A DNA stretch of 64,000 bases from Succinimonas sp. (GTDB lineage: Bacteria > Pseudomonadota > Gammaproteobacteria > Enterobacterales > Succinivibrionaceae). Position 1 is the first letter of the stretch. Every line of letters begins with the position of its first letter. Under the pieces are notes generated by a model. The model was not told the DNA's origin and ran no database searches. It was given only the letters and a program-made list of their open reading frames with translations. Both the position numbers and the translations under genes were made by a program. Positions 1-64,000 of the stretch are shown piece after piece. Where the stretch lies: assembly GCF_045124755.1 (NCBI RefSeq), contig NZ_JBGVMK010000082.1; one strand, written 5' to 3'.

Positions 1-953
1 AACCGATGGCATTAAAGATGGAGGCAGTGATAACCACACCCAGAATACCGCTGAAAACCACTCTCCAGGAAGCAATTCCCATGCGGATGAGCACCATGCC
101 GCCGATAAGAATAGCCAGAGTGGAGCCCTCGCCGATACAGCCGGGGATATTGCCCAGGAAAGCATCAAGCCAGGTTACGCCGGGATCGCCCAGCTGACCG
201 GGAGTGCTGCCGTTGGCCAGGGCATAAAGCGGAGTTGCTCCGGAGAAACCGTCTACCGGCACCCATACCTTGTCGCCGGTGATTTCGCCGGGATAGGCAA
301 AGAACAGGAAAGCGCGGCCGACCAGAGCCGGGTTCATGAAGTTTCTGCCGGTGCCGCCGAACACTTCCTTGCCGATAAGCACGCCGAAGGAAATGCCCAG
401 AGCAGCCTGCCACAGCGGAATGGTGGGCGGAACAATCAGAGAGAACAGAATGGAGGTAGCAAAGAAGCCTTCGTTAACCTCATGTCCTCTGATGATGCAG
501 AACAATACCTCCCAGAAGGCGCCTACCGCAAAAACCACCGCATAGATAGGCAGGAAGTATACCGCTCCTATGAGCATCTTGCTGTAAAGTCCGGCGTCCT
601 CGGTAAGGGTTCCCCCCAGAAGCTGAACCAGAGCATAATGCCAGTTGGCGCTGAAAAGGCTGTAGCTCTGATGAGCCATGGTCACACCGTCAGCCACCTG
701 TCCGAAAGCGGCAATGGTCTGAGCGCCGATGTTGTACCAGCCCCAGAACATGCACGGGAAAACAGCCAGGAAAACCATTATCATGATGCGCTTCAGGTCA
801 ACGCTGTCGCGAACATGAGTGGTGGTATTGTGGGTAACCACGCCCGGAGTGTAGAAGAAAGTGGAGGTGCCCTCGTAGAGAGGATAAAGCTTCTCAAGCT
901 TTCCGCCCTTTTCAAACAGCGGAGCCACCTTATTTAAAAGACTTAAAATCACC
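1..953 (-). CDS. nqrB: Na+-translocating NADH-quinone reductase subunit B, 3'-truncated by the window edge
   Basis: Not in the ORF track because it is truncated. My minus-strand translation from GTG at 953-951 gives [76 protein letters not shown]..., which closely resembles Vibrio NqrB. A strong AAGGAGG Shine-Dalgarno overlaps the nqrA stop. Confidence 0.9.
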
Positions 954-955
954 TT

Positions 956-2302
956 TTACCCCTCCTTCTCAATCTTATCAAGACATTTACGGAGCAAACG
1001 GCCATACTCAGTCTTGCCGGGATCCACATAAGTACAGAGAGCCAGATCCTCTTCGGCCAGCTCCATAGCACCCAAAAGCACTGCGGCATCAGTGTCGCCG
1101 ATTTCAATGGAGCGCAGAAGCTGCGTGGCAATAATATCCAGAGGCATTACCCTCTCGTAATTGCTGATAGGCACCATGGCCCGGGATCCGCCATTTACCG
1201 CAGTATTGATGTCATACTGTCTCGGCTTGAAGAAGCTGCTCAGATAGGCTCTGGTAACTGAATGCTTCCGGGCTCCGGGCATCAGCCATCCCAGGAATTC
1301 TCTCTTGTTGCCTTCCGGAATAACGCTGACCTGAAGATGGAAGCGCCCCAGATAATCAAAAGGCCCCTTGGCTTCGTTGCCGTTAAGAATGGAACCGGCG
1401 ATCACGCGGAAATTGTCTCCGATGAACTCATTGGCGCACAGCTCAGAAACGCAGGCTCCCATGATGGTTCTTACCAGACGGGGATAGCGCACGCAAGGGC
1501 CGGCAACGCTGATAATTCTCTCATTGTAAATGTCGCCGGTGCGGAACAGCCGTCCGATGGCGATAACATCCTGATATCCGAGATGCCACATGACGTGATG
1601 CTCGGATGCCGGACGAATGAAATGAATATGAGTGCCGGGAAGTCCTGCAGGATGCTTGCCCACAAATACCTCTTCCTTGACCCTGGCAGCGCTGCATACC
1701 GGCAGGGAGGTCTCCCCCTTGCAGACATACACATTGCCGTCAGTGAGAGTGGTAAGAACCTCCAGACCGTCCTTAAAATCCTTCTCATGTGAAGAAATCA
1801 CAATAGCGGGATCGCAGGCCAGCGGATTGGTATCAATGGCAGTTACAAAAATATGCTCGGGAACAGAGGCAACAGCGGGAGTCTTGTTGTAGGGACGGGT
1901 GCGGAAAGCAGTCCAAAGACCGGACTCCACGAGTTCATTCTGAACAACTACCCGGGAAAGAGCGGTTAAATCCTGATTAGGATATGCCTCAAATTTCTTG
2001 CTGCCTGTAACAGACTGATCCAGTTCGATAACGAGGGACTGAAATACTCTTTTGTCTCCGCGGTTAATGGCTGCCACCTTGCCGGATACGGGAGATGTGT
2101 ACTTGACGCCAGGATTTTTCTTATCGGTAAAAAGAACCTGACCCTTTTCAACTACATCACCTTCCTCAACCAGCATTGAAGGTCTCAGTCCCGGAAAATC
2201 GCTTCCAACAAGGGCCACATGCTTTACAGGCTGCCCCACATTGATGGTCATTTCCGGTTTACCGCTGACAGGAATATCCAAGCCTTTCTTGATATTTATC
2301 AT
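956..2302 (-). CDS. nqrA: Na+-translocating NADH-quinone reductase subunit A
   Basis: ORF 956..2398. The NqrA-like N-terminus MINIKKGLDIPVSGKPE begins at the internal Met (start 2302). It sits immediately upstream of nqrB on the same strand. Confidence 0.9.
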   Translation of the reverse strand: MINIKKGLDIPVSGKPEMTINVGQPVKHVALVGSDFPGLRPSMLVEEGDVVEKGQVLFTDKKNPGVKYTSPVSGKVAAINRGDKRVFQSLVIELDQSVTGSKKFEAYPNQDLTALSRVVVQNELVESGLWTAFRTRPYNKTPAVASVPEHIFVTAIDTNPLACDPAIVISSHEKDFKDGLEVLTTLTDGNVYVCKGETSLPVCSAARVKEEVFVGKHPAGLPGTHIHFIRPASEHHVMWHLGYQDVIAIGRLFRTGDIYNERIISVAGPCVRYPRLVRTIMGACVSELCANEFIGDNFRVIAGSILNGNEAKGPFDYLGRFHLQVSVIPEGNKREFLGWLMPGARKHSVTRAYLSSFFKPRQYDINTAVNGGSRAMVPISNYERVMPLDIIATQLLRSIEIGDTDAAVLLGAMELAEEDLALCTYVDPGKTEYGRLLRKCLDKIEKEG

Positions 2303-2774
2303 GGTTTTTCCAGAGATTAAAAATGCATGAGAAAGCAAAATGCCTTGATTCAAGGCACTACTATGAATCCCGCAAAACAGGCACGACAAAATCCGCATGC
2401 CAGGCTCGCGGTGTTAGGGAAAGTTTAGCATAAAGTGAGAGTTTTTGTTAGAAAGGGATATGTAACATGAGTAACAATCCTGAAAGATAGTGGCCGTAAA
2501 TGAGCGTTTTCAGGAAGATGCTGCAGCGAGGCCAAAGACTGCCCTTGCAAAAACAAAGAGACGCTTTTTCATTTGTTTCGCCGTCCTCCGGAAAACCGGG
2601 GAAACAAGCGGAAAAGAACGAGAATCGGCAATCCCGCAGACGGAAAAATCTTGTGCCGGAACAGATAATCCGAATATTGTTCTTGCCAAACTTCGTTTTA
2701 AAATTATATCTTATAAACGACTCTCTTCTATCAAGGCTGTAAAACCGCCATTCTAAAGACACGGAGAAAGTAAG

Positions 2775-4001
2775 ATGAGAATCCCTGCGCCTGAGAAAGA
2801 TTGCTTTAAGAAGCTTCCTTTGGGAAATTCCTCTTTCTCTGCTATCAGAAAAGCCGGACAGATATATGCGGACAAAACCGCCATGATAGCGGATCTGGCA
2901 GACAACGAGGATGCTCCGGTATTTCTGATGAGACCCCGCGGCTTCGGCAAGTCTCTTCTGGTTTCAGCCCTTGAGTCTTTGTTTTCCAAAGGACTCGCAG
3001 ACTTTAAAGGCCTTGAAATTGCCACCGGGGAAAACAGATGGAGAGATACCGCTTACAGGGTGGTACGCTTTGATCTTTCGGCCGTGGCAAATTCTTCCCC
3101 GGCATCTTTCAAAACGTATCTTAACAATAAGATGATAAGCGAGATTTACGGCAATAACCATTATCTTATTACTTCCGGCCAAAACGAAACCGGACAGCCG
3201 GGAGTTATTCTGTCGAATATCTGTGATGACCAGGCCATCCCGGACAAAAGCATAGTATTTCTTGTTGATGACTACGATGCCCCGATAACCGGCCACCTCG
3301 GAAAATCTCAGGAGCTCAGTGAGATTTCTGATATCCTGTATTCCTTTTTTGCCGGGATTAAATTCGCCGAACGAATTTTACGTTTTGTTTTTATAGCCGG
3401 CATTACCAGAACAGGCCGGGAAGACCTGTTTTCATCACGCTGCAATGCATATGACATTTCTGCTGACGATGACTTTGGCATGCTGCTGGGGATAACCGAA
3501 GACGAACTCCGCAGGTACTTTGATCCCTGGATTAAAAATGCGGCAGCGGTTCTCGGCATGAGCATCCCCGATGTCTATGCGAAGATGAAGAGCGTCTATG
3601 GCGGCTTTCAGTTTTCCATAGGGAATGAGGAGACTGTATATAATCCCAGATCCGTAATTTCTTTTCTCAGTAACCCCGAAAACGGCTTCCGGAATTACTG
3701 GCGCTCCGTAAGCGGCAACACTCCTGACGTTCTTCTGAAATATCTGCAAAAGGCTGACAATCGGGAGAGCCTAATCAGGCTCAGCGATTCCGTGAAGGAT
3801 GAGAAAAACCGGGATAATATAGTTGCCTTTGATGAAATCATGGCAAAGGCCGAGCCCGGACAGATTCCTATGAAGATACTGCTCCTTGAGACCGGATACT
3901 TTACGCTAAAAAGCATTAATTTCCCTTACGGCAGAATTGCAGTGCCGAACGAAGAGGTTTCCGAATCCCTGAGCCGTCTTTCCCTGAAAGCGCAATCTTA
4001 A
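2775..4001 (+). CDS. AAA-ATPase-like domain protein (PF09820-type) that appears to lack the usual C-terminal PD-(D/E)XK (PDDEXK_9) domain
   Basis: The N-terminus reads KLPLGNSSFSAIRKAGQIYADKT...FLMRPRGFGKSLLVSALESLF, typical of predicted AAA-ATPase proteins. At 408 aa it ends just after the ...LLLETGYFTL...VPNEEV segment. Confidence 0.7.
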   Translation: MRIPAPEKDCFKKLPLGNSSFSAIRKAGQIYADKTAMIADLADNEDAPVFLMRPRGFGKSLLVSALESLFSKGLADFKGLEIATGENRWRDTAYRVVRFDLSAVANSSPASFKTYLNNKMISEIYGNNHYLITSGQNETGQPGVILSNICDDQAIPDKSIVFLVDDYDAPITGHLGKSQELSEISDILYSFFAGIKFAERILRFVFIAGITRTGREDLFSSRCNAYDISADDDFGMLLGITEDELRRYFDPWIKNAAAVLGMSIPDVYAKMKSVYGGFQFSIGNEETVYNPRSVISFLSNPENGFRNYWRSVSGNTPDVLLKYLQKADNRESLIRLSDSVKDEKNRDNIVAFDEIMAKAEPGQIPMKILLLETGYFTLKSINFPYGRIAVPNEEVSESLSRLSLKAQS

Positions 4002-4074
4002 ATCCGAGCCCGTTCGGGTAATAAGTTTCTTATGAGCACGGGGCCGCCCTCCCCTGCTGCTCCCTGCTTCCCTG

Positions 4075-5436
4075 TTATTCCCCGCTGTTCTCTTTGCTGT
4101 GGAACGGGGCAATGTATATCAGCATCACCATTCCCGGTATTGCCAGGGCATAGCAGATAATAAAAAAGTTTTCCCAGCCGGCCCACTTAATGGCGTATCC
4201 GGTAAAGGCCACGCAAACGGTTCTGGGTATGGCCGAAAGAGCGGTAAAAAGAGCCAGCTGCGTGGCCACATAGGCGCGATTTGTTTCCCGGCACATATAA
4301 GCCACAAAGCAGGCCGTACCCAGCCCGGCTCCCAAAGCCTCGGCCCCCACCACCAAAGACAGCAGAAAGACACTGGGGAAGGCAAATTCCACGCTTCCGG
4401 AGTAAATTCCCTGAGTGCCAAGCCAGTTCAAAATGCCCGGAATGAAATCAGGATGCTTCCAGACGTGAGCAATAAGGACATATCCCAAAATGGTAACTAT
4501 CTGTCCGATGCCAAACAGCCACAGGGCCTTGTTTATCCCGATTTTGAGCATCAGAATGCCGCCGACGATACCGCCGAGAACCATGCTCCAGAGTCCGACA
4601 ACCTTGTTTACCATGCCGATCTGGGTCTTAGTATAGCCCATGTCGATATAGAATGGTGTGGCCTGAGCCGTAGCCATGTTATCCCCGAATTTATAAAGGA
4701 AGATAAAGGCAATGACCCCCAAGGCTCCTAAAACGCCCTTTCTTCTGACAAACTCCGCAAAGGGCTGCACCACAGATTCCAGAAGCGTTCTGGGGAGATG
4801 TTCCGTAGCCGGCTCCCGCACAACCAGGGAAGCGATGATACCCGGGAGCATAAATAAAGCGGTCAGAGGAAAAACCAGCACCCAGGGGAGCGAATCACTG
4901 AGAATGAGGGAAAGTCCCCCGGGGATCATCCCGGCAATTCTGTAGGCATTGATAAACATTGAGTTACCAAGGCCCAGCTCGTTGTCAGGAAGAATTTCCC
5001 GGCGGTAGGCATCCAAAGCCACATCCTGAGTTGCCGATGCCACAGCTATCAAGGTGCAGATAACAAGAACAACGGAGTATGACTTTACCGGATCAAAGAA
5101 ACCCAAAAGGGATATCAGAACGAGGAGAATGATCTGCGTAAGCAGCATCCAGCTCCGCCGCCGGCCTCTTCTCAGAATGTCATAGCGGTCAAGAAGAGGA
5201 GCCCAGAGAAATTTCCAGACGTAGGGCACCCCGGCCACAGCGCTGAAGATCCCGATATCCTCGAGATCCACAGAACTGGAACGCAGCCAGGCGCTGATAA
5301 GATTTATAAGAAGATAAAGCGGAAGTCCGGAACTGAATCCCAGAACAATGCATATCAGCATTCTCCGGGAAAAAATCTTTCCGATTACGGAGGATTCGGA
5401 AAACCATCCGCTTTCTTTGGCTGATTTATCTGGCAT
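4075..5436 (-). CDS. ampG: Muropeptide MFS transporter AmpG
   Basis: Multi-TM protein with the AmpG signature region GFSSGLPLYLL...WLR...YVWKFLWAPLLDRY. Confidence 0.85.
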   Translation of the reverse strand: MPDKSAKESGWFSESSVIGKIFSRRMLICIVLGFSSGLPLYLLINLISAWLRSSSVDLEDIGIFSAVAGVPYVWKFLWAPLLDRYDILRRGRRRSWMLLTQIILLVLISLLGFFDPVKSYSVVLVICTLIAVASATQDVALDAYRREILPDNELGLGNSMFINAYRIAGMIPGGLSLILSDSLPWVLVFPLTALFMLPGIIASLVVREPATEHLPRTLLESVVQPFAEFVRRKGVLGALGVIAFIFLYKFGDNMATAQATPFYIDMGYTKTQIGMVNKVVGLWSMVLGGIVGGILMLKIGINKALWLFGIGQIVTILGYVLIAHVWKHPDFIPGILNWLGTQGIYSGSVEFAFPSVFLLSLVVGAEALGAGLGTACFVAYMCRETNRAYVATQLALFTALSAIPRTVCVAFTGYAIKWAGWENFFIICYALAIPGMVMLIYIAPFHSKENSGE

Positions 5437-5482
5437 CTTTCAGAAAACTTGTCTTAACCGGCAACATAATGCAAAAACAGCA

Positions 5483-5971
5483 TCAGTCTCTGAAATTAAC
5501 AAACTGGAACGGCTGCCCCAATTCAGCTTTTCTGACTTCGGCAATCACCAGCTGAAGGTCATCCTTTTTCTTTCCGGTAACTCTGATCACCTGGTCCATA
5601 ATCTGCGTGGTTACCTTGAATTTGCCGTCCTTGATCATCTTGACGATCTTTTTAGCCATATCCTTGTCAATGCCGTCCTTGAGCTTGACATCCTGGCTCC
5701 AGCGCTTGCCGGACTGCTCCGGAGTCTCAAAGGTCAGGGATGCGGTATCAATATTTCTTTTAGCGGCCTTGTTTCTGAGAATATCGTCCATCTGCTGGAT
5801 CTGAAAATCTCCGTCAGCCTCCAGGCGGATCTTCTTGTCCTTTTCCACCAAGGCAAAGGAGGCATCAACATTTCTGAAATCAAAACGTCCCATAAGCTCG
5901 CGGTTAGCGTTATCAACCGCATTCTGAACCTCATGCATGGGAACTTCTGAAACAATATCAAATGATGGCAT
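5483..5971 (-). CDS. yajQ: YajQ family cyclic-di-GMP-binding protein (UPF0234)
   Basis: [10 protein letters not shown]...[13 protein letters not shown]...RFDFRN is the canonical YajQ N-terminus. Length is 162 aa. Confidence 0.9.
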
Positions 5972-6076
5972 ATCATCACTCCATTAAAAATAATCACAAT
6001 CACTGCGGCCTGGCAGGGAAACAATTTTTCGGAGGGCAGACCTCATATCCTGAAAAGCCCTGTCTCAGCCGGAATC

Positions 6077-8014
6077 CTATGAAACCTTCCGGCTGCTTCT
6101 GCTCCGGAAAATATTCCTGCCGGGATCTCCCATAAGATTTTTATCAAGGCTCTCGGCAAGATCGGCAACCGAACTCCCGTCCATGCCGTACTGGCGGTAG
6201 ATGGATTCCGGGCTGTCCTGCTCCACAAACTCGTCAGGAATGCCCAGACAGCGAATTACCGGATGCCGGCCTTTTTCCATAATAAAGGCGGCCACCGCTT
6301 CTCCGATGCCTCCGGAAATCACTCCGTCCTCCAGGGTAATAATCACCCGGTGGGTGTCTGCCATGTTGAGAACCAGATCCTTGTCAAACGGCTTTATAAA
6401 ACGCATGTTGACTACCGTGTAGGAAAGCTCTCTCTTAGCGAATTCGGCGGAGGTTTCCTGCACCAGAGGCCCCCAGCCCAGAACGCACACTTCATGCCCC
6501 TGCCGCAGAATCTCCGCCCGTCCTATGGGGATAAGAGACTTGTCATCAGGGGAAAAGCCTTCGGAAATACCGCAGCCCCGGGGGTATCTTACTGCTGCAG
6601 GGTGTCCCAGACTGTAAGCGGTATTCAGCATCAGCCAGAAGTCCCGAAGGGTGGAAGGGGCCATAAAGGTAATGTTAGGGACGGCTTTCATGTAGCTGAT
6701 ATCAAACATGCCCTGATGGGTGGGCCCGTCTGCCCCCACAATCCCCGCGCGATCGATGGCAATCACTATGGGCAGATCCTGAATAGCCACATCATGAATT
6801 ATCTGGTCATACGCCCGCTGCAGGAAGGTTGAATAAACGCAAACCACGGGACGAAGACCGCCGGCCGCAAGTCCGCTGGCCAGAAGCACCGCATGCTGCT
6901 CCGCAATGGCCACATCAAAGTACTGTCCCGGAAAACTGCTGGCGAATTCCGTCATGCCGGATCCTTCGCACATGGCCGGCGTTACCGCCCGGAGAGCCTT
7001 ATCGGATGCGGCCGTTTTCATGAGCCAGTCTCCAAACACATGACTGTAACGGCGGCATACCACGGAATCGCTGTCCTCGGAAATGCCCACCGGAGGATCA
7101 AAACGGGGCACCCCGTGATATTTGGTGGGATCCTCCTCCGCCGGCTGATAGCCCTTGCCTTTTTTGGTTACCACGTGAAGTATCTGAGGGCCCTTAAGAT
7201 CCTTCATATTTTTAAGCACCGGAATCAGGGCGGAGATGTCATGACCGTCAATGGGGCCGACATAATTGAACCCCAGCTCCTCAAACAGGGTGCCGGGAAC
7301 CACCATGCCCTTAAGATGCTCCTGAGCCTTGATGGCAAGATCCTTCACCAAAGGCAAATTCTCGAGAACGCTCTTCCCGCTGGAGAGGAGCCGGGAATAA
7401 ATGGGACTGGAAAGCCACATGGCGAGATGCTTGGCCAGACTGCCCACGCTCTCGGAAATGCTCATCTCATTGTCATTGAGTACCAGAAGCATATCCGCTC
7501 CCAGATCTCCGGCATGATTCATAGCCTCAAAGGAAACGCCGCCGGTAAGAGCACCGTCGCCGATAACCGCGCAGACCTTTTTGCCGTTATTTAAAGACTT
7601 GTTGGCCAGAGCGAGCCCCAGAGCTTCGCTTATTGAAGTGCTGGCATGACCGGTGGAAAAGGTGTCATAGGGACTTTCCTGACGCCACAAGAAAGGATGG
7701 AGACCGTTCTTCTGCCGAATGCTGGACATCTGATCCCGTCTTCCGGTCAAAATCTTGTGAGGATATGCCTGATGCCCTACATCCCAGATAATCTGATCAA
7801 AGGGGGTGTTATACACATAATGGAGAGCAATGGTAAGCTCCACCACCCCGAGACCGGAGGCCAGGTGCCCGCTGGTGCGGCTCACGGTGTTAATAAGAAA
7901 CTCCCGAAGCTCCTTTGCCAGAACGGGAAGCTTTTCCAAAGGGAGCTTACGGAGATCCTCCGGCGTATCAACCTGAGAAAGGAGAGAACCCTGTTTTTTA
8001 CCTGAAGCTGCCAT
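6077..8014 (-). CDS. dxs: 1-deoxy-D-xylulose-5-phosphate synthase
   Basis: Near-identical blocks to E. coli Dxs (SGHLASGLGVVELTIALHYVYNTPFDQIIWDVGHQAYPHKILTGRRD; GDGALTGG). The start is chosen at the internal Met (8014), just downstream of the ispA stop. Confidence 0.95.
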   Translation of the reverse strand: MAASGKKQGSLLSQVDTPEDLRKLPLEKLPVLAKELREFLINTVSRTSGHLASGLGVVELTIALHYVYNTPFDQIIWDVGHQAYPHKILTGRRDQMSSIRQKNGLHPFLWRQESPYDTFSTGHASTSISEALGLALANKSLNNGKKVCAVIGDGALTGGVSFEAMNHAGDLGADMLLVLNDNEMSISESVGSLAKHLAMWLSSPIYSRLLSSGKSVLENLPLVKDLAIKAQEHLKGMVVPGTLFEELGFNYVGPIDGHDISALIPVLKNMKDLKGPQILHVVTKKGKGYQPAEEDPTKYHGVPRFDPPVGISEDSDSVVCRRYSHVFGDWLMKTAASDKALRAVTPAMCEGSGMTEFASSFPGQYFDVAIAEQHAVLLASGLAAGGLRPVVCVYSTFLQRAYDQIIHDVAIQDLPIVIAIDRAGIVGADGPTHQGMFDISYMKAVPNITFMAPSTLRDFWLMLNTAYSLGHPAAVRYPRGCGISEGFSPDDKSLIPIGRAEILRQGHEVCVLGWGPLVQETSAEFAKRELSYTVVNMRFIKPFDKDLVLNMADTHRVIITLEDGVISGGIGEAVAAFIMEKGRHPVIRCLGIPDEFVEQDSPESIYRQYGMDGSSVADLAESLDKNLMGDPGRNIFRSRSSRKVS

Positions 8015-8018
8015 GTGC

Positions 8019-8912
8019 TCAGTGATCCCTTTCAACAATGTAACGGGCAAACTGCTTCAAAAGATCCGTATTGCCGGGAACGTCATCCAAAGCTGCCACC
8101 GCCTTATCAGCCAAATCGGAAGCATACTTTTTGGCATTATCAAGCCCCATTAGTCTGGGATAGGTGCTCTTGTCTTCCTCGATATCCGAGCCCTGGGGTT
8201 TTCCGAGAGTTTCCGTATCGGAAATAATGTCCAGAACGTCATCCCACACCTGAAATGCCAGGCCGATAGCCCGGGAATATGCGACCAGAGCACTGCGAAC
8301 CTTGTCTGAAACCTCCGGAACGCAGAGAGTGCCCAGAAGCACCGCGCTTTCAATCAGGGCTCCTGTTTTGTGGCGATGCAGCTTTTCCAGCTCTTCCTGA
8401 CTGATAAGCCGGCCTTCCGAATCCAAATCGATTTCCTGACCGCCGCACATGCCCTGATAACCGGCGCCGCGGCTCAGAACAGCCAGCATTTCCACCTGAT
8501 TCCGGAGGAGCTCATTCGGCATTCTGGCATGCGACAAAATTTCAAAGGCCTGAGACTGCAAGGCATCACCGGCAAGAATAGCCTGAGCCTCCCCAAACTT
8601 CACATGCACCGTAGGATGGCCCCGGCGGAGTTCATCATTGTCCATGGCCGGGAGATCGTCGTGAATAAGAGAGTAGGCATGAATGCACTCAATAGCGGCA
8701 GCCGGAGCATCGGCCACCTTCAGATCGCCCCCCAGAAGTTCCGCAGTGGTATAAACCAGGAAGGGCCGCACCCGCTTTCCGCCCAGGAGCACACCGTACG
8801 TCATGGCTTCACGCAAAACCGGCGATACCTCAGGCAGATTCTTCATATAGTCACTGAGAAAGCTGTTAACGCGGCTCTGACAGGAAAACAGAGCATCCTT
8901 AAGTGTCATCAT
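8019..8912 (-). CDS. ispA: (2E,6E)-farnesyl diphosphate synthase
   Basis: Polyprenyl synthase motifs LIHDDLPAMDNDELRRG and FQVWDDVLD. It lies in the xseB-ispA-dxs operon order. Confidence 0.9.
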   Translation of the reverse strand: MMTLKDALFSCQSRVNSFLSDYMKNLPEVSPVLREAMTYGVLLGGKRVRPFLVYTTAELLGGDLKVADAPAAAIECIHAYSLIHDDLPAMDNDELRRGHPTVHVKFGEAQAILAGDALQSQAFEILSHARMPNELLRNQVEMLAVLSRGAGYQGMCGGQEIDLDSEGRLISQEELEKLHRHKTGALIESAVLLGTLCVPEVSDKVRSALVAYSRAIGLAFQVWDDVLDIISDTETLGKPQGSDIEEDKSTYPRLMGLDNAKKYASDLADKAVAALDDVPGNTDLLKQFARYIVERDH

Positions 8913-8962
8913 TGTTTCTCTACCCTTATACTCTTGTTCTTTTTCTTCTTATTGTTATTCAA

Positions 8963-9208
8963 TCAGTGTTCCTGACTGTAATCGGATACCGGCGCTTCAG
9001 TAAGCGAGGCATTTACATCCTGTCTGGAAAGCTGTTCCACGCGTCCCTCGGCATTTTTAAGAATACTGTGGCATTTTCTGATCAGGGCGGTACCCTCTTC
9101 AAATGAAGCAAGCTGCTTATCCAGCGGCAGCTTTTTGCTTTCCATCTCGGTTACAATGCTTTCAATCTGCGCCAGAAGCTCTTCAAAGCTTTTTTCTTCA
9201 TTATCCAT
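8963..9208 (-). CDS. xseB: Exodeoxyribonuclease VII small subunit
   Basis: 81 aa with FEELLAQIESIVTEMES..LPLD..L..FEEG..L...C. It occupies the first position of the xseB-ispA-dxs operon. Confidence 0.85.
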   Translation of the reverse strand: MDNEEKSFEELLAQIESIVTEMESKKLPLDKQLASFEEGTALIRKCHSILKNAEGRVEQLSRQDVNASLTEAPVSDYSQEH

Positions 9209-9636
9209 AATACATATCCCTGCCGGTTCAGAAAGAACAGCATGCCTGATGCCGGATCGTGTTCATCAAAAAAATTCGGGGGGGAGCGCAATTAGAACTC
9301 CATGCTCTTCACGAATAGAAGATTATATCACGATGGCGTATGATATCTGAAATTAGCTGTTAAGACTCGGGATTATAAACAGGACTGTGCACAAAAACAC
9401 CTTTAAGACTATGAGATCTGTGAGATAAGACACCGACAGGATTTGGAGCGCGGAAGTCAGAAAAACTGCTTAGCCCCTCCATAAACAGATGACGGGGAAC
9501 AGATTACGGAAACGCTGACTTAAGCTGACACAACTTACAGGGAATGAAATGACCCCGCAGCCATTTACACATAGGAATCATCCCTGAAAAGGCACATAGA
9601 CTGAAACCTGGTAACCAAAAAGCAGAGGAGCCGCCA

Positions 9637-10599
9637 ATGAATGTTGCAATCATCGGAGCCGGAAGCATCGGACAGCTGCTATTTCATGACCTCAGACTTT
9701 CAGATGACATTAATCCGGTTTTTATCGATACCCGGCTGCCACCCGATGCTCCGGGAATTTCATACGTTTTTGAATACTGCAAGGAAGCTGAGCCTTCTGA
9801 AACCGCTTCTGAAGCCAGTTCTGAAATCCATTCTGAAAAAACTGCTGTCAAAGAATCATATCAGGGCATGGTACTTCCGCAAGAAAAAGCTGCAGATCAG
9901 GATCTCATCGTCATAACTGTTAAAGCGAATCAGTGCAGTCAGGTCTTGCAGAGTCTCAAGGGAAATCTTCCTGAACACATTCCTGTGGTTCTCCTCATGA
10001 ACGGCATGGGAATCTGGGAAGAAGCCCGGACAATACTGCCTAATCCCTTCTGGACAGGGGTTACCAGCCGGGGAGCGGTTCACGAGGGCCGCACTGTATA
10101 TCCCCGGGGTAACGGAGCTACTTATATCGGTTCTCCTGAGCACCAAAAGCCGATACCGGAAATAGAGTTATTAGCAAGAAGCATAGGAGCCGTCATATCT
10201 CCCCGCATAGAAGAAGAACAGATCCAAAAACTGCTGGTGAATGCCTGCATCAATCCTCTCACCGCTCTCCATCAATGCAAAAACCGGGAAATTGCTGCAG
10301 CCTACCAAAAAGAGGCACTAGAGATTTTTTCAGAAATTTACCCGGTACTTAAGACTCTGGGGCTTACCGTTTCCGCTGACATTGCCTTTGATTTGATTAT
10401 TACAGTAGCGGAAAAAACCGGGGAGAACTATTCCTCCATGGCAGTGGACTTCAAAAAGAAACGGCCCTCTGAACTAGAGTATATTCTGGGATATATCCTG
10501 AAAAACGGTGAGAGACTCCATAAGTCCCTTCCCATAACAGAAAACCTCTATGCTCTTCTGAAAAACCAGGAGACCGCCTTTTCCGGAATCACCCCATAA
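9637..10599 (+). CDS. panE: 2-dehydropantoate 2-reductase (ketopantoate reductase) family
   Basis: Rossmann motif MNVAIIGAGSIGQ, and later NACINPLTAL and ...NYSSM..D....R.SE.EYI.G blocks as in PanE/ApbA. It neighbours yajL as in E. coli. Confidence 0.8.
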   Translation: MNVAIIGAGSIGQLLFHDLRLSDDINPVFIDTRLPPDAPGISYVFEYCKEAEPSETASEASSEIHSEKTAVKESYQGMVLPQEKAADQDLIVITVKANQCSQVLQSLKGNLPEHIPVVLLMNGMGIWEEARTILPNPFWTGVTSRGAVHEGRTVYPRGNGATYIGSPEHQKPIPEIELLARSIGAVISPRIEEEQIQKLLVNACINPLTALHQCKNREIAAAYQKEALEIFSEIYPVLKTLGLTVSADIAFDLIITVAEKTGENYSSMAVDFKKKRPSELEYILGYILKNGERLHKSLPITENLYALLKNQETAFSGITP

Positions 10600-10821
10600 T
10601 CAGTCCGTAATCCCTCAAAGAGCTCCCGAAAGCAAAAGACGGCTGAACAGCTTCAGAAATCTCTATTTGAGAGTTCCTCTGTCAGTTGCTTTCTCTGTCT
10701 TTCCCTGCCTTTTATCACATTACGGAGACCGGAAATGCTCCCGGGGAATTCATCATCCTGCAAAATGAGTACAATCTGAACAGATCATCGGTGCATCTTA
10801 AATCAAAGAAGGAAACCATAT

Positions 10822-11385
10822 ATGACAACTGCCCTTATCATCCTTGCTGACGGAGCCGAAGAGCTGGAAACAATTTCCGTATCAGATATTCTCTCCCGCG
10901 GCGGAGTTCAGGTAACCCTGGCCGCCCTTTCAAACAAAAACAGCACTGAAATTACCTGCGCCCACGGTACTGTAATAAAGGCTCCCTGCCTGCTCTCTTC
11001 TGTAAAAGATCAGGAATTCGATGCTGTAGTGGTTCCCGGCGGCTATCAGGGATCCCTCAACTGTCAGAAATCTGCACTCGTAAAAGAAATTCTTCAAAAA
11101 CAGCAAAGTTCCGGAAAACTAATTGCCGCAATCTGCGCTGCTCCCGGACTGGTACTGGCCCATCAGGGTATTATCACTGATGAAGAAGCTACCGGATACC
11201 CCGGAACTACCGAGGGCATCAAAAATCTTAACATTACTGCCGGCGTGGTAACTGACAAGGAACATCATCTGATTACCGCTCAGGGGCCGGCTTATGCCGC
11301 CGACTTCGGTTCTGCGGTGCTTACGGTACTAAAGAACGCTGATGTTACAAAGAAAGTCAGGGAAGGAATGTTATTTAACAATTAA
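10822..11385 (+). CDS. yajL: DJ-1/PfpI family protein (YajL/ThiJ-like deglycase)
   Basis: ALIILADGAEELE...VVVPGG...AAICAAP (nucleophile-elbow Cys). Length is 187 aa. Synteny with panE. Confidence 0.8.
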   Translation: MTTALIILADGAEELETISVSDILSRGGVQVTLAALSNKNSTEITCAHGTVIKAPCLLSSVKDQEFDAVVVPGGYQGSLNCQKSALVKEILQKQQSSGKLIAAICAAPGLVLAHQGIITDEEATGYPGTTEGIKNLNITAGVVTDKEHHLITAQGPAYAADFGSAVLTVLKNADVTKKVREGMLFNN

Positions 11386-11924
11386 CAGAAAATAAATGAG
11401 TGCAGTACAAAAGCTCGATTTCGTACAAAGTGCATATTTAGATTTTTTCCACCTTCATAGATATGATTTGGATTTTAGTATGAGCAACCAGCAGCAGATT
11501 ATTGCTGTTGATTACTCCTTAATGAATTCTGTCTAGGCAGTACGCTCATATCCAGACATATTTTTGTATCAATGTACCTCCCAATAATTATGGCTACAAT
11601 GCATTTCTTTATCTGAGAGCTGAACTTGAATAGGTGCAGCAGTTATGTACTTTATTAAATAATCTTAAAATATATTAAGGACAGCATTCTTTAAAATTTG
11701 GTGTCTATGATAGAGATGCCAATATTTTATGTTCTGAATATTCCGGATAATTCTGAAAATAACTACAAAAATTTTCGTTTCTTTGGGCAATTTTTACCGT
11801 AATCTGACTTTCTGCATATACACCGGAGTTCACGCCAAAACCCATGATGTTGCAGTAAGTATCAGTGAAATCAGTCTGCATACAAAGCTGTTTAACCAAT
11901 AACATACTGATAAAGAGTGTTTTA

Positions 11925-12326
11925 ATGTACAAAATTGTAAATTTTACTGAGCATGGAGACGAGAGAGGTCAACTAATTGCTCTTGAGTCCCAAATAGATT
12001 TTCCTTTTTCTGTCAAACGTGTTTACTACGTATATGGTTCATCTCCTGATGTTGTTCGCGGGAGACATGCTCATCATAACCTTTCTCAGATGCTGGTATG
12101 TGTCAGCGGCAGTTGCGACTTTACCTTGGATGACGGTTTTGAGAGAGCTGTGATTCATATGGATTCACCTACAAAAGGCCTTTTGATTACAGGGGTGGTA
12201 TGGCGGGAGTTCACCAACTTTTCCAAGGATTGTGTGGTAGTTGTAATGGCTTCTGAGCATTATGATTCTTCTGATTATATCTTTGACTATGAAGAATTTT
12301 TACAGATAGCGAGATCTCAAAAATGA
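11925..12326 (+). CDS. dTDP-4-dehydro-6-deoxyglucose 3,4-ketoisomerase (FdtA/QdtA, WxcM-like cupin)
   Basis: F.EHGDERG.L.ALE....PF..KRVYY.YG......RG.HAH..L.Q.LVC.SGSC is typical of FdtA/QdtA. The start is set at MYKIVNF (11925). It overlaps the following aminotransferase by 4 nt. Confidence 0.8.
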
Positions 12327-13408
12327 TTCCATTCCTTGACTTGAAGAAAGTTAATAATCGTTTTGAACCAGAGTTTAAATCAAGACTGGAGAATGTTTTG
12401 TCATCTGGTCGGTACCTGTATGGCGATTTTTATAATTCTTTTTGCAAGAATTTTGCCAGCTACTGCGGGGTTCGGTATGCGCTGGGAGTTGCCAATGGTC
12501 TTGATGCATTAAGGATTATTATCAAGGCCTACGGTTTTGGGTCCGGGGATGAGATCATTGTTCCCGCTAATACCTTTATTGCCACAGTTCTAGCGGTTTC
12601 AGACAACGGATGCAAGCCGGTGTTTGTGGAACCGGATATCAATACCTACCTGATTGATCCAGATCTTATTGAAGAGAAGATTACTCCCAGAACCAAAGCA
12701 ATAATGGCAGTTCATCTTTACGGTCAGGCAGTGGCTGTAGAAAAAATCCGCCAAATTGCGAACCATCATAATCTTAAGATTATTGAGGATGCCGCGCAGG
12801 CTCATGGTGCTATCTATGGAGGGGGCCGTACCGGTTCTCTGGGAGATGCTGCAGGTTTTTCCTTTTACCCGGGGAAGAATCTTGGAGCCTTAGGCGATGG
12901 CGGTGCCATAACCACCAACGATCCGGAGCTTTTTGAAAAATGCCGGGCGATTGCCAATTATGGTTCGGATTACAAATATCATCACATCTATAAGGGGGTT
13001 AATTCAAGACTTGACGAAATTCAGGCTGCTTTTCTGGATATCAAGCTTCCTCTGCTTGACGATGATAATCAGCGACGCCGCGAGATCTCGGCCTGCTACC
13101 GGCAAAATATTAAAAACAGCAAGATTATTCTTCCGGAGACTGCTGAGGAGCTTTCTCACGTCTGGCATCTCTTTGTCATCAGAACTGCTGATCGCGAGAG
13201 CCTTGTTAAGTATTTGGCCGATAAGGGAATTCAGGTTTTGATTCACTATCCGGTACCGCCCCACAAGCAGCTGGCATATTCTGAATATGCTGATTATTCG
13301 TTACCCATTACAGAAAAGATTCACCGAGAGGTTTTAAGTCTACCCATGAGTCCGGTTTTGGACGAAGTAAAAATCGCCTCAGTGATCGATGCATTGAACA
13401 GTTACTAA
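12323..13408 (+). CDS. DegT/DnrJ/EryC1/StrS family PLP aminotransferase (FdtB/QdtB-like dTDP-3-keto-6-deoxyhexose 3-aminotransferase)
   Basis: The family fold is recognisable: IPFLDLK...[14 protein letters not shown]...ED.AQAHGA...GD...[16 protein letters not shown]... Confidence 0.85.
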
Positions 13409-13515
13409 CAGTTGGTTGGTGGCAAAATTCGATCGGGTTTAGAGAACGAATGTGGCACATATAGGTTTGTTTGTTCGAGGAACGGAAATTCCCGGATAAC
13501 ACACCGCACGAAATT

Positions 13516-14118
13516 TTATCGATATTCCCAGTATTCAATAATATTTTCAAAAATACATTTTTTCATTTCATAGTCAGCCGGACTTAACAAATAGTATTTA
13601 TAATCCACTCCACCAATTTGAGTATTTTTGATATACCGAAAGCCTAGTTTCTTAGTCAAATTGTTCATAATTTTGTTATCAACTCTATTCTCATTAATAA
13701 CGTTTCCTATTCTTAAAACATTAAATGAAAAATCCAAACTAAGAAGTTCAACTTCAATGGCATATGGTCCGATCGAGGAATATTCTTCATCGAGCATTAA
13801 GCTACCTTGTATACAAGTATCAGTCTGTTCATCAATATTATAAATTCGAATAGTCCCTATAAAACAATTATCTTTAGTATATACACACCAATAAATATCA
13901 TCAAACTTCTTGAGATAGCTTTCATACCATTTTGCCTGACTGTAAGGAGTAATAATAAATGTTTGATTTAAAAAGTAACGATTCTTCTCCTTGTTTCGAA
14001 TTTCTATTACATGATCCGAATGTGCCATAGTAAAAGGAACCAAATCGACTAACTTACCTTCTATTGTTATTTTTCTGTACTTTTGAACAATATTGGCTAT
14101 TTTATTATTAAATTTCAT
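13516..14118 (-). CDS. GNAT family N-acyltransferase
   Basis: RimJ/L-like GNAT layout (LVPFT..H...I..IRN.......FL...). It is the last gene of the FkbH-ACP-MaoC-SDR operon. The start at MKFNNK (14118) overlaps the SDR stop by 11 nt. Confidence 0.65.
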   Translation of the reverse strand: MKFNNKIANIVQKYRKITIEGKLVDLVPFTMAHSDHVIEIRNKEKNRYFLNQTFIITPYSQAKWYESYLKKFDDIYWCVYTKDNCFIGTIRIYNIDEQTDTCIQGSLMLDEEYSSIGPYAIEVELLSLDFSFNVLRIGNVINENRVDNKIMNNLTKKLGFRYIKNTQIGGVDYKYYLLSPADYEMKKCIFENIIEYWEYR

Positions 14119-14842
14119 TACTAGTTCCTGAAAATAATACATTCTCACCATTCATATTATCACTGTGCACAGAAAGTAATTTCCACAACGACAACGCAAC
14201 ATCTTGCGGTGCAAGGATATTATCTAAAGCTCCACAAAAATCTAACATTCTCCTGTCTATCTCACTAAGAAGTTTAGTATCAATCATTGATGGAGATAAA
14301 GCATTAATATTAACATTTTTACCTGCATACTCTACAACTAAAGATTTCATTAATCCCAACAGCATATACTTAGACATGGTATATTTTGTGGTAAACTTAG
14401 CTGGTGGGTTAATGGTATTCTCTGAAAGCATAAAAACAATTTTTGCTCTTTGATCCATCTTGGAAATACGAGGTAGAAAGAATTGTAACAATTGAAATAT
14501 AGACCTCACTTGGATATTAACATCAGAAATACAATCTTCCCAATCAAGTTCTTTGAATTTTACATAGAGCAACTTAGGAGCTGGTAAATGTACAATCGAC
14601 AATGGTAATCTCTGTGAATCATTGATTTTTAAGCAAAGCTTCTTTACGTCATTAAGATCAGAGAAATTTGCTGCAATGGGAATGATTGAATTTCCATTTC
14701 TTTCTGCTATACTTCTTATTAACTTACTATTAGAACAGTAATGTGCCCAAATAGTTGAAGTTTCTTCATTATTATTGATTTCCTTTATGAGTTCTATGCC
14801 GACATCAGAGGAAGCTCCCAATATTAAGTAATTTCTACTCAT
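14108..14842 (-). CDS. SDR family oxidoreductase (ketoreductase-like)
   Basis: Gly-rich LILGASSDVG dinucleotide motif and catalytic YxxxK (YTMSK). The start at MSRNYL (14842) overlaps the MaoC stop. Confidence 0.8.
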   Translation of the reverse strand: MSRNYLILGASSDVGIELIKEINNNEETSTIWAHYCSNSKLIRSIAERNGNSIIPIAANFSDLNDVKKLCLKINDSQRLPLSIVHLPAPKLLYVKFKELDWEDCISDVNIQVRSIFQLLQFFLPRISKMDQRAKIVFMLSENTINPPAKFTTKYTMSKYMLLGLMKSLVVEYAGKNVNINALSPSMIDTKLLSEIDRRMLDFCGALDNILAPQDVALSLWKLLSVHSDNMNGENVLFSGTSNEI

Positions 14843-15251
14843 AGAAGCCCACCAATATATTTGCTTTCGACACAACTTTTCCTAATTGATTTTGTATGTT
14901 TGCACTTATAGTTGCTTGTATGAATCTATCATCTTTTTCCTTTACTCGTCCCGTGACAATTAATATATCTCCAATGTAAACAGGTCTTTGGAAAAATATT
15001 TCTATAGATTTCATTATACAGTACTGTCCAGGTAAATACATCCCTACCAATCTCGAATAGAACGATGATGTTAGCAAACCATATACTAACCTACCATTAT
15101 GCCCGTGATTTCGCGCATAGTCTTCTTTCATGTGCAATGGATTTTCATCACCTGATATATCATGAAACATACTCATCATAGTTTCTGTTATTTCAATAGA
15201 GAAGGAAGCGTTTGTACCGATATCGCAGTTATTAAAGTGATAATCATTCAC
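14835..15251 (-). CDS. MaoC-like (R)-specific hydratase/dehydratase, hot-dog fold
   Basis: F..ISGD.NPLH.....A........R.VYG.L is a MaoC dehydratase motif. Length is 138 aa. Confidence 0.8.
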   Translation of the reverse strand: MNDYHFNNCDIGTNASFSIEITETMMSMFHDISGDENPLHMKEDYARNHGHNGRLVYGLLTSSFYSRLVGMYLPGQYCIMKSIEIFFQRPVYIGDILIVTGRVKEKDDRFIQATISANIQNQLGKVVSKANILVGFYE

Positions 15252-15485
15252 TTATATTTTATCCTTTATAATATCAATGAACTCACCAACATTAGCAGCT
15301 TTTTTAATTTCAGCAGTCGTAAACTTAATTCCAAACTTCTTTTCAATCTCTACAATTAATTGCATATGTGTCAAAGAATCCCAATCGTCAATGTCGTCAG
15401 CTGTTGTATCTGAAGTGATAATCAAATCTTGATTATCAAAAATTTTCCTAAAAATCATTTGAAGTTGATTAATAATTTCCTTCAT
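15252..15485 (-). CDS. Acyl carrier protein
   Basis: 77 aa with the DSL phosphopantetheine attachment motif (IDDWDSLTHMQLIVEIE). Confidence 0.85.
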   Translation of the reverse strand: MKEIINQLQMIFRKIFDNQDLIITSDTTADDIDDWDSLTHMQLIVEIEKKFGIKFTTAEIKKAANVGEFIDIIKDKI

Positions 15486-17286
15486 GTATTATCTCCCTAA
15501 AATAATAGTTTTGTTTATATTCAGCAATACGTTCTAGCGGTAGAATATATTGTTTACAATCCAAAGCATCCGTTATTAAGTCAAAGTTCAAAAATTCATA
15601 AAGATTTCTAACCATTTCATTTTTATTTGTTTGACGATATTCACCTAACACCGCAGAACATCCATGATTTCTGGCTATGTCTACAATTCTCTCTATCGTA
15701 TAATTTTCAACACGCTTTTTTAATACTCTGCAACTCATGACCCAATTTTCTATAAAACAAGTATCACCCGTAAAGTGAAGAATTATACATCCTATTATAC
15801 CATATTTACAAAAACGATCTTCCAATTTTACGGAAAGTAGTGCATATCGTTGATCATCTAGAAGAGCAATAATCTCAGCTTCTGAATACCTCTTTGTTCT
15901 AAGATTAAACTGATTTGACTTGTTTGTTAACTGAACAAATCTCTCAATATCTGTTTCAGTTAGTTGCTTGCACTCAATAACCATTTTCAGGTTAATTAGA
16001 TAATCATCATAATCAACACAGGATGCCATCAAAGCATTTCTCTCTTTGTTATTAGCGTATGTTTCTGTTCTCCCAAGATCTTCATTTGTTAACTGTGTCC
16101 ATTCAAAAGCATGTGCTTGATCTAACGCACGCGTATATAAGGCTGGATCTTCAGGAACATCGATAACTCTGACTTCAGGTAGAAATTCCCTTATCAATTC
16201 TCTCTCTGTTGGGTTATCATCAAAGAAAACCATGCTATCTGTTCCGATATTCAATTCATTTGATATCTTCTTAATATTAGTAGCTTTATCGTTCCAATTC
16301 GCAAAAAAAGAGGAGATATCCGATAGTTTCAAAATCATATTCTCATTTTTTTCAAATGGTTCCTTTGCTATATCCTCATCATTTTTACTACAGATACAGA
16401 GAATCACTCCTCTTTTTTTCAACTCAAGAACATACCTCTGAAATGCAAGAAATGCTTCCCCCTCCGCATCATTCGGATCTAAGAGAATACCATCATACCC
16501 TAAGTCTCCAACAACCCCTCCCCAAAGTGTATTATCTAAGTCTAGCACCAAGCACTTCTTGGGTTTGCCCGAGAATGCCTCAAATTGACGGGCTATTAAA
16601 TCACAATAAAAACCTATGTATTGCAGATTAAAACTCGACTTATTCAAGAAATACGAACATTCATCTACAAAGTCTCGTTTACCGATATATTCTGATAGTG
16701 CATCAACATCCAAAACAAAAACAAACGGAGGATGCCTCTTCGTAAGTGTATAATTCAGTTGCCTATAGAAGGATCTCTTTGAAAAAATATAATTTGAAGA
16801 TAAGTTACCTAACGCTTCAAAAATTGGTGACACGAAATTTGCAATTAATAACTGAGTTTGTGGAATATTTTTGTGGATTATATCAAACATCCGTGCATAT
16901 TGGTCATATGCATTATCGACAGCACTTTGAACTTCACTCTCTTCTGAAAGCATTTCCGGACAAAAAACTTCTACATCTCTATAATCTGGAAGTATAACTA
17001 TATATTCAGGAGAAAAAGTATAGAGTTTTGATTTTTCATCAAATACATCCATAAATATCCCATTATATTCTCCTTCATAAATATCTGCATAGATATCATA
17101 GCGTGTTAATAGAGCACGAAATACAGAAGTAACAAGCTGGATACTTGCACTCCCAACAATTGCTATCTTAATAATGGTTGCTTCATTGTCTTGTATTTTT
17201 TTCCATTTTCTTCCAATATTCAATAACGCAGAAAAATCATCTATTTTTATTTCATGTACTGCCTTTTTATATTCGCGAAAGAGCAT
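15469..17286 (-). CDS. FkbH-like protein (HAD-IIIC phosphatase domain plus C-terminal GNAT-like fold)
   Basis: HAD motif I in the context CLVLDLDNTLWGGVVGD, then ...ICSKN.E..A...F is typical of TIGR01686/FkbH-like proteins. The stop overlaps the ACP start by 17 nt. Confidence 0.8.
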   Translation of the reverse strand: MLFREYKKAVHEIKIDDFSALLNIGRKWKKIQDNEATIIKIAIVGSASIQLVTSVFRALLTRYDIYADIYEGEYNGIFMDVFDEKSKLYTFSPEYIVILPDYRDVEVFCPEMLSEESEVQSAVDNAYDQYARMFDIIHKNIPQTQLLIANFVSPIFEALGNLSSNYIFSKRSFYRQLNYTLTKRHPPFVFVLDVDALSEYIGKRDFVDECSYFLNKSSFNLQYIGFYCDLIARQFEAFSGKPKKCLVLDLDNTLWGGVVGDLGYDGILLDPNDAEGEAFLAFQRYVLELKKRGVILCICSKNDEDIAKEPFEKNENMILKLSDISSFFANWNDKATNIKKISNELNIGTDSMVFFDDNPTERELIREFLPEVRVIDVPEDPALYTRALDQAHAFEWTQLTNEDLGRTETYANNKERNALMASCVDYDDYLINLKMVIECKQLTETDIERFVQLTNKSNQFNLRTKRYSEAEIIALLDDQRYALLSVKLEDRFCKYGIIGCIILHFTGDTCFIENWVMSCRVLKKRVENYTIERIVDIARNHGCSAVLGEYRQTNKNEMVRNLYEFLNFDLITDALDCKQYILPLERIAEYKQNYYFREIIHEGNY

Positions 17287-17370
17287 TATTTTAACCTATA
17301 TTTCATTTTTTGATTAGAGATCGAAAATTTATAGCAATTTATATGACTAGCTCTAATAACAAATTATAAC

Positions 17371-19100
17371 GTAACTTCCCTGCGATTTTCAAGCATACCT
17401 GATTGAATCCGGTATCCTTTTATGTTAGGTATAAAGTCGGCACTTTAGCCTTCTTAAAATTCTATGGCACTGCCTGCTCAAAATAGCATTTCTTCAGACA
17501 GCGATTCAGCTTTCATTTCGTCCTGTGAACACCATTCATACCTGAAATTCAAGGTAATCTTCCAGGTCAATTCCATGGACTTTGCAGTTTCATGAAATGA
17601 TGAGAACACAGCAGTGACTTCGCTCCCTCAACAGAGCCAAATCCGCTGGGCATTGAATGTCTCAGCACGGCAAAGTCACGGATAGCCCTCTCGGCGGCCG
17701 AGTTATCAAGAGGAGTAGCACCGTCCTCCAGGATTCTGGTGAATTTTTCCCACTGATTGTGGGAGTATTTCACTGCTTTGATGAATTTGGCCGTATATAT
17801 CACCCTTGGGGGACTCGCTTTCTGAAATGATTTTGAAATGTTTTTCTGTCAGATGCCTTATTTCTTCAAAACACCGCCTGAAATCATCGCTTTGTCGCAG
17901 TTTCGTTCGTTCCTCAATGGTGCTGCACTCACCGTCCCTGCGAAATACTTCACTGATAAGCTCAAACCTGAAACCAGGTATTCTTCGCTCTCTTTATCTA
18001 TGTGGTTCTGGTGAGCGTCGTAGATATCGAAGAAATATCGTCGGAGATGAACCATGCAGCCAACCAGCTTCGCCTTATACGAGCCGTCCCTGTTCTTCAG
18101 CCATTCAACGTCATACCATCCGTCAGTGGAGATTACGATTGCATCGCCGTCATCCGATAGCCCGCCCGATAGCCACTCGCCATCGCCAAACTGATCCTTC
18201 ATGATCTTGAACGGAACAGACTGAGATCTGGTGTTTGTATAGCTGTAAAAACAGCCTGTTGTTTCAGATACAAACACCAGCATGTACTGGCGGCTGCCTT
18301 TTTCAGCCTGACAGCTGATGAAGGTCTCATCAAGGTGGAGAACCTTGCTCTTCAGCACGCAGGCCTTCAGATATTCGTATGCCGGGAGGATCCATTCTGC
18401 CGAGAAAGCTGAATACCTTGCCATCTGCTGCCTTGAGACATCAAATCCCAGGCTTTTGCTGATTTCCTGAGCTATTCTGTTCATCGGAATGCGATTCCGC
18501 ATTCTTTCAGCGATTGTCTGAGCCGCAAGGGAAAAGCCAAATACAGTCTTGGGAAGAAAATCCTTTTCCGGATTCATTCCGGCTATCACGGCCGGCGCTT
18601 CATTATTTTGAGCCGGCATTACTTTCCTCATAGACAGGAACGTATGAGAAAACCCTGAAGCTTGTTCTTACCTGTTTAACTTTCTCGGAATCTTTTTTCC
18701 ATCCCTTAATACGTATTTCCTGACGTCCTTTTCAATGATCTGAGCGATTTCTTTTGAGGCATCGTCTCTGTTAGATGCCGCAAGGGCGTTGCCATTGAAA
18801 TCGAAGAACTTTTCTTTCTCGCCATCGCAGCAGTCGGTCTTTGCTGAACAGCTCTGTCTGTTTCTTCGCGGGCTGCTGTTTCTGCTTTTCTTCGACATTA
18901 TGAGAAGCGGTTTCATTCTTATCCTTCTTCTGTTCCTGCCGTCTTGAAACAGGGAGTCTTCATTAATGCGTCAAGATAAACCTCTTTGGAAGACAGGAGC
19001 GTCTTCAGGGTCTTAACGATTTCTTTGCTTTTTGCAAGCTCGGATTCTTTCTTCTTAAGTGCTCCCACGATTTGCTGATCTTGTTCTTCATTCTTCAACT
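17371..19100 (-). mobile_element. IS66-family insertion sequence remnant (boundaries uncertain)
   Basis: Contains the disrupted TnpC-like transposase below. A possible terminal repeat GTAACTTCCCTGCG starts at 17371 (IS66 ends usually begin GTAA). GC looks host-like, unlike the AT-rich flanks. Confidence 0.6.
17567..18916 (-). pseudogene. IS66-family transposase (TnpC-like), inactivated
   Basis: Three ORFs (18668..18916, 17858..18631, 17567..17803) are in the same frame. They are separated by in-frame stops (TAA 18668-70, TAA 17858-60, TGA 17849-51). Family blocks present: VLHLDETFISC, ISTDGW, LVGCMVHLRRYF, NQWEKFTRILEDG..PLDNSAAERAIR. The C-terminal ETAK..GIDLEDYLEF is only readable after frameshifts. 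The leucine-zipper N-terminus (LKKKESELAKSKEIVKTLKTL) lies upstream in another frame, to about 19100. Confidence 0.8.
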
Positions 19101-19360
19101 ATTTTGGTTTGTTTTCTGGTCTGATTTAAATATCTAATATCAGCTCTTTAGCAGTTGCAGCTGATGTTAAATTGTTCGATTAGTGCGTAAAAGGGGCAAA
19201 TTGACATAGCCAGTATTGTGCTGATGAACGGAAGAACTCTATTTGTAATCTTCACTTCAATTGCAATTTCCTTCAACGCATCCTGATTTATGGTGCGTAT
19301 GGTACGAATTCACCAGCACTCTTGTCAAGAATTACCGAAGCCCTAAGATAACGGTTTAAG

Positions 19361-19400
19361 ACCTAATAACTCCTTTGCGGGGCCTAATAACTCCTTTGCC
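19361..19400. repeat. Direct tandem repeat, 2 x about 21 bp (core CCTAATAACTCCTTTGC)
   Basis: The identical 17-mer occurs at 19362-19378 and 19383-19399. Confidence 0.9.
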
Positions 19401-19633
19401 CTAAGTCATCTCCAATTGCTGCTACAATCTTATCAAGTTTAATGACGATTTATTGGAAGGCAGAACGATGAACACTCTTTGAACTTTGGACGGTTAATCT
19501 CCTCAAAATCTCCACAAAATCCGGGGTCAAAAAATCCGGGCAGCAAGTGTCAGATGTGGAGGTGTAATGAACGAACAATCAAATTCACGGCAGCACCTGA
19601 CACAGTCATAGAGGTTGTAATTGAGTGCATTGC

Positions 19634-19680
19634 CGTTATCTTCCTCTGACCATTATCTTCCCGGACATTATCTTCCCGGA
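19634..19680. repeat. Tandem repeat, 15 bp x 2 perfect (CATTATCTTCCCGGA) plus one degenerate copy
   Basis: Perfect copies at 19651-19665 and 19666-19680. The degenerate copy CGTTATCTTCCTCTGA lies at 19634-19649. Confidence 0.9.
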
Positions 19681-19768
19681 ACCGTACAAAGACGGGGCAG
19701 ATATGAGATGCATGCACTGCTCCCTGATATTCTGCTGGAAAGATAGTGACCACGCTTTGAGGTAATTT

Positions 19769-19808
19769 GTGACTCCCCTTCCCGATGAATAGTGATCCCC
19801 TTCCCTGA
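19769..19808. repeat. Direct repeat pair GTGA(C/T)(T)CCCCTTCCC(G/T)GA with 23-bp period
   Basis: GTGACTCCCCTTCCCGA at 19769-19785 and GTGATCCCCTTCCCTGA at 19792-19808. Confidence 0.8.
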
Positions 19809-20448
19809 GAGGATACACCACATTAAATCTATGCAGGCAGGAACGGAGTTAGAGTTCTGAAGAATAATAATTAAGAAGGGAAGACGCCTGGCGGCGCTTC
19901 CTGTTTAATAATTAAAGGGGCATCGGCCCTTTACCCCTAAAACTGCCTTGTATTGCAAAAATTGAAGCGAATGACAATCTCTTAGGCTGGCTTTGCTGGC
20001 AATCTGGTACTTTATGGTACGGTACCACCTATGGTTTACTTAATTCTGAGTACTGTACTTGGTGATCAGGAATTTGAAGAATAAACTGTCATGATTGTGT
20101 GAAAAGGGGTGTCACTAAATTTCCGCGGAAGTAGTTGTCACATAGGGGCATAATTTCCATTCCTGCTTCCTAATTTCAAGTATTAAGCTACAAGTGTTAT
20201 ATCAAAAAGCACTTTTCACCAACAAAACGAATATTATAAAACAGAAAAATCCCTGACCATGTCCACCCACTTGCCATGTTCACCACTTGCCAAGATGATA
20301 AGGTTAATTAGTTTTAATTACTCATTGTATATTTGATATGAAATTAGTATAATGCTTGAAATGTCACAAGTTTGCAGTAATCAACCAAATTTCAGAAGGC
20401 CATTAACGACAACGATTTCTTATTTCAGTATCCGAGGCTCATGTACAG

Positions 20449-21621
20449 ATGACAAAGACTAATGAAAATTTAAAGATGTTTTCATCACTCAACGATGATG
20501 CTACTACCGTATACAATTATGAATCGGACACAAAATATAAAGACAACACTATGGTAAATACATATAGTAACACGATGAATTTCGAGAAGGTTGTTGCTAG
20601 TTCTGAAAGAACTAATACCAATATTGTTGTACCAACTGAGAATACTACTAACAAAAAAGCGGAACCATTAGTATCTGTTCTTATTCCATCATACAATCAT
20701 GCAAAATATATTACAGAGACAGTTAATTCTATCATAGATCAAACATACAAGAATATTGAACTACTGATACTAGATGACGGATCTAGTGATGATACAGCCA
20801 TTAAGATTAGTGCTTTAAGACTGAAGTGCGAAGGAAGATTTGCAAGATTCCTGTTCCAAAAAAAAATAAACGAGGGAGTATGTCTAACATTAAACAAACT
20901 GATAAGTGAATCCAGGGGAGAGTATATTTTCTTAATTGCCTCAGATGATATAGCAAAACCTACGCTCATTGAAAAAGAAGTTAATTTTTTGAAAGATCCT
21001 GTCAATACCGCATATTCATTAGTAGTATGTGACAACACAATTATCGATCAGAACAGCGTGGAATGTTTCTGGGGAAAAGGGAGGCGCTGTGTTTACAACA
21101 GGCAAGAGGCAAAGTTCCTAACATTCGGAAACTATCTTCAAATTTTACGAGGTATTGATTTCAAGGGGGATGATTTCGGAAAATATGAGCATCTTTACCT
21201 CAGAGGAAATCATATACCTAATGGATATTTAATAAGGAAGAGTATTCTCAAGTTGACTGGTTTATATAATCCGAAAGCTCCACTTGAAGACTATTATTTA
21301 ATGTTACAGCTCTCAAAATATTGTCTTTTTAAATATATTGATGAACCATTATTCTGTTACAGATGGCATGATTCAAATTCAATAAAGAATTCATATAGAA
21401 TTACCAAAATGACAGTAGCAACAGAAAAGATTGAAGATGACATATTAGCAAAGATAGACATTAATGACCCAAACTTTCTCGAGAATACGGTATTATTTAA
21501 ACATAAATATGATCAGAGTTTAGCATATAAAATTCATCGTGTTTTACGAAAACTAAGGGTCGTTTTTAAATATTGGTATTATGTAATAACGCAGAAAACA
21601 TTCTTCACTCAGACTGATTAA
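20449..21621 (+). CDS. Glycosyltransferase family 2 (start uncertain; about 70 aa Asn/Thr-rich N-terminal extension if the first ATG is used)
   Basis: VSVLIPSYNHAKYITETVNSIIDQTYKNIELLILDDGSSDDT is the canonical GT2 N-terminal motif. It is the only island gene on this side transcribed on the + strand. Confidence 0.8.
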   Translation: MTKTNENLKMFSSLNDDATTVYNYESDTKYKDNTMVNTYSNTMNFEKVVASSERTNTNIVVPTENTTNKKAEPLVSVLIPSYNHAKYITETVNSIIDQTYKNIELLILDDGSSDDTAIKISALRLKCEGRFARFLFQKKINEGVCLTLNKLISESRGEYIFLIASDDIAKPTLIEKEVNFLKDPVNTAYSLVVCDNTIIDQNSVECFWGKGRRCVYNRQEAKFLTFGNYLQILRGIDFKGDDFGKYEHLYLRGNHIPNGYLIRKSILKLTGLYNPKAPLEDYYLMLQLSKYCLFKYIDEPLFCYRWHDSNSIKNSYRITKMTVATEKIEDDILAKIDINDPNFLENTVLFKHKYDQSLAYKIHRVLRKLRVVFKYWYYVITQKTFFTQTD

Positions 21622-21773
21622 TAATCAAAAAAAAGCGCAAAAGCTGATTTTTATCTGACTTTGATATAGTAAATACTTTGAAACACCTTTATTGTTTAGC
21701 AGAAAATATTTTAGACTTTTACACTTTTATCATAAATATTATTTTTCAACAGCTTCTTAACATAAATAGTTTG

Positions 21774-23201
21774 TTAATTTCTATGTTTAATCATATTAAC
21801 TAACTTTGTCAAATCTTCCTTATATATTAATGACATCCCTGCTGAAAAGCATAAGGCTGCAAGAGTCCCAATAATTGATAGTTTGCTGAACCATATTCTC
21901 CAAAAAATCATATATGCTACAATCAATAGAGATGCCATAATAAACCTCTTTGAAACAACCATAAGCTTCATCCTGCATAAAACAATCACACAAATGATGT
22001 CTGATACGACATACCCCATAAGTGTGGCAACCGATGCCCCTTCTATACCGAGAATAGGGATTAACAAATAGTTGATCAAAACGTTCAATACAACACCTGA
22101 TGACAAAATTATAAAATTTGGCCATGTCTTTTTAATTACCAGGAACTGATTCGCTGCGACTTGGAATAGCATCAGCAAAAGAGGCGCCAAGAACAAATAT
22201 GGAGCTACAATATACCCACTTAAATAGTCTTGTCTGAATAACAATTCGAAGATCTCATAGCTCCAAGCACAGATGAATGCAGTGGCAACAAATGAGATAA
22301 TTCCAAGATACTCAAATATTCTCGAATTCAACTCTACTTGATGATCTTCCTTCATCGTTGAGAAAGCAAAGTACTGCCAGCCTCCAGCAAATCCAATATA
22401 AATCAATTGACTCACATGTCCAAGATTCGAACCAACGGAGTAGATTCCTGTGGCACCAATACCAGTCATGTTCGTAATCATAACCTTATCACAGGAATTA
22501 AATACCCAGTAGATCAAAAAATTCGGTAGTAAAGGTATTGCAATTACTAGAAGCTGTTTCAAAAGTTTTTTATCAAATAATCTGGGGTTGAACCACTTCC
22601 GATTCATAACAGCAAAAGCAATTTCCATTGTAATTCCAGAAATAACTGCTGCCAAAGGTAATGCGATCACATAGTAACCGGATAATAACATTGGGATTGA
22701 TATTAAATATGAAATTAGCGGGCTGATAGTGTTTGTAACCAAAAAGACTTTTCTCTTGTTCTGCATTCTGGTTGGAGCGGATATTATGCTGTTTGTTGCC
22801 CCAACCAATGTGGCCATAGCAGAGAGATAAACCACGTAAGAATACTGCTTGTCACTGAAAAAATACTGGGCAATCAAATCTTTGAATGCCAGCATAATGA
22901 AAAATACTACGATGGAAGTAATGAAAGTAAATACCAAAGCCGTTGAACAGACTTTCCGTTGATAATCTTCATCATTGTTCTCCTCGAAGAACATACGATA
23001 CATTGCATCGTACATTCCCATAATCGCGATTGCACTACCAAATTGCACAACAGTGTTCGAAAGATCGCTGATTCCATAATAATCGGTCGCTGGCATTATC
23101 ATAATCACTATCGGGATCATGACCAAAGGAATCAATTTGCTGATAACACCGCCTATACCATACACTAAAAAATTTTCTATAAACAATTTCAGTTTGTTCA
23201 A
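21774..23201 (-). CDS. wzx: Oligosaccharide flippase (Wzx, MOP/polysaccharide biosynthesis protein family)
   Basis: 475 aa, about 12-14 predicted TM segments, in a polysaccharide-locus context. Confidence 0.7.
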   Translation of the reverse strand: MNKLKLFIENFLVYGIGGVISKLIPLVMIPIVIMIMPATDYYGISDLSNTVVQFGSAIAIMGMYDAMYRMFFEENNDEDYQRKVCSTALVFTFITSIVVFFIMLAFKDLIAQYFFSDKQYSYVVYLSAMATLVGATNSIISAPTRMQNKRKVFLVTNTISPLISYLISIPMLLSGYYVIALPLAAVISGITMEIAFAVMNRKWFNPRLFDKKLLKQLLVIAIPLLPNFLIYWVFNSCDKVMITNMTGIGATGIYSVGSNLGHVSQLIYIGFAGGWQYFAFSTMKEDHQVELNSRIFEYLGIISFVATAFICAWSYEIFELLFRQDYLSGYIVAPYLFLAPLLLMLFQVAANQFLVIKKTWPNFIILSSGVVLNVLINYLLIPILGIEGASVATLMGYVVSDIICVIVLCRMKLMVVSKRFIMASLLIVAYMIFWRIWFSKLSIIGTLAALCFSAGMSLIYKEDLTKLVNMIKHRN

Positions 23202-23367
23202 AATAAACTCACAATCTAACTCTCTAACTTACACTTTGCACTTGACTACGAAGAATATATGAATGCAGTGAAAAAGAGCACAAAATCCAATTAAAGGGAA
23301 AATCGAATACGATCGCTTCACCGGAAATCAAAAAAAGTCATTTTTTGAGGTTTTAAGATAAAGAGTA

Positions 23368-24324
23368 TTATTTATTACCCATTCTTTGTTTCTCAAAATA
23401 TCTATTCCAATAATTTTTATTAGAAGTCAGATACATTATAATTCTTTTTGGAATTCTGTTGTAATACAATCCAATCTTATTACCAACAAATTTACCAACA
23501 CAAATATATAAAAATATAAAACAATGCAATATCAAAAAATGCTTTATCAAACCAAAACATACGTATTTAACTAATTCAATACCCTCGGTATTAACTCTTA
23601 TATTTGAATAGTATTCCTTATACATTTTTAAAAAAACCCCGATGTCAAAATTTCTTCTAAGTTCTTGCATAAAAGAATAACTATGTGAGTGATAAACTGT
23701 TGAATGAGCATCATATATAATTTTATAGTCATTCATAATAGCTTTTGTTGCAATTAACATGTCTTCACTAATTAATGTTAATTGTTCAAAACCACCTAAT
23801 AAGTAATAAATATTTCTTCTATAAGCAGAACAGACATCTGACATAAAAAAACATTTTATTCCCAGATTTGCAATATCTTTTTTGGTTTTTATTTTACTTA
23901 ATTCAGGGTAATTAAATTCACGAATTAATTTTTCATAAGGTGTTGCATTTTTTCTCGGAATTTGCCGTCCGTAAACCATTGCAACTTTATCATCTTTAAA
24001 ATTTGATACAATATTTTGTAGATAATCAATATCAAAAATCTCAACATCTTGAGAAAAAAATACAATTATATCACCAATTGATTTAGTTACTGCTAGATGT
24101 CTAGTTCCTCCGTGATCAAAATCAGTTCTTCTAATATTAATAATTTTAACAAACGAAAATTCTCTTGCAATTTGTATTGTATTATCAATAGACTCGGAAT
24201 CAATCACTAGAACTTCTACGGGTTTTAAAGTTTGCTTTTCGATATTTTGTAAATTTCTTCTTAAATATGGTTCGGCATTCAATGTTAAAAACACAACTGA
24301 TACTTCAAAACAGTTATTTTTCAT
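23368..24324 (-). CDS. Glycosyltransferase family 2
   Basis: VSVVFLTLNAEPYL...Q......VLVIDSESIDNT and a downstream DxD-like FSQDV. The start at MKNNCF (24324) overlaps the wzy stop. Confidence 0.75.
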   Translation of the reverse strand: MKNNCFEVSVVFLTLNAEPYLRRNLQNIEKQTLKPVEVLVIDSESIDNTIQIAREFSFVKIINIRRTDFDHGGTRHLAVTKSIGDIIVFFSQDVEIFDIDYLQNIVSNFKDDKVAMVYGRQIPRKNATPYEKLIREFNYPELSKIKTKKDIANLGIKCFFMSDVCSAYRRNIYYLLGGFEQLTLISEDMLIATKAIMNDYKIIYDAHSTVYHSHSYSFMQELRRNFDIGVFLKMYKEYYSNIRVNTEGIELVKYVCFGLIKHFLILHCFIFLYICVGKFVGNKIGLYYNRIPKRIIMYLTSNKNYWNRYFEKQRMGNK

Positions 24325-25675
24325 ATATATAAGCAATCCCTAATAAAATCCAAAAATAGAAATATGTTTCAAAGATGTTACAATTAAAAAAGGCTTGCAC
24401 CATGTAGCAAAGCAACACAAATAAAAAGATAATCTTACTTCTTTGATAAAATAAGTCGTTGCTTTTTATAATTGACATGACAGATCTTACAATACATGTA
24501 CTAAAAAATGTGATATAAACTAGAAAAGAGATTACTCCCTGAGTAGCAAAGATATGCAGATATTCGTTATGTGCAAAATTCACAATAATATGAGCCTTGT
24601 CTAATTCTGGATTCGTAAAAAAAACATCATGAAAATTTCCTATTCCAGTTCCAGTTAGAAAATTGACATTCATTATGTACTCGATAGTATAGCGCCAAAC
24701 TTGACTTCTAAAAGAACCTAATTGATCAAAATTTTGATTATCTGAGGCTATAACAGAAAAATCCTGTAAAAACTCACCAATGCTTGGTATTAATAAATGT
24801 GGCAGAAAAACATAAACAACTATTGTAGAACAGGCAATAATCGAAATAGCTACAGGTATTTTATAATAGCTAATTTCAAAACATGTCTTATGAATAGTGA
24901 GTTTCTTACGATTTATAGCATAACAAGTAATACCAAAAATAACCAACAAAGATACACTCGTGCCAATTCCTAAAATACCAAGTCTTGTACTTGAACAAAT
25001 GGCACAGAAGCTTGATAAAAATATTAAAAAAAGCCACTTTACGTTAAAAACAGAACACTTACGCAACAGATAAGAAATACATGATATTGATACAAATATA
25101 GTTGCAATAGCAGCATAAAAATTACAATGGGATGTTAAACCATAAATACATCTTAGTTGTTCATGCATCTCTGGCATATTGTAACTATTTTCTGAAATTC
25201 TTAGCCCTAGAACTTGAAATATCCCAATAAAATCATGAAGGCATCCGACTATGATAAAAGAGATAATTAGATTCTTTGCATGTTTTTTTAAATCCAATTT
25301 AGTAGCTGAATATAATAAAAAAAAGTACGCATAGTAATGAAATAGCTCTTCAGTATGTCCAATTGATATAAAAAAAGGAGTCAACAGCTCAGGAGTTGAA
25401 AAAGAAACAGAAATACCAGCCAACAAAACAAGTATAGTATATACAAGCGATATAGATGAAAATTTTTTATTTAGACAGATATCAGATAGGAACAACAATA
25501 ATCCTACCAATCCCAACGCAGTTAAATATGCCCTTTCAAATACATATGGCATATTATAAAATAATTCACCAAACAATTCACTTATCGGAACAAATAGCAT
25601 CGAAAGGACAATTATTCCAAAATAGAAATCTGAATCGTTTAAAACTCTTTTTAGAAAAATGCAGTATTCTTCCAT
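24314..25675 (-). CDS. wzy: O-antigen polymerase/ligase family membrane protein (Wzy-like)
   Basis: Polytopic membrane protein with a Wzy_C-like loop (..R..W......I....F.G.G.GNF...........AHNEYLHIFATQG). Confidence 0.7.
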   Translation of the reverse strand: MEEYCIFLKRVLNDSDFYFGIIVLSMLFVPISELFGELFYNMPYVFERAYLTALGLVGLLLFLSDICLNKKFSSISLVYTILVLLAGISVSFSTPELLTPFFISIGHTEELFHYYAYFFLLYSATKLDLKKHAKNLIISFIIVGCLHDFIGIFQVLGLRISENSYNMPEMHEQLRCIYGLTSHCNFYAAIATIFVSISCISYLLRKCSVFNVKWLFLIFLSSFCAICSSTRLGILGIGTSVSLLVIFGITCYAINRKKLTIHKTCFEISYYKIPVAISIIACSTIVVYVFLPHLLIPSIGEFLQDFSVIASDNQNFDQLGSFRSQVWRYTIEYIMNVNFLTGTGIGNFHDVFFTNPELDKAHIIVNFAHNEYLHIFATQGVISFLVYITFFSTCIVRSVMSIIKSNDLFYQRSKIIFLFVLLCYMVQAFFNCNIFETYFYFWILLGIAYIYEK

Positions 25676-25968
25676 AATGATAAAATTCTCAAGCAGTACT
25701 TATATTATTAAATAGAAAAACATTTAATTTGATATGAATTACTTTTGAATAAAGTAAAATTATAAAACCATTTACCGAATTTATTTTATGATAAAATTCT
25801 ATTCGTAACAAAGCAAATAGTCAAACTTCTAGTAACAACACCTAATTAAAAGAAAAAAATACAATCTTAGATAATTTTTTAATTAAACTTTTAACCATAA
25901 CTTCCTACATCATAAGTATCGTACAGCAATATTGTTCTATGGGTTGTAATAGCAAAATCACTCATTTA

Positions 25969-27444
25969 TCAAAATGAGTTTTTATGAGAAATAACAACAT
26001 TCACTGTTTTTAGAATTATTTTAACATCTTTTAATATTGACCATTCTCTAATGTATTTTCTATCAAGAGCAACAACATCTTCAAAATTTGTAATCGAACT
26101 TCTACCACTAACTTGCCACAATCCGGTAATCCCAGGTTTAATAAACAATCTTGACTTATGGTAAAGTCCATATTTTTCCCACTCGTCAATAGTTGGAGGT
26201 CGTGTACCAACTATTGACATATCTCCTTTTAAAACATTAAAAAATTGAGGAAATTCATCAAGACTATATTTCCTAATTAGCGAGCCAACTCCATATTTCT
26301 TTTTTCCATCCGGAAGAATTTTGTTACCTATAACCCTAGGATCAAATTCCATTTTGAACATCATATCATCTTTCACTATATTTTGGCTTCGCAGTTTTTC
26401 CTTTTGTTCCTCTGCATTCAGATACATTGTACGGAATTTATATAAATTAAAAATTCTTCCATGCATTCCTATTCTTTTTTGAGTAAAAAATATTGGACCA
26501 GGAGAAGATAAATAAATTATCGGTGCCAAGATAAAGAACAAAAATAACGTAATTGTGCATCCGGCGATAGCTCCGGCAATGTCAAGCAATCTTTTACAAA
26601 TTAATTGTTCATAGCTCATGTAATTTAACGTTGTTGTAATTGTCATATATGAGCCTATTTTATTAGTTATCTGCTTAAGATTACTTTGATAGAAAGTATT
26701 TGTTAATGCAAAATGCACAGTACTTCCGTTGTATGTCAATTCCTCTAAAATTTTTGATAAATTTTCAGATATAACATTAGAAACAACCAAAACCTCATCA
26801 ATCCAACACCGATTAGCAAATTCTAAATAGTTATCCGGAGTAATTTTTTCATAATCGATCTCATCATCACATTCAAATGAGGCATCTTTATCTTTTTCAA
26901 TTTTATTATCAAGAATCAAAAAACCAATTACCTTATAATTACCAAGCATCCCTGACATATATTCTTGTTTTAAGACACTGTAATAGTTAAGAGTCGTAAT
27001 GATCAACAATGATGCCCTACTACTTTTTTTTGTATATTTGATAAATAATTTGATATAAAACATCATTATGAAATAATTAAACAAAAAATAAAATAATGGA
27101 AAATATATTGCAAATATAATTCTTGAGTAATCAACTCCTTGTTTTGTTCCAAAAAAATAAAATATTGTCATTGTATCCACAATAACCACTTGTTTTATAT
27201 TTGCAACGATTTTTCTTCCTGAATTCTCCTTTGCGTATCCTTTATATATTTGAAAAACAATAGCTGATAGTATCGAACCAAGAGTAATGATAATCGATAT
27301 ATTTAAATATCTAGTATTAGTATATACTAAAGAATGATCCACGTGAATATAATATGAAATCATTAATGCCAAATGCAATGAAAACACATTCAACACAATA
27401 AAATCAAAATTCTTAATCCATCCTATTGGCTTTTTATGATACAT
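25969..27444 (-). CDS. Polyprenyl-phosphate hexose-1-phosphate transferase (WbaP-like bacterial sugar transferase)
   Basis: C-terminal PGT domain KR..D......I..L....P........L.......PIFF.Q.R.G..G..F...KFRTM....E.....LDE.PQFFNVLKGDMS.VG.RP. N-terminal TM bundle. Confidence 0.85.
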   Translation of the reverse strand: MYHKKPIGWIKNFDFIVLNVFSLHLALMISYYIHVDHSLVYTNTRYLNISIIITLGSILSAIVFQIYKGYAKENSGRKIVANIKQVVIVDTMTIFYFFGTKQGVDYSRIIFAIYFPLFYFLFNYFIMMFYIKLFIKYTKKSSRASLLIITTLNYYSVLKQEYMSGMLGNYKVIGFLILDNKIEKDKDASFECDDEIDYEKITPDNYLEFANRCWIDEVLVVSNVISENLSKILEELTYNGSTVHFALTNTFYQSNLKQITNKIGSYMTITTTLNYMSYEQLICKRLLDIAGAIAGCTITLFLFFILAPIIYLSSPGPIFFTQKRIGMHGRIFNLYKFRTMYLNAEEQKEKLRSQNIVKDDMMFKMEFDPRVIGNKILPDGKKKYGVGSLIRKYSLDEFPQFFNVLKGDMSIVGTRPPTIDEWEKYGLYHKSRLFIKPGITGLWQVSGRSSITNFEDVVALDRKYIREWSILKDVKIILKTVNVVISHKNSF

Positions 27445-27707
27445 AACTACAATTCTTACAAAAGCATCTCGAAAATTTGAATAGGTAAATAATTTATTAC
27501 TTTATATAATCAATAAAGCTTTTAATTATTCACTGAATAGTATGTTTGTTTTACGTCATCAACAAACCATCTGAAAACAATAATCAGTTTTATTATAAAT
27601 AATAATTATTAATATTTGATACACAATCCTTCAATACTACATAAATATCATTCTTTAAATAAATCTATTATTCGAGTCTGTCTATTACACTTTGTTGCTT
27701 GTTTTAT

Positions 27708-29192
27708 TTACATTGGTAAAGCACACATCCCACCAGACAAAACCAAGACCTTAACATTTTTGAACCCTTGTTCCACAAGATGAGCAGCCTGAGTTTTGCT
27801 CATAACCCCATTTTTGCAATAGAGAAGATATGTTTTTGACTGGTCCAATGCCGCAAAACCTTCGCTCACCTTATAGAAAGGCATTTCAACAACCGGAACA
27901 GATGCCTTCAATGGATCATCCCGTGCCTCATCAGGAGCTCTGACGTCAAGTATTACGTCATTCGGACCTGTTACCGGAGTTTCCTGCACTGTACCTTCTG
28001 AAGCCTTTTCCTCGGGAATATCCTTAATGTCCATGACAACCGCATCAGAAACTGCCTGTTCTAACACCCCAGAGGCTATTTTGGATTCTTCTTCCTCCAC
28101 CATACGAATATCAGCATGGATAGTAGGACGGTCAGAAATCACCCCGCAGTACTCCGGCATGCTTTCAGCAAAGTGAACTGTTCCAATTTCCCGGCATTTA
28201 TCAATTATGTCTTGTTTATCACTAACAATAAGGGGACGCAGTATAAGCATTTTAACAGACTGATCAATAACGCTGAGATTAGCTAATGTTTGACTTGAAA
28301 CCTGTCCCACACTTTCACCGGTAACCAAGGCTGAAATCCCGTACTTTGCCGCAATCATCTCCCCTGCCCGCATCATCATTCTTTTCAGGATCACCCCTCT
28401 CACGCTGTGATCAGTTTTGGTAAGAATCTCCCCCACCACCCCGGCAAAGGGGACGGCAATAAACCTTACCCTGTGGGATGATCCGTAGCGATTCCAAAGG
28501 TAGTAGCTTTCTGCCTTAACCCCGGTCTCGTGTAAATCCCCGCCCATATTAAAGAAGAGGTAATGCACCCGGGATCCTCTCTTAATAAAGAGATAGGAGG
28601 ATACCCCGGAATCAAAGCCCCCGGAAATAAGACTCAGCACATCATCCTGCGTGGAAAGAGGATACCCGCCAAGTCCCTTATAGTGTCCGGTCACCAGATA
28701 AATGTCATTGTTGTCAATTTCAATCTCAACCTTTACATCCGGGCTTTTTAAATCCACACCGCCGTTTTCAAAATTATCATTGAGCATGCCGCCCACATAA
28801 CGCTCAACATCTATAGAGGTAAAGTCATGAGTACCCCGGCGCTTAACCCGGACGCAGAAGGTCTTCCCCTTAAGCTGACTCCCCCACACCTCTGCCGTCT
28901 TTTGGTAGATATCATCAAGGGAGGAGAAGGCAAAGGGAGAAACTGCCAGCACTGTCTGAATTCCCGGAATTCTGGTAAGCAAGGCTGAAACGTTCTCATT
29001 AGAGACATCCCCCTGAGAAGATGCCTCATCAACCCTTACAATCAGCTTATCCCATTCATTTCTGATTTTAACGGTTATGTTCTCCCTTCTGAGGACATTA
29101 CGAATATTGCTGTCTAGCACCTTTATCATCCGCTTTCTTACAGACTGGCTCTTAATGATAATTTCCGGGAAAACCTTAATGATATATTTCAT
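27708..29192 (-). CDS. thiI: tRNA 4-thiouridine(8) synthase ThiI with C-terminal rhodanese domain
   Basis: MKYIIKVFPEIIIKSQSVRKRMIKVLDSNIRNVL closely matches the E. coli ThiI N-terminus. SGGFDS PP-loop. C-terminal rhodanese with CKNG. Confidence 0.9.
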   Translation of the reverse strand: MKYIIKVFPEIIIKSQSVRKRMIKVLDSNIRNVLRRENITVKIRNEWDKLIVRVDEASSQGDVSNENVSALLTRIPGIQTVLAVSPFAFSSLDDIYQKTAEVWGSQLKGKTFCVRVKRRGTHDFTSIDVERYVGGMLNDNFENGGVDLKSPDVKVEIEIDNNDIYLVTGHYKGLGGYPLSTQDDVLSLISGGFDSGVSSYLFIKRGSRVHYLFFNMGGDLHETGVKAESYYLWNRYGSSHRVRFIAVPFAGVVGEILTKTDHSVRGVILKRMMMRAGEMIAAKYGISALVTGESVGQVSSQTLANLSVIDQSVKMLILRPLIVSDKQDIIDKCREIGTVHFAESMPEYCGVISDRPTIHADIRMVEEEESKIASGVLEQAVSDAVVMDIKDIPEEKASEGTVQETPVTGPNDVILDVRAPDEARDDPLKASVPVVEMPFYKVSEGFAALDQSKTYLLYCKNGVMSKTQAAHLVEQGFKNVKVLVLSGGMCALPM

Positions 29193-29308
29193 AACATTCC
29201 TGCTTGTGCGCTTGCGTTCTGTTCTGTAATAAAAAACCGGGAAGCCCCGGTTTTCATATGTCACGACTCAATACATAACCACTCGGTCAATTAAACTTGC
29301 CTTCCGGA

Positions 29309-30013
29309 TTACTCTTCACCATCGTGATGACAGCAGTGATGATGCTCATGGTCTTCATCGTGTTCATGATCTTCTTCATGCTCATGATCATGGTGATGAC
29401 AGCACTTATGCTCATGATCGTGCTCATGTTCCTCATCATCGTCATCATGATGATGGCAGCAGCAATGGTCATCAGCGCCGTCGTCATCTTCATCATGATC
29501 GTGATGATGGTGGCAGCAGCAGTGATCATGTTCATCATGCTCGCAGTGTCCGTTTACATGAACATGGCCATGACTGATTTCGGATTCCGTGGCCTCACGA
29601 ACATCGAGCACATCAACATGAAACTGCAGGGTAAGACCGGCCAGAGGATGGTTGCCGTCAACCACAACGTCATCACCGGAAAGAGACTTAATGAATATGG
29701 GCTTCTGACCGGCATCGGTATCAGCAAGGAAGGAATCTCCCACATGGATTTCCATATCGCCGAACATGGATCTGTCCACAGTCTGAACCAGAGCGGGATC
29801 TCTGAGTCCGTAAGCCTTTTCCGGAGCCACAGTCACATCAACTCTGTCTCCGGCCTCATGTCCTATCAATGCTTCTTCAAGACCGGGAATTATCGCCCCG
29901 TGGCCTATCAGCACCTGAAGAGTATCCTGATCATTGGTAGTATCAAGTACTCTGTTATCCTCATCTGTAACAATATAATCAATAGAAACAACAGAATTCT
30001 TCTGAACCTTCAT
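29309..30013 (-). CDS. slyD: FKBP-type peptidyl-prolyl isomerase SlyD with an extended Cys/His/Asp/Glu metal-binding tail
   Basis: MKVQKNSVVSIDYIV.DE...LD.T.......L.G.G..IPGLE.AL.GHE.GD...V.V.PE.AYG as in SlyD. The C-terminal about 85 aa are almost only H, C, D and E. Confidence 0.9.
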   Translation of the reverse strand: MKVQKNSVVSIDYIVTDEDNRVLDTTNDQDTLQVLIGHGAIIPGLEEALIGHEAGDRVDVTVAPEKAYGLRDPALVQTVDRSMFGDMEIHVGDSFLADTDAGQKPIFIKSLSGDDVVVDGNHPLAGLTLQFHVDVLDVREATESEISHGHVHVNGHCEHDEHDHCCCHHHHDHDEDDDGADDHCCCHHHDDDDEEHEHDHEHKCCHHHDHEHEEDHEHDEDHEHHHCCHHDGEE

Positions 30014-30173
30014 AAAACTTCAAACTCCTTTAAGCAGCATCACCCTGCGATTATATCATGCACCGGTCAATTACTCTCCAAAAAATGGAATCCGGCAGTT
30101 TAGCCCGCTTTACGCTATAATGAACGCAAATTTTGATCTGTATCAGATAACGCTAACCAAGCCAATTCATTTC

Positions 30174-32105
30174 ATGCTTAACATCAACAACATCGAAATC
30201 ATGCGGGGAACCAAGGTGCTGCTTTCCGAAGCCTCCGCATGTGTTTTCCCCAAACACCGCGCCGGTCTGGTGGGCCGGAACGGCTGCGGGAAATCAACCC
30301 TGTTTGCGCTCATCACCGGAGAACTCCAGCCGGACAAGGGAGAGATCTCCGTGCCTAAGGACTGGACTATCGCCACGGTAGCACAGGAAACGCCGGGACT
30401 TAACGAAACCGCCATTAACTACGTCCTTGACGGCGACCGACACTACCGGGACCTCGAAAAGGAGATCCAAAAAGCAACCGAGGCCAATGACGGCATGCGT
30501 CTTGCCGCCTTGCAGGAACAGTTTGAGGTGGCCGGCGGCTATACCATAAACTCCCGAGCAGGAGCGCTCCTCCTTGGCCTCGGGTTTTCCGCTGAAGATT
30601 TCACAAGACCGGTACGGGATTTCTCCGGCGGCTGGCGCATGCGTCTTAACCTTGCACAGGCTCTCCTCTGCCCCTCCGACCTCCTCCTTCTGGACGAACC
30701 CACAAACCATCTGGATCTTGATACGGTAATGTGGCTGGAGGACTGGCTCAAAGGCTATCATGGAACCCTTATTATCATCTCCCATGACCGGGATTTTCTG
30801 GACAACATCTGCACTGAAATTATCCATATGGATAATAAGAAGCTGGTCACCTACGGCGGCAACTATTCGCAGTTTGAAACTGAGCGAGCCCAGAAAATCG
30901 CCCTGGAAACCGCCATGTATGAAAAGCAGCAAAAAAAGCTTAAGCATATGCAAAGCTTTGTGGAAAAGTTCCGCTACAAAGCCACCAAGGCCAAACAGGC
31001 TCAAAGCCGCCTTAAAGCCATTGAGAAGATGGAAAAAATCGTAGTAGCTCAGGCAGATTCCCCGTTCTCATTCAGCTTTGCCCAAGGAGACACCCTGCCC
31101 GATACTCTGGTAAGAATGGAGCATGTGGAAGCCGGTTATGGGGAAACCGTTATTCTGAGCGATATCAAGCTTAATCTGCGTCCCGGCTCCCGCATCGGTC
31201 TTCTGGGAAGAAACGGCGTCGGAAAATCCACATTCATAAAAACTCTGGCCGGAGAAATCCCGCCCCTTTCCGGAACTCTCAGCATATCCAAGGGCGTTCA
31301 GATAGGCTACTTCGCCCAGCATCAGCTGGACTATCTGGATACCGAGGGCACGCCGCTTTCTTTGTTAACCAGAATGGCTCCTGACAAAAAGGAGCTTGAA
31401 CTCCGTTCATTTCTGGGCGGATTCGGCTTCAGCGGCGACAAGGCTTTGGAACAGGTTAAGAGCTTCTCCGGAGGTGAAAAATCCCGTTTGGCTCTGGCCC
31501 TCATTGTCTGGCAAAAGCCCAATCTGCTCCTTCTGGACGAGCCCACAAACCATCTGGATCTCCAAATGAGAGAGGCCATAGTCATTGCGCTTTCGGATTT
31601 TGAGGGAGCACTAATCGTAGTATCCCATGACCGCCATCTCCTCAGAACCACCACCGATGAGTTATATCTGGCCAGCGAAGGCCGGGTGCAGCCCTTTGAC
31701 GGAGATCTTGACAGCTATCACCAGTATCTTACGGATCTGGATCGCCGCAAACACGAGGAGCTCCTCCGGGAAAAGGAACAGAAAACACAGGAGAAACCCC
31801 AGAACACCAGAACAAAATCCCGGGAACAAAAAAGACTGGAGGCAGAAAAGAGACAGAGTCTCCGTCCCCTGAAGCAGGATGTAGCCCGGCTGGAAAATGA
31901 GATGACGCTCCTTAATTCCGAAAAGGATGAAATTGAACAGGCTCTTTCAGACAACAGCATCTACGAGGACAGTCAGAAGGAGAATCTCAAGATCCTGCTG
32001 TTCCGGCAGGCTGAAAACCAAAAGAAACTGGAAGAAACGGAAATGGCCTGGCTTGATAAGAGTCAGGAACTGGAAAACAAGCAAAAAGAACTGGAGTTAT
32101 CCTGA
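30174..32105 (+). CDS. yheS: ABC-F family ATPase YheS
   Basis: Long collinear identity to E. coli YheS (FSGGWRMRLNLAQAL.C.SDLLLLDEPTNHLDLD...; KATKAKQAQSR.K; FSGGEK.RL.LALIVWQ.PNLLLLDEPTNHLDL). The start is set at MLNINNIEI (30174). A TATAAT overlaps the upstream ATG at 30120. Confidence 0.9.
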   Translation: MLNINNIEIMRGTKVLLSEASACVFPKHRAGLVGRNGCGKSTLFALITGELQPDKGEISVPKDWTIATVAQETPGLNETAINYVLDGDRHYRDLEKEIQKATEANDGMRLAALQEQFEVAGGYTINSRAGALLLGLGFSAEDFTRPVRDFSGGWRMRLNLAQALLCPSDLLLLDEPTNHLDLDTVMWLEDWLKGYHGTLIIISHDRDFLDNICTEIIHMDNKKLVTYGGNYSQFETERAQKIALETAMYEKQQKKLKHMQSFVEKFRYKATKAKQAQSRLKAIEKMEKIVVAQADSPFSFSFAQGDTLPDTLVRMEHVEAGYGETVILSDIKLNLRPGSRIGLLGRNGVGKSTFIKTLAGEIPPLSGTLSISKGVQIGYFAQHQLDYLDTEGTPLSLLTRMAPDKKELELRSFLGGFGFSGDKALEQVKSFSGGEKSRLALALIVWQKPNLLLLDEPTNHLDLQMREAIVIALSDFEGALIVVSHDRHLLRTTTDELYLASEGRVQPFDGDLDSYHQYLTDLDRRKHEELLREKEQKTQEKPQNTRTKSREQKRLEAEKRQSLRPLKQDVARLENEMTLLNSEKDEIEQALSDNSIYEDSQKENLKILLFRQAENQKKLEETEMAWLDKSQELENKQKELELS

Positions 32106-32959
32106 TGCTCAGCTATCGCCACGGCTTTCATGCCGGAAATCATGCAGATGTCCTGAAACATATAGTGCTCTGCCTCATCCTAAGAAGTCTCAAAAAAAAG
32201 GATAAGCCTTTCTGCTACATAGATACTCATGCCGGTGCCGGAGGATACTCTTTGGACAGCGATTTCAGCAATAAAACCGGAGAGTACCATACCGGCATCG
32301 AAAAGGTTATAAACAACACCATACTGAAGAAACTGGTTCCGGAATATTTTGAGGTGCTGGATAAGCTGAACCACGAAGAAAAGGCCCTCAGGTATTACCC
32401 GGGATCTCCTTATATCGCAGCATCGTTAATGCGGGAACAGGACAGTCTGGATCTTCTGGAACTCCATCCCAGTGACTACGAGAATCTCAAATACAATATG
32501 CATTTTGCCAGAAATGCCCACGTGCACCACCGCGATGCCAGGGAAGGACTCAATGCGCTCCTGCCTCCGAAAATCAAAAGAGGCCTTATTCTGATTGATC
32601 CCTCATATGAACTGGAATCAGATTACTATGACACCATAAAAATGGTAAAAAACGCCTGGGCAAAATTCCCCACCGGTGTTTACGCCATATGGTATCCGAT
32701 TCTGGGAAAAGCCATCGATGAAAGCTGGAACTTCACCAGAAGTCTTGGAAAGGCCGGAGCTCCCGGAACATTAAAGGCAGAGCTAACCGTTAAGGAAGCC
32801 GATCTCCTCCGGGGCATGCACGGATCCGGCATGGTAATCCTGAATGCTCCCTGGGGGCTTGATCAAGAACTAAACGAAGTGCTGCCAGTGCTTACCGAGG
32901 GACTCAGGCAAAATGATAACGCCAAGTATACGATGAACTGGCTTAGTGAACCGAAGTAA
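32105..32959 (+). CDS. rlmJ: 23S rRNA (adenine2030-N6)-methyltransferase RlmJ
   Basis: MLSYRHGFHAGNHADVLKH is the RlmJ signature N-terminus. TGATG overlaps the yheS stop. Confidence 0.9.
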   Translation: MLSYRHGFHAGNHADVLKHIVLCLILRSLKKKDKPFCYIDTHAGAGGYSLDSDFSNKTGEYHTGIEKVINNTILKKLVPEYFEVLDKLNHEEKALRYYPGSPYIAASLMREQDSLDLLELHPSDYENLKYNMHFARNAHVHHRDAREGLNALLPPKIKRGLILIDPSYELESDYYDTIKMVKNAWAKFPTGVYAIWYPILGKAIDESWNFTRSLGKAGAPGTLKAELTVKEADLLRGMHGSGMVILNAPWGLDQELNEVLPVLTEGLRQNDNAKYTMNWLSEPK

Positions 32960-32989
32960 ATCCCGCTTTTGACAGAAATGGCATAAGCG

Positions 32990-33025
32990 AAAAACAAAAA
33001 GCCCGGAGAAATAATGCTTCCGGGC
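32990..33025 (-). terminator. Rho-independent terminator after pilE (may also serve the convergent rlmJ)
   Basis: GCCCGGA (33001-07) / TCCGGGC (33019-25) stem. On the minus strand it is followed by TTTTTGTTTT. Confidence 0.7.
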
Positions 33026-33052
33026 CTGAAGAGCCTCTAATTCAGCAAAACA

Positions 33053-33511
33053 CTATCTCCAGCACCTTCCGGGATCAGGATTTAGCACATTAATCGAAGT
33101 ACTTCCAGCACCAGCGGAAAATCTCAGTCCATTACTGTTAATGCCTAAGACCTGACATGCAGAATTATCACGAGCCTGACTCCCCTGAGTAGTCAGCGCC
33201 AAAGTGTAAGTATTGACATCAATAACTGTATTTGCATGAGCAGTATAATACCTGCCGACATCACTTCCCAAAGCTCCATTGAGATCTTGGAGAGCATTTC
33301 CTGATGTTCCCAGACAATTAACATAGGTCTGGTTCATCGATCTGCAGTTCTCCATAATATTGGTCAGCTTAGCAAGTTCCTGCTTAGCATCGGCACGCCT
33401 TGCCTCTACTATGTAATTACCGTAAGCCGGAACCGCCACTGCCGCAAGAACACCCACTATCACTATAGCAATCAAAAGCTCAATAAGAGTAAAACCTCTT
33501 TTAGAATTCAT
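33053..33511 (-). CDS. pilE: Type IV pilin-like protein (PilE-type minor pilin)
   Basis: Prepilin leader and N-methylation motif MNSKRGFTLIELLIAIVIVGVLAAVAVPAY. Confidence 0.8.
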   Translation of the reverse strand: MNSKRGFTLIELLIAIVIVGVLAAVAVPAYGNYIVEARRADAKQELAKLTNIMENCRSMNQTYVNCLGTSGNALQDLNGALGSDVGRYYTAHANTVIDVNTYTLALTTQGSQARDNSACQVLGINSNGLRFSAGAGSTSINVLNPDPGRCWR

Positions 33512-33531
33512 AAAGCACCTCTGCTGAAATA

Positions 33532-34200
33532 TCACTGAACACCCAGAATTCCAAAATTGGTCTGAACAATCGACTGAGAACTGCCGGCCTGAGGGGTTCC
33601 GGACTGAGCGCCCTCGGCATCCGATCCTCTGGATGTAATTCTATAAAACTGGTAACCGATTTTAGCGGCGCTGCCTCCGGCATTAGTAGAAGCAAACCCC
33701 CTCTTTTCAATTCTTACAATTGTTCTGCCGTTATCAATACTGACGCAGTTTACGCAGAGGCCATCTTCAGTGTTCCAGCCATTATTGTCACGATACCAAA
33801 AATCACCGTTGGCATAATCAAGGTATGTGCTGCTGTACTCATCCATGGGTCTGTCAACGCCGTTAAAAAGAGTGGTTTTCAAAACATTCATCACATTGGC
33901 ATCTACAGTCTTTCCCTTAATGTTCCAGCCCGTGGTGGACACCGGCTGATGCACGCTGGAAGCTTCTTTCAAATAGACGGACTTATTTTCATCATCAGCG
34001 ACCTGATTCAGAAAAGATATCACCCTGTTAACTCCGGAAATGGCCTGCAAATCGCTGACTACGCTTTCATAAGAAAGATTCGCCGCCTTCTGAGATCTGA
34101 AAGCAAGACCGGCCAAAGACACTGCAATAAGACCGATAATCACAGTTATCATAAGAGCAACTATCAGGGCTACACCAGATTGTTTCCGCATATCTTTCAT
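33532..34200 (-). CDS. pilX: Type IV pilus minor pilin PilX-like
   Basis: PilX_N-type N-terminus RKQSGVALIVALMITVIIGLIAVSL. Position is after pilW. Confidence 0.65.
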   Translation of the reverse strand: MKDMRKQSGVALIVALMITVIIGLIAVSLAGLAFRSQKAANLSYESVVSDLQAISGVNRVISFLNQVADDENKSVYLKEASSVHQPVSTTGWNIKGKTVDANVMNVLKTTLFNGVDRPMDEYSSTYLDYANGDFWYRDNNGWNTEDGLCVNCVSIDNGRTIVRIEKRGFASTNAGGSAAKIGYQFYRITSRGSDAEGAQSGTPQAGSSQSIVQTNFGILGVQ

Positions 34201-34206
34201 CTCCTC

Positions 34207-35136
34207 TTATAACTTGTTAATTATCTGAACATTGCCATTCACAATTCGGTGAACACGGTTATCGCTGTCGTTAACATTTCTTGCCTTGGCATCGGCATCA
34301 GTAGGCACCTGATAAACAACAGTACTGTCATCAGGGAACAGAGTATACGCCGGTGTCTGTTTTACCATCTTCTGACCGGACGGAACCGCCAGAACCAAAG
34401 CATACCTTATAAGATTAATCTGAGGCCACGTCGGAAGAGAACTGGAATCGCCACTCACCGCAGAAATTATGGCATCATCTTTCAAGCCGTTGTTGCCAAC
34501 CCTGTAAAACGAGCTTTTCGCTCCTGCCTGACCAACGGATCCGCCGACACTAGTGCCCACCTGAATACGCATATGAGCGACGTTAGGATCAACAACAACA
34601 TTCTGACCTGAATCATTATGACTGAGATCGCGCTGATGGCAGATAAGACCGTTACTTCTCACATAAAAAATGAGTTCCATCTCCTGATTATTTGAAACCG
34701 GCTGCCCCATGCAATCAAAAATATAACCATCTGCATCGCTTCCAACCCCGGTACTCACATTATCAGCCACGGATGAACCGTAAAACCTAATCTTAATCAT
34801 ATCAGATCCGTTAGCTTGCGTACTCGTATCCCGTTGCACCGCTACTACCTGATCCTCGGCCCAGCCATTAAAAAGGCCATTTCCGACATTGGTTGCCATG
34901 AAATGGGGATCTTGCATTACCCGAAGATAATTTACATAGCCTGTCTGAAAAAGAAGGGCGTTGAAGGTAACATCAATTCTGCGGGACGAAGATCCGGCAA
35001 CAGCGTTTCCCTTGGAAAAACCAAAATTGACCACACTGGAGGTCATAAGAGAATACAGTCCGCCAACAATTATGGAGGCAACCAAAATACTGACCATGAG
35101 CTCTATAAGATTAAAGCCCTTGTTTCTGATTATCAT
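34207..35136 (-). CDS. pilW: Type IV pilus minor pilin PilW-like
   Basis: NKGFNLIELMVSILVASIIVGG prepilin motif. Size and position are typical of PilW. Confidence 0.7.
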   Translation of the reverse strand: MIIRNKGFNLIELMVSILVASIIVGGLYSLMTSSVVNFGFSKGNAVAGSSSRRIDVTFNALLFQTGYVNYLRVMQDPHFMATNVGNGLFNGWAEDQVVAVQRDTSTQANGSDMIKIRFYGSSVADNVSTGVGSDADGYIFDCMGQPVSNNQEMELIFYVRSNGLICHQRDLSHNDSGQNVVVDPNVAHMRIQVGTSVGGSVGQAGAKSSFYRVGNNGLKDDAIISAVSGDSSSLPTWPQINLIRYALVLAVPSGQKMVKQTPAYTLFPDDSTVVYQVPTDADAKARNVNDSDNRVHRIVNGNVQIINKL

Positions 35137-35780
35137 AAACTCAACCCCACATTGTTACATACTATGTTGTTATTGGCTCTGAGATTTTGCAGCTCTTTCA
35201 AAGCATCTGCATCGATGTCGCCGAAAGGACAATGCTCTTCCAGAGAAACGGCCGTATCGCGGACATCACTCTGAGCCTCCATTGCCGCTCTGGTTCTCCC
35301 CTCCGGAATCGGCTGATAAGCCAAAGCAACTTCCGCATCGTAAGTAGTAAGACCATTGATGCCGCCGACATTCACATTTCTGGTGATCTGCACGGCAAAA
35401 TCAATCTGAGGAAGATTATTCCTAGTGCGATTAATATCATTTCTGTTGCGAATATACTGATCGCAGAGCGTATTAAAAGTCCTCTCAAAAGCCTGTGCGG
35501 GAGCTCCGGTACCGAAAACACCATTGCCGCTGATATTACCGCAGGTAAGGGTTATCGTATTACCGCTACCCCAATTAAACGTTGCTATCGATGCCCTGCT
35601 GCTCTCTATAAAGCGAACGTAGGCATTAAGAGCGTCACTGCTGGACTGTTTAGATGCCGTGGCATTCAAGCTTCTGGAACTGAAGGTCTGCAAGGCAGCA
35701 AAACCGAGCATGGCAATGGCCACCACCAGCATGGAAACCAAGAGCTCAATTAACGTAAAACCTTTGCATCTGATTTTCAT
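35133..35780 (-). CDS. pilV: Type IV pilus minor pilin PilV-like
   Basis: CKGFTLIELLVSMLVVAIAMLGFAALQ is typical of PilV. 4-nt overlap with pilW. Confidence 0.7.
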   Translation of the reverse strand: MKIRCKGFTLIELLVSMLVVAIAMLGFAALQTFSSRSLNATASKQSSSDALNAYVRFIESSRASIATFNWGSGNTITLTCGNISGNGVFGTGAPAQAFERTFNTLCDQYIRNRNDINRTRNNLPQIDFAVQITRNVNVGGINGLTTYDAEVALAYQPIPEGRTRAAMEAQSDVRDTAVSLEEHCPFGDIDADALKELQNLRANNNIVCNNVGLSL

Positions 35781-35791
35781 ACTATTCTTCC

Positions 35792-36457
35792 CTAATTATT
35801 GTAACACGCAGTAGGAGGGGTTGCCTGACCGTAAAGATCCTTATTATCGGCAGTCATATTTCCCGTGGTCGAAAAAGTCATTTCCCTCCGGTAATAATCC
35901 TTGTTGTTTCTGCCACAAACTGTTACCACCACTTCACCGTTACCGGCAATAAAACGGTTATCAGCAGAAGCAGTCCCCGACATACCATTAGGAAGAAAAA
36001 GAACTGAAGCAGCTCCACCGAAATCCATGGTGCTCCGCTGAGATCCGGCCACCTCACCCAGTATTTCATCACTATTAGAAAGAGTACCGTTCATATCGAC
36101 ATCCACAAAATAGACTATACTCAGCCAGCGGTTTCCACTGAACATCCGCGGCATCATTACAACAGGACGTCCCCGGGATACTGCCGCCTGCCTAGACTGT
36201 TCGAATGCACTTTCCACTGCAGCAGCAGTTGCATTTGTATCATTGGAAACAGCCCAATCCCGCATCATTGAGGTGGCAATGGTAGTAAGAATACCAATGA
36301 GAACTATCGTTATCAGAAGTTCCACCATGGTAAATCCGCGTGATCGCAAACGATAACCGGCAAATCCCTTTTGCTTGCGAGTATAAAGCATAACCTTCCC
36401 TGGTTCAGCCATAAAAAACTCCCCTAAATGCAACTCTGCACTGCTTAAAAACTGCAT
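35792..36457 (-). CDS. Type IV pilus minor pilin FimU/FimT (GspH-like); start uncertain
   Basis: SRGFTMVELLITIVLIGILTTIA prepilin motif. Candidate starts are at 36457, 36412 and 36391, or a TTG giving MRSRG|FTMVELL. Confidence 0.7.
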   Translation of the reverse strand: MQFLSSAELHLGEFFMAEPGKVMLYTRKQKGFAGYRLRSRGFTMVELLITIVLIGILTTIATSMMRDWAVSNDTNATAAAVESAFEQSRQAAVSRGRPVVMMPRMFSGNRWLSIVYFVDVDMNGTLSNSDEILGEVAGSQRSTMDFGGAASVLFLPNGMSGTASADNRFIAGNGEVVVTVCGRNNKDYYRREMTFSTTGNMTADNKDLYGQATPPTACYNN

Positions 36458-36704
36458 AACTGATGTATTCTATAAAAGAAAAAAAAACAATGTTACATCG
36501 GTATCTCTTATTTGAGATACAGATACAAAAAAATAAACATAAACTAACGTTTTGTTCACATTTCATGATGGTTTCCCGGCAAAATCTCCTAGGAATCCAT
36601 CCTGAAAAGCCACCCTGTCACCTGTTTTTAGACCGAGCATCGCAAGGCAGTTTCAAAAATGAAACTCCCAAAAACAGGCTTCCGTTATTCCATCACACCG
36701 TCCA

Positions 36705-37967
36705 TTACTCTGCCTTTGCGCCATCTCCGCCGTTTTCAGCCAAAACGCACTTCTCGTGGTTGAAGTAGGGAGCTCCGTACATCTTCATCATGTAGGGGCG
36801 CAGTTCTTCAGGAGCACAGTTAATTCTTTCCATAAACTTTGACTTCTCCTCCGGGCTTACCTTTTCATCATGTCCGGCCGCCACCAAAACAGAAGGAAAC
36901 AGCTTATAGTGGCTATAGATGAAGGTATCGATAGCCCGGGACAGTGCGGAAGCATCGGCATACTCGCCGGTAAGAGGCTCTCCGGCACTAACATGAACCC
37001 GGCCTTTATATCCTTTAATACCGCCCACAATGCTGTCAATATCCTCAAATTCGGACTTGGTGTAATTACCGGTCTGGGACTTCTCATAAAGCTCCCGGGC
37101 CTTCATCACATCACCGGGATCAAATTCATAAGAAATGGACACCGGGACTATGTTCAGGGTTTTTATATACTCCGGAAAGGACATGCCGAGTTTCTTTCCG
37201 AACATGTAGAACATTTTCAGGATGGCATCCTCTGTGGCATCATTGCCGTCCTTGGCCCTCCCCTCCCTCTGGGCAATCCAAACATTGTGATTCTCCCGAA
37301 TGGCAGCTCCGATGTAGGCGCTAAGCTCAGAAAAAGCCTTTATCTTGTCCTTGACGGAGGTCAGGGAACGCTTAACTATGAAGCTTTTGTTTAACTTCAT
37401 AAGATCCGTGGCCACCGGCATTCTGAGGAGATTATCGCCGATGGCAATTTTTACCGTATCCAGATTGTTGTAGTGACAGCACATGTCAATAAACGCCGGA
37501 TCCAGAGAAATATCACGATGATTGGAGATAAAAAGATACCCTTTCTTCGGATCCAGTTTATCAAAACCCTCATAAGTAAAACCATCGGTGGAATTTTTAA
37601 TGACGCCTTCCATAAACTGAGCCACGTATTCCTGACAGTCTCTGATAGTAGCAACTTTGGAAAACTTTTTTCTGATGACGTATCTGATAACAGGCTTAAG
37701 CGCTGCGTGCATGAATTTCGGGAGAGACGGAAACATGTTTCTGGCAATGCCGCTCAGAAGGGAACTATCGTTAACTACTCTTTTAACCACCTCGGGAACC
37801 TCATCATCCCGGTAATGACGGATATCATCAAACATCGGATCATCGGTGGATATTTCCGCTGCCGGCCGAGAAGCCGAGGCAGCAGAGGCCTTTCCGGCAG
37901 ATTCATTAGCCGGAGCTTTATTTGCGGGGGTTTCTGTTTCAGGATGTTCCTGGCTGGCAGTATTCAT
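36705..37967 (-). CDS. PlsC-domain acyltransferase (lysophospholipid/glycerol-phosphate acyltransferase family)
   Basis: HxxxxD catalytic motif in the context FISNHRDISLDPAF, and a later REGRAKDG block. Confidence 0.7.
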   Translation of the reverse strand: MNTASQEHPETETPANKAPANESAGKASAASASRPAAEISTDDPMFDDIRHYRDDEVPEVVKRVVNDSSLLSGIARNMFPSLPKFMHAALKPVIRYVIRKKFSKVATIRDCQEYVAQFMEGVIKNSTDGFTYEGFDKLDPKKGYLFISNHRDISLDPAFIDMCCHYNNLDTVKIAIGDNLLRMPVATDLMKLNKSFIVKRSLTSVKDKIKAFSELSAYIGAAIRENHNVWIAQREGRAKDGNDATEDAILKMFYMFGKKLGMSFPEYIKTLNIVPVSISYEFDPGDVMKARELYEKSQTGNYTKSEFEDIDSIVGGIKGYKGRVHVSAGEPLTGEYADASALSRAIDTFIYSHYKLFPSVLVAAGHDEKVSPEEKSKFMERINCAPEELRPYMMKMYGAPYFNHEKCVLAENGGDGAKAE

Positions 37968-38097
37968 GACAAATCCTAACTGTAATCTTATTAATTTAAT
38001 GTAACGGCTTCTGTGAAAACGGCTTCACAATAAAACGAGATGCGTCAGATTTTCCGGAGCCATTTTACACGACAACACTCTTATAACAGCATCCTCT

Positions 38098-38117
38098 AAA
38101 GTGATCAAGTTCACGAT
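38098..38117. promoter_or_regulatory. Candidate CRP-binding site upstream of crp
   Basis: AAAGTGATCAAGTTCACGAT has the GTGA-N6-TCAC core of the CRP consensus. It lies about 185 nt upstream of the crp ATG. Confidence 0.4.
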
Positions 38118-38299
38118 AAGTCAAAAAAATATGCGTCTGATCATACTCCTATAGTGACCTTTGTCTGTTTTTTCGTTATCATACACGAATCGTTATGGAG
38201 CACCGTTGTTCCGCAAGCGTTCTGCATCCGAGGAGAATTCATTACAGTACAATAAACCTTCGGATACTTTGTTAGCAGTAGTTAAGGGATTATTAGATA

Positions 38300-38938
38300 A
38301 TGCTTATTGGTAAACCTCAATCAGATCCGACAAAGGACTGGTTTCTTTCTCATTGTCACATCCATAAGTATCCTGCCAAGAGTACTCTGATACACGCCGG
38401 TGAAAAGGCTGAAACACTCTACTACATTGTGAAGGGTTCTGTGGCTGTTCTCATCAAGGATGAGGATGGCAAGGAGATGATTCTTTCCTATCTCAATCAG
38501 GGTGATTTTATTGGCGAGCTCGGTTTGTTTGACGAAAGCGACAGCCCGATAAGATCCGCCTGGGTGAGAGCAAAGAATGCCTGCGAAATTGCTGAAATTT
38601 CCTACAAGAAATTCAAGCAGCTTATTCAGGTAAATCCTGAAATTCTGATGCGTCTCAGCGCTCAGATGGCCAGACGGCTCACCACCACCAGCAGCAAAGT
38701 GGGAAATCTCGCTTTCCTAGATGTGCAGGGGCGCATTGCCAGCACCCTTATCAATCTGGCGCACCAGCCTGATGCCATGACCCATCCGGATGGCATGCAG
38801 ATTAAGATTACCAGACAGGAAATCGGCCAAATCGTGGGCTGTTCCCGCGAAACTGTCGGCCGCATTCTGAAAATGCTGGAAGAGCAGAATATGATAAGCG
38901 CTCACGGTAAAACCATCGTGGTATTTAATACCCGCTGA
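38300..38938 (+). CDS. crp: cAMP receptor protein, global transcriptional regulator
   Basis: Near-collinear identity with E. coli CRP ([48 protein letters not shown]; [35 protein letters not shown]). Confidence 0.97.
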
Positions 38939-38965
38939 TTGTAATTGCTGGCAGAGCTTAACCAG

Positions 38966-38991
38966 AGGGAGATGAAAGTCTCCCTTTTTTG
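38966..38991 (+). terminator. Rho-independent terminator of crp
   Basis: GGGAGA (38967-72) / TCTCCC (38979-84) stem followed by TTTTTT. Confidence 0.8.
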
Positions 38992-39055
38992 TTGCCGGCA
39001 TCAGAGGTGAGGCTCATCCATACACAATCCTGTGGAAAATCCTGCTCCCCACGCA

Positions 39056-39084
39056 TGAAAAAGCCGCCCCCGAAGGAAACGGCC
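39056..39084 (-). terminator. Rho-independent terminator of argD
   Basis: The minus strand reads GCCGTTTCCTTCGGGGGCGGC (a stem with a TTCG loop) followed by TTTTTC. Confidence 0.65.
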
Positions 39085-39122
39085 TTTGAATCAAATCACC
39101 GGCATGTATACGTCACTCTAAA

Positions 39123-40328
39123 TCAGGCAAACACCTTGGCAAGAGCCTTCTTGTATCTGGCAAAGCCTTCCTTGATATCTTCATCAGGAATGTTAAGAGC
39201 CGGAACCGTTCTTATAACATTATGACCCGCGGTAAGAACAAAAAGTCCCTCCTCCAGACAGGCCTTAAAGATATCCTTTTGCTTGTCGCTCTTTTCCGGA
39301 GTAAGCTCAGCCCCGATAAGAAGCCCCATGCCGCGCACTTCCTTGAAGCAATGGAATTCATCATTAAGTTCCCGATAAAGCTTACGGAAGAGCTCGGCTT
39401 TATTTTTAACCCCGTCAAGGAATTCCTGATTATGAACCAGCTCAAATGACCGGCAGCCTACGGCAGTGGCCAGAGGATTTCCGCCGAAGGTGGTACCATG
39501 CACGCCAGGCTTAAAGGTTTCCGCAATCTTATCGGTAGTGAGCATGGCCCCGATAGCGATACCGGCTCCCAGCCCCTTGGCCGAGGTCAAAATATCAGGC
39601 ACTACCCCGTAAGCCTCGTAGGCATACATATAACCGGTACGGCCAAAACCAGTCTGTACCTCATCATAGATAAGAAGAGCATGGTTTTCATCACAGAGTA
39701 TTCTGACAGCCTGAAGATATTCCCTGTCAGCAGGAACAATGCCGCCCTCACCCTGAATAGGTTCCAGCATTACCGCGCAGGTTCTTTCTGAGATTACTGC
39801 TTTAAGAGCTTCCAGATTGTTAAACTCCACATGAATAACTTCTCCCGGAAGCGGCCCGAAGCCAGTGCGGTACTTTTCCTGTCCGCCCACAGTTACATCA
39901 AACAGCGTGCGGCCATGGAAGGAATTCTCAAAGGAGATTATCTGATCCTTTTCCGGGCCGTAGTTATCATAGGCGTATCTTCTGGCAATCTTAAGGGCAG
40001 CTTCGTTTGCCTCGCCGCCGGAATTCGCAAAGAACACCTTATCAGCAAAGGTGTTTTCCACCAGATACCGGGCCAAACGAATGGCAGGCTCAGTGCACAT
40101 ATAGTTTGAAATATGCCAAAGCTTATGAGCCTGTTCTTCCAAAGCCTTAACAATTTCAGGATGACAGTGCCCCATAACATTGACCGCTATACCGGCCGCA
40201 AAATCAATGTACTCATTATTCGCATCATCCCAGAACCGCGAACCCTGGCCCTTAACCGGAATAAAAGGAGCCGGGTTATAAACATTCATTTCATAACGGT
40301 TGAAATCCGCTCTTGTAATATCGGACAT
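39123..40328 (-). CDS. argD: Acetylornithine/succinyldiaminopimelate aminotransferase
   Basis: Strong identity with E. coli ArgD (FIPVKGQGSR.WD; EPIQGEGG; DEVQ.G.GRTG; PDILTSAK.LG.G; GTTFGGNPLA). It neighbours crp as in E. coli. Confidence 0.9.
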   Translation of the reverse strand: MSDITRADFNRYEMNVYNPAPFIPVKGQGSRFWDDANNEYIDFAAGIAVNVMGHCHPEIVKALEEQAHKLWHISNYMCTEPAIRLARYLVENTFADKVFFANSGGEANEAALKIARRYAYDNYGPEKDQIISFENSFHGRTLFDVTVGGQEKYRTGFGPLPGEVIHVEFNNLEALKAVISERTCAVMLEPIQGEGGIVPADREYLQAVRILCDENHALLIYDEVQTGFGRTGYMYAYEAYGVVPDILTSAKGLGAGIAIGAMLTTDKIAETFKPGVHGTTFGGNPLATAVGCRSFELVHNQEFLDGVKNKAELFRKLYRELNDEFHCFKEVRGMGLLIGAELTPEKSDKQKDIFKACLEEGLFVLTAGHNVIRTVPALNIPDEDIKEGFARYKKALAKVFA

Positions 40329-40577
40329 ATTTCTGTTGTCACCTATATAAAATCACAGGACTCAAAGCTCAGGATCTGCCTGAACATCCAAAAAACCCCC
40401 ACATTATACCTGTATTCCGGATGACCGGGAGATGCCGGATCTTAAATTGTATAAAATACTCGCTCCGGGACAGCAGGCTCCCCGGATCTGCGAATATCGA
40501 AGGGGCTGAAAGAGAAAGAAAAGGAGAAAGATAAAAGAGCAGTTTGAAAGACGCCTGACAAAACCGCAGCGGGAGCA

Positions 40578-43500
40578 TTATTTTATGATGTTATCCCCCG
40601 CATTCGCGTTACCCCCTCTGTTATGCTCGCTATCCTGCGAACAATACTTCCCAAGCTCCTCTTTGAGACGTCTTTCATGCTCGCCGGGAATGCCGGCAAA
40701 TCCTGCCAGCATGAGATAAATTCCGGGAACCACAAAAACAGTAATCAGGGTAGCGGTACCCATGCCATAAAAGATCACCGCCCCCAGAGCCTGCCGGCTT
40801 TCGTAGCCGGAACCCTTGGCAAGAATCAAGGGCAAAGCGCCGATTATCGCAGTAAGAGAGGTCATGAGAATAGGTTTAAGACGTCTGAGCGATGCTTTTT
40901 TCACCGCATAAAACACCGATTCTCCGTCCCTTCTCAGCTGATTGGCAAATTCCACAATCAGAATGCCGTTTTTGGTAACCATGCCGATAAGAAGCAAAAG
41001 ACCGATTTCACTGTAGATATTAAGAGAAATGTTCATAATCCAGAGCCCCATAAGACCGCCGGAGAGTCCCAGGGGGATGGTCACCATTACTATAACAGGA
41101 TACAGAAAGCTTTCAAACTGCGCTGCCAGCACCAGATAAGCCACCAGCACCGCCAGCCCTAAAACCACCGCAAGCTCATTCTCGCTTTCCCGGAAATGCC
41201 GGGATTCCCCGTTTAACGCCACGGACATGGAAGGCTCCAGATTAGCAGAGCTCCATTTATCCATCCAGTCCAGAGCCTGCCCCAGACTAACACCGGATGC
41301 CGGATGAGCGCTGATGGTTATCGCCTTGTCCCGGTCAAAGTGCGGCAGCTTCTTCGCCCGGGATTTCAGATCAAAGGACGCCACACTGCCCAGAGGAACC
41401 ATTTCACCATTGGCAGCCCGAATATTAAGGGTGCTTATGGAATTGATATCCCGGAACTGATTTTCCGGAGCGCGAATGTAAACATCATATTCCTCGCCCT
41501 TGTCTGCAAAGGTAGTATGGCTGGTACCTCCTAAAGAGGTCTGCAAAGCCTGGGAAATGTTAAGAAGAGGTACTCCCAGTACCGCAGCCTTGTCCACTTT
41601 AATGGTAACTTCCACTTCAGGAGTGTTTTCAGAATAGTTGGTATCGGCATTTATCAGGATCCCGGCTTTTACCGCATCTGCTATCAGCTTGCGGGTAATC
41701 CGGTCAAGATCCCGATAATCATTGCCCTTTAGAACATACTTTACGGGACTTCCGGAGGTTCCCTTAAACCCCGGCTCATATACATGAAGAGTAAGACCGG
41801 GAACATCGGTAAGCTTATTCTTAATCTCACGCATAAGTTCATGAGAATTTTTATTCCTCTTATCCCAAGGTGCCAGCTGGATAACCACAAACCCGCTCTG
41901 ATCGGTTCCAGCTCCTAAGGAAGGGGAACTAAAGCTTACAGAAGATACCTCCCCGGTTTCCAGATACGTCAAAAGAAATCTCTCAATCTCAGACATTTCT
42001 CTTTTCATACGATGAATGCTGGTGCCTTCGCCGCCGCCGGCATAGATGTAGATAACCCCGCGATCCTCCTTGGGCACAAACTGATGCGGCACAGCGTCAT
42101 AGAACAGAAACACCGCAGAGACAATGACAGTCAAAATGGCCGGGTACAGCCACAAACGGCGCAGGAAAAAGAGCAGCGCTTTTTCATAAAAAATGAGCAG
42201 CCATTTCATAATGAAATTAAAGAACCGTACCGGATTGTCGTTCTCTGCGTCGCTTTCTGTGCTTTTCTCTACACCATTCTCTGTGCCGATCTCTGCACCG
42301 TTCCCTAAAACATGCTCTTTTTCACGGTCCTGGCATATCTTCCCTGCTTTCTCATCATTCTTCCCTGCTTTACTTCCTGTTCTGAGAGGTTTCAGAAAAA
42401 TGCTGGAAAGAGCCGGGGACAGTGTCAGAGCAATTACCCCGGAAAAGAATACCGCGAGGGACATCATGACGGCAAATTCAATAAACATGGCCCCGGTGAT
42501 GCCCTGCATGAATATCAAGGGGAGAAAGATCATAATGAGCACCAGCGTAGTGGCCACAATGGCAAAGCCCACCTCCTGGGCTCCCTTCCATGAAGCCGCC
42601 AGAACGCCCATACCCCTCATGATGTGATAGGAAATGTTTTCCACCATGACGATGGCATCGTCTACCACCAGACCTATAGCCAGAATCAGGCTTAACAGAG
42701 TGATGAGGTTAATGGAAAAGCCCGCAAAGTACGCTCCGGTAAATGCGGCTATAAGAGATACCGGAACCGTCACTGCGGGAATCAGGGTAGTTCTCCAGGA
42801 GCCAATAAATAAATACAGCACCAAAATCACCAGAAGAGCGGTCAGAGCCAGAGTCTCATAAACCTCGGAAATAGAATTCCGAATGTAAACCGTGGAATCG
42901 AAATCAACTTCGAGTTCGGAGCCTTCGGGCACAAAACGCTTTAATTCCTGCACCTTTTTACGCACGCTGGCCGCCACATCCAGAGGATTGGCCGTGGACA
43001 TGGGGACTATGCCGATACCGATACTGGACATGCCGTTACGGTGATAGACGCTTTCTTCATTTTTGGCCTGAATGCCTACCTCGGCCACATCCCGGAGTCT
43101 GATGGTGCCCTCTATGCCGTCATGGCGAATGGGCAGGAGAGCAAAGGATTCAGCATCTACATAAACCCGCTTGATCTCCACCGGAAAATACATGTCATCA
43201 TTTCTGATTTCACCGCTGGGAAGTTCAATGTTTTCATGGCCGATGGCAGAAATTATGTCTTCCACGGAAACTCCCAGGGCGGTCATCCGGGCGGGAAGAA
43301 GACGAATGTACATCACCTTTTCCAGAGCTCCTACCGTGGTAACCTGGGAAACCCCGTCAAGCATGCTGATATTGCGCACCACAAACCGTTCGGCATAATC
43401 GGAGAGCTCAATGCGGTTCATTACCTTGCTGGACAGATTGAGCCAGAGCACCACCTCGCCTTCGCCGCTGTCCCGGGCCACCACGGGTTCATCTATTCCG

Positions 43501-43862
43501 GAGGGCAGCTTCTTCCGGGCCCGGGACACGGCATCTCTGACATCGGACACCGCGGACAGCATAGAAGCATATTCGTTAAACTCAATGCCAATCCAGGTCT
43601 TGCCGTTTCTGCTTATGGAAGATATTTTTACCACCCCGGAAAGCGTGGAAAGTTCGTCTTCGACAATTTTGGTTACTCTGCTTTCCATAACCTCGGGTGA
43701 GGCTCCGGTATAGGTTATGGATATGGAAACCAAAGGACGGGAAACATCAGGAAGCTCCCTTATGGGAAGCCTTAGAAAGCAGATAAGACCGAAAATGGTA
43801 ATAAGGATACTGAGCACCAGAGCAAAAACCGGTCTTCTTATGGATATTTCACTCAGGATCAC
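40578..43862 (-). CDS. RND efflux transporter permease (AcrB/HAE1-like)
   Basis: 1094 aa. N-terminus ISIRRPVFALVLSILI. 12-TM/2-loop architecture. DDAIVMVENI motif. Confidence 0.9.
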   Translation of the reverse strand: MILSEISIRRPVFALVLSILITIFGLICFLRLPIRELPDVSRPLVSISITYTGASPEVMESRVTKIVEDELSTLSGVVKISSISRNGKTWIGIEFNEYASMLSAVSDVRDAVSRARKKLPSGIDEPVVARDSGEGEVVLWLNLSSKVMNRIELSDYAERFVVRNISMLDGVSQVTTVGALEKVMYIRLLPARMTALGVSVEDIISAIGHENIELPSGEIRNDDMYFPVEIKRVYVDAESFALLPIRHDGIEGTIRLRDVAEVGIQAKNEESVYHRNGMSSIGIGIVPMSTANPLDVAASVRKKVQELKRFVPEGSELEVDFDSTVYIRNSISEVYETLALTALLVILVLYLFIGSWRTTLIPAVTVPVSLIAAFTGAYFAGFSINLITLLSLILAIGLVVDDAIVMVENISYHIMRGMGVLAASWKGAQEVGFAIVATTLVLIMIFLPLIFMQGITGAMFIEFAVMMSLAVFFSGVIALTLSPALSSIFLKPLRTGSKAGKNDEKAGKICQDREKEHVLGNGAEIGTENGVEKSTESDAENDNPVRFFNFIMKWLLIFYEKALLFFLRRLWLYPAILTVIVSAVFLFYDAVPHQFVPKEDRGVIYIYAGGGEGTSIHRMKREMSEIERFLLTYLETGEVSSVSFSSPSLGAGTDQSGFVVIQLAPWDKRNKNSHELMREIKNKLTDVPGLTLHVYEPGFKGTSGSPVKYVLKGNDYRDLDRITRKLIADAVKAGILINADTNYSENTPEVEVTIKVDKAAVLGVPLLNISQALQTSLGGTSHTTFADKGEEYDVYIRAPENQFRDINSISTLNIRAANGEMVPLGSVASFDLKSRAKKLPHFDRDKAITISAHPASGVSLGQALDWMDKWSSANLEPSMSVALNGESRHFRESENELAVVLGLAVLVAYLVLAAQFESFLYPVIVMVTIPLGLSGGLMGLWIMNISLNIYSEIGLLLLIGMVTKNGILIVEFANQLRRDGESVFYAVKKASLRRLKPILMTSLTAIIGALPLILAKGSGYESRQALGAVIFYGMGTATLITVFVVPGIYLMLAGFAGIPGEHERRLKEELGKYCSQDSEHNRGGNANAGDNIIK

Positions 43863-44986
43863 AGAACTGCATCTCCTGTCCGGTTCTTTTTGCGGAGGGG
43901 CACATCATCAGAAAGCTCTTCCAGTGTTTTTTCATCGGAAAGCACCCGGACACGATCTCCGTCCGACAGCTTCTCAATACCTTCCGAGACTACCTGCATG
44001 CCGGGTCTTATGCCATCAAGAACTGCGGCAAAGGATCCGGTCACCGGCCCCAGAACGATGCGCCGCCGGGATACCGTGCCGTCCTTGTTCAGGATAAATA
44101 CATAGCGATCATCGCCCTGGTACCATATTGACTTGAGAGGAATAATCGCATATCTCCCGCCAAAAAGGCTGAGCTCGATTTCCATCATCATGCCATCAAG
44201 AAGCCGGACATTGTCATTTTTAAAAAAGACCCGGATCTTGATAGCCAAAGTGTCGCTTTTAACATGAGTGTCGATCTCCCGCACCACCCCGTTAAACTTT
44301 TCATTCGGCCAGGCTTCGGCAGTGCCTGTAACCTTCTGCCCCGGAACCAGCTGCGACATAAGCCGCTCCGGAATGTTGAAATCCACATAAACCTCAGAGA
44401 GGTCATCAAGCTGCAAAAGCACATTTCCGGGCTTAACCAGTTCTCCCGGAGTAAGACGGTGCATGCTTAAAACACCGCTGAAGGGCGCGTAGATCTTTCT
44501 TTCCTCAAGAGCGGCCTTTCTGGCTTCCACCACCGCCTTCTGCTGCTCGGTTTCCGCCCGGAGCTGCTCCATGGAATCAAGACTGACCACCCCCTTACTG
44601 TTAAGCTTCTGCATCATGGAAAGGCGTCTTAACTGATTGTCAAGCCGGACAGTCTCCTCCCGAAGCTTGGCTTCCTCCATGCCATGATCGAGCTCAATAA
44701 GAAGCTGCCCTTTTTTAACAGCCTGAGCCGAAGACACATGGACTTTAGAGATGCGAGCGGTAACCTCTGGGGTGATTTCCACGGATTTGCTGGCAAAAAC
44801 ACGGCCTACCAGAGGAAACACGAGACCGCTTTTCTGATCCTTTACCGGCACCACCCGGACGCTTTTTTCCAGAGCGGCGGGGCTCGCAGACTGCGGAGCT
44901 CCCCGATGCAGTATCCCGAAGGTATAGCAGTACCAGGAAATGCCCGCAGCAATCAGAAAAAGAAGAAAGGCCAGCGCTTTTTTCAT
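43859..44986 (-). CDS. RND efflux periplasmic adaptor (membrane fusion protein)
   Basis: HlyD/MFP features: signal-anchor, coiled-coil, IYAPFSGVLS lipoyl motif. 4-nt overlap with the RND gene. Confidence 0.85.
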   Translation of the reverse strand: MKKALAFLLFLIAAGISWYCYTFGILHRGAPQSASPAALEKSVRVVPVKDQKSGLVFPLVGRVFASKSVEITPEVTARISKVHVSSAQAVKKGQLLIELDHGMEEAKLREETVRLDNQLRRLSMMQKLNSKGVVSLDSMEQLRAETEQQKAVVEARKAALEERKIYAPFSGVLSMHRLTPGELVKPGNVLLQLDDLSEVYVDFNIPERLMSQLVPGQKVTGTAEAWPNEKFNGVVREIDTHVKSDTLAIKIRVFFKNDNVRLLDGMMMEIELSLFGGRYAIIPLKSIWYQGDDRYVFILNKDGTVSRRRIVLGPVTGSFAAVLDGIRPGMQVVSEGIEKLSDGDRVRVLSDEKTLEELSDDVPLRKKNRTGDAVL

Positions 44987-44989
44987 AGA

Positions 44990-45991
44990 TCAGTCAGGAA
45001 GCACAAACCCTACAGCGCTGTATGCTTTTCTGAGAGTTTCATTGGCCTTGGCATGAGCCTTTTCCGCGCCGATCTTAAAGATGGAACGGAGATAAGCCTC
45101 GTCCTCGCGATATTCGCGATACTTTGCCTGGATGGGTTTCAGGAATGACACCACTGCCTCGGCGACCTCAGTCTTGAGATGGCCGTACATCTTCCCTTCA
45201 AAATGAGTCACCAGTTCCTCAACAGGGGTATCGGTAACAGCGCTCATAAGATCCAGAAGATTAGAGACTCCGGGCTTGTTTTCCCAGTCATAGTGTACCA
45301 CCGGCGGGTTGTCAGAATCGGTAACAGCCTTCTTCAGCTTTTTGGCCACTGAGTCCGGATCCTCAAGAAGAGTAATGACATTGTTGCGGTTATCATCAGA
45401 TTTGGACATCTTCTTAAGGGGATCCTGAAGACTCATAACCCGGGCGCCAGACTTGGGCACATATCCCTGAGGCAGCGTAAAAATATCGCCGTAAAGCTGG
45501 TTGAAGCGATAGGCGATATCCCGGGTAAGCTCCAGATGCTGCAGCTGATCCTCTCCCACTGGCACCAGATCCGCCTGATACAGAAGAATATCCGCCGCCA
45601 TCAGCACCGGATAATCAAAGAGTCCGGCAGTAACATTGTTCTCATAGCGCTTTGACTTATCCTTAAACTGCGTCATTCTGGTAAGCTCGCCCATCTGGGT
45701 ATAGCAGTTAAGCACCCAGGCAAGCTGCGCATGGTCAGGAACCTGTGACTGCAAAAAGAGAGTGCTCTTTTCCGGAGTGATACCCACGGCAAGATAAATG
45801 GACAAGGTGTTATATATGGCATCATGAAGCTTCTTGGGATCCTGACGCACGGTAATGGCATGGGCATCCACCACACTGAATGTGCAGTCATACTCGTCCT
45901 GCATTTTTACCCACTGTCTGAGAGCGCCGATATAATTTCCAATGGAAAGCTCCCCTGAAGGCTGAGCGCCGCTAAAAACTTTTTTCTTCAT
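44990..45991 (-). CDS. trpS: Tryptophan--tRNA ligase
   Basis: [15 protein letters not shown] (HIGH-like region) and KMSKS motif (KKMSKSD). Confidence 0.95.
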
Positions 45992-46002
45992 GAATTCAGT
46001 CC

Positions 46003-46695
46003 TTAATCTAAACCGCTGATTAATACCTTAATCGCTGCAAAATCATCAAAAACATAATCCGGGCCGGAATCCTGAACCGGCTTCCCCCGGTTATAGCCAT
46101 AAGTAAGGGCAATACTGGTCATCCCGGAACGCCGGGCCCCCAGAATATCATTAGAGGAATCCCCTACCATCACGCACTCCTCAGGCTCCGCATGCATCAT
46201 TGCGCAGGCATAAAGGAAGGGCTCGGGATCCGGCTTTTTATTACCCAGCACATCTCCGCCCAGCGTAAAAACGAAGTATTCAAGGAGTCCGGCTTTTTCC
46301 AGAACCGGTCTCACAAAAACATCGGGCTTATTGGAAAGAACTCCCAGACTGATGCCGGAATTCTTAAGATATGAGAGGGTTTCAGGCACTCCGGGATAAA
46401 TGCTTTCCTTGCAATCACAACATGAAGCATAGGTGATATTGAATCCTTCGCGGGCCCTTTTAAGAAGATCCTTATCCACATTGGCAAGATCCGGATCCAT
46501 GGTTCTGGTAACTGCCCGGGCCAGAAGCATCATGGCACCGTTTCCCACAAAGGATCTGGTCATCTCCTGAGTAATCTCCGGGAGACCGACACTTTGAAGA
46601 GCTCCCAGAACGGCCAGATGCAATGAAGGAACGGTATCGGCCAGAGTGCCGTCCAAATCAAAAAGCATGGCCTGGGGCCTGCGGGTAAGAATCAT
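46003..46695 (-). CDS. gph: Phosphoglycolate phosphatase (HAD)
   Basis: [14 protein letters not shown]...GNG...VGDS.NDI..AR..G. It lies in the rpe-gph-trpS order. Confidence 0.85.
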
Positions 46696-46696
46696 A

Positions 46697-47350
46697 TTAA
46701 CGGGAAAGTTCCTGACGCATGGCAGAAATCACCTCCGTATAGGAATCACTGCCAAAAATAGCGGAACCAGCCACAAACATATTGGCCCCGGCATCAGCAA
46801 TCTCCCGAATATTGGAGACCTTTACTCCGCCATCCACTTCAATGGTAAAGTCCTCCGGAGCAACAGCGCGAAGACTCTTGATCTTTTCAAGCATGGCCGG
46901 AATAAACTTCTGCCCCCCGAAACCGGGATTCACTGACATAACGCACACCATATCCAGCTTATCCCAGACATAATCAAACCAGGAAAGAGATGTCGCCGGA
47001 TTAAGAGCAAGGCCTGCCTTAATGCCAAAGCTGCGAATAAGAGAGAGGGATCTGTCAACATGCTTAGCGGCTTCCGGGTGGAAGGTAATGCTGTTGGCTC
47101 CGGCACGGGCAAAACTCTCAATAAGTTCATCCACCGGAGACACCATGAGATGCACATCAACGGGAGCAGTAATGCCGTACTTTCTAAGAGCGGTTAAAAT
47201 CGCGGGGCCAAAGGTCAGATTGGGAACGTAATGGTTATCCATGACATCAAAATGAATAACATCGGCTCCGGCCTCCAATACCGAGCGAACATCATCTCCC
47301 AGCCGGGCCAGATCCGCAGACAGAATTGAAGGAGCAATTAAATACTTCAT
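46697..47350 (-). CDS. rpe: Ribulose-phosphate 3-epimerase
   Basis: [21 protein letters not shown]....[22 protein letters not shown]. Start at the internal Met (47350). Confidence 0.95.
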
Positions 47351-47378
47351 ATATACCTCAGCGCTTCCAAAAGCCGCA

Positions 47379-49268
47379 TTAATGAGACGTTTCCTTATTA
47401 ACCTGCGAAACCTGTTTGGACCAGGGCTTGTTAGCTCTGATATCAGCAGGGAATCTGCTCTTGGCAGCCTCGGCCTCGGATCTGCTGGCAAAGTCCCCGT
47501 ATACCAAAATATAGTCATTGCGTTCCGGACGGAAAAGTATCCAGCCGGACTTAAGACGTTTTCTGAGCTTTTCGACTCCGGCCTTGTTGGAAGCTATAAG
47601 CTGCAAGGTGTAATGGTTTCCGGGCAGCGTGGAGAATTCCACATCCGGCGATTTGGGCATGGGGAGAGAAGGCTTGTCATCCTTCTTGCTGTCAGTCTTC
47701 TTAGCTGCATTGTCAGATTTTTTAGCGGTATCATCGGACTTGGCAGTCTTCCCGGAATCCTTATCCTTGCCGCCGTTCAGCACCACCGGAGCATTTCCTG
47801 AATCCTTAGACGAATCTTTAGATGAAGTCATATCAGGAGCTTTATTGGCAGAATCGCTCTCTTTCTTCTGAGCGTTTTCAGTCTTAGGCACTGAAGGCTT
47901 CTTTCCGGAATTATCCTTGTTATTCGTTTCCTTTTTGCCTGAAGACGCCGGCTGGTCTTTCTTGCTGTCTGAAGTGCCAGCATTTTCAGGAGGGACATTC
48001 TTTACCTCAGGCTTGTCAGCCGGAGTGTTATTTGCGGCAATCAGAGTACCATCAGCGGTATTATCATTTTGCTGGGCAAGAAGTGAATCATTATCCTTTT
48101 CAGTGCCCGATGACATACCGGAAGACAAATCTCCCTCTGCCTCGCGCTCGGCAGTGCTGATGGTATTTTCAGTAATAACCAAAGCTTTATCACCGGTGTT
48201 ATCATCATCGGTAATAAGCACTATGGATTCCGTGCCCTCATCGGAGCTTCCGGAGGCAGTCTGTCCGTTGTAATCTTCCTGAATAATTACCGGGGTGCCT
48301 TCGTCTCCTGCAGGGTTAATAACCACCACCGGATTGAGATCAGTTCTTTGATGATTGAGCTCCGGCCCAAGCTTAGCGGAATCCTGAGAATCGGCCTTCG
48401 GAATAATGAATTCGTCAGTTTCCTTAAGAGCGACGTTAATCTTGGGATCGGTATTATCAGCGCTTCTCGTGGCATAAACACCAGCGCCAACGGCCAAAAG
48501 TACCAGAGCGGCACCTGCGATAATGAAATCCATTTTACGGCTGGGCTTCTTGCCGGAAGCCTGGGATGCCTTTCCTTCCTGAGCATTAGCAACAGGATTG
48601 AGTCCTTTGGAAACTGCCTCCACTATCTTTCTGATTTCGCCGGGATTAGTACCGCAACAATAGATATCATAGAATCCCTTGAGTTCCTTGTCCGACAAGG
48701 CAGGCATGCCGTAAAAACGTCTGTAATAGGTTATCAGTGTCAGAGATTCCGGCAATGTCAGCGGCTGTATTTCCATTTCCACTGGCTGAAGGCCTTCCTT
48801 CTTGACCTTACGGGCTTCGGAATCTGACCAGGCCTGCGAGGAGGTAAGAATTACCGAAAACACTCCCTGGACTGCATAGGTGCGGTAAACCTGAACAATA
48901 TCATCAAAAAATTCCTGAGGCGCCTTATCAATGTCATCAATAACGATAAGAACTCTTTTAGGCCCGAAACCCATTCGCTGAACCGTGCCCAGAAGATGAT
49001 CCCCAGCATTAAACACGATATTGCCGGAAAGCTGCTTCAGGAGAATCTCACGCAGCTTTTCCACAGAAAGCTTTTCCTGACAGGGAACAAAGGCGCAGAC
49101 AAAGGAGTCCTCATCCATGGATGAAATTAGCTGCTCGCTAAATACGGTCTTTCCGCTTTCAAAGGCTCCCGTAACAAAGACCAGCGGTGTCCCCACAGTA
49201 ATCTGATATTTAACTCTCTCCACCAGAGAATTCTGACTTGTAAGTCTGGGCAGTTGTTCTAAAGCCAT
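47379..49268 (-). CDS. damX: DamX-like SPOR-domain protein with N-terminal P-loop (AAA-like) domain and long low-complexity linker
   Basis: C-terminal SPOR-like HYTLQLIAS......L......[24 protein letters not shown]-terminal GAFESGKT Walker A. Position is between aroB and rpe. Confidence 0.7.
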
Positions 49269-49361
49269 TTTAGTACCTGATTAAGTTATTTTTTGAACAG
49301 TTTCCGACCGTTTGCATATTATAAAGTGAAAGCACCCCTTGTGCATAAAACTCAGCAAAAA

Positions 49362-50441
49362 TTACCCCACGGCTTCCAGCGCTTCCGCATCTGTAACATC
49401 ACGGTAGAGAGAAACATGCCCAAGAGAGTCCGGAATGATGTAGTTAATGTGCCCCTGGCGATTCTTTTTATCGTGAATCATAAGCTTCAGAAAGGCTTCC
49501 CCGGGCATAGATTCCGGCCGGGAAACCGGGAGACGGTTTTTAGCAATAAGAGCCCGAATTCTCTCAAAATCCGCAGCGGAAATCTTTCCTCTCTTGAGCG
49601 CCAAACGAGCAGCCATCACCATGCCGGCAGCCACTCCTTCACCGTGCAGCCAGACGCCATAGCCCATAAAGGTTTCAATGGCATGACCGAAGGTATGACC
49701 CAAATTCAGAATGGCTCGAAGTCCGCCCTCGGTTTCATCCTGATGCACCACCTCGGCTTTGATTTCACAGCAGCGATAAACCACGTGAGACAGAGTTTCC
49801 AGATCCTGAGCCCAGATCTTGTCTGAATTATTCTCAAGATACTGAAAAAATTCCGGATCCCAGATAATGCCATACTTGATAACCTCAGCCATGCCGGCGG
49901 CGATTTCACGTTCCGGAAGAGTTTTGAGAGTGTTCAAATCAATGATTACGGCCTTAGGCTGGTAAAAGGCGCCAATCATATTTTTTCCCAGAGGATGATT
50001 GACCGCAGTCTTGCCGCCCACTGATGAATCCACATAAGAAAGCAGAGTAGTAGGTACTTGGATAAAATCAATGCCGCGCTGATAACACGCTGCCGCAAAA
50101 CCGGACATATCACCAATAACACCGCCACCCAAAGCAAAGATCGTGGAATCCCGGCCGGCGGAATTTTCCAGAAGGAAGGTCAGAATATCGTTGAAATGCT
50201 GGAGATCCTTATACTGTTCACCATCAGGCAAAATACAGGATAAGGCTTCAACACCAATTGACTTCAAAGCATTTTTAAGGGGTTCTCGATACCACTTTTG
50301 CACGGTTTCATTAGTAACAATGACCACCTTGCCTCTCTTCACCAGACAATCCTGCCACAATTCAGGAGAAGCAAGAGCTCCGTCTGCAATAAAAATGGGA
50401 TAGCTGCGCTCACCTAAATCAACGATCAACTTTTTCAACAT
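49362..50441 (-). CDS. aroB: 3-dehydroquinate synthase
   Basis: GERSYPI.I..G......GGGVIGD..GF.AA.YQRG...IQVPTTLL..VDSSVGGKT..N; HTFGHAIE. Confidence 0.95.
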   Translation of the reverse strand: MLKKLIVDLGERSYPIFIADGALASPELWQDCLVKRGKVVIVTNETVQKWYREPLKNALKSIGVEALSCILPDGEQYKDLQHFNDILTFLLENSAGRDSTIFALGGGVIGDMSGFAAACYQRGIDFIQVPTTLLSYVDSSVGGKTAVNHPLGKNMIGAFYQPKAVIIDLNTLKTLPEREIAAGMAEVIKYGIIWDPEFFQYLENNSDKIWAQDLETLSHVVYRCCEIKAEVVHQDETEGGLRAILNLGHTFGHAIETFMGYGVWLHGEGVAAGMVMAARLALKRGKISAADFERIRALIAKNRLPVSRPESMPGEAFLKLMIHDKKNRQGHINYIIPDSLGHVSLYRDVTDAEALEAVG

Positions 50442-50987
50442 TTACTTCCTCACCGATGACGGATTACTGCAAAACCTGCGAAAATCTTCTGCGATACGCG
50501 GAGCCAGAGAACGGGGATCATTCTCGTCAGTGCTGACCACAATATCGGCAATTTCCAAATAAAGAGGCTCTCTTTCCTGAAGAAGCTTTTCCAGAACCTG
50601 CCGGGGATCAGGCTGCTTGAGAAGCGGCCTTTTGTGATCAAAACGGGTTCTTTCATACTGCTTCGATACCGAGGTCTTAAGATAGACCACGGTACCGCGC
50701 TCACGCAGATAAACTCGGTTTATATCTGTTTTTACAGCGCCGCCGCCGGTAGCAAGAATGATGCCCTCACGACGGGAAAGATCATTGATAACATCGCTTT
50801 CGCGTTTCCGAAAACCGTTCTCCCCTTCAACATCAAAGATCCATGAGATATCAGCTCCGGTCCTGTTGATAATTTCCTGATCCGAATCCAAAAACTGGAG
50901 GTGCAGTATTTCTGAAAGAAGCCGGCCGATGGTGGTTTTCCCGGCCCCCATGGGCCCCACTAAAAAAATATTTCTGCGCTTAGACAT
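50442..50987 (-). CDS. aroK: Shikimate kinase
   Basis: RRNIFLVGPMGAGKTTIGR.L......F.DSD.EI. Start at the internal Met (50987). Confidence 0.9.
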   Translation of the reverse strand: MSKRRNIFLVGPMGAGKTTIGRLLSEILHLQFLDSDQEIINRTGADISWIFDVEGENGFRKRESDVINDLSRREGIILATGGGAVKTDINRVYLRERGTVVYLKTSVSKQYERTRFDHKRPLLKQPDPRQVLEKLLQEREPLYLEIADIVVSTDENDPRSLAPRIAEDFRRFCSNPSSVRK

Positions 50988-51044
50988 AACAACTAACATC
51001 AAGTAACCATAAAACAGGGGAATTATAACGTATTTTGAGCAGGC

Positions 51045-51073
51045 ATAAAAAAAGGCCTCCAAAATGGAGACCT
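51045..51073 (-). terminator. Rho-independent terminator after pilQ
   Basis: The minus strand reads AGGTCTCCA-TTT-TGGAGGCCT (8/9 bp stem) followed by TTTTTTTAT. Confidence 0.7.
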
Positions 51074-51093
51074 TTACGCTGAAATGAAAACTC

Positions 51094-53202
51094 TTACCGG
51101 CCTACAGCACCTTCAATGATGTGCGGGGTAATAAATACCAGCACTTCACGACGGGTATTGGAGTTGGAAACAGTCTTAAAGAGCCAGCCAACTACCGGGA
51201 TATCGCCCAGGAACGGAATCTGGTTCTTAATGCGCTTGATTTCCTGCTGGAAAATACCGCCCAGAACCAAGGTTTCGCCGTTACCAACGAGCACAGAAGT
51301 AGTAACCTTTCTCTTGTTGATACTGATAGCGCTGCCAGTTACAGTAGTAACGGTATTGCCCAAGGTATCGTTGGTAATCTCCAGATCCAGGAAAATACTG
51401 TCATCCGGGGTAATCTGAGGAGTTACCGTAAGAGAAAGCACCGCATCAGTCCATTCAACAGTGGTAGCACCGCTGGATGCCGCAGTCAGGGAAGGAATCT
51501 GATAACCCTGCTCGATCTTAGCTTCCTTCTGGTTGGTAGTGGTAACCCGAGGAGATGCGATGGTTTCCGTGCGGTTTTCAGATTCAAGAGCTGCCAAGGT
51601 CAGGCCAAGCTCGAAATTCTTACCCAGTCTGCCTATGCTGATAAGACCGCCGTTATCTTCTGCAGTAGAATTCTGAGTCTTTGTAGCAATCTGTCCACTC
51701 CACTTGCCATCTTCGTGTCCGGACTGAATAATATTGTTGCTTGCAATATTCCAGTGAACGCCAAGATCCTCAGACACAGAATCGTCTACAGCAACGATAC
51801 GAGCTTCAACCATAACCTGCTGAATCGGTGTATCAAGCTTTTCGATAAGACGCTTAACATTGGCAATGGAAGCCTCGGTATCCTTGATAATCAGGGTATT
51901 GGTTCTTTCATCAACGGTAGCAGTACCGCGTACGGAAAGGAGACTGTCAGAAGCTTCAGCACCGTTGCCACCACGACCGTAATCATTTCCACCCTGTTCA
52001 GCAGCAATGGAATTCGCCCCGTCATTAGTCTTAAGGAGCTTCACGATATCAGAAGCCTTGGCATAGTTAATCTGAATAAATTCAGTAACCAAAGGCTCCT
52101 TAGAGCTCTTCTTCTCCTGCTCTTCGAGCTGCTTCTGCTCATAGGAGGAAAGCTCTTCCTGCTGACCAATGAGGAGGATGTTACCATCTACTCTCTTATC
52201 AAGTCCCTTAACACGCAGAATGGTATCAAGAGCCTGATCCCAAGGAACATTATCAAAGTTAACAGTGATATTGCCGCTTACCGAGTCATTCATCACCAAA
52301 TTGATTTTAACTTCCTCAGCAAGAATCTTGAGAGCATTTCTTACCGGAATGTCCTGGAAAGACAGAGACAGATTCTTACCAAGGTAGCGAGGAGCATCGG
52401 TAACCTTCACAACAGGCTTCTTCTTAGCTACCGTAATAACGATAGCTTCACCGTTCTGGACATGCTTGGCTTCAAATTCAGCAGTCTGGAGAGCAATGTC
52501 AAGAACAGCTCCGTCGGCACCTTCAGAAACATCAATGTTCTTAAGAACCGTACCGTAATCATTTACATCCATTACAGCAAGAAGGTTGGGATCAACTGCT
52601 GAACCATGGAACTTGGCAAGAAGATGAGTACCCTTAGGAATAAGCTCAAGAGCCGCATTCTTGTTATCAAGGCTTACCAGAACCAAGCCCTCGCCGGCTG
52701 CGCCCTTCTTAAAGTTAATGCCATTAATGCGGTTAATTCCCGCAGCAACAGTCTTTTTGGACTTAAGAACGCTGGGATCGGCATAACCCTGCTTGGCAGC
52801 GGTTGCCCGGGGATCCTGACCGAGAGTTACGTAAAGTGAGTTACCCTGCTGGGAAACCTCATAAGGAACCAAGGACTCCAAATCCACAGCAACATTAAGG
52901 TCGCCGCCGCTCTGCTTTACATTAACATTCTTGACAGACTTGGACTTAACCTTAAAGTCATTTTTAAGCAAAGCAGATTCTGCATCGCTAAGATTGAGCA
53001 CCAGCTGCTCCGGGTCATACTGGAGGCGATCCTGATAGCCGCCCACGGGACCATCGAACTGAAACTCAATCCGGGTCTGAGAAGCCATACTGTTATCTAC
53101 CTTAATGTTTTCAAGCTTGGTGGCTGCCTCAGCAGGCAATACAACACCGGCAAAGGATGCCAGCATCACACAAAGCCCTAATTTTTTCTTCTGAAAATTC
53201 AT
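51094..53202 (-). CDS. pilQ: Type IV pilus secretin PilQ
   Basis: AMIN-like N-terminus, N0/N1 region and a C-terminal secretin domain (...VLVGNGETLVLGGI.......IPFLGDIPV.G.LF......R.E.LVFITP.I). Confidence 0.9.
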   Translation of the reverse strand: MNFQKKKLGLCVMLASFAGVVLPAEAATKLENIKVDNSMASQTRIEFQFDGPVGGYQDRLQYDPEQLVLNLSDAESALLKNDFKVKSKSVKNVNVKQSGGDLNVAVDLESLVPYEVSQQGNSLYVTLGQDPRATAAKQGYADPSVLKSKKTVAAGINRINGINFKKGAAGEGLVLVSLDNKNAALELIPKGTHLLAKFHGSAVDPNLLAVMDVNDYGTVLKNIDVSEGADGAVLDIALQTAEFEAKHVQNGEAIVITVAKKKPVVKVTDAPRYLGKNLSLSFQDIPVRNALKILAEEVKINLVMNDSVSGNITVNFDNVPWDQALDTILRVKGLDKRVDGNILLIGQQEELSSYEQKQLEEQEKKSSKEPLVTEFIQINYAKASDIVKLLKTNDGANSIAAEQGGNDYGRGGNGAEASDSLLSVRGTATVDERTNTLIIKDTEASIANVKRLIEKLDTPIQQVMVEARIVAVDDSVSEDLGVHWNIASNNIIQSGHEDGKWSGQIATKTQNSTAEDNGGLISIGRLGKNFELGLTLAALESENRTETIASPRVTTTNQKEAKIEQGYQIPSLTAASSGATTVEWTDAVLSLTVTPQITPDDSIFLDLEITNDTLGNTVTTVTGSAISINKRKVTTSVLVGNGETLVLGGIFQQEIKRIKNQIPFLGDIPVVGWLFKTVSNSNTRREVLVFITPHIIEGAVGR

Positions 53203-53224
53203 AATTATGTTTCCTGCCTGCTAA

Positions 53225-53758
53225 TTATTCCGCTTCAATCAAATCAATACGGGATGATTTCTTATCCCAGCATCCGTTACCGTCAGAGATAAACTCCTCA
53301 ACCTCTACAGAATCCGGCGCAACACGGATTACCTTGCCGAAATTGAGTCCCATATGCATTCCGGGAACAACACGGACAACAATACCATCTGCAGTCTGAA
53401 TCAAAGCTCTGAGCTTATTATCCATCATGATGGTACCGCGCATGAAGAGATTATCTAGAGAGTACTGCTCAAGCTCTTCCATAGGACGTTCTCTGTCCGG
53501 CTGTTCACAGCTAACAGGCTTGGCCGAAGCTGGCTGAGAAATCTCAGGCTTCGGAAGAACAAACGGCATACGATCAGTTTTGGGCTCGAACTTCATGGCA
53601 ACAAAGGCTGTTACCTGAGGAAGGGGCTTAATCTCGGAAGGCGCCTGCTTACGCTTGGTATCGCAAAACTCCTTTACGGAATCCGAATATCCAGTTTCGC
53701 ATGCGGTGAGCAGCAAAACGGATGCCAACGCTGCGGACAACAAGGTTAATTTCTTCAT
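53225..53758 (-). CDS. pilP: Type IV pilus assembly lipoprotein PilP
   Basis: Lipoprotein signal LLTAC. Size and position in pilMNOPQ. Confidence 0.75.
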   Translation of the reverse strand: MKKLTLLSAALASVLLLTACETGYSDSVKEFCDTKRKQAPSEIKPLPQVTAFVAMKFEPKTDRMPFVLPKPEISQPASAKPVSCEQPDRERPMEELEQYSLDNLFMRGTIMMDNKLRALIQTADGIVVRVVPGMHMGLNFGKVIRVAPDSVEVEEFISDGNGCWDKKSSRIDLIEAE

Positions 53759-54402
53759 TATTTATTCGCCTCCCTCCGCTGCCGGCGCTGCTGATTCTGC
53801 TTAGCCTGAGTTTCATTATAACGGAAAGTCTTTGCTATAAGCTTCATATCCAAAAGCTCGGAATCCACAACCTTGCCACCCTTGTCCTTAAGATCAACTC
53901 TTGAAAGATCAAACTTATCGATGGTTACAATTCGCGGAAGAGCTGCAGTGTCAGCCGCAAAGCTGCCCAGCTGTTCATAGGTGCCGGTAACATGGATGTT
54001 CATCGGGAGTTCAGTGTAAATCTCCTTTTGGACTTCCGGCTCCCACTTAATGCTGGCCAAAGTCAGACCGTTATCCTGCGCAATAAAGGAAATGTCATCA
54101 AGAAGATTGGCAACCTCATTACTGTTAGGAAGCTGCCTTAACTGAGCATCAAGCAAGCTTTCCAATTCAACAATCTGCTCCTTGTAAGCTTCAAGATTGG
54201 CAGCCTGAGCCGCTTTGTCTTCAAACTCTTTGCGAAGCCGAGTCTCTTCTCGGATCTCGTTGTCAAGTTTGTCCTGCATTTCTTCGCCCTGAAACCACCA
54301 GGCTCCATAGCAAATTGCGCCAACTAAGAAACAACCTGATGCCAGCCTTAAAATCAGAGGCCAAGTCTCAATCTGGTTAATATTAAAATCACTTCCGGCC
54401 AT
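53758..54402 (-). CDS. pilO: Type IV pilus assembly protein PilO
   Basis: Single TM plus coiled coil (...LP...EV..LL..I...), operon position, overlapping stop/start codons. Confidence 0.75.
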   Translation of the reverse strand: MAGSDFNINQIETWPLILRLASGCFLVGAICYGAWWFQGEEMQDKLDNEIREETRLRKEFEDKAAQAANLEAYKEQIVELESLLDAQLRQLPNSNEVANLLDDISFIAQDNGLTLASIKWEPEVQKEIYTELPMNIHVTGTYEQLGSFAADTAALPRIVTIDKFDLSRVDLKDKGGKVVDSELLDMKLIAKTFRYNETQAKQNQQRRQRREANK

Positions 54403-55007
54403 TACTTGGTACCTCCATTGTTACCAGCATTAAGGGCATCAGTGCTGTCAACTACCTTAAAGCTCATAACAAAATTGTAAAGGCCGTCAGGAAGGGTAGG
54501 AAGCTTACGCTGCCCATTCTGCATTTCAGCCTTAGTCTCAGTAATGTTGCTCTGACCTAACCATTTACTGTTGTCAATGTTACGAAGCATGGATGACACA
54601 CGAGGGTTGGACTCAGCCATTCCCCTTACCTGGGCGGTTCTCTGATCAAAATTCATGGAATCAAGATAAACGCCAGAAGCAACCAAGGTAGGCAAATCAG
54701 AGAACAGGTGAACTGCAATGTTTCTATTCTGCTGCAGGGTTTCAATGGCCTTCATACGATCAATGAGTTCCTGACGGCGCTCTTTCAATTTAGCTATTTC
54801 GGCAATCTGCTGATCAAGCTGAGCAATTTGCTCCTTGAACTCCTTATTTCTGCCCTGCTGCGTGTTAATCTCGAAGGACAGCCAGAGATAACCCAGAACA
54901 ACAATTGATACACCGACTAATATGAACGCAACAAGAATTTTTATAAAGGCATCTTTACTTTTCTTCTTCAGCTGCTGACGCCACGGGAGGAGGTTTATAT
55001 TGGACAT
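54402..55007 (-). CDS. pilN: Type IV pilus assembly protein PilN
   Basis: The N-terminus INLLPWR is the PilN/Fimbrial assembly family signature. Confidence 0.85.
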   Translation of the reverse strand: MSNINLLPWRQQLKKKSKDAFIKILVAFILVGVSIVVLGYLWLSFEINTQQGRNKEFKEQIAQLDQQIAEIAKLKERRQELIDRMKAIETLQQNRNIAVHLFSDLPTLVASGVYLDSMNFDQRTAQVRGMAESNPRVSSMLRNIDNSKWLGQSNITETKAEMQNGQRKLPTLPDGLYNFVMSFKVVDSTDALNAGNNGGTK

Positions 55008-56101
55008 TCTTCAAAACTCCTTAATGCTAAACCCAGCGCGGTCATATACTTGCACCCCATCTGGTTAGTATCGCTCTTGAGATTAGGGAACTTCTTAAAG
55101 ATATCCGGACACTTAACATCCATTCTCAAAAGCGAGCTCATCTGGTCAACAAAACCTTCAACCAGGCAGCCGCCGCCGGTAAGAACAACTGCAGACACAT
55201 CACGGTGAGATGACGAGCTGCTGAAAAGCTGAACATTACGCTTAATATTCTGCGCCAGCTGAATCATGAACGGGTTAATGATTTCGTTCTTGGCATCGCC
55301 GGGCATCCTGTTGGTTACCTTGGCTTTTTCGGCATCCTCATAAGCCATGCCGGTAGCCTGACAGAGATTCTGAGTCAGGGTATCACCGCCAAAGCTCTGA
55401 AGACGCTGATAGATAACTTCACCATGATACATTACACCAAAGGTAAGAGTTACCGCTCCGACATCAACAAGCGCCACAGGCTTTTCGTTATAAGCCTCTT
55501 CAAAACCAGGGATAGTGGCCTTGACGGCTCTGGCAAGGGCATGAATACCGATATCCACAACCTTAACAGTTCTGCCGACACCTTCAAACACCGCCTGACG
55601 TGATTCAACGCTTTCGGTTTTTGCACCGCTCAGAAGAACATCACTCTTAGTGGCATCCACAAGATTGGGTCCCAGAATTTCGTAATCCAGACTGATTTCA
55701 TCAAGAGGGAACGGAATAAGCTGTTCAGCTTCCTGCTCCACGAAGGTACTCAGTTCTGAATCCTTGAAATTTGCGTCAGCCTGAATAATCTTTGAGATTA
55801 CACTAGACCCCGAAACAGAAGTAGCCACAAATCTGGGGCCGCCAGAAACATGCTTGACTAATGTCTTCACAGCAGTTGTTACCTTCTCAATGTCATTGAT
55901 CTGGTAATCAACTATCGCCCCCTTCGGAGTAGGGACTTCTGCTACGGCAGTAATCTTGAAGTCTTTGGACTTGCCTGAGATTGCAACTGCTTTGATACTT
56001 TGGCTTCCAAAATCCACCCCGAGAAGCGGATAAAGTACGCCTTTGCTTTTCATTCCAGCCATATTTGCATCCGTGCTGATTAAAGTTTTACTCGTTCCCA
56101 T
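54995..56101 (-). CDS. pilM: Type IV pilus assembly ATPase-like protein PilM (start may be at an internal Met about 14-17 codons in)
   Basis: Actin-like fold blocks LLGVDFGSQSIKAV......V.DIG...T..........Y.R....GG; GG. Confidence 0.85.
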   Translation of the reverse strand: MGTSKTLISTDANMAGMKSKGVLYPLLGVDFGSQSIKAVAISGKSKDFKITAVAEVPTPKGAIVDYQINDIEKVTTAVKTLVKHVSGGPRFVATSVSGSSVISKIIQADANFKDSELSTFVEQEAEQLIPFPLDEISLDYEILGPNLVDATKSDVLLSGAKTESVESRQAVFEGVGRTVKVVDIGIHALARAVKATIPGFEEAYNEKPVALVDVGAVTLTFGVMYHGEVIYQRLQSFGGDTLTQNLCQATGMAYEDAEKAKVTNRMPGDAKNEIINPFMIQLAQNIKRNVQLFSSSSSHRDVSAVVLTGGGCLVEGFVDQMSSLLRMDVKCPDIFKKFPNLKSDTNQMGCKYMTALGLALRSFEECPI

Positions 56102-56222
56102 ATCATAACTTTTTATGACTTCCGATATCTAAAAAAAAGAAATATTCCTTTTGCCGATTTTGAGCTAGGTAACAAATTAAGCTATAATTCCAGAAATTCT
56201 TAACTGACTCAGTGACATACAA

Positions 56223-58712
56223 ATGATTTTTATCTGGATGCGCAGAATCATATGGTTCTGCATACTGCTGGGCAGCCTGCTGACTGCCGCCGGCTGCTTT
56301 TATTACTATCACACGCAAAGCGCTCTTCCCGATGTTAATGAGCTCAGGGATGTTTCCTTTGAAACGCCTCTCCTCATCTATACAAAAGACAGGAAGCTTA
56401 TCGGCGAATTCGGACAGCAGCGCAGAATGCCGCTTTCCATTCACCAGATTCCGGAAAGACTGAAGAATGCCTTTTTAGCAATAGAGGATGCGCGCTTTTA
56501 TGACCACGTAGGAATCGACCCCATTGGCATTGTACGCGCTGCCTATGCCGGTCTCTCTTCCGGAAAAAAGGTTCAGGGCGCCAGTACCATCACCCAGCAG
56601 GTAGCCAGAAACTTCTTCCTCTCCAATGAAAAAACCTTCTCCAGAAAAATCAAGGAGATCTTCCTGTCCTGGAAGATCGAGCAGACTCTGACCAAGGATG
56701 AAATACTGGAGCTTTATCTTAACAAGATCGCTCTCGGACATCATTCCTACGGCGTAGCAGCCGCCGCTTATGTCTATTTCGGCAAGACCGTAGATGAGCT
56801 TACTCTGGGAGAAATGGCAATGATAGCCGGACTCCCCAAGGCCCCTTCTAACCTTAACCCTATTTCCCATCCAGAAAACGCCAGAAAGAGAAGACATCTG
56901 GTGCTGAACAGAATGCTGCAGCTTAATATGATAACCCCGGAGGAATATCAGAACGCCGATAATGAACCCGTGTCCGCCTACTACCACAAGGCCAAGCTGG
57001 AAGCAAATGCTCCTTATGTGGCAGAGTCCATCAGACTGAAGATGGAGGCCACCTACGGCGAGGGCGTATACACCGAAGGCTACAAGGTTTATGCCTCCAT
57101 AGACTCCGAAATGCAGCATGTGGCCAACCGGGCAGTATATGACGGCCTAAACGCCTATGATATGCGCCACGGCTACCGTAAGCCGGAAAACATCCTGCAA
57201 TCTCAAAAAATTGACCTTAATGATGAAGAATCACTGAAGACTGTTCTCAAAAACTATAAAACCTTTGAGTACATTACCCCGGCCATAGCCGTATCTGCTG
57301 ACAGCAAAACAAGCTCAGTTAATGTATATGTAAAGGACAAGGGAATCGGAACCATTTCCTTTGACCATATGAAATGGGCCAAAACCACCAGAAACGAAGT
57401 GCCCTCCGGGAATTTTCCGGCCAAAGTCGCCCAGTTTATAAAGCCGGGAGATCTGGTTTATGTAGAACATGTAAAGGACAATCAATATAAGCTGAGACAG
57501 ATCCCCGCAGTGCAGGGCGCTCTCATCTCCCTTGACTCCCACACCGGGGCCATTAAGGCCATGGTGGGCGGCTACAGTTTTATGCAGAACACCTTTAACA
57601 GAGTGGAACAGGCAAAGCGCCAGGCCGGGTCAAACATCAAACCCTTCCTCTACTCCGCCGCGCTGGCTGACAGGTTTACTTTGGCTTCCCTGATGCTGGA
57701 CGAAAGAATTTCCATCTGGAATCCCTGGAGCAAAAACAGCTGGTCTCCCAAGAATTCGCCTAACGTATATGAGGGACTCATCCCCATCAGAGAGGCTTTG
57801 ACAAAATCAAAGAATGTGGTTTCCGTCCGTCTTATCAGAGCTTTGGGGGTTAACAAATTCGTAACGCACTTTTCCAAGTTCGGCTTCACTGTCAAAAAGT
57901 ACCAGAAGAACGACTCCATCGCTCTGGGCGCCTTTGAGGTTTCCCCCCTGGAGCTGGTAACCGGTTATGCCACCTTCTCCAACGGCGGCTATAAAATCGA
58001 ACCTTACCTCATTGAGACGGTTACTCTGGGAGATGCGGAACAGGTTATTTACAAAGCAAAACCTTATGATGCCTGCAACGATTGTCCTAATGCCGTGGTT
58101 AACTCCATTAAACCGGAGCTGGTACCCGAAGAATCCGAGCTTCTTGTTAAAGGACATCACGCAGAACAAATCATCACCCATGGCAATGCTTTCCTTATCG
58201 CCAGCACTCTTCACAGCGTTATCTGGGGCGGATCCGGCCCCCGTGGCAGGTACAACGGCACCGGAACCCGGGCCCGAGTAATGAAGAGGGATGATATCGC
58301 CGGAAAGACAGGAACCACCAACGAAAGCCGCGATGCCTGGTTTTCCGGGTTCAACGGCAATACCGTTACCACGGTATGGGTGGGTTTCGACAACTATGCA
58401 AAAAGCCTGGGACGGGGAGAATCCGGCGGTAAATCCGCTCTTCCTATCTGGATTGAATTTATGAACTATGCTCTCAAGGGAACTCCGGAAACCCCGGTGG
58501 AGCCTGGCGAAGACATCGTTACCAGCTCTGTGGCGGGTTATAAGGAATTCTTTATCAAGACTCCGCGCATTTCCGCAAACACCTATGTTACCGAAGAAGA
58601 GGACTTTAAGGTTGATAATGGCGGACGGAGCAGTTCCGGTTCATCATCATCTTCCTCTTCATCCTCTCAGGGAAGCTTCGGAGGTGACGGCGGTCTTGAT
58701 GACATAATGTAG
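56223..58712 (+). CDS. mrcA: Penicillin-binding protein 1A (bifunctional glycosyltransferase/transpeptidase)
   Basis: GT51 motifs AIEDARFYDH.G.D and GASTITQQ.ARNFFL. The transpeptidase domain has SNIKP (SxxK) and KTGTT. It is divergent from pilM, as in many Gammaproteobacteria. Confidence 0.95.
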   Translation: MIFIWMRRIIWFCILLGSLLTAAGCFYYYHTQSALPDVNELRDVSFETPLLIYTKDRKLIGEFGQQRRMPLSIHQIPERLKNAFLAIEDARFYDHVGIDPIGIVRAAYAGLSSGKKVQGASTITQQVARNFFLSNEKTFSRKIKEIFLSWKIEQTLTKDEILELYLNKIALGHHSYGVAAAAYVYFGKTVDELTLGEMAMIAGLPKAPSNLNPISHPENARKRRHLVLNRMLQLNMITPEEYQNADNEPVSAYYHKAKLEANAPYVAESIRLKMEATYGEGVYTEGYKVYASIDSEMQHVANRAVYDGLNAYDMRHGYRKPENILQSQKIDLNDEESLKTVLKNYKTFEYITPAIAVSADSKTSSVNVYVKDKGIGTISFDHMKWAKTTRNEVPSGNFPAKVAQFIKPGDLVYVEHVKDNQYKLRQIPAVQGALISLDSHTGAIKAMVGGYSFMQNTFNRVEQAKRQAGSNIKPFLYSAALADRFTLASLMLDERISIWNPWSKNSWSPKNSPNVYEGLIPIREALTKSKNVVSVRLIRALGVNKFVTHFSKFGFTVKKYQKNDSIALGAFEVSPLELVTGYATFSNGGYKIEPYLIETVTLGDAEQVIYKAKPYDACNDCPNAVVNSIKPELVPEESELLVKGHHAEQIITHGNAFLIASTLHSVIWGGSGPRGRYNGTGTRARVMKRDDIAGKTGTTNESRDAWFSGFNGNTVTTVWVGFDNYAKSLGRGESGGKSALPIWIEFMNYALKGTPETPVEPGEDIVTSSVAGYKEFFIKTPRISANTYVTEEEDFKVDNGGRSSSGSSSSSSSSSQGSFGGDGGLDDIM

Positions 58713-58775
58713 ATAACGCCTGAATGCAAGCCGGGTAACCTTGCTGATAACAACAGTGAAAACCCGGTTAAATTT

Positions 58776-58813
58776 AAAGGGCTGCGTCTTACGACACAGC
58801 CCTTTCCTTTTGT
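58776..58813 (+). terminator. Rho-independent terminator after mrcA (possibly bidirectional)
   Basis: GGGCTGCGTC-TTAC-GACACAGCCC (one mismatch) followed by TTTCCTTTTGT. Confidence 0.65.
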
Positions 58814-58867
58814 CATCAGAGGCACCAGATTACGAACAACGCCGTCCCGTCCGTATTGCCTTAACCG

Positions 58868-60643
58868 CTAATTGCTCTCTCCGGAATTCTTTTTGTGTTC
58901 AATATAATCGGTCATAGCCTCAACATTAAGCGGCTCCGCAAAATAAAAACCCTGAATATCGGCAATTCCTGACTGTCTAAGATAGTCAAGCTCTATACCG
59001 GTTTCCACCCCTTCGGCAATCAGCGAAAGCTTAAAGGTTTTTGCCAGACTGATGATGGCATCTACGATCTGCTGTTTTTCCTGAGATTTGGAAATGTTGC
59101 TGATAAAGCACTTATCAATTTTGATGCAGTCCAGGGGGAAGGTCTTAAGATTGGTGATGTTGATAAGTCCGGTGCCGAAATCATCAACGCTGATCTTTAC
59201 TCCCATCTCGCGGAGATGGCCAAAGTCCTTAAGAATTCTGACGTCAGCATGGGACAGCACCGTCTCCCGAAGCTCCAGCTCCAAAAATTTCGGCGGATAG
59301 TTAAGCTCCTCAAGAAGGTTGACAATTTTGGTCAGAAAATCCGGCTTTGAGATCTGACGTCTGGAAAGATTAACCGCCATCGGGTACATCTCGCCAAACT
59401 TTTCCTTCCAGGAAAGATTCTGTTCCAGCGCAGTTTTGAGCACCCAATCGCTGATGGTAACAATGACATCACTGTCCTCGGCTATGGGGATAAAATCATT
59501 AGGCATCAGCTTGCCAAAATCCGGACTGTTCCACCTGATAAGAGCCTCAATGCCTTTAATTCTCTTCGTTTCTTCGCAAACCTTGGGCTGATAGTAAAGG
59601 TAGAACTCGCCCCGAGCCACGGCGCCGCTGAGCTTATTCTCAATTAACACCCTCTTATTGGTTCCCATTCCCATAACTTCAGAATAGGTCATTACGTTTT
59701 GATCAAAGGATCTTTTTGCGGCCAGAAGAGCCACATCGGCATTCCTTATCAAAGTCTCATAATCCATGCCGTGTTCAGGAAAGATGCTGATACCGATAGA
59801 AACAGAAACCGCAAAGGCGCCGCCAAAAATCTGATACTGGTTCCCGATTTCATTTTGAATGCTGGCCACAGCATTATCGATGACCTCGGCATCATTGCAG
59901 TTCTTCAGCATGACCAGAAACTGATCGCCGCTGAAGCGTCCGACAAATGCGGCAAAATCAGAAAGCGCATTTTTAATTCTTTCGGCAGTGATCTTCAGAA
60001 TTTCATCACCCACCACATGCCCGTGCATCTTGTTAACGCTTAAGAAGTTTTTAATGTCCACCAAAATGAAGGCCAGCTTCTGTCCCGCGGCATCTGATTC
60101 TGAGAGATACTTCGCCCCTTCCACGGACAGACTGAGACGATTGGGAATACCGGTGAGATAGTCGCTGTGCACCAGCTTATGAAGCATATTCTCAGATTTC
60201 TTGATAGCCGTGACATTAAAGGCAATGCCCCCTACTCCGTAGGAATTGCCGTCCTCCCCTACCAGAGGAAATTTAACGCTTTCAAACCAAAGACCGGCCT
60301 TTTCATTCTCACGGTAACGGTAAACATTCTTGGATTCCAGAACATACATATCGTCCCGGACATATCCTTCCACGAGTTTCTTCGGAGCGATGTCACGGTC
60401 AGTAAGCCCGACAAAATAGGATCTGTCCTTGTCAAACATGAGAGCATAAAACTGATTAACCCAGGTAAGCCTGAGATCGCTGTCCTTAAACCATATGGGA
60501 GCCTGAATCAAATCACAGAGAGTGATAAATTCGGCATTCTGCTTCCGTAATGCTCTTATGGTTTTCTTTTGGATGACAAGAATACGCGCACACACAATAA
60601 GCGCAAGGAGCAGCACCAGCGAGCACGTGACAGCAATAATCAT
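58868..60643 (-). CDS. Membrane-anchored PAS-GGDEF(degenerate)-EAL signalling protein
   Basis: N-terminal TM, then a PAS-like segment. The GGDEF domain has its active-site motif replaced by SGDQF. EAL domain motifs EALIRW, DDFGTG, KIDK, EGVE, QGFYF are present. Confidence 0.85.
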   Translation of the reverse strand: MIIAVTCSLVLLLALIVCARILVIQKKTIRALRKQNAEFITLCDLIQAPIWFKDSDLRLTWVNQFYALMFDKDRSYFVGLTDRDIAPKKLVEGYVRDDMYVLESKNVYRYRENEKAGLWFESVKFPLVGEDGNSYGVGGIAFNVTAIKKSENMLHKLVHSDYLTGIPNRLSLSVEGAKYLSESDAAGQKLAFILVDIKNFLSVNKMHGHVVGDEILKITAERIKNALSDFAAFVGRFSGDQFLVMLKNCNDAEVIDNAVASIQNEIGNQYQIFGGAFAVSVSIGISIFPEHGMDYETLIRNADVALLAAKRSFDQNVMTYSEVMGMGTNKRVLIENKLSGAVARGEFYLYYQPKVCEETKRIKGIEALIRWNSPDFGKLMPNDFIPIAEDSDVIVTISDWVLKTALEQNLSWKEKFGEMYPMAVNLSRRQISKPDFLTKIVNLLEELNYPPKFLELELRETVLSHADVRILKDFGHLREMGVKISVDDFGTGLINITNLKTFPLDCIKIDKCFISNISKSQEKQQIVDAIISLAKTFKLSLIAEGVETGIELDYLRQSGIADIQGFYFAEPLNVEAMTDYIEHKKNSGESN

Positions 60644-60833
60644 ATGACAAACTCAAGGATACTAAACATATGACTAACAGTGTACAGTTAAAAAGGCAAA
60701 ACAACACCACGAAATGAACTAAACTGTTAGTTACTTAAACAAAAAACACAAACCGTAAAACACGAAATACTGAAGAGTTTGAACTGCTGAAGAGGTTTAA
60801 CCTGATTACGCCATCCGCCACCAGGATGCATCC

Positions 60834-61385
60834 TCAGTCATACGCCCGGGCAAGAACCTCCTTGCCGTGGCTTTTCAGCCATTTCTCGCACTCCCAGTAT
60901 TCCGGAAAGTATTTAACGCACATCTCATAAAAATCCCGGCTGTGATTCATATGCACCCGGTGACTCAGTTCATGAACCACAATGGCATCCCTGACCTTAA
61001 CCGGAGCCAGCATGAGCAGGATATTAAGGGAAATGTTGCCATCGGAGCTGCAGGATCCCCAGCGGGATTTCATAAGCTTAAAGGTAACCCTGCGAACCTT
61101 AATCTGCATAAGATCAGCATAATACCGCACCCGGGGAGCAATCTCCTTCAGAGCTTCCTGTCCCAGCATGTTTAGTTCCGGCACCGACATAGTGGCAGCC
61201 GGAGCAGCATTCTTTGCCGTATGGCTTGCGACCCAGTCAGCATGGCTGTCGATGAACTCCATGATTTTCTCATCAGGACAGCGATACGGACACCGCACCT
61301 CCGGCCGTCCTCCGAGGGATATGTAAAGACCTAAAGTTTTTCTGCGGGGATTTCTGACTATGGGGATCCCTTTGTATTCCTGCAT
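60834..61385 (-). CDS. YgjP-like M48/DUF45 family metal-dependent hydrolase
   Basis: RWGSCS....I.LN..L......D..VVHELSHRVHMNHSRDFY (HExxH). Confidence 0.8.
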   Translation of the reverse strand: MQEYKGIPIVRNPRRKTLGLYISLGGRPEVRCPYRCPDEKIMEFIDSHADWVASHTAKNAAPAATMSVPELNMLGQEALKEIAPRVRYYADLMQIKVRRVTFKLMKSRWGSCSSDGNISLNILLMLAPVKVRDAIVVHELSHRVHMNHSRDFYEMCVKYFPEYWECEKWLKSHGKEVLARAYD

Positions 61386-61404
61386 TGGTTCTTCCTGATT
61401 TCCT

Positions 61405-61434
61405 AAAATAAAAAGGCCGGAAACTTGTCCGGCC
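61405..61434 (-). terminator. Rho-independent terminator of groESL
   Basis: The minus strand reads GGCCGGA-CAAGTT-TCCGGCC followed by TTTTTATTTT. Confidence 0.85.
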
Positions 61435-61473
61435 CCTCATTACCCAAAATTACAGCAAGCTAACAGCCTGATA

Positions 61474-63144
<1,671 letters not shown>

Positions 63145-63178
63145 TTACAGCGGCGGGGTTTATAAAAACCTGTTTAAA

Positions 63179-63472
63179 TCAGTCCTCGATAACTGCAAGA
63201 ATATCGCTTTCAGACATGATAAGAACTTCTTCGCCGTCAAGCTTTTCTTTCTTAACGCCGTAGCCTTCGTTGAAAACTACCTTGTCGCCAACCTTAACAC
63301 CCATGGGAAGAACAGTGCCGTTATCAAGAACACGACCGGCGCCTACGGCAATAACCTCGCCGCGGGTGGATTTATCAACAGCAGCGCCAGTGAGAAGAAT
63401 GCCGCCGGAAGACTTGGCCTCAACCTCGGTACGCTTAACAATAACACGGTCATGTAAAGGACGAATTGTCAT
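63179..63472 (-). CDS. groES: Co-chaperonin GroES
   Basis: [24 protein letters not shown] is canonical GroES. Confidence 0.98.
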
Positions 63473-63564
63473 ATTCTCTATGTGGTCAAAGTTTAAATCC
63501 TTTGAACCGCCTCCAAACTAAAAATCAAAACCGGTATCAAACCGACAAACTAACACTACCCCTT

Positions 63565-63593
63565 ATGTGGGGACTTCAATACGATAATTCAAG
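63565..63593 (-). promoter_or_regulatory. Sigma-32 (heat-shock) promoter of groESL
   Basis: The minus strand reads CTTGAAT (63593-63587), a 14-nt spacer, then CCCCACAT (63572-63565). The consensus is CTTGAAA-N13-15-CCCCATNT. It lies about 95 nt upstream of the groES ATG. Confidence 0.8.
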
Positions 63594-63866
63594 AGTCCGG
63601 CAAAAATTTTTAACTATTTCGGGAGCGGAACCTAAAAGGCACTGGAAGTTACTATTCACAGCCCGTCAGAGCCCCTGTAAATGGTTAAAAATTGTACAGC
63701 ATTCAAGGGGCAGAATGATGCCAAAGACTCACGTGGGCGATCTCTTAGAGACCGTCCATGCGGGAGGTAAAGTTCTCTGGTTACGGGGATGCGATCGGGC
63801 AGCCGGGATCGGACAGTCAATCCGATCGGCAAGTCCCTTGCAGTTGTCAGATTGGTCGTTGATTGA

Positions 63867-64000
63867 TCATTTTTCTTCTCCCGGCCGAGGAGGAGTATCC
63901 GGTTCTGGATGGGGAGTTCCTGGTTCCTCCAGAAGAGTGTCTTGTTTTGGCCGGGGAGTCTCCGGTTCTGCCGGAGGAGTATCAGGTTTTGACCGGGGAG
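63867..64000 (-). CDS. 3' end of an unidentified gene encoding a proline-rich repeat C-terminus (5' part outside the window)
   Basis: My minus-strand translation is ...PRSKPDTPPAEPETPRPKQDTLLEEPGTPHPEPDTPPRPGEEK*, with the stop at 63869-63867. It is open to the window edge. The underlying DNA shows imperfect repeats. Confidence 0.4.
   Translation of the reverse strand, partial: PRSKPDTPPAEPETPRPKQDTLLEEPGTPHPEPDTPPRPGEEK

Follow-up and report, generated by a model that had tools for sequence, protein, structure and literature searches.

A recurrent FkbH-ACP-MaoC-SDR-GNAT operon of Succinimonas sp. and its predicted role in N-acylation of a 3-amino-3,6-dideoxyhexose

Results

The stretch of DNA analysed here (64 kb, referred to as the window) stems from Succinimonas sp., a rumen bacterium, and contains a low-GC Wzx/Wzy polysaccharide island. 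The island carries a minus-strand operon (17286-13516) that encodes an FkbH-like protein, an ACP, a MaoC dehydratase, an SDR and a GNAT in this order, and all five reading frames are intact. The tight packing of these genes reported in the initial annotation was reproduced when the junctions were recomputed with starts supported by homologues (Table 1). For the SDR the start was set at the ATG of Met-12, with the open reading frame itself extending to a TTG at 14875. The GNAT start was also placed at Met-12, in line with homologues and a database protein (200 aa, 99% identity); here, the open reading frame extends to 14151. The operon does converge, as had been noted, on fdtA and fdtB. These lie on the opposite strand, their reading frames overlap by 4 nt, and a gap of 107 bp separates fdtB from the GNAT gene. 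The candidate operon promoter is the best sigma-70-like match in the region; the match is to the consensus only, with no enrichment of promoter-like sites in comparison with shuffled sequences. A broken IS66 element resides directly upstream of the operon and counts against the pathway proposed below.

Table 1 Features of the Succinimonas sp. polysaccharide island.
Feature	Position	Strand	Remarks
fdtA, FdtA/QdtA-type dTDP-4-keto-6-deoxyglucose 3,4-ketoisomerase	11925..12326	+	PF05523, 159 bits
fdtB, FdtB/QdtB-type PLP-dependent 3-aminotransferase	12323..13408	+	PF01041 (DegT family), 368 bits
GNAT	13516..14118	-	11-nt overlap with SDR
SDR	14108..14842	-	8-nt overlap with MaoC
MaoC	14835..15251	-	138 aa; GTG start abuts ACP stop
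ACP	15252..15485	-	77 aa; overlaps FkbH stop by 17 nt
FkbH-like protein	15469..17286	-	605 aa
Candidate operon promoter	17363..17392	-	TTGAAA-18-TATAAT, 11/12, 77 nt upstream of FkbH start
Rest of Wzx/Wzy-type polysaccharide locus	20449..27444		Pfam; GC 28-33%
GT2	20449-21621	+	PF00535
Wzx	21774-23201	-	PF13440/PF01943
GT2	23368-24336	-	PF00535
Wzy_C protein	24314-25675	-	PF04932
Phosphoglycosyl transferase	25969-27444	-	PF02397

Profile HMM searches matched each of the five products to the family initially assigned to it. The FkbH-like protein, which is 100% identical to a Succinimonas sp. protein at NCBI, reaches 297 bits with TIGR01686, twice the curated cut-off of 146.65, and is also recognized by TIGR01681 (HAD-IIIC) and PF21211 (FkbH_N). 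It combines an FkbH_N domain with a HAD-IIIC phosphatase domain and a C-terminal acyl-transfer domain containing Cys519; its N-terminal and HAD domains are covered by a match to PDB entry 3SLR (BF1531, E 1.7e-62). We compared it with two FkbH proteins from a PKS context, i.e., the FkbH-type protein encoded in an NRPS/PKS cluster of B. thuringiensis and a Streptomyces tetronate-type FkbH. At 27-28% identity, D249/D251/T253, S300-K301-N302, K334, D356-D357 and S518-C519-R520 are invariant, meaning that every HAD catalytic residue and the cysteine of the C-terminal S-C-R motif are kept. The motif-I stretch KCLVLDLDNTLW matches what a degenerate FkbH PCR primer encodes (PMC3679948). With its HAD phosphatase site intact, the enzyme is expected to use a phosphorylated acyl donor.

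The ACP (PF00550, 29 bits) does not reach the cut-off of any AcpP equivalog, and its W-D-S-L phosphopantetheine site is invariant in ten homologues from related loci. MaoC (PF01575, 55 bits) is a single-hotdog dehydratase of the hydratase-2 type with the motif F-HD-I-S-G-D-E-N-P-L-H-x5-A, and 11 homologues retain its D, N, P and H residues. Its best PDB matches are human 3-hydroxyacyl-thioester dehydratase HTD2 (3IR3, 5e-19) and PhaJ-type (R)-hydratases. The SDR (PF00106, 61 bits; PF13561, 60 bits) is a classical member of the ketoacyl-thioester-reductase type. Matches to FabG, acetoacetyl-CoA reductase and YmfI are weak, all below the cut-offs; nine homologues share G-A-S-S, the catalytic Ser and Y-x-x-x-K.

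The GNAT belongs to PF13302 and matches the PseH model TIGR03585 weakly. When its family profile was searched against the PDB, FdhC (5KTA) came out on top with an E-value of 9e-14, followed by the next match at 8e-7. In agreement, Foldseek with the AF2 model (pLDDT 94) returned the same structure, described as a 'nucleotide-linked sugar GNAT', as the top hit (TM 0.76/0.85); PseH was also matched. The identity between the GNAT and FdhC is only about 20%, and the subfamily, 52 clusters at 50% identity (E<=1e-30), is separate from FdhC. WecD had been cited as the precedent for a GNAT acting on such sugars. The best precedent is FdhC rather than WecD. The absence of a left-handed beta-helix (LbH) acyltransferase of the FdtC/QdtC type was borne out, since neither a tblastn search with three LbH proteins nor a crude scan for repeats revealed a hexapeptide acyltransferase in the 64 kb. 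With no other acyltransferase in the island, the GNAT is indeed the only candidate there, and no ketosynthase was found in the window either. An FdtC/QdtC gene may lie elsewhere in the genome, which weighs against the proposed pathway. Note that nothing in the GNAT sequence distinguishes an ACP from a CoA donor; as FdhC uses acyl-CoA, this speaks against the proposed pathway.

The fdtA product matches FdtA (2PA7, 5e-36) and QdtA (4ZU7, 1e-31) in the PDB as well as WlaRB and WlaRA, and may yield a galacto or a gluco sugar, i.e., Fuc3N or Qui3N. For the fdtB product, the matches are 7N63 (1.5e-148), 5U1Z (3e-145) and QdtB (3FRK, 4e-125). An rmlA-like gene was not found in the 64 kb, so that the source of the dTDP-sugar precursor is not seen, a further point against the pathway.

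Either the complete five-gene block or its FkbH-ACP-GNAT core, the latter combined with other tailoring genes, is present in about 19 independent loci, and FkbH and ACP adjoin the GNAT in all of the approximately 19 distinct surveyed loci with sequence on that side. The recurrence of the block across many independent contigs shows that the arrangement is not due to chance. The order FkbH-ACP-MaoC-SDR-GNAT occurs in the window and in seven other loci (L002, L012, L024, L025, L027, L029, L033) and is permuted in three (L031, L032, L035), while six (L001, L008, L018, L030, L034, L036) have the core with or without Glyoxalase_4 and methyltransferase genes. Genes for FdtA- and/or FdtB-like proteins are adjacent in 10 of the ~19 loci (window, L008, L012, L018, L024, L025, L030, L032, L034, L036). 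In L032, the order is FdtA-FkbH-MaoC-SDR-ACP-GNAT-FdtB-Wzx, with FdtA through FdtB forming one contiguous operon. In five well-flanked loci (L001, L002, L026, L029, L035), no such genes were found within about 9 kb, and the cassette is thus not exclusively tied to 3-amino-3,6-dideoxyhexoses. MaoC and SDR travel together in most loci. L026 and L029 lie at the same chromosomal position, the former without and the latter with this pair. MaoC-SDR acts as an optional extension of the FkbH-ACP-GNAT core. The branching of a simple NJ tree of the GNATs largely follows cassette type, suggesting that acyl specificity differs between types.

Discussion

We consider it reasonably probable that the operon makes an unusual N-acyl group and supplies it to the 3-amino-3,6-dideoxyhexose of a surface polysaccharide made by the Wzx/Wzy system, and that this group is lactyl, formed via glyceryl-ACP. 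By analogy with PKS FkbH enzymes, Cys519 of the FkbH-like protein would capture a glycolysis-derived 3-phosphoglyceryl unit from 1,3-bisphosphoglycerate; its HAD domain would strip off the phosphate and the glyceryl group would be loaded onto the dedicated ACP. MaoC is predicted to dehydrate glyceryl-ACP; elimination of the 3-OH would produce enol-pyruvoyl-ACP and from it pyruvoyl-ACP, the 2-keto group of which would be reduced by the SDR to yield lactyl-ACP. The order and chemistry of these two steps, like all stereochemistry in the scheme, are predicted. The FdhC-like GNAT would then act as an N-acyltransferase, moving the ACP-bound C3 group to the 3-amino group of the presumed acceptor, dTDP-Fuc3N or dTDP-Qui3N, which FdtA and FdtB would provide from dTDP-4-keto-6-deoxyglucose. 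The Wzx/Wzy-type locus would be the user of the acylated sugar. The initial annotation had proposed transfer of either glyceryl or lactyl from ACP to these sugars. Computation supports this route, with each of the computational checks suggested in that annotation turning out favourably, and prefers lactyl over glyceroyl: an optional MaoC-SDR module fits the sequence glyceryl-ACP, pyruvoyl-ACP, lactyl-ACP, and makes lactyl the better prediction for the window.

It is unlikely, albeit conceivable, that the same pathway and acceptor serve the transfer of glyceroyl or another C3 acyl group, e.g., pyruvoyl. MaoC and SDR would then not be net 3-deoxygenating and could, for example, epimerize C2 via dehydration/rehydration or oxidation/reduction. 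Such a product would be in line with the six loci in which the core lacks MaoC-SDR (L001, L008, L018, L026, L034, L036), where the GNAT family is evidently able to handle the unprocessed product, with L003, which has an apparently frameshifted MaoC gene and no SDR, and with the natural occurrence of N-glyceroyl on Qui4N (PMC9912281) and on Pse in T. forsythia (PMC5378307). However, the dehydratase motif of MaoC and the reductase triad of the SDR are intact, the two genes co-occur in most loci, the GNATs cluster by cassette type, and lactyl is the simplest outcome of a dehydratase and a reductase acting on glyceryl-ACP.

Even less probable is a different acceptor, be it another amino sugar, a polysaccharide hydroxyl or a non-glycan amine, with the FdtA/FdtB product being acetylated by an enzyme encoded elsewhere. 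The genome was viewed through the 64-kb window, five well-flanked cassettes have no FdtA/FdtB nearby, and more distant FkbH-ACP pairs occur with WcbI- or MBOAT-type O-acyltransferases and in nonulosonic-acid loci. Against this stand the closeness of the GNAT to FdhC, a dTDP-Fuc3N N-acyltransferase, the lack of any other acyltransferase in the island, and the FdtA/FdtB-like genes found next to or within the cassette in 10 loci of different organisms, in some operons on both sides of it.

A non-glycerate unit loaded by the FkbH-like protein, or a C4 acyl group (3-hydroxybutanoyl, crotonyl) made with housekeeping enzymes and canonical beta roles of MaoC and SDR, is very improbable: the closest characterized relatives of MaoC and SDR, (R)-3-hydroxyacyl dehydratases and acetoacetyl-CoA reductase/FabG, do act on beta-hydroxy/beta-keto thioesters and thereby also argue against the alpha-keto reduction proposed for the SDR, the known acyl group of FdhC is 3-hydroxybutanoyl, and the searchable literature holds no substrate-specificity test for the large non-PKS FkbH-like clade, but neither the window locus nor the other loci with the full block contain a ketosynthase or thiolase, the HAD site points to a phosphorylated donor, FkbH would be without a role in a C4 route although no gene accompanies the GNAT more constantly, and in E. 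coli and Acinetobacter FdhC alone suffices for Fuc3N(3-hydroxybutanoyl), with no cassette of this kind.

An ACP-linked C3-acyl route as favoured here has not been described before. N-lactyl on Fuc3N occurs in nature (PMC9912281), and we found no genes assigned to it in the literature. The novelty is somewhat smaller than the initial annotation implied, as glycan loci with annotated FkbH-domain genes exist and the chemistry of N-lactyl-Fuc3N is known. If true, the route could explain where the rare N-lactyl and N-glyceroyl substituents of bacterial glycans originate.

Among known systems, the LbH N-acetyltransferases FdtC and QdtC catalyze the step predicted for the GNAT, N-acylation of dTDP-Fuc3N/Qui3N, but with another fold and acetyl-CoA as the donor. 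In C. jejuni, cj1302 is an FkbH-domain gene annotated in a glycan-modification locus (PMC7099621), and pseudaminic acid on the flagellin of this organism occurs as a di-O-methylglyceric acid derivative (PMC3958885). The shared feature is an FkbH-domain gene in a glycan-locus setting; the acceptor there is a nonulosonic acid, unlike the one predicted for the window, and no function is assigned to cj1302 in the searchable literature. The PKS loading enzymes of the FkbH family (methoxymalonyl-ACP, hydroxymalonyl-ACP and tetronate cassettes) share identical HAD motifs, the C-terminal Cys and a neighbouring stand-alone ACP with the window, which in contrast has no PKS, NRPS or FabH-like partner and no FkbK/FkbI-type dehydrogenases, and would deliver its output to a GNAT in a polysaccharide locus. 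FkbH-DH-KR loading modules are found in the FR901464 and bryostatin systems. Such trans-AT PKS modules follow the logic proposed here, i.e., FkbH loading, dehydration to pyruvoyl and ketoreduction to lactyl on a carrier protein, and pyruvoyl- or lactoyl-ACP derived from 1,3-bisphosphoglycerate has been invoked for lankacidin (PMC6162330). Their DH and KR are, however, PKS-type domains of megasynthases rather than discrete proteins such as the single-hotdog MaoC and the stand-alone SDR, and they lead to a polyketide starter instead of the predicted amide on a nucleotide sugar.

A further parallel is provided by FdhC and QdhC, known 3-hydroxybutanoyl transferases for Fuc3N and Qui3N (PMC4869667). 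In E. coli O103, Salmonella O55, Acinetobacter and Hafnia alvei, rmlA, rmlB, fdtA/qdtA, fdtB/qdtB and fdhC/qdhC lead to N-(R)-3-hydroxybutanoylated dTDP-Fuc3N/Qui3N. As in the window, FdtA and FdtB are followed by a GNAT-fold N-acyltransferase and not by an LbH FdtC/QdtC, and FdhC, the closest solved relative of the GNAT by profile and fold, places a hydroxy-acyl group on the 3-amino position. The acyl donor of FdhC is a CoA thioester from general metabolism, and those clusters lack genes for donor supply, whereas the GNAT always occurs with a dedicated FkbH-ACP cassette, with or without MaoC-SDR, and its predicted acyl group is C3, not C4.

Layout of the low-GC island

The five-gene block resides in an island with a GC content of 28-40%, compared with ~48% in the flanks, whose gene content according to Pfam is that of a Wzx/Wzy-type polysaccharide locus. 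All five ORFs of the block are intact. With Met-12 as the start of both the SDR and the GNAT ORF, a choice by which the lengths agree with those of homologues, the tight junctions of the initial annotation were reproduced exactly (17-nt overlap, 0, 8-nt overlap and 11-nt overlap). At 77 nt upstream of the FkbH-like gene lies the region's best match to a promoter; it is a candidate by consensus match only, and promoter-like sites were not enriched over shuffles. A search of the 107-bp gap between the convergent genes revealed no intrinsic terminator, and no rmlA-like gene is present within the window.

Features of the low-GC island and its borders
Feature	Coordinates	Strand	Remark
DJ-1/YajL-like gene	10822-11385		island border
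Low-GC island	11.9-27.5 kb		between DJ-1/YajL-like gene and thiI
fdtA	11925-12326	+	
fdtB	12323-13408	+	
Five-gene block	17286-13516	-	FkbH-like, ACP, MaoC, SDR, GNAT
Broken IS66-family transposase	17567-18916	-	PF03050 split over two ORFs
GT2	20449-21621		
Wzx	21774-23201		
GT2	23368-24336		
Wzy_C protein	24314-25675		
Bac_transf phosphoglycosyl transferase	25969-27444		
thiI	27708-29264		island border

The IS66 remnant abuts the FkbH operon, separates it from the glycosyltransferase genes and is followed by ~1.5 kb (18916-20449) with no convincing ORF, a layout that suggests rearrangement of the island or its build-up through insertion. The island's FkbH and GNAT genes have their closest relatives in Lachnospiraceae, other Bacillota, and gut and rumen metagenomes. 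Together with the low GC content, this points to horizontal acquisition of the island by this gammaproteobacterium. Beyond thiI, a 234-aa ORF on the minus strand (29309-30013) has a very long C-terminal tail rich in His, Cys, Asp and Glu and is taken, from its sequence, to be SlyD-like (FKBP-type); a hydrophobic ORF on the other strand (29297-30103) is regarded as spurious.

A predicted 3-amino sugar and an FkbH-ACP pair

FdtA, a 3,4-ketoisomerase with a WxcM/FdtA cupin domain, matches PF05523 with 159 bits and, in the PDB, FdtA (2PA7, 5e-36) and QdtA (1e-31), and its scores against solved proteins (FdtA 127 bits, WlaRB 117, QdtA 112, WlaRA 102) are too close to choose between them. FdtB (PF01041, 368 bits) is a DegT-family PLP aminotransferase nearest to solved 3-aminotransferases (7N63, 1.5e-148; 5U1Z, 3e-145; QdtB, 4e-125). 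The predicted product of the two enzymes is dTDP-Fuc3N (galacto at C4) or dTDP-Qui3N (gluco at C4). A gene for the left-handed beta-helix (LbH) acyltransferase of the FdtC/QdtC type had been stated to be absent, and this holds within the 64-kb window, where tblastn with three LbH queries returned nothing better than E=0.13 and no hexapeptide-repeat ORF was found, both searches being of limited sensitivity.

The FkbH-like protein (605 aa) is 100% identical to the NCBI entry 'HAD-IIIC family phosphatase [Succinimonas sp.]'. Its assignment to the FkbH family is borne out by TIGR01686, which matches with 297.3 bits over profile positions 3-320 of 323, well above the curated cut-off of 146.65 bits; TIGR01681 and PF21211 also match. 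The sole solved relative, the uncharacterised BF1531 from Bacteroides fragilis (3SLR), covers the N-terminal and HAD domains. Two of the alignment partners were drawn from a plasmid collection: the FkbH-type protein of a B. thuringiensis hybrid NRPS/PKS, whose gene we take by its position to be that for zwittermicin ZmaN, and the tetronate-type FkbH of a Streptomyces FabH-FkbH-ACP arrangement. The HAD residues D249-x-D251-x-T253, S300-K301-N302, K334 and D356-D357 are invariant relative to FkbH proteins from NRPS/PKS and tetronate contexts, and S518-C519-R520 is invariant in 8/8 aligned sequences. The catalytic Asp/Cys residues whose presence had been left for verification (D249, D251, D356-D357 and C519) are thus all kept. 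In OzmB-type enzymes, the conserved C-terminal cysteine carries the acyl intermediate. Degenerate PCR primers for FkbH genes are directed at the motif-I stretch KCLVLDLDNTLW (PMC3679948). The stand-alone ACP gene overlaps the FkbH stop codon by 17 nt, and the FkbH-ACP pairing is kept in all related loci. By analogy, the FkbH-like protein is predicted to load a glyceryl unit derived from 1,3-bisphosphoglycerate on the ACP.

The remaining components also keep their characteristic motifs. The serine in the W-D-S-L motif of the ACP is conserved across homologues from related loci. The MaoC protein (PF01575, 55 bits) displays the hydratase-2 motif F-HD-I-S-G-D-E-N-P-L-H-MKEDY-A, in which D, N, P and H are conserved in 11 homologues, and its nearest solved relatives are the 3-hydroxyacyl-thioester dehydratases HTD2 (5e-19) and then PhaJ. 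The SDR shares the motifs G-A-S-S-x-x-G, L-S (catalytic Ser) and Y-T-M-S-K with 9 homologues, and acetoacetyl-CoA reductase and FabG are its nearest solved relatives (~1e-9). In the spacing of its YxxxK motif it agrees with ketoreductases and not with FabI-type enoyl reductases.

The GNAT is most similar to FdhC

The window GNAT is matched by PF13302. As a single-sequence query it found barely any matches in the PDB, the best being FdhC (6e-5), while a profile built from 34 members of the family retrieved FdhC with 9e-14, followed by a spermidine acetyltransferase with 8e-7. Its AlphaFold model (pLDDT 94) gave FdhC (5KTA, 'nucleotide-linked sugar GNAT') as the top Foldseek match with TM values of 0.76/0.85, many other GNATs being nearly equal; PseH, an N-acetyltransferase for nucleotide-linked amino sugars, was also matched. 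WecD, originally named as the precedent for a GNAT acting on dTDP-amino sugars, was dropped in favour of FdhC, the top match by profile and by structure. Only 52 clusters at 50% identity were retrieved with E<=1e-30 among 1.84 billion representatives. The family is small and distinct, and forms a subfamily separate from FdhC.

Recurrence of the cassette in other loci

Comparison loci (L001-L036) came from a genome-collection scan, which returned seven close relatives, from a GNAT-anchored metagenome scan and from contig look-ups, and were compared by tblastn with the window proteins and by Pfam. With duplicates removed, GNATs of this family are encoded in ~19 distinct loci, and FkbH and ACP adjoin the GNAT in every one that has sequence on that side. 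The order FkbH-ACP-MaoC-SDR-GNAT occurs in the window, L002, L012, L024, L025, L027, L029 and L033, and in the permuted form FkbH-MaoC-SDR-(VOC)-ACP-GNAT in L031, L032 and L035. A variant consisting of FkbH-ACP-GNAT with or without a Glyoxalase_4 (VOC) protein and a methyltransferase is present in L001, L008, L018, L030, L034 and L036. The GNATs cluster largely according to cassette type when placed in a simple NJ tree. The metagenome contigs L026 (FkbH-ACP-GNAT, 7561-10594) and L029 (FkbH-ACP-MaoC-SDR-GNAT, 6773-10582) represent the same chromosomal site with common flanking genes including a thiI-like gene, a difference suggestive of natural gain or loss of the MaoC-SDR pair as a module.

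The association with the amino sugar genes, for which a neighbourhood survey had been proposed, recurs: the window and nine further independent loci (L008, L012, L018, L024, L025, L030, L032, L034 and L036) combine the cassette with FdtA- and/or FdtB-like genes. Linkage can be very tight, as in L032 (FdtA-FkbH-MaoC-SDR-ACP-GNAT-FdtB-Wzx, no gaps), L034 (FdtA-DegT-MT-FkbH-ACP-VOC-GNAT) and L018, where the FdtA gene overlaps FkbH. FdtA/FdtB are not constant neighbours of the cassette, and neither was found near it in the five well-flanked loci L001, L002, L026, L029 and L035. Between L032 (6991-8926) and the window (12323-13408 and 21774-23201), Wzx and FdtB are 60% and 55% identical, whereas the FkbH proteins share only 35%; the acyl cassette seems to differ in history from the genes for the sugar and the flippase. 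In the Bacillota loci L030 (5566-16086) and L012 (3319-8026), FdtA/FdtB and the cassette occur with YfhO plus GT2 or GtrA plus GT2. Such three-component systems act outside the membrane to decorate teichoic acids or polysaccharides, so in these Bacillota the acylated sugar may be a side-branch decoration and not a backbone residue.

A VOC protein often accompanies the cassette (L008, L018, L030, L034, L035 and L036) and in L036 forms a single fusion protein with the GNAT (P0206, 9001-9954). In most cases a methyltransferase is present as well, namely FkbM-type Methyltransf_21 in L008 and L018 and Methyltransf_23 in L030 and L034. By analogy with methylmalonyl-CoA epimerase, the VOC protein could be a thioester C2-epimerase, and O-methylglyceroyl products are hinted at. 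More distant FkbH-ACP pairs (33-50% identity) occur with WcbI or MBOAT acyltransferases in nonulosonic-acid and rhizobial capsule loci. On S. meliloti pSymB (L022, 4687-9722) the pair adjoins an MBOAT protein in the vicinity of rkp genes for capsule export, and in Niveispirillum (L023, 7797-12277) a WcbI-family acyltransferase; these pairs may provide the same C3 unit for the O-acylation of capsules. In L021 (2192-17337), a NeuB/CTP_transf_3/MptE-like nonulosonic-acid (flagellin-type) locus, an FkbH-like gene lies next to genes for a BcrAD_BadFG activator, two HGD-D subunits (2-hydroxyacyl-CoA dehydratase type), an ACP and MaoC, a combination suggestive of more unusual modifications of the C3 unit.

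Proposed pathway to an N-lactyl sugar

In principle, the product of the cassette could be a C3 acyl group or, if MaoC and SDR acted in a fatty acid synthase-like manner, a 3-hydroxybutanoyl group. The latter was rejected as the main reading, because no locus surveyed has a ketosynthase or thiolase beside the block, in full agreement with the ketosynthase-free cassette first described for the window, and because it leaves FkbH without a role. A C3 acyl group is parsimonious in view of the constant FkbH-ACP-GNAT core, the optional MaoC-SDR pair and the lack of ketosynthase genes in all loci, with lactyl as the specific prediction where MaoC and SDR are present on top of the core. On 2,3-dihydroxypropanoyl-ACP, the hydratase-2 type dehydratase would abstract H-2 and eliminate the 3-OH, yielding the enol of pyruvoyl-ACP, which the YxxxK ketoreductase would reduce to lactyl-ACP. 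1,3-Bisphosphoglycerate has also been described as the source of pyruvoyl- or lactoyl-ACP starter units (PMC6162330). The FdhC-like GNAT, the gene for which is interleaved with FdtA/FdtB in several operons, would then transfer the acyl group onto dTDP-Fuc3N or dTDP-Qui3N; direct handover from the ACP to the GNAT is the least certain point of the model. The initial proposal of a glyceryl- or lactyl-ACP cassette serving these sugars is supported computationally and narrowed, and on balance we consider this overall mechanism probable, with lactyl as the most likely acyl group.

A broader interpretation, which we put forward tentatively, is that a widespread modular FkbH-ACP toolkit places a glycolytic C3 unit on a carrier for varied tailoring, and that a new subfamily of FdhC-like GNATs N-acylates nucleotide amino sugars directly from the resulting acyl-ACP. 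Absence of tailoring enzymes would result in glyceroyl, a VOC-type epimerase plus methyltransferase in O-methylglyceroyl, and MaoC plus SDR in lactyl. To our knowledge, there is no example of GNAT-catalysed, ACP-dependent N-acylation of an NDP-sugar. If true, this interpretation would establish such a reaction and provide the missing genetic basis of rare N-lactyl and N-glyceroyl substituents on bacterial glycans.

These substituents are rare antigenic decorations of Fuc3N, Rha4N, Qui4N and pseudaminic acid (Pse) (PMC9912281). Amide-linked lactyl, termed 'rare', is known from Fuc3N (Simiduia litorea), from Rha4N and from Pse, and N-glyceroyl from Qui4N and from Tannerella forsythia Pse (PMC9912281, PMC7281560), the genetic basis of the latter having been called 'a major challenge' (PMC5378307). 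Strains with such glycans are S. litorea KMM 9504 (N-lactyl-Fuc3N), Psychrobacter marincola KMM 277 (N-lactyl-Pse) and T. forsythia ATCC 43037 (N-glyceroyl-Pse). The predicted sugar thus is already known chemistry, and the gap lies in the genes. The literature searched links FkbH-type enzymes to O-antigen or polysaccharide synthesis solely through cj1302, a gene of the flagellar glycosylation locus of C. jejuni that is simply annotated as having an FkbH domain (PMC7099621), and contains nothing relevant on HAD-IIIC together with ACP. A di-O-methylglyceric acid derivative of Pse is reported for C. jejuni (PMC3958885); genes for FkbH, ACP or glyceroyl are not mentioned in papers on C. jejuni Cj1295, on the core genes of flagellar modification or on glycosylation with Pse in Clostridium. 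If the prediction holds, the cassette offers a gene-level marker for such decorations in gut and rumen bacterial genomes, extends FkbH chemistry from polyketides to glycans and represents a compact five-enzyme system for glycoengineering N-acyl sugars.

Comparison with known systems

The FdtA/FdtB/FdhC-type sugar pathway and FkbH/ACP-based C3 loading are each of a known kind; their combination is undescribed. In E. coli O103, Salmonella O55, Acinetobacter and Hafnia, dTDP-Fuc3N(R3Hb) and dTDP-Qui3N(R3Hb) are completed by the 3-hydroxybutanoyl transferases FdhC and QdhC, which act downstream of FdtA/FdtB or QdtA/QdtB (PMC4869667, PMC3726653). Like the window GNAT, these transferases are encoded with fdtA/fdtB or qdtA/qdtB. 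However, their donor is 3-hydroxybutanoyl-CoA, whereas the constant company of FkbH and ACP wherever the flank suffices argues for an ACP-bound donor rather than an acyl-CoA in the case of the window GNAT. Close membership of the latter in the FdhC/QdhC type is therefore doubtful. In the lactyl-ACP loading modules of polyketide synthases (FkbH-DH-KR), the DH and KR domains are fused in a megasynthase, whereas the window encodes a discrete single-hotdog MaoC and a discrete SDR and is devoid of PKS genes. The cassette is not a member of this group of loading modules, but it may work like one.
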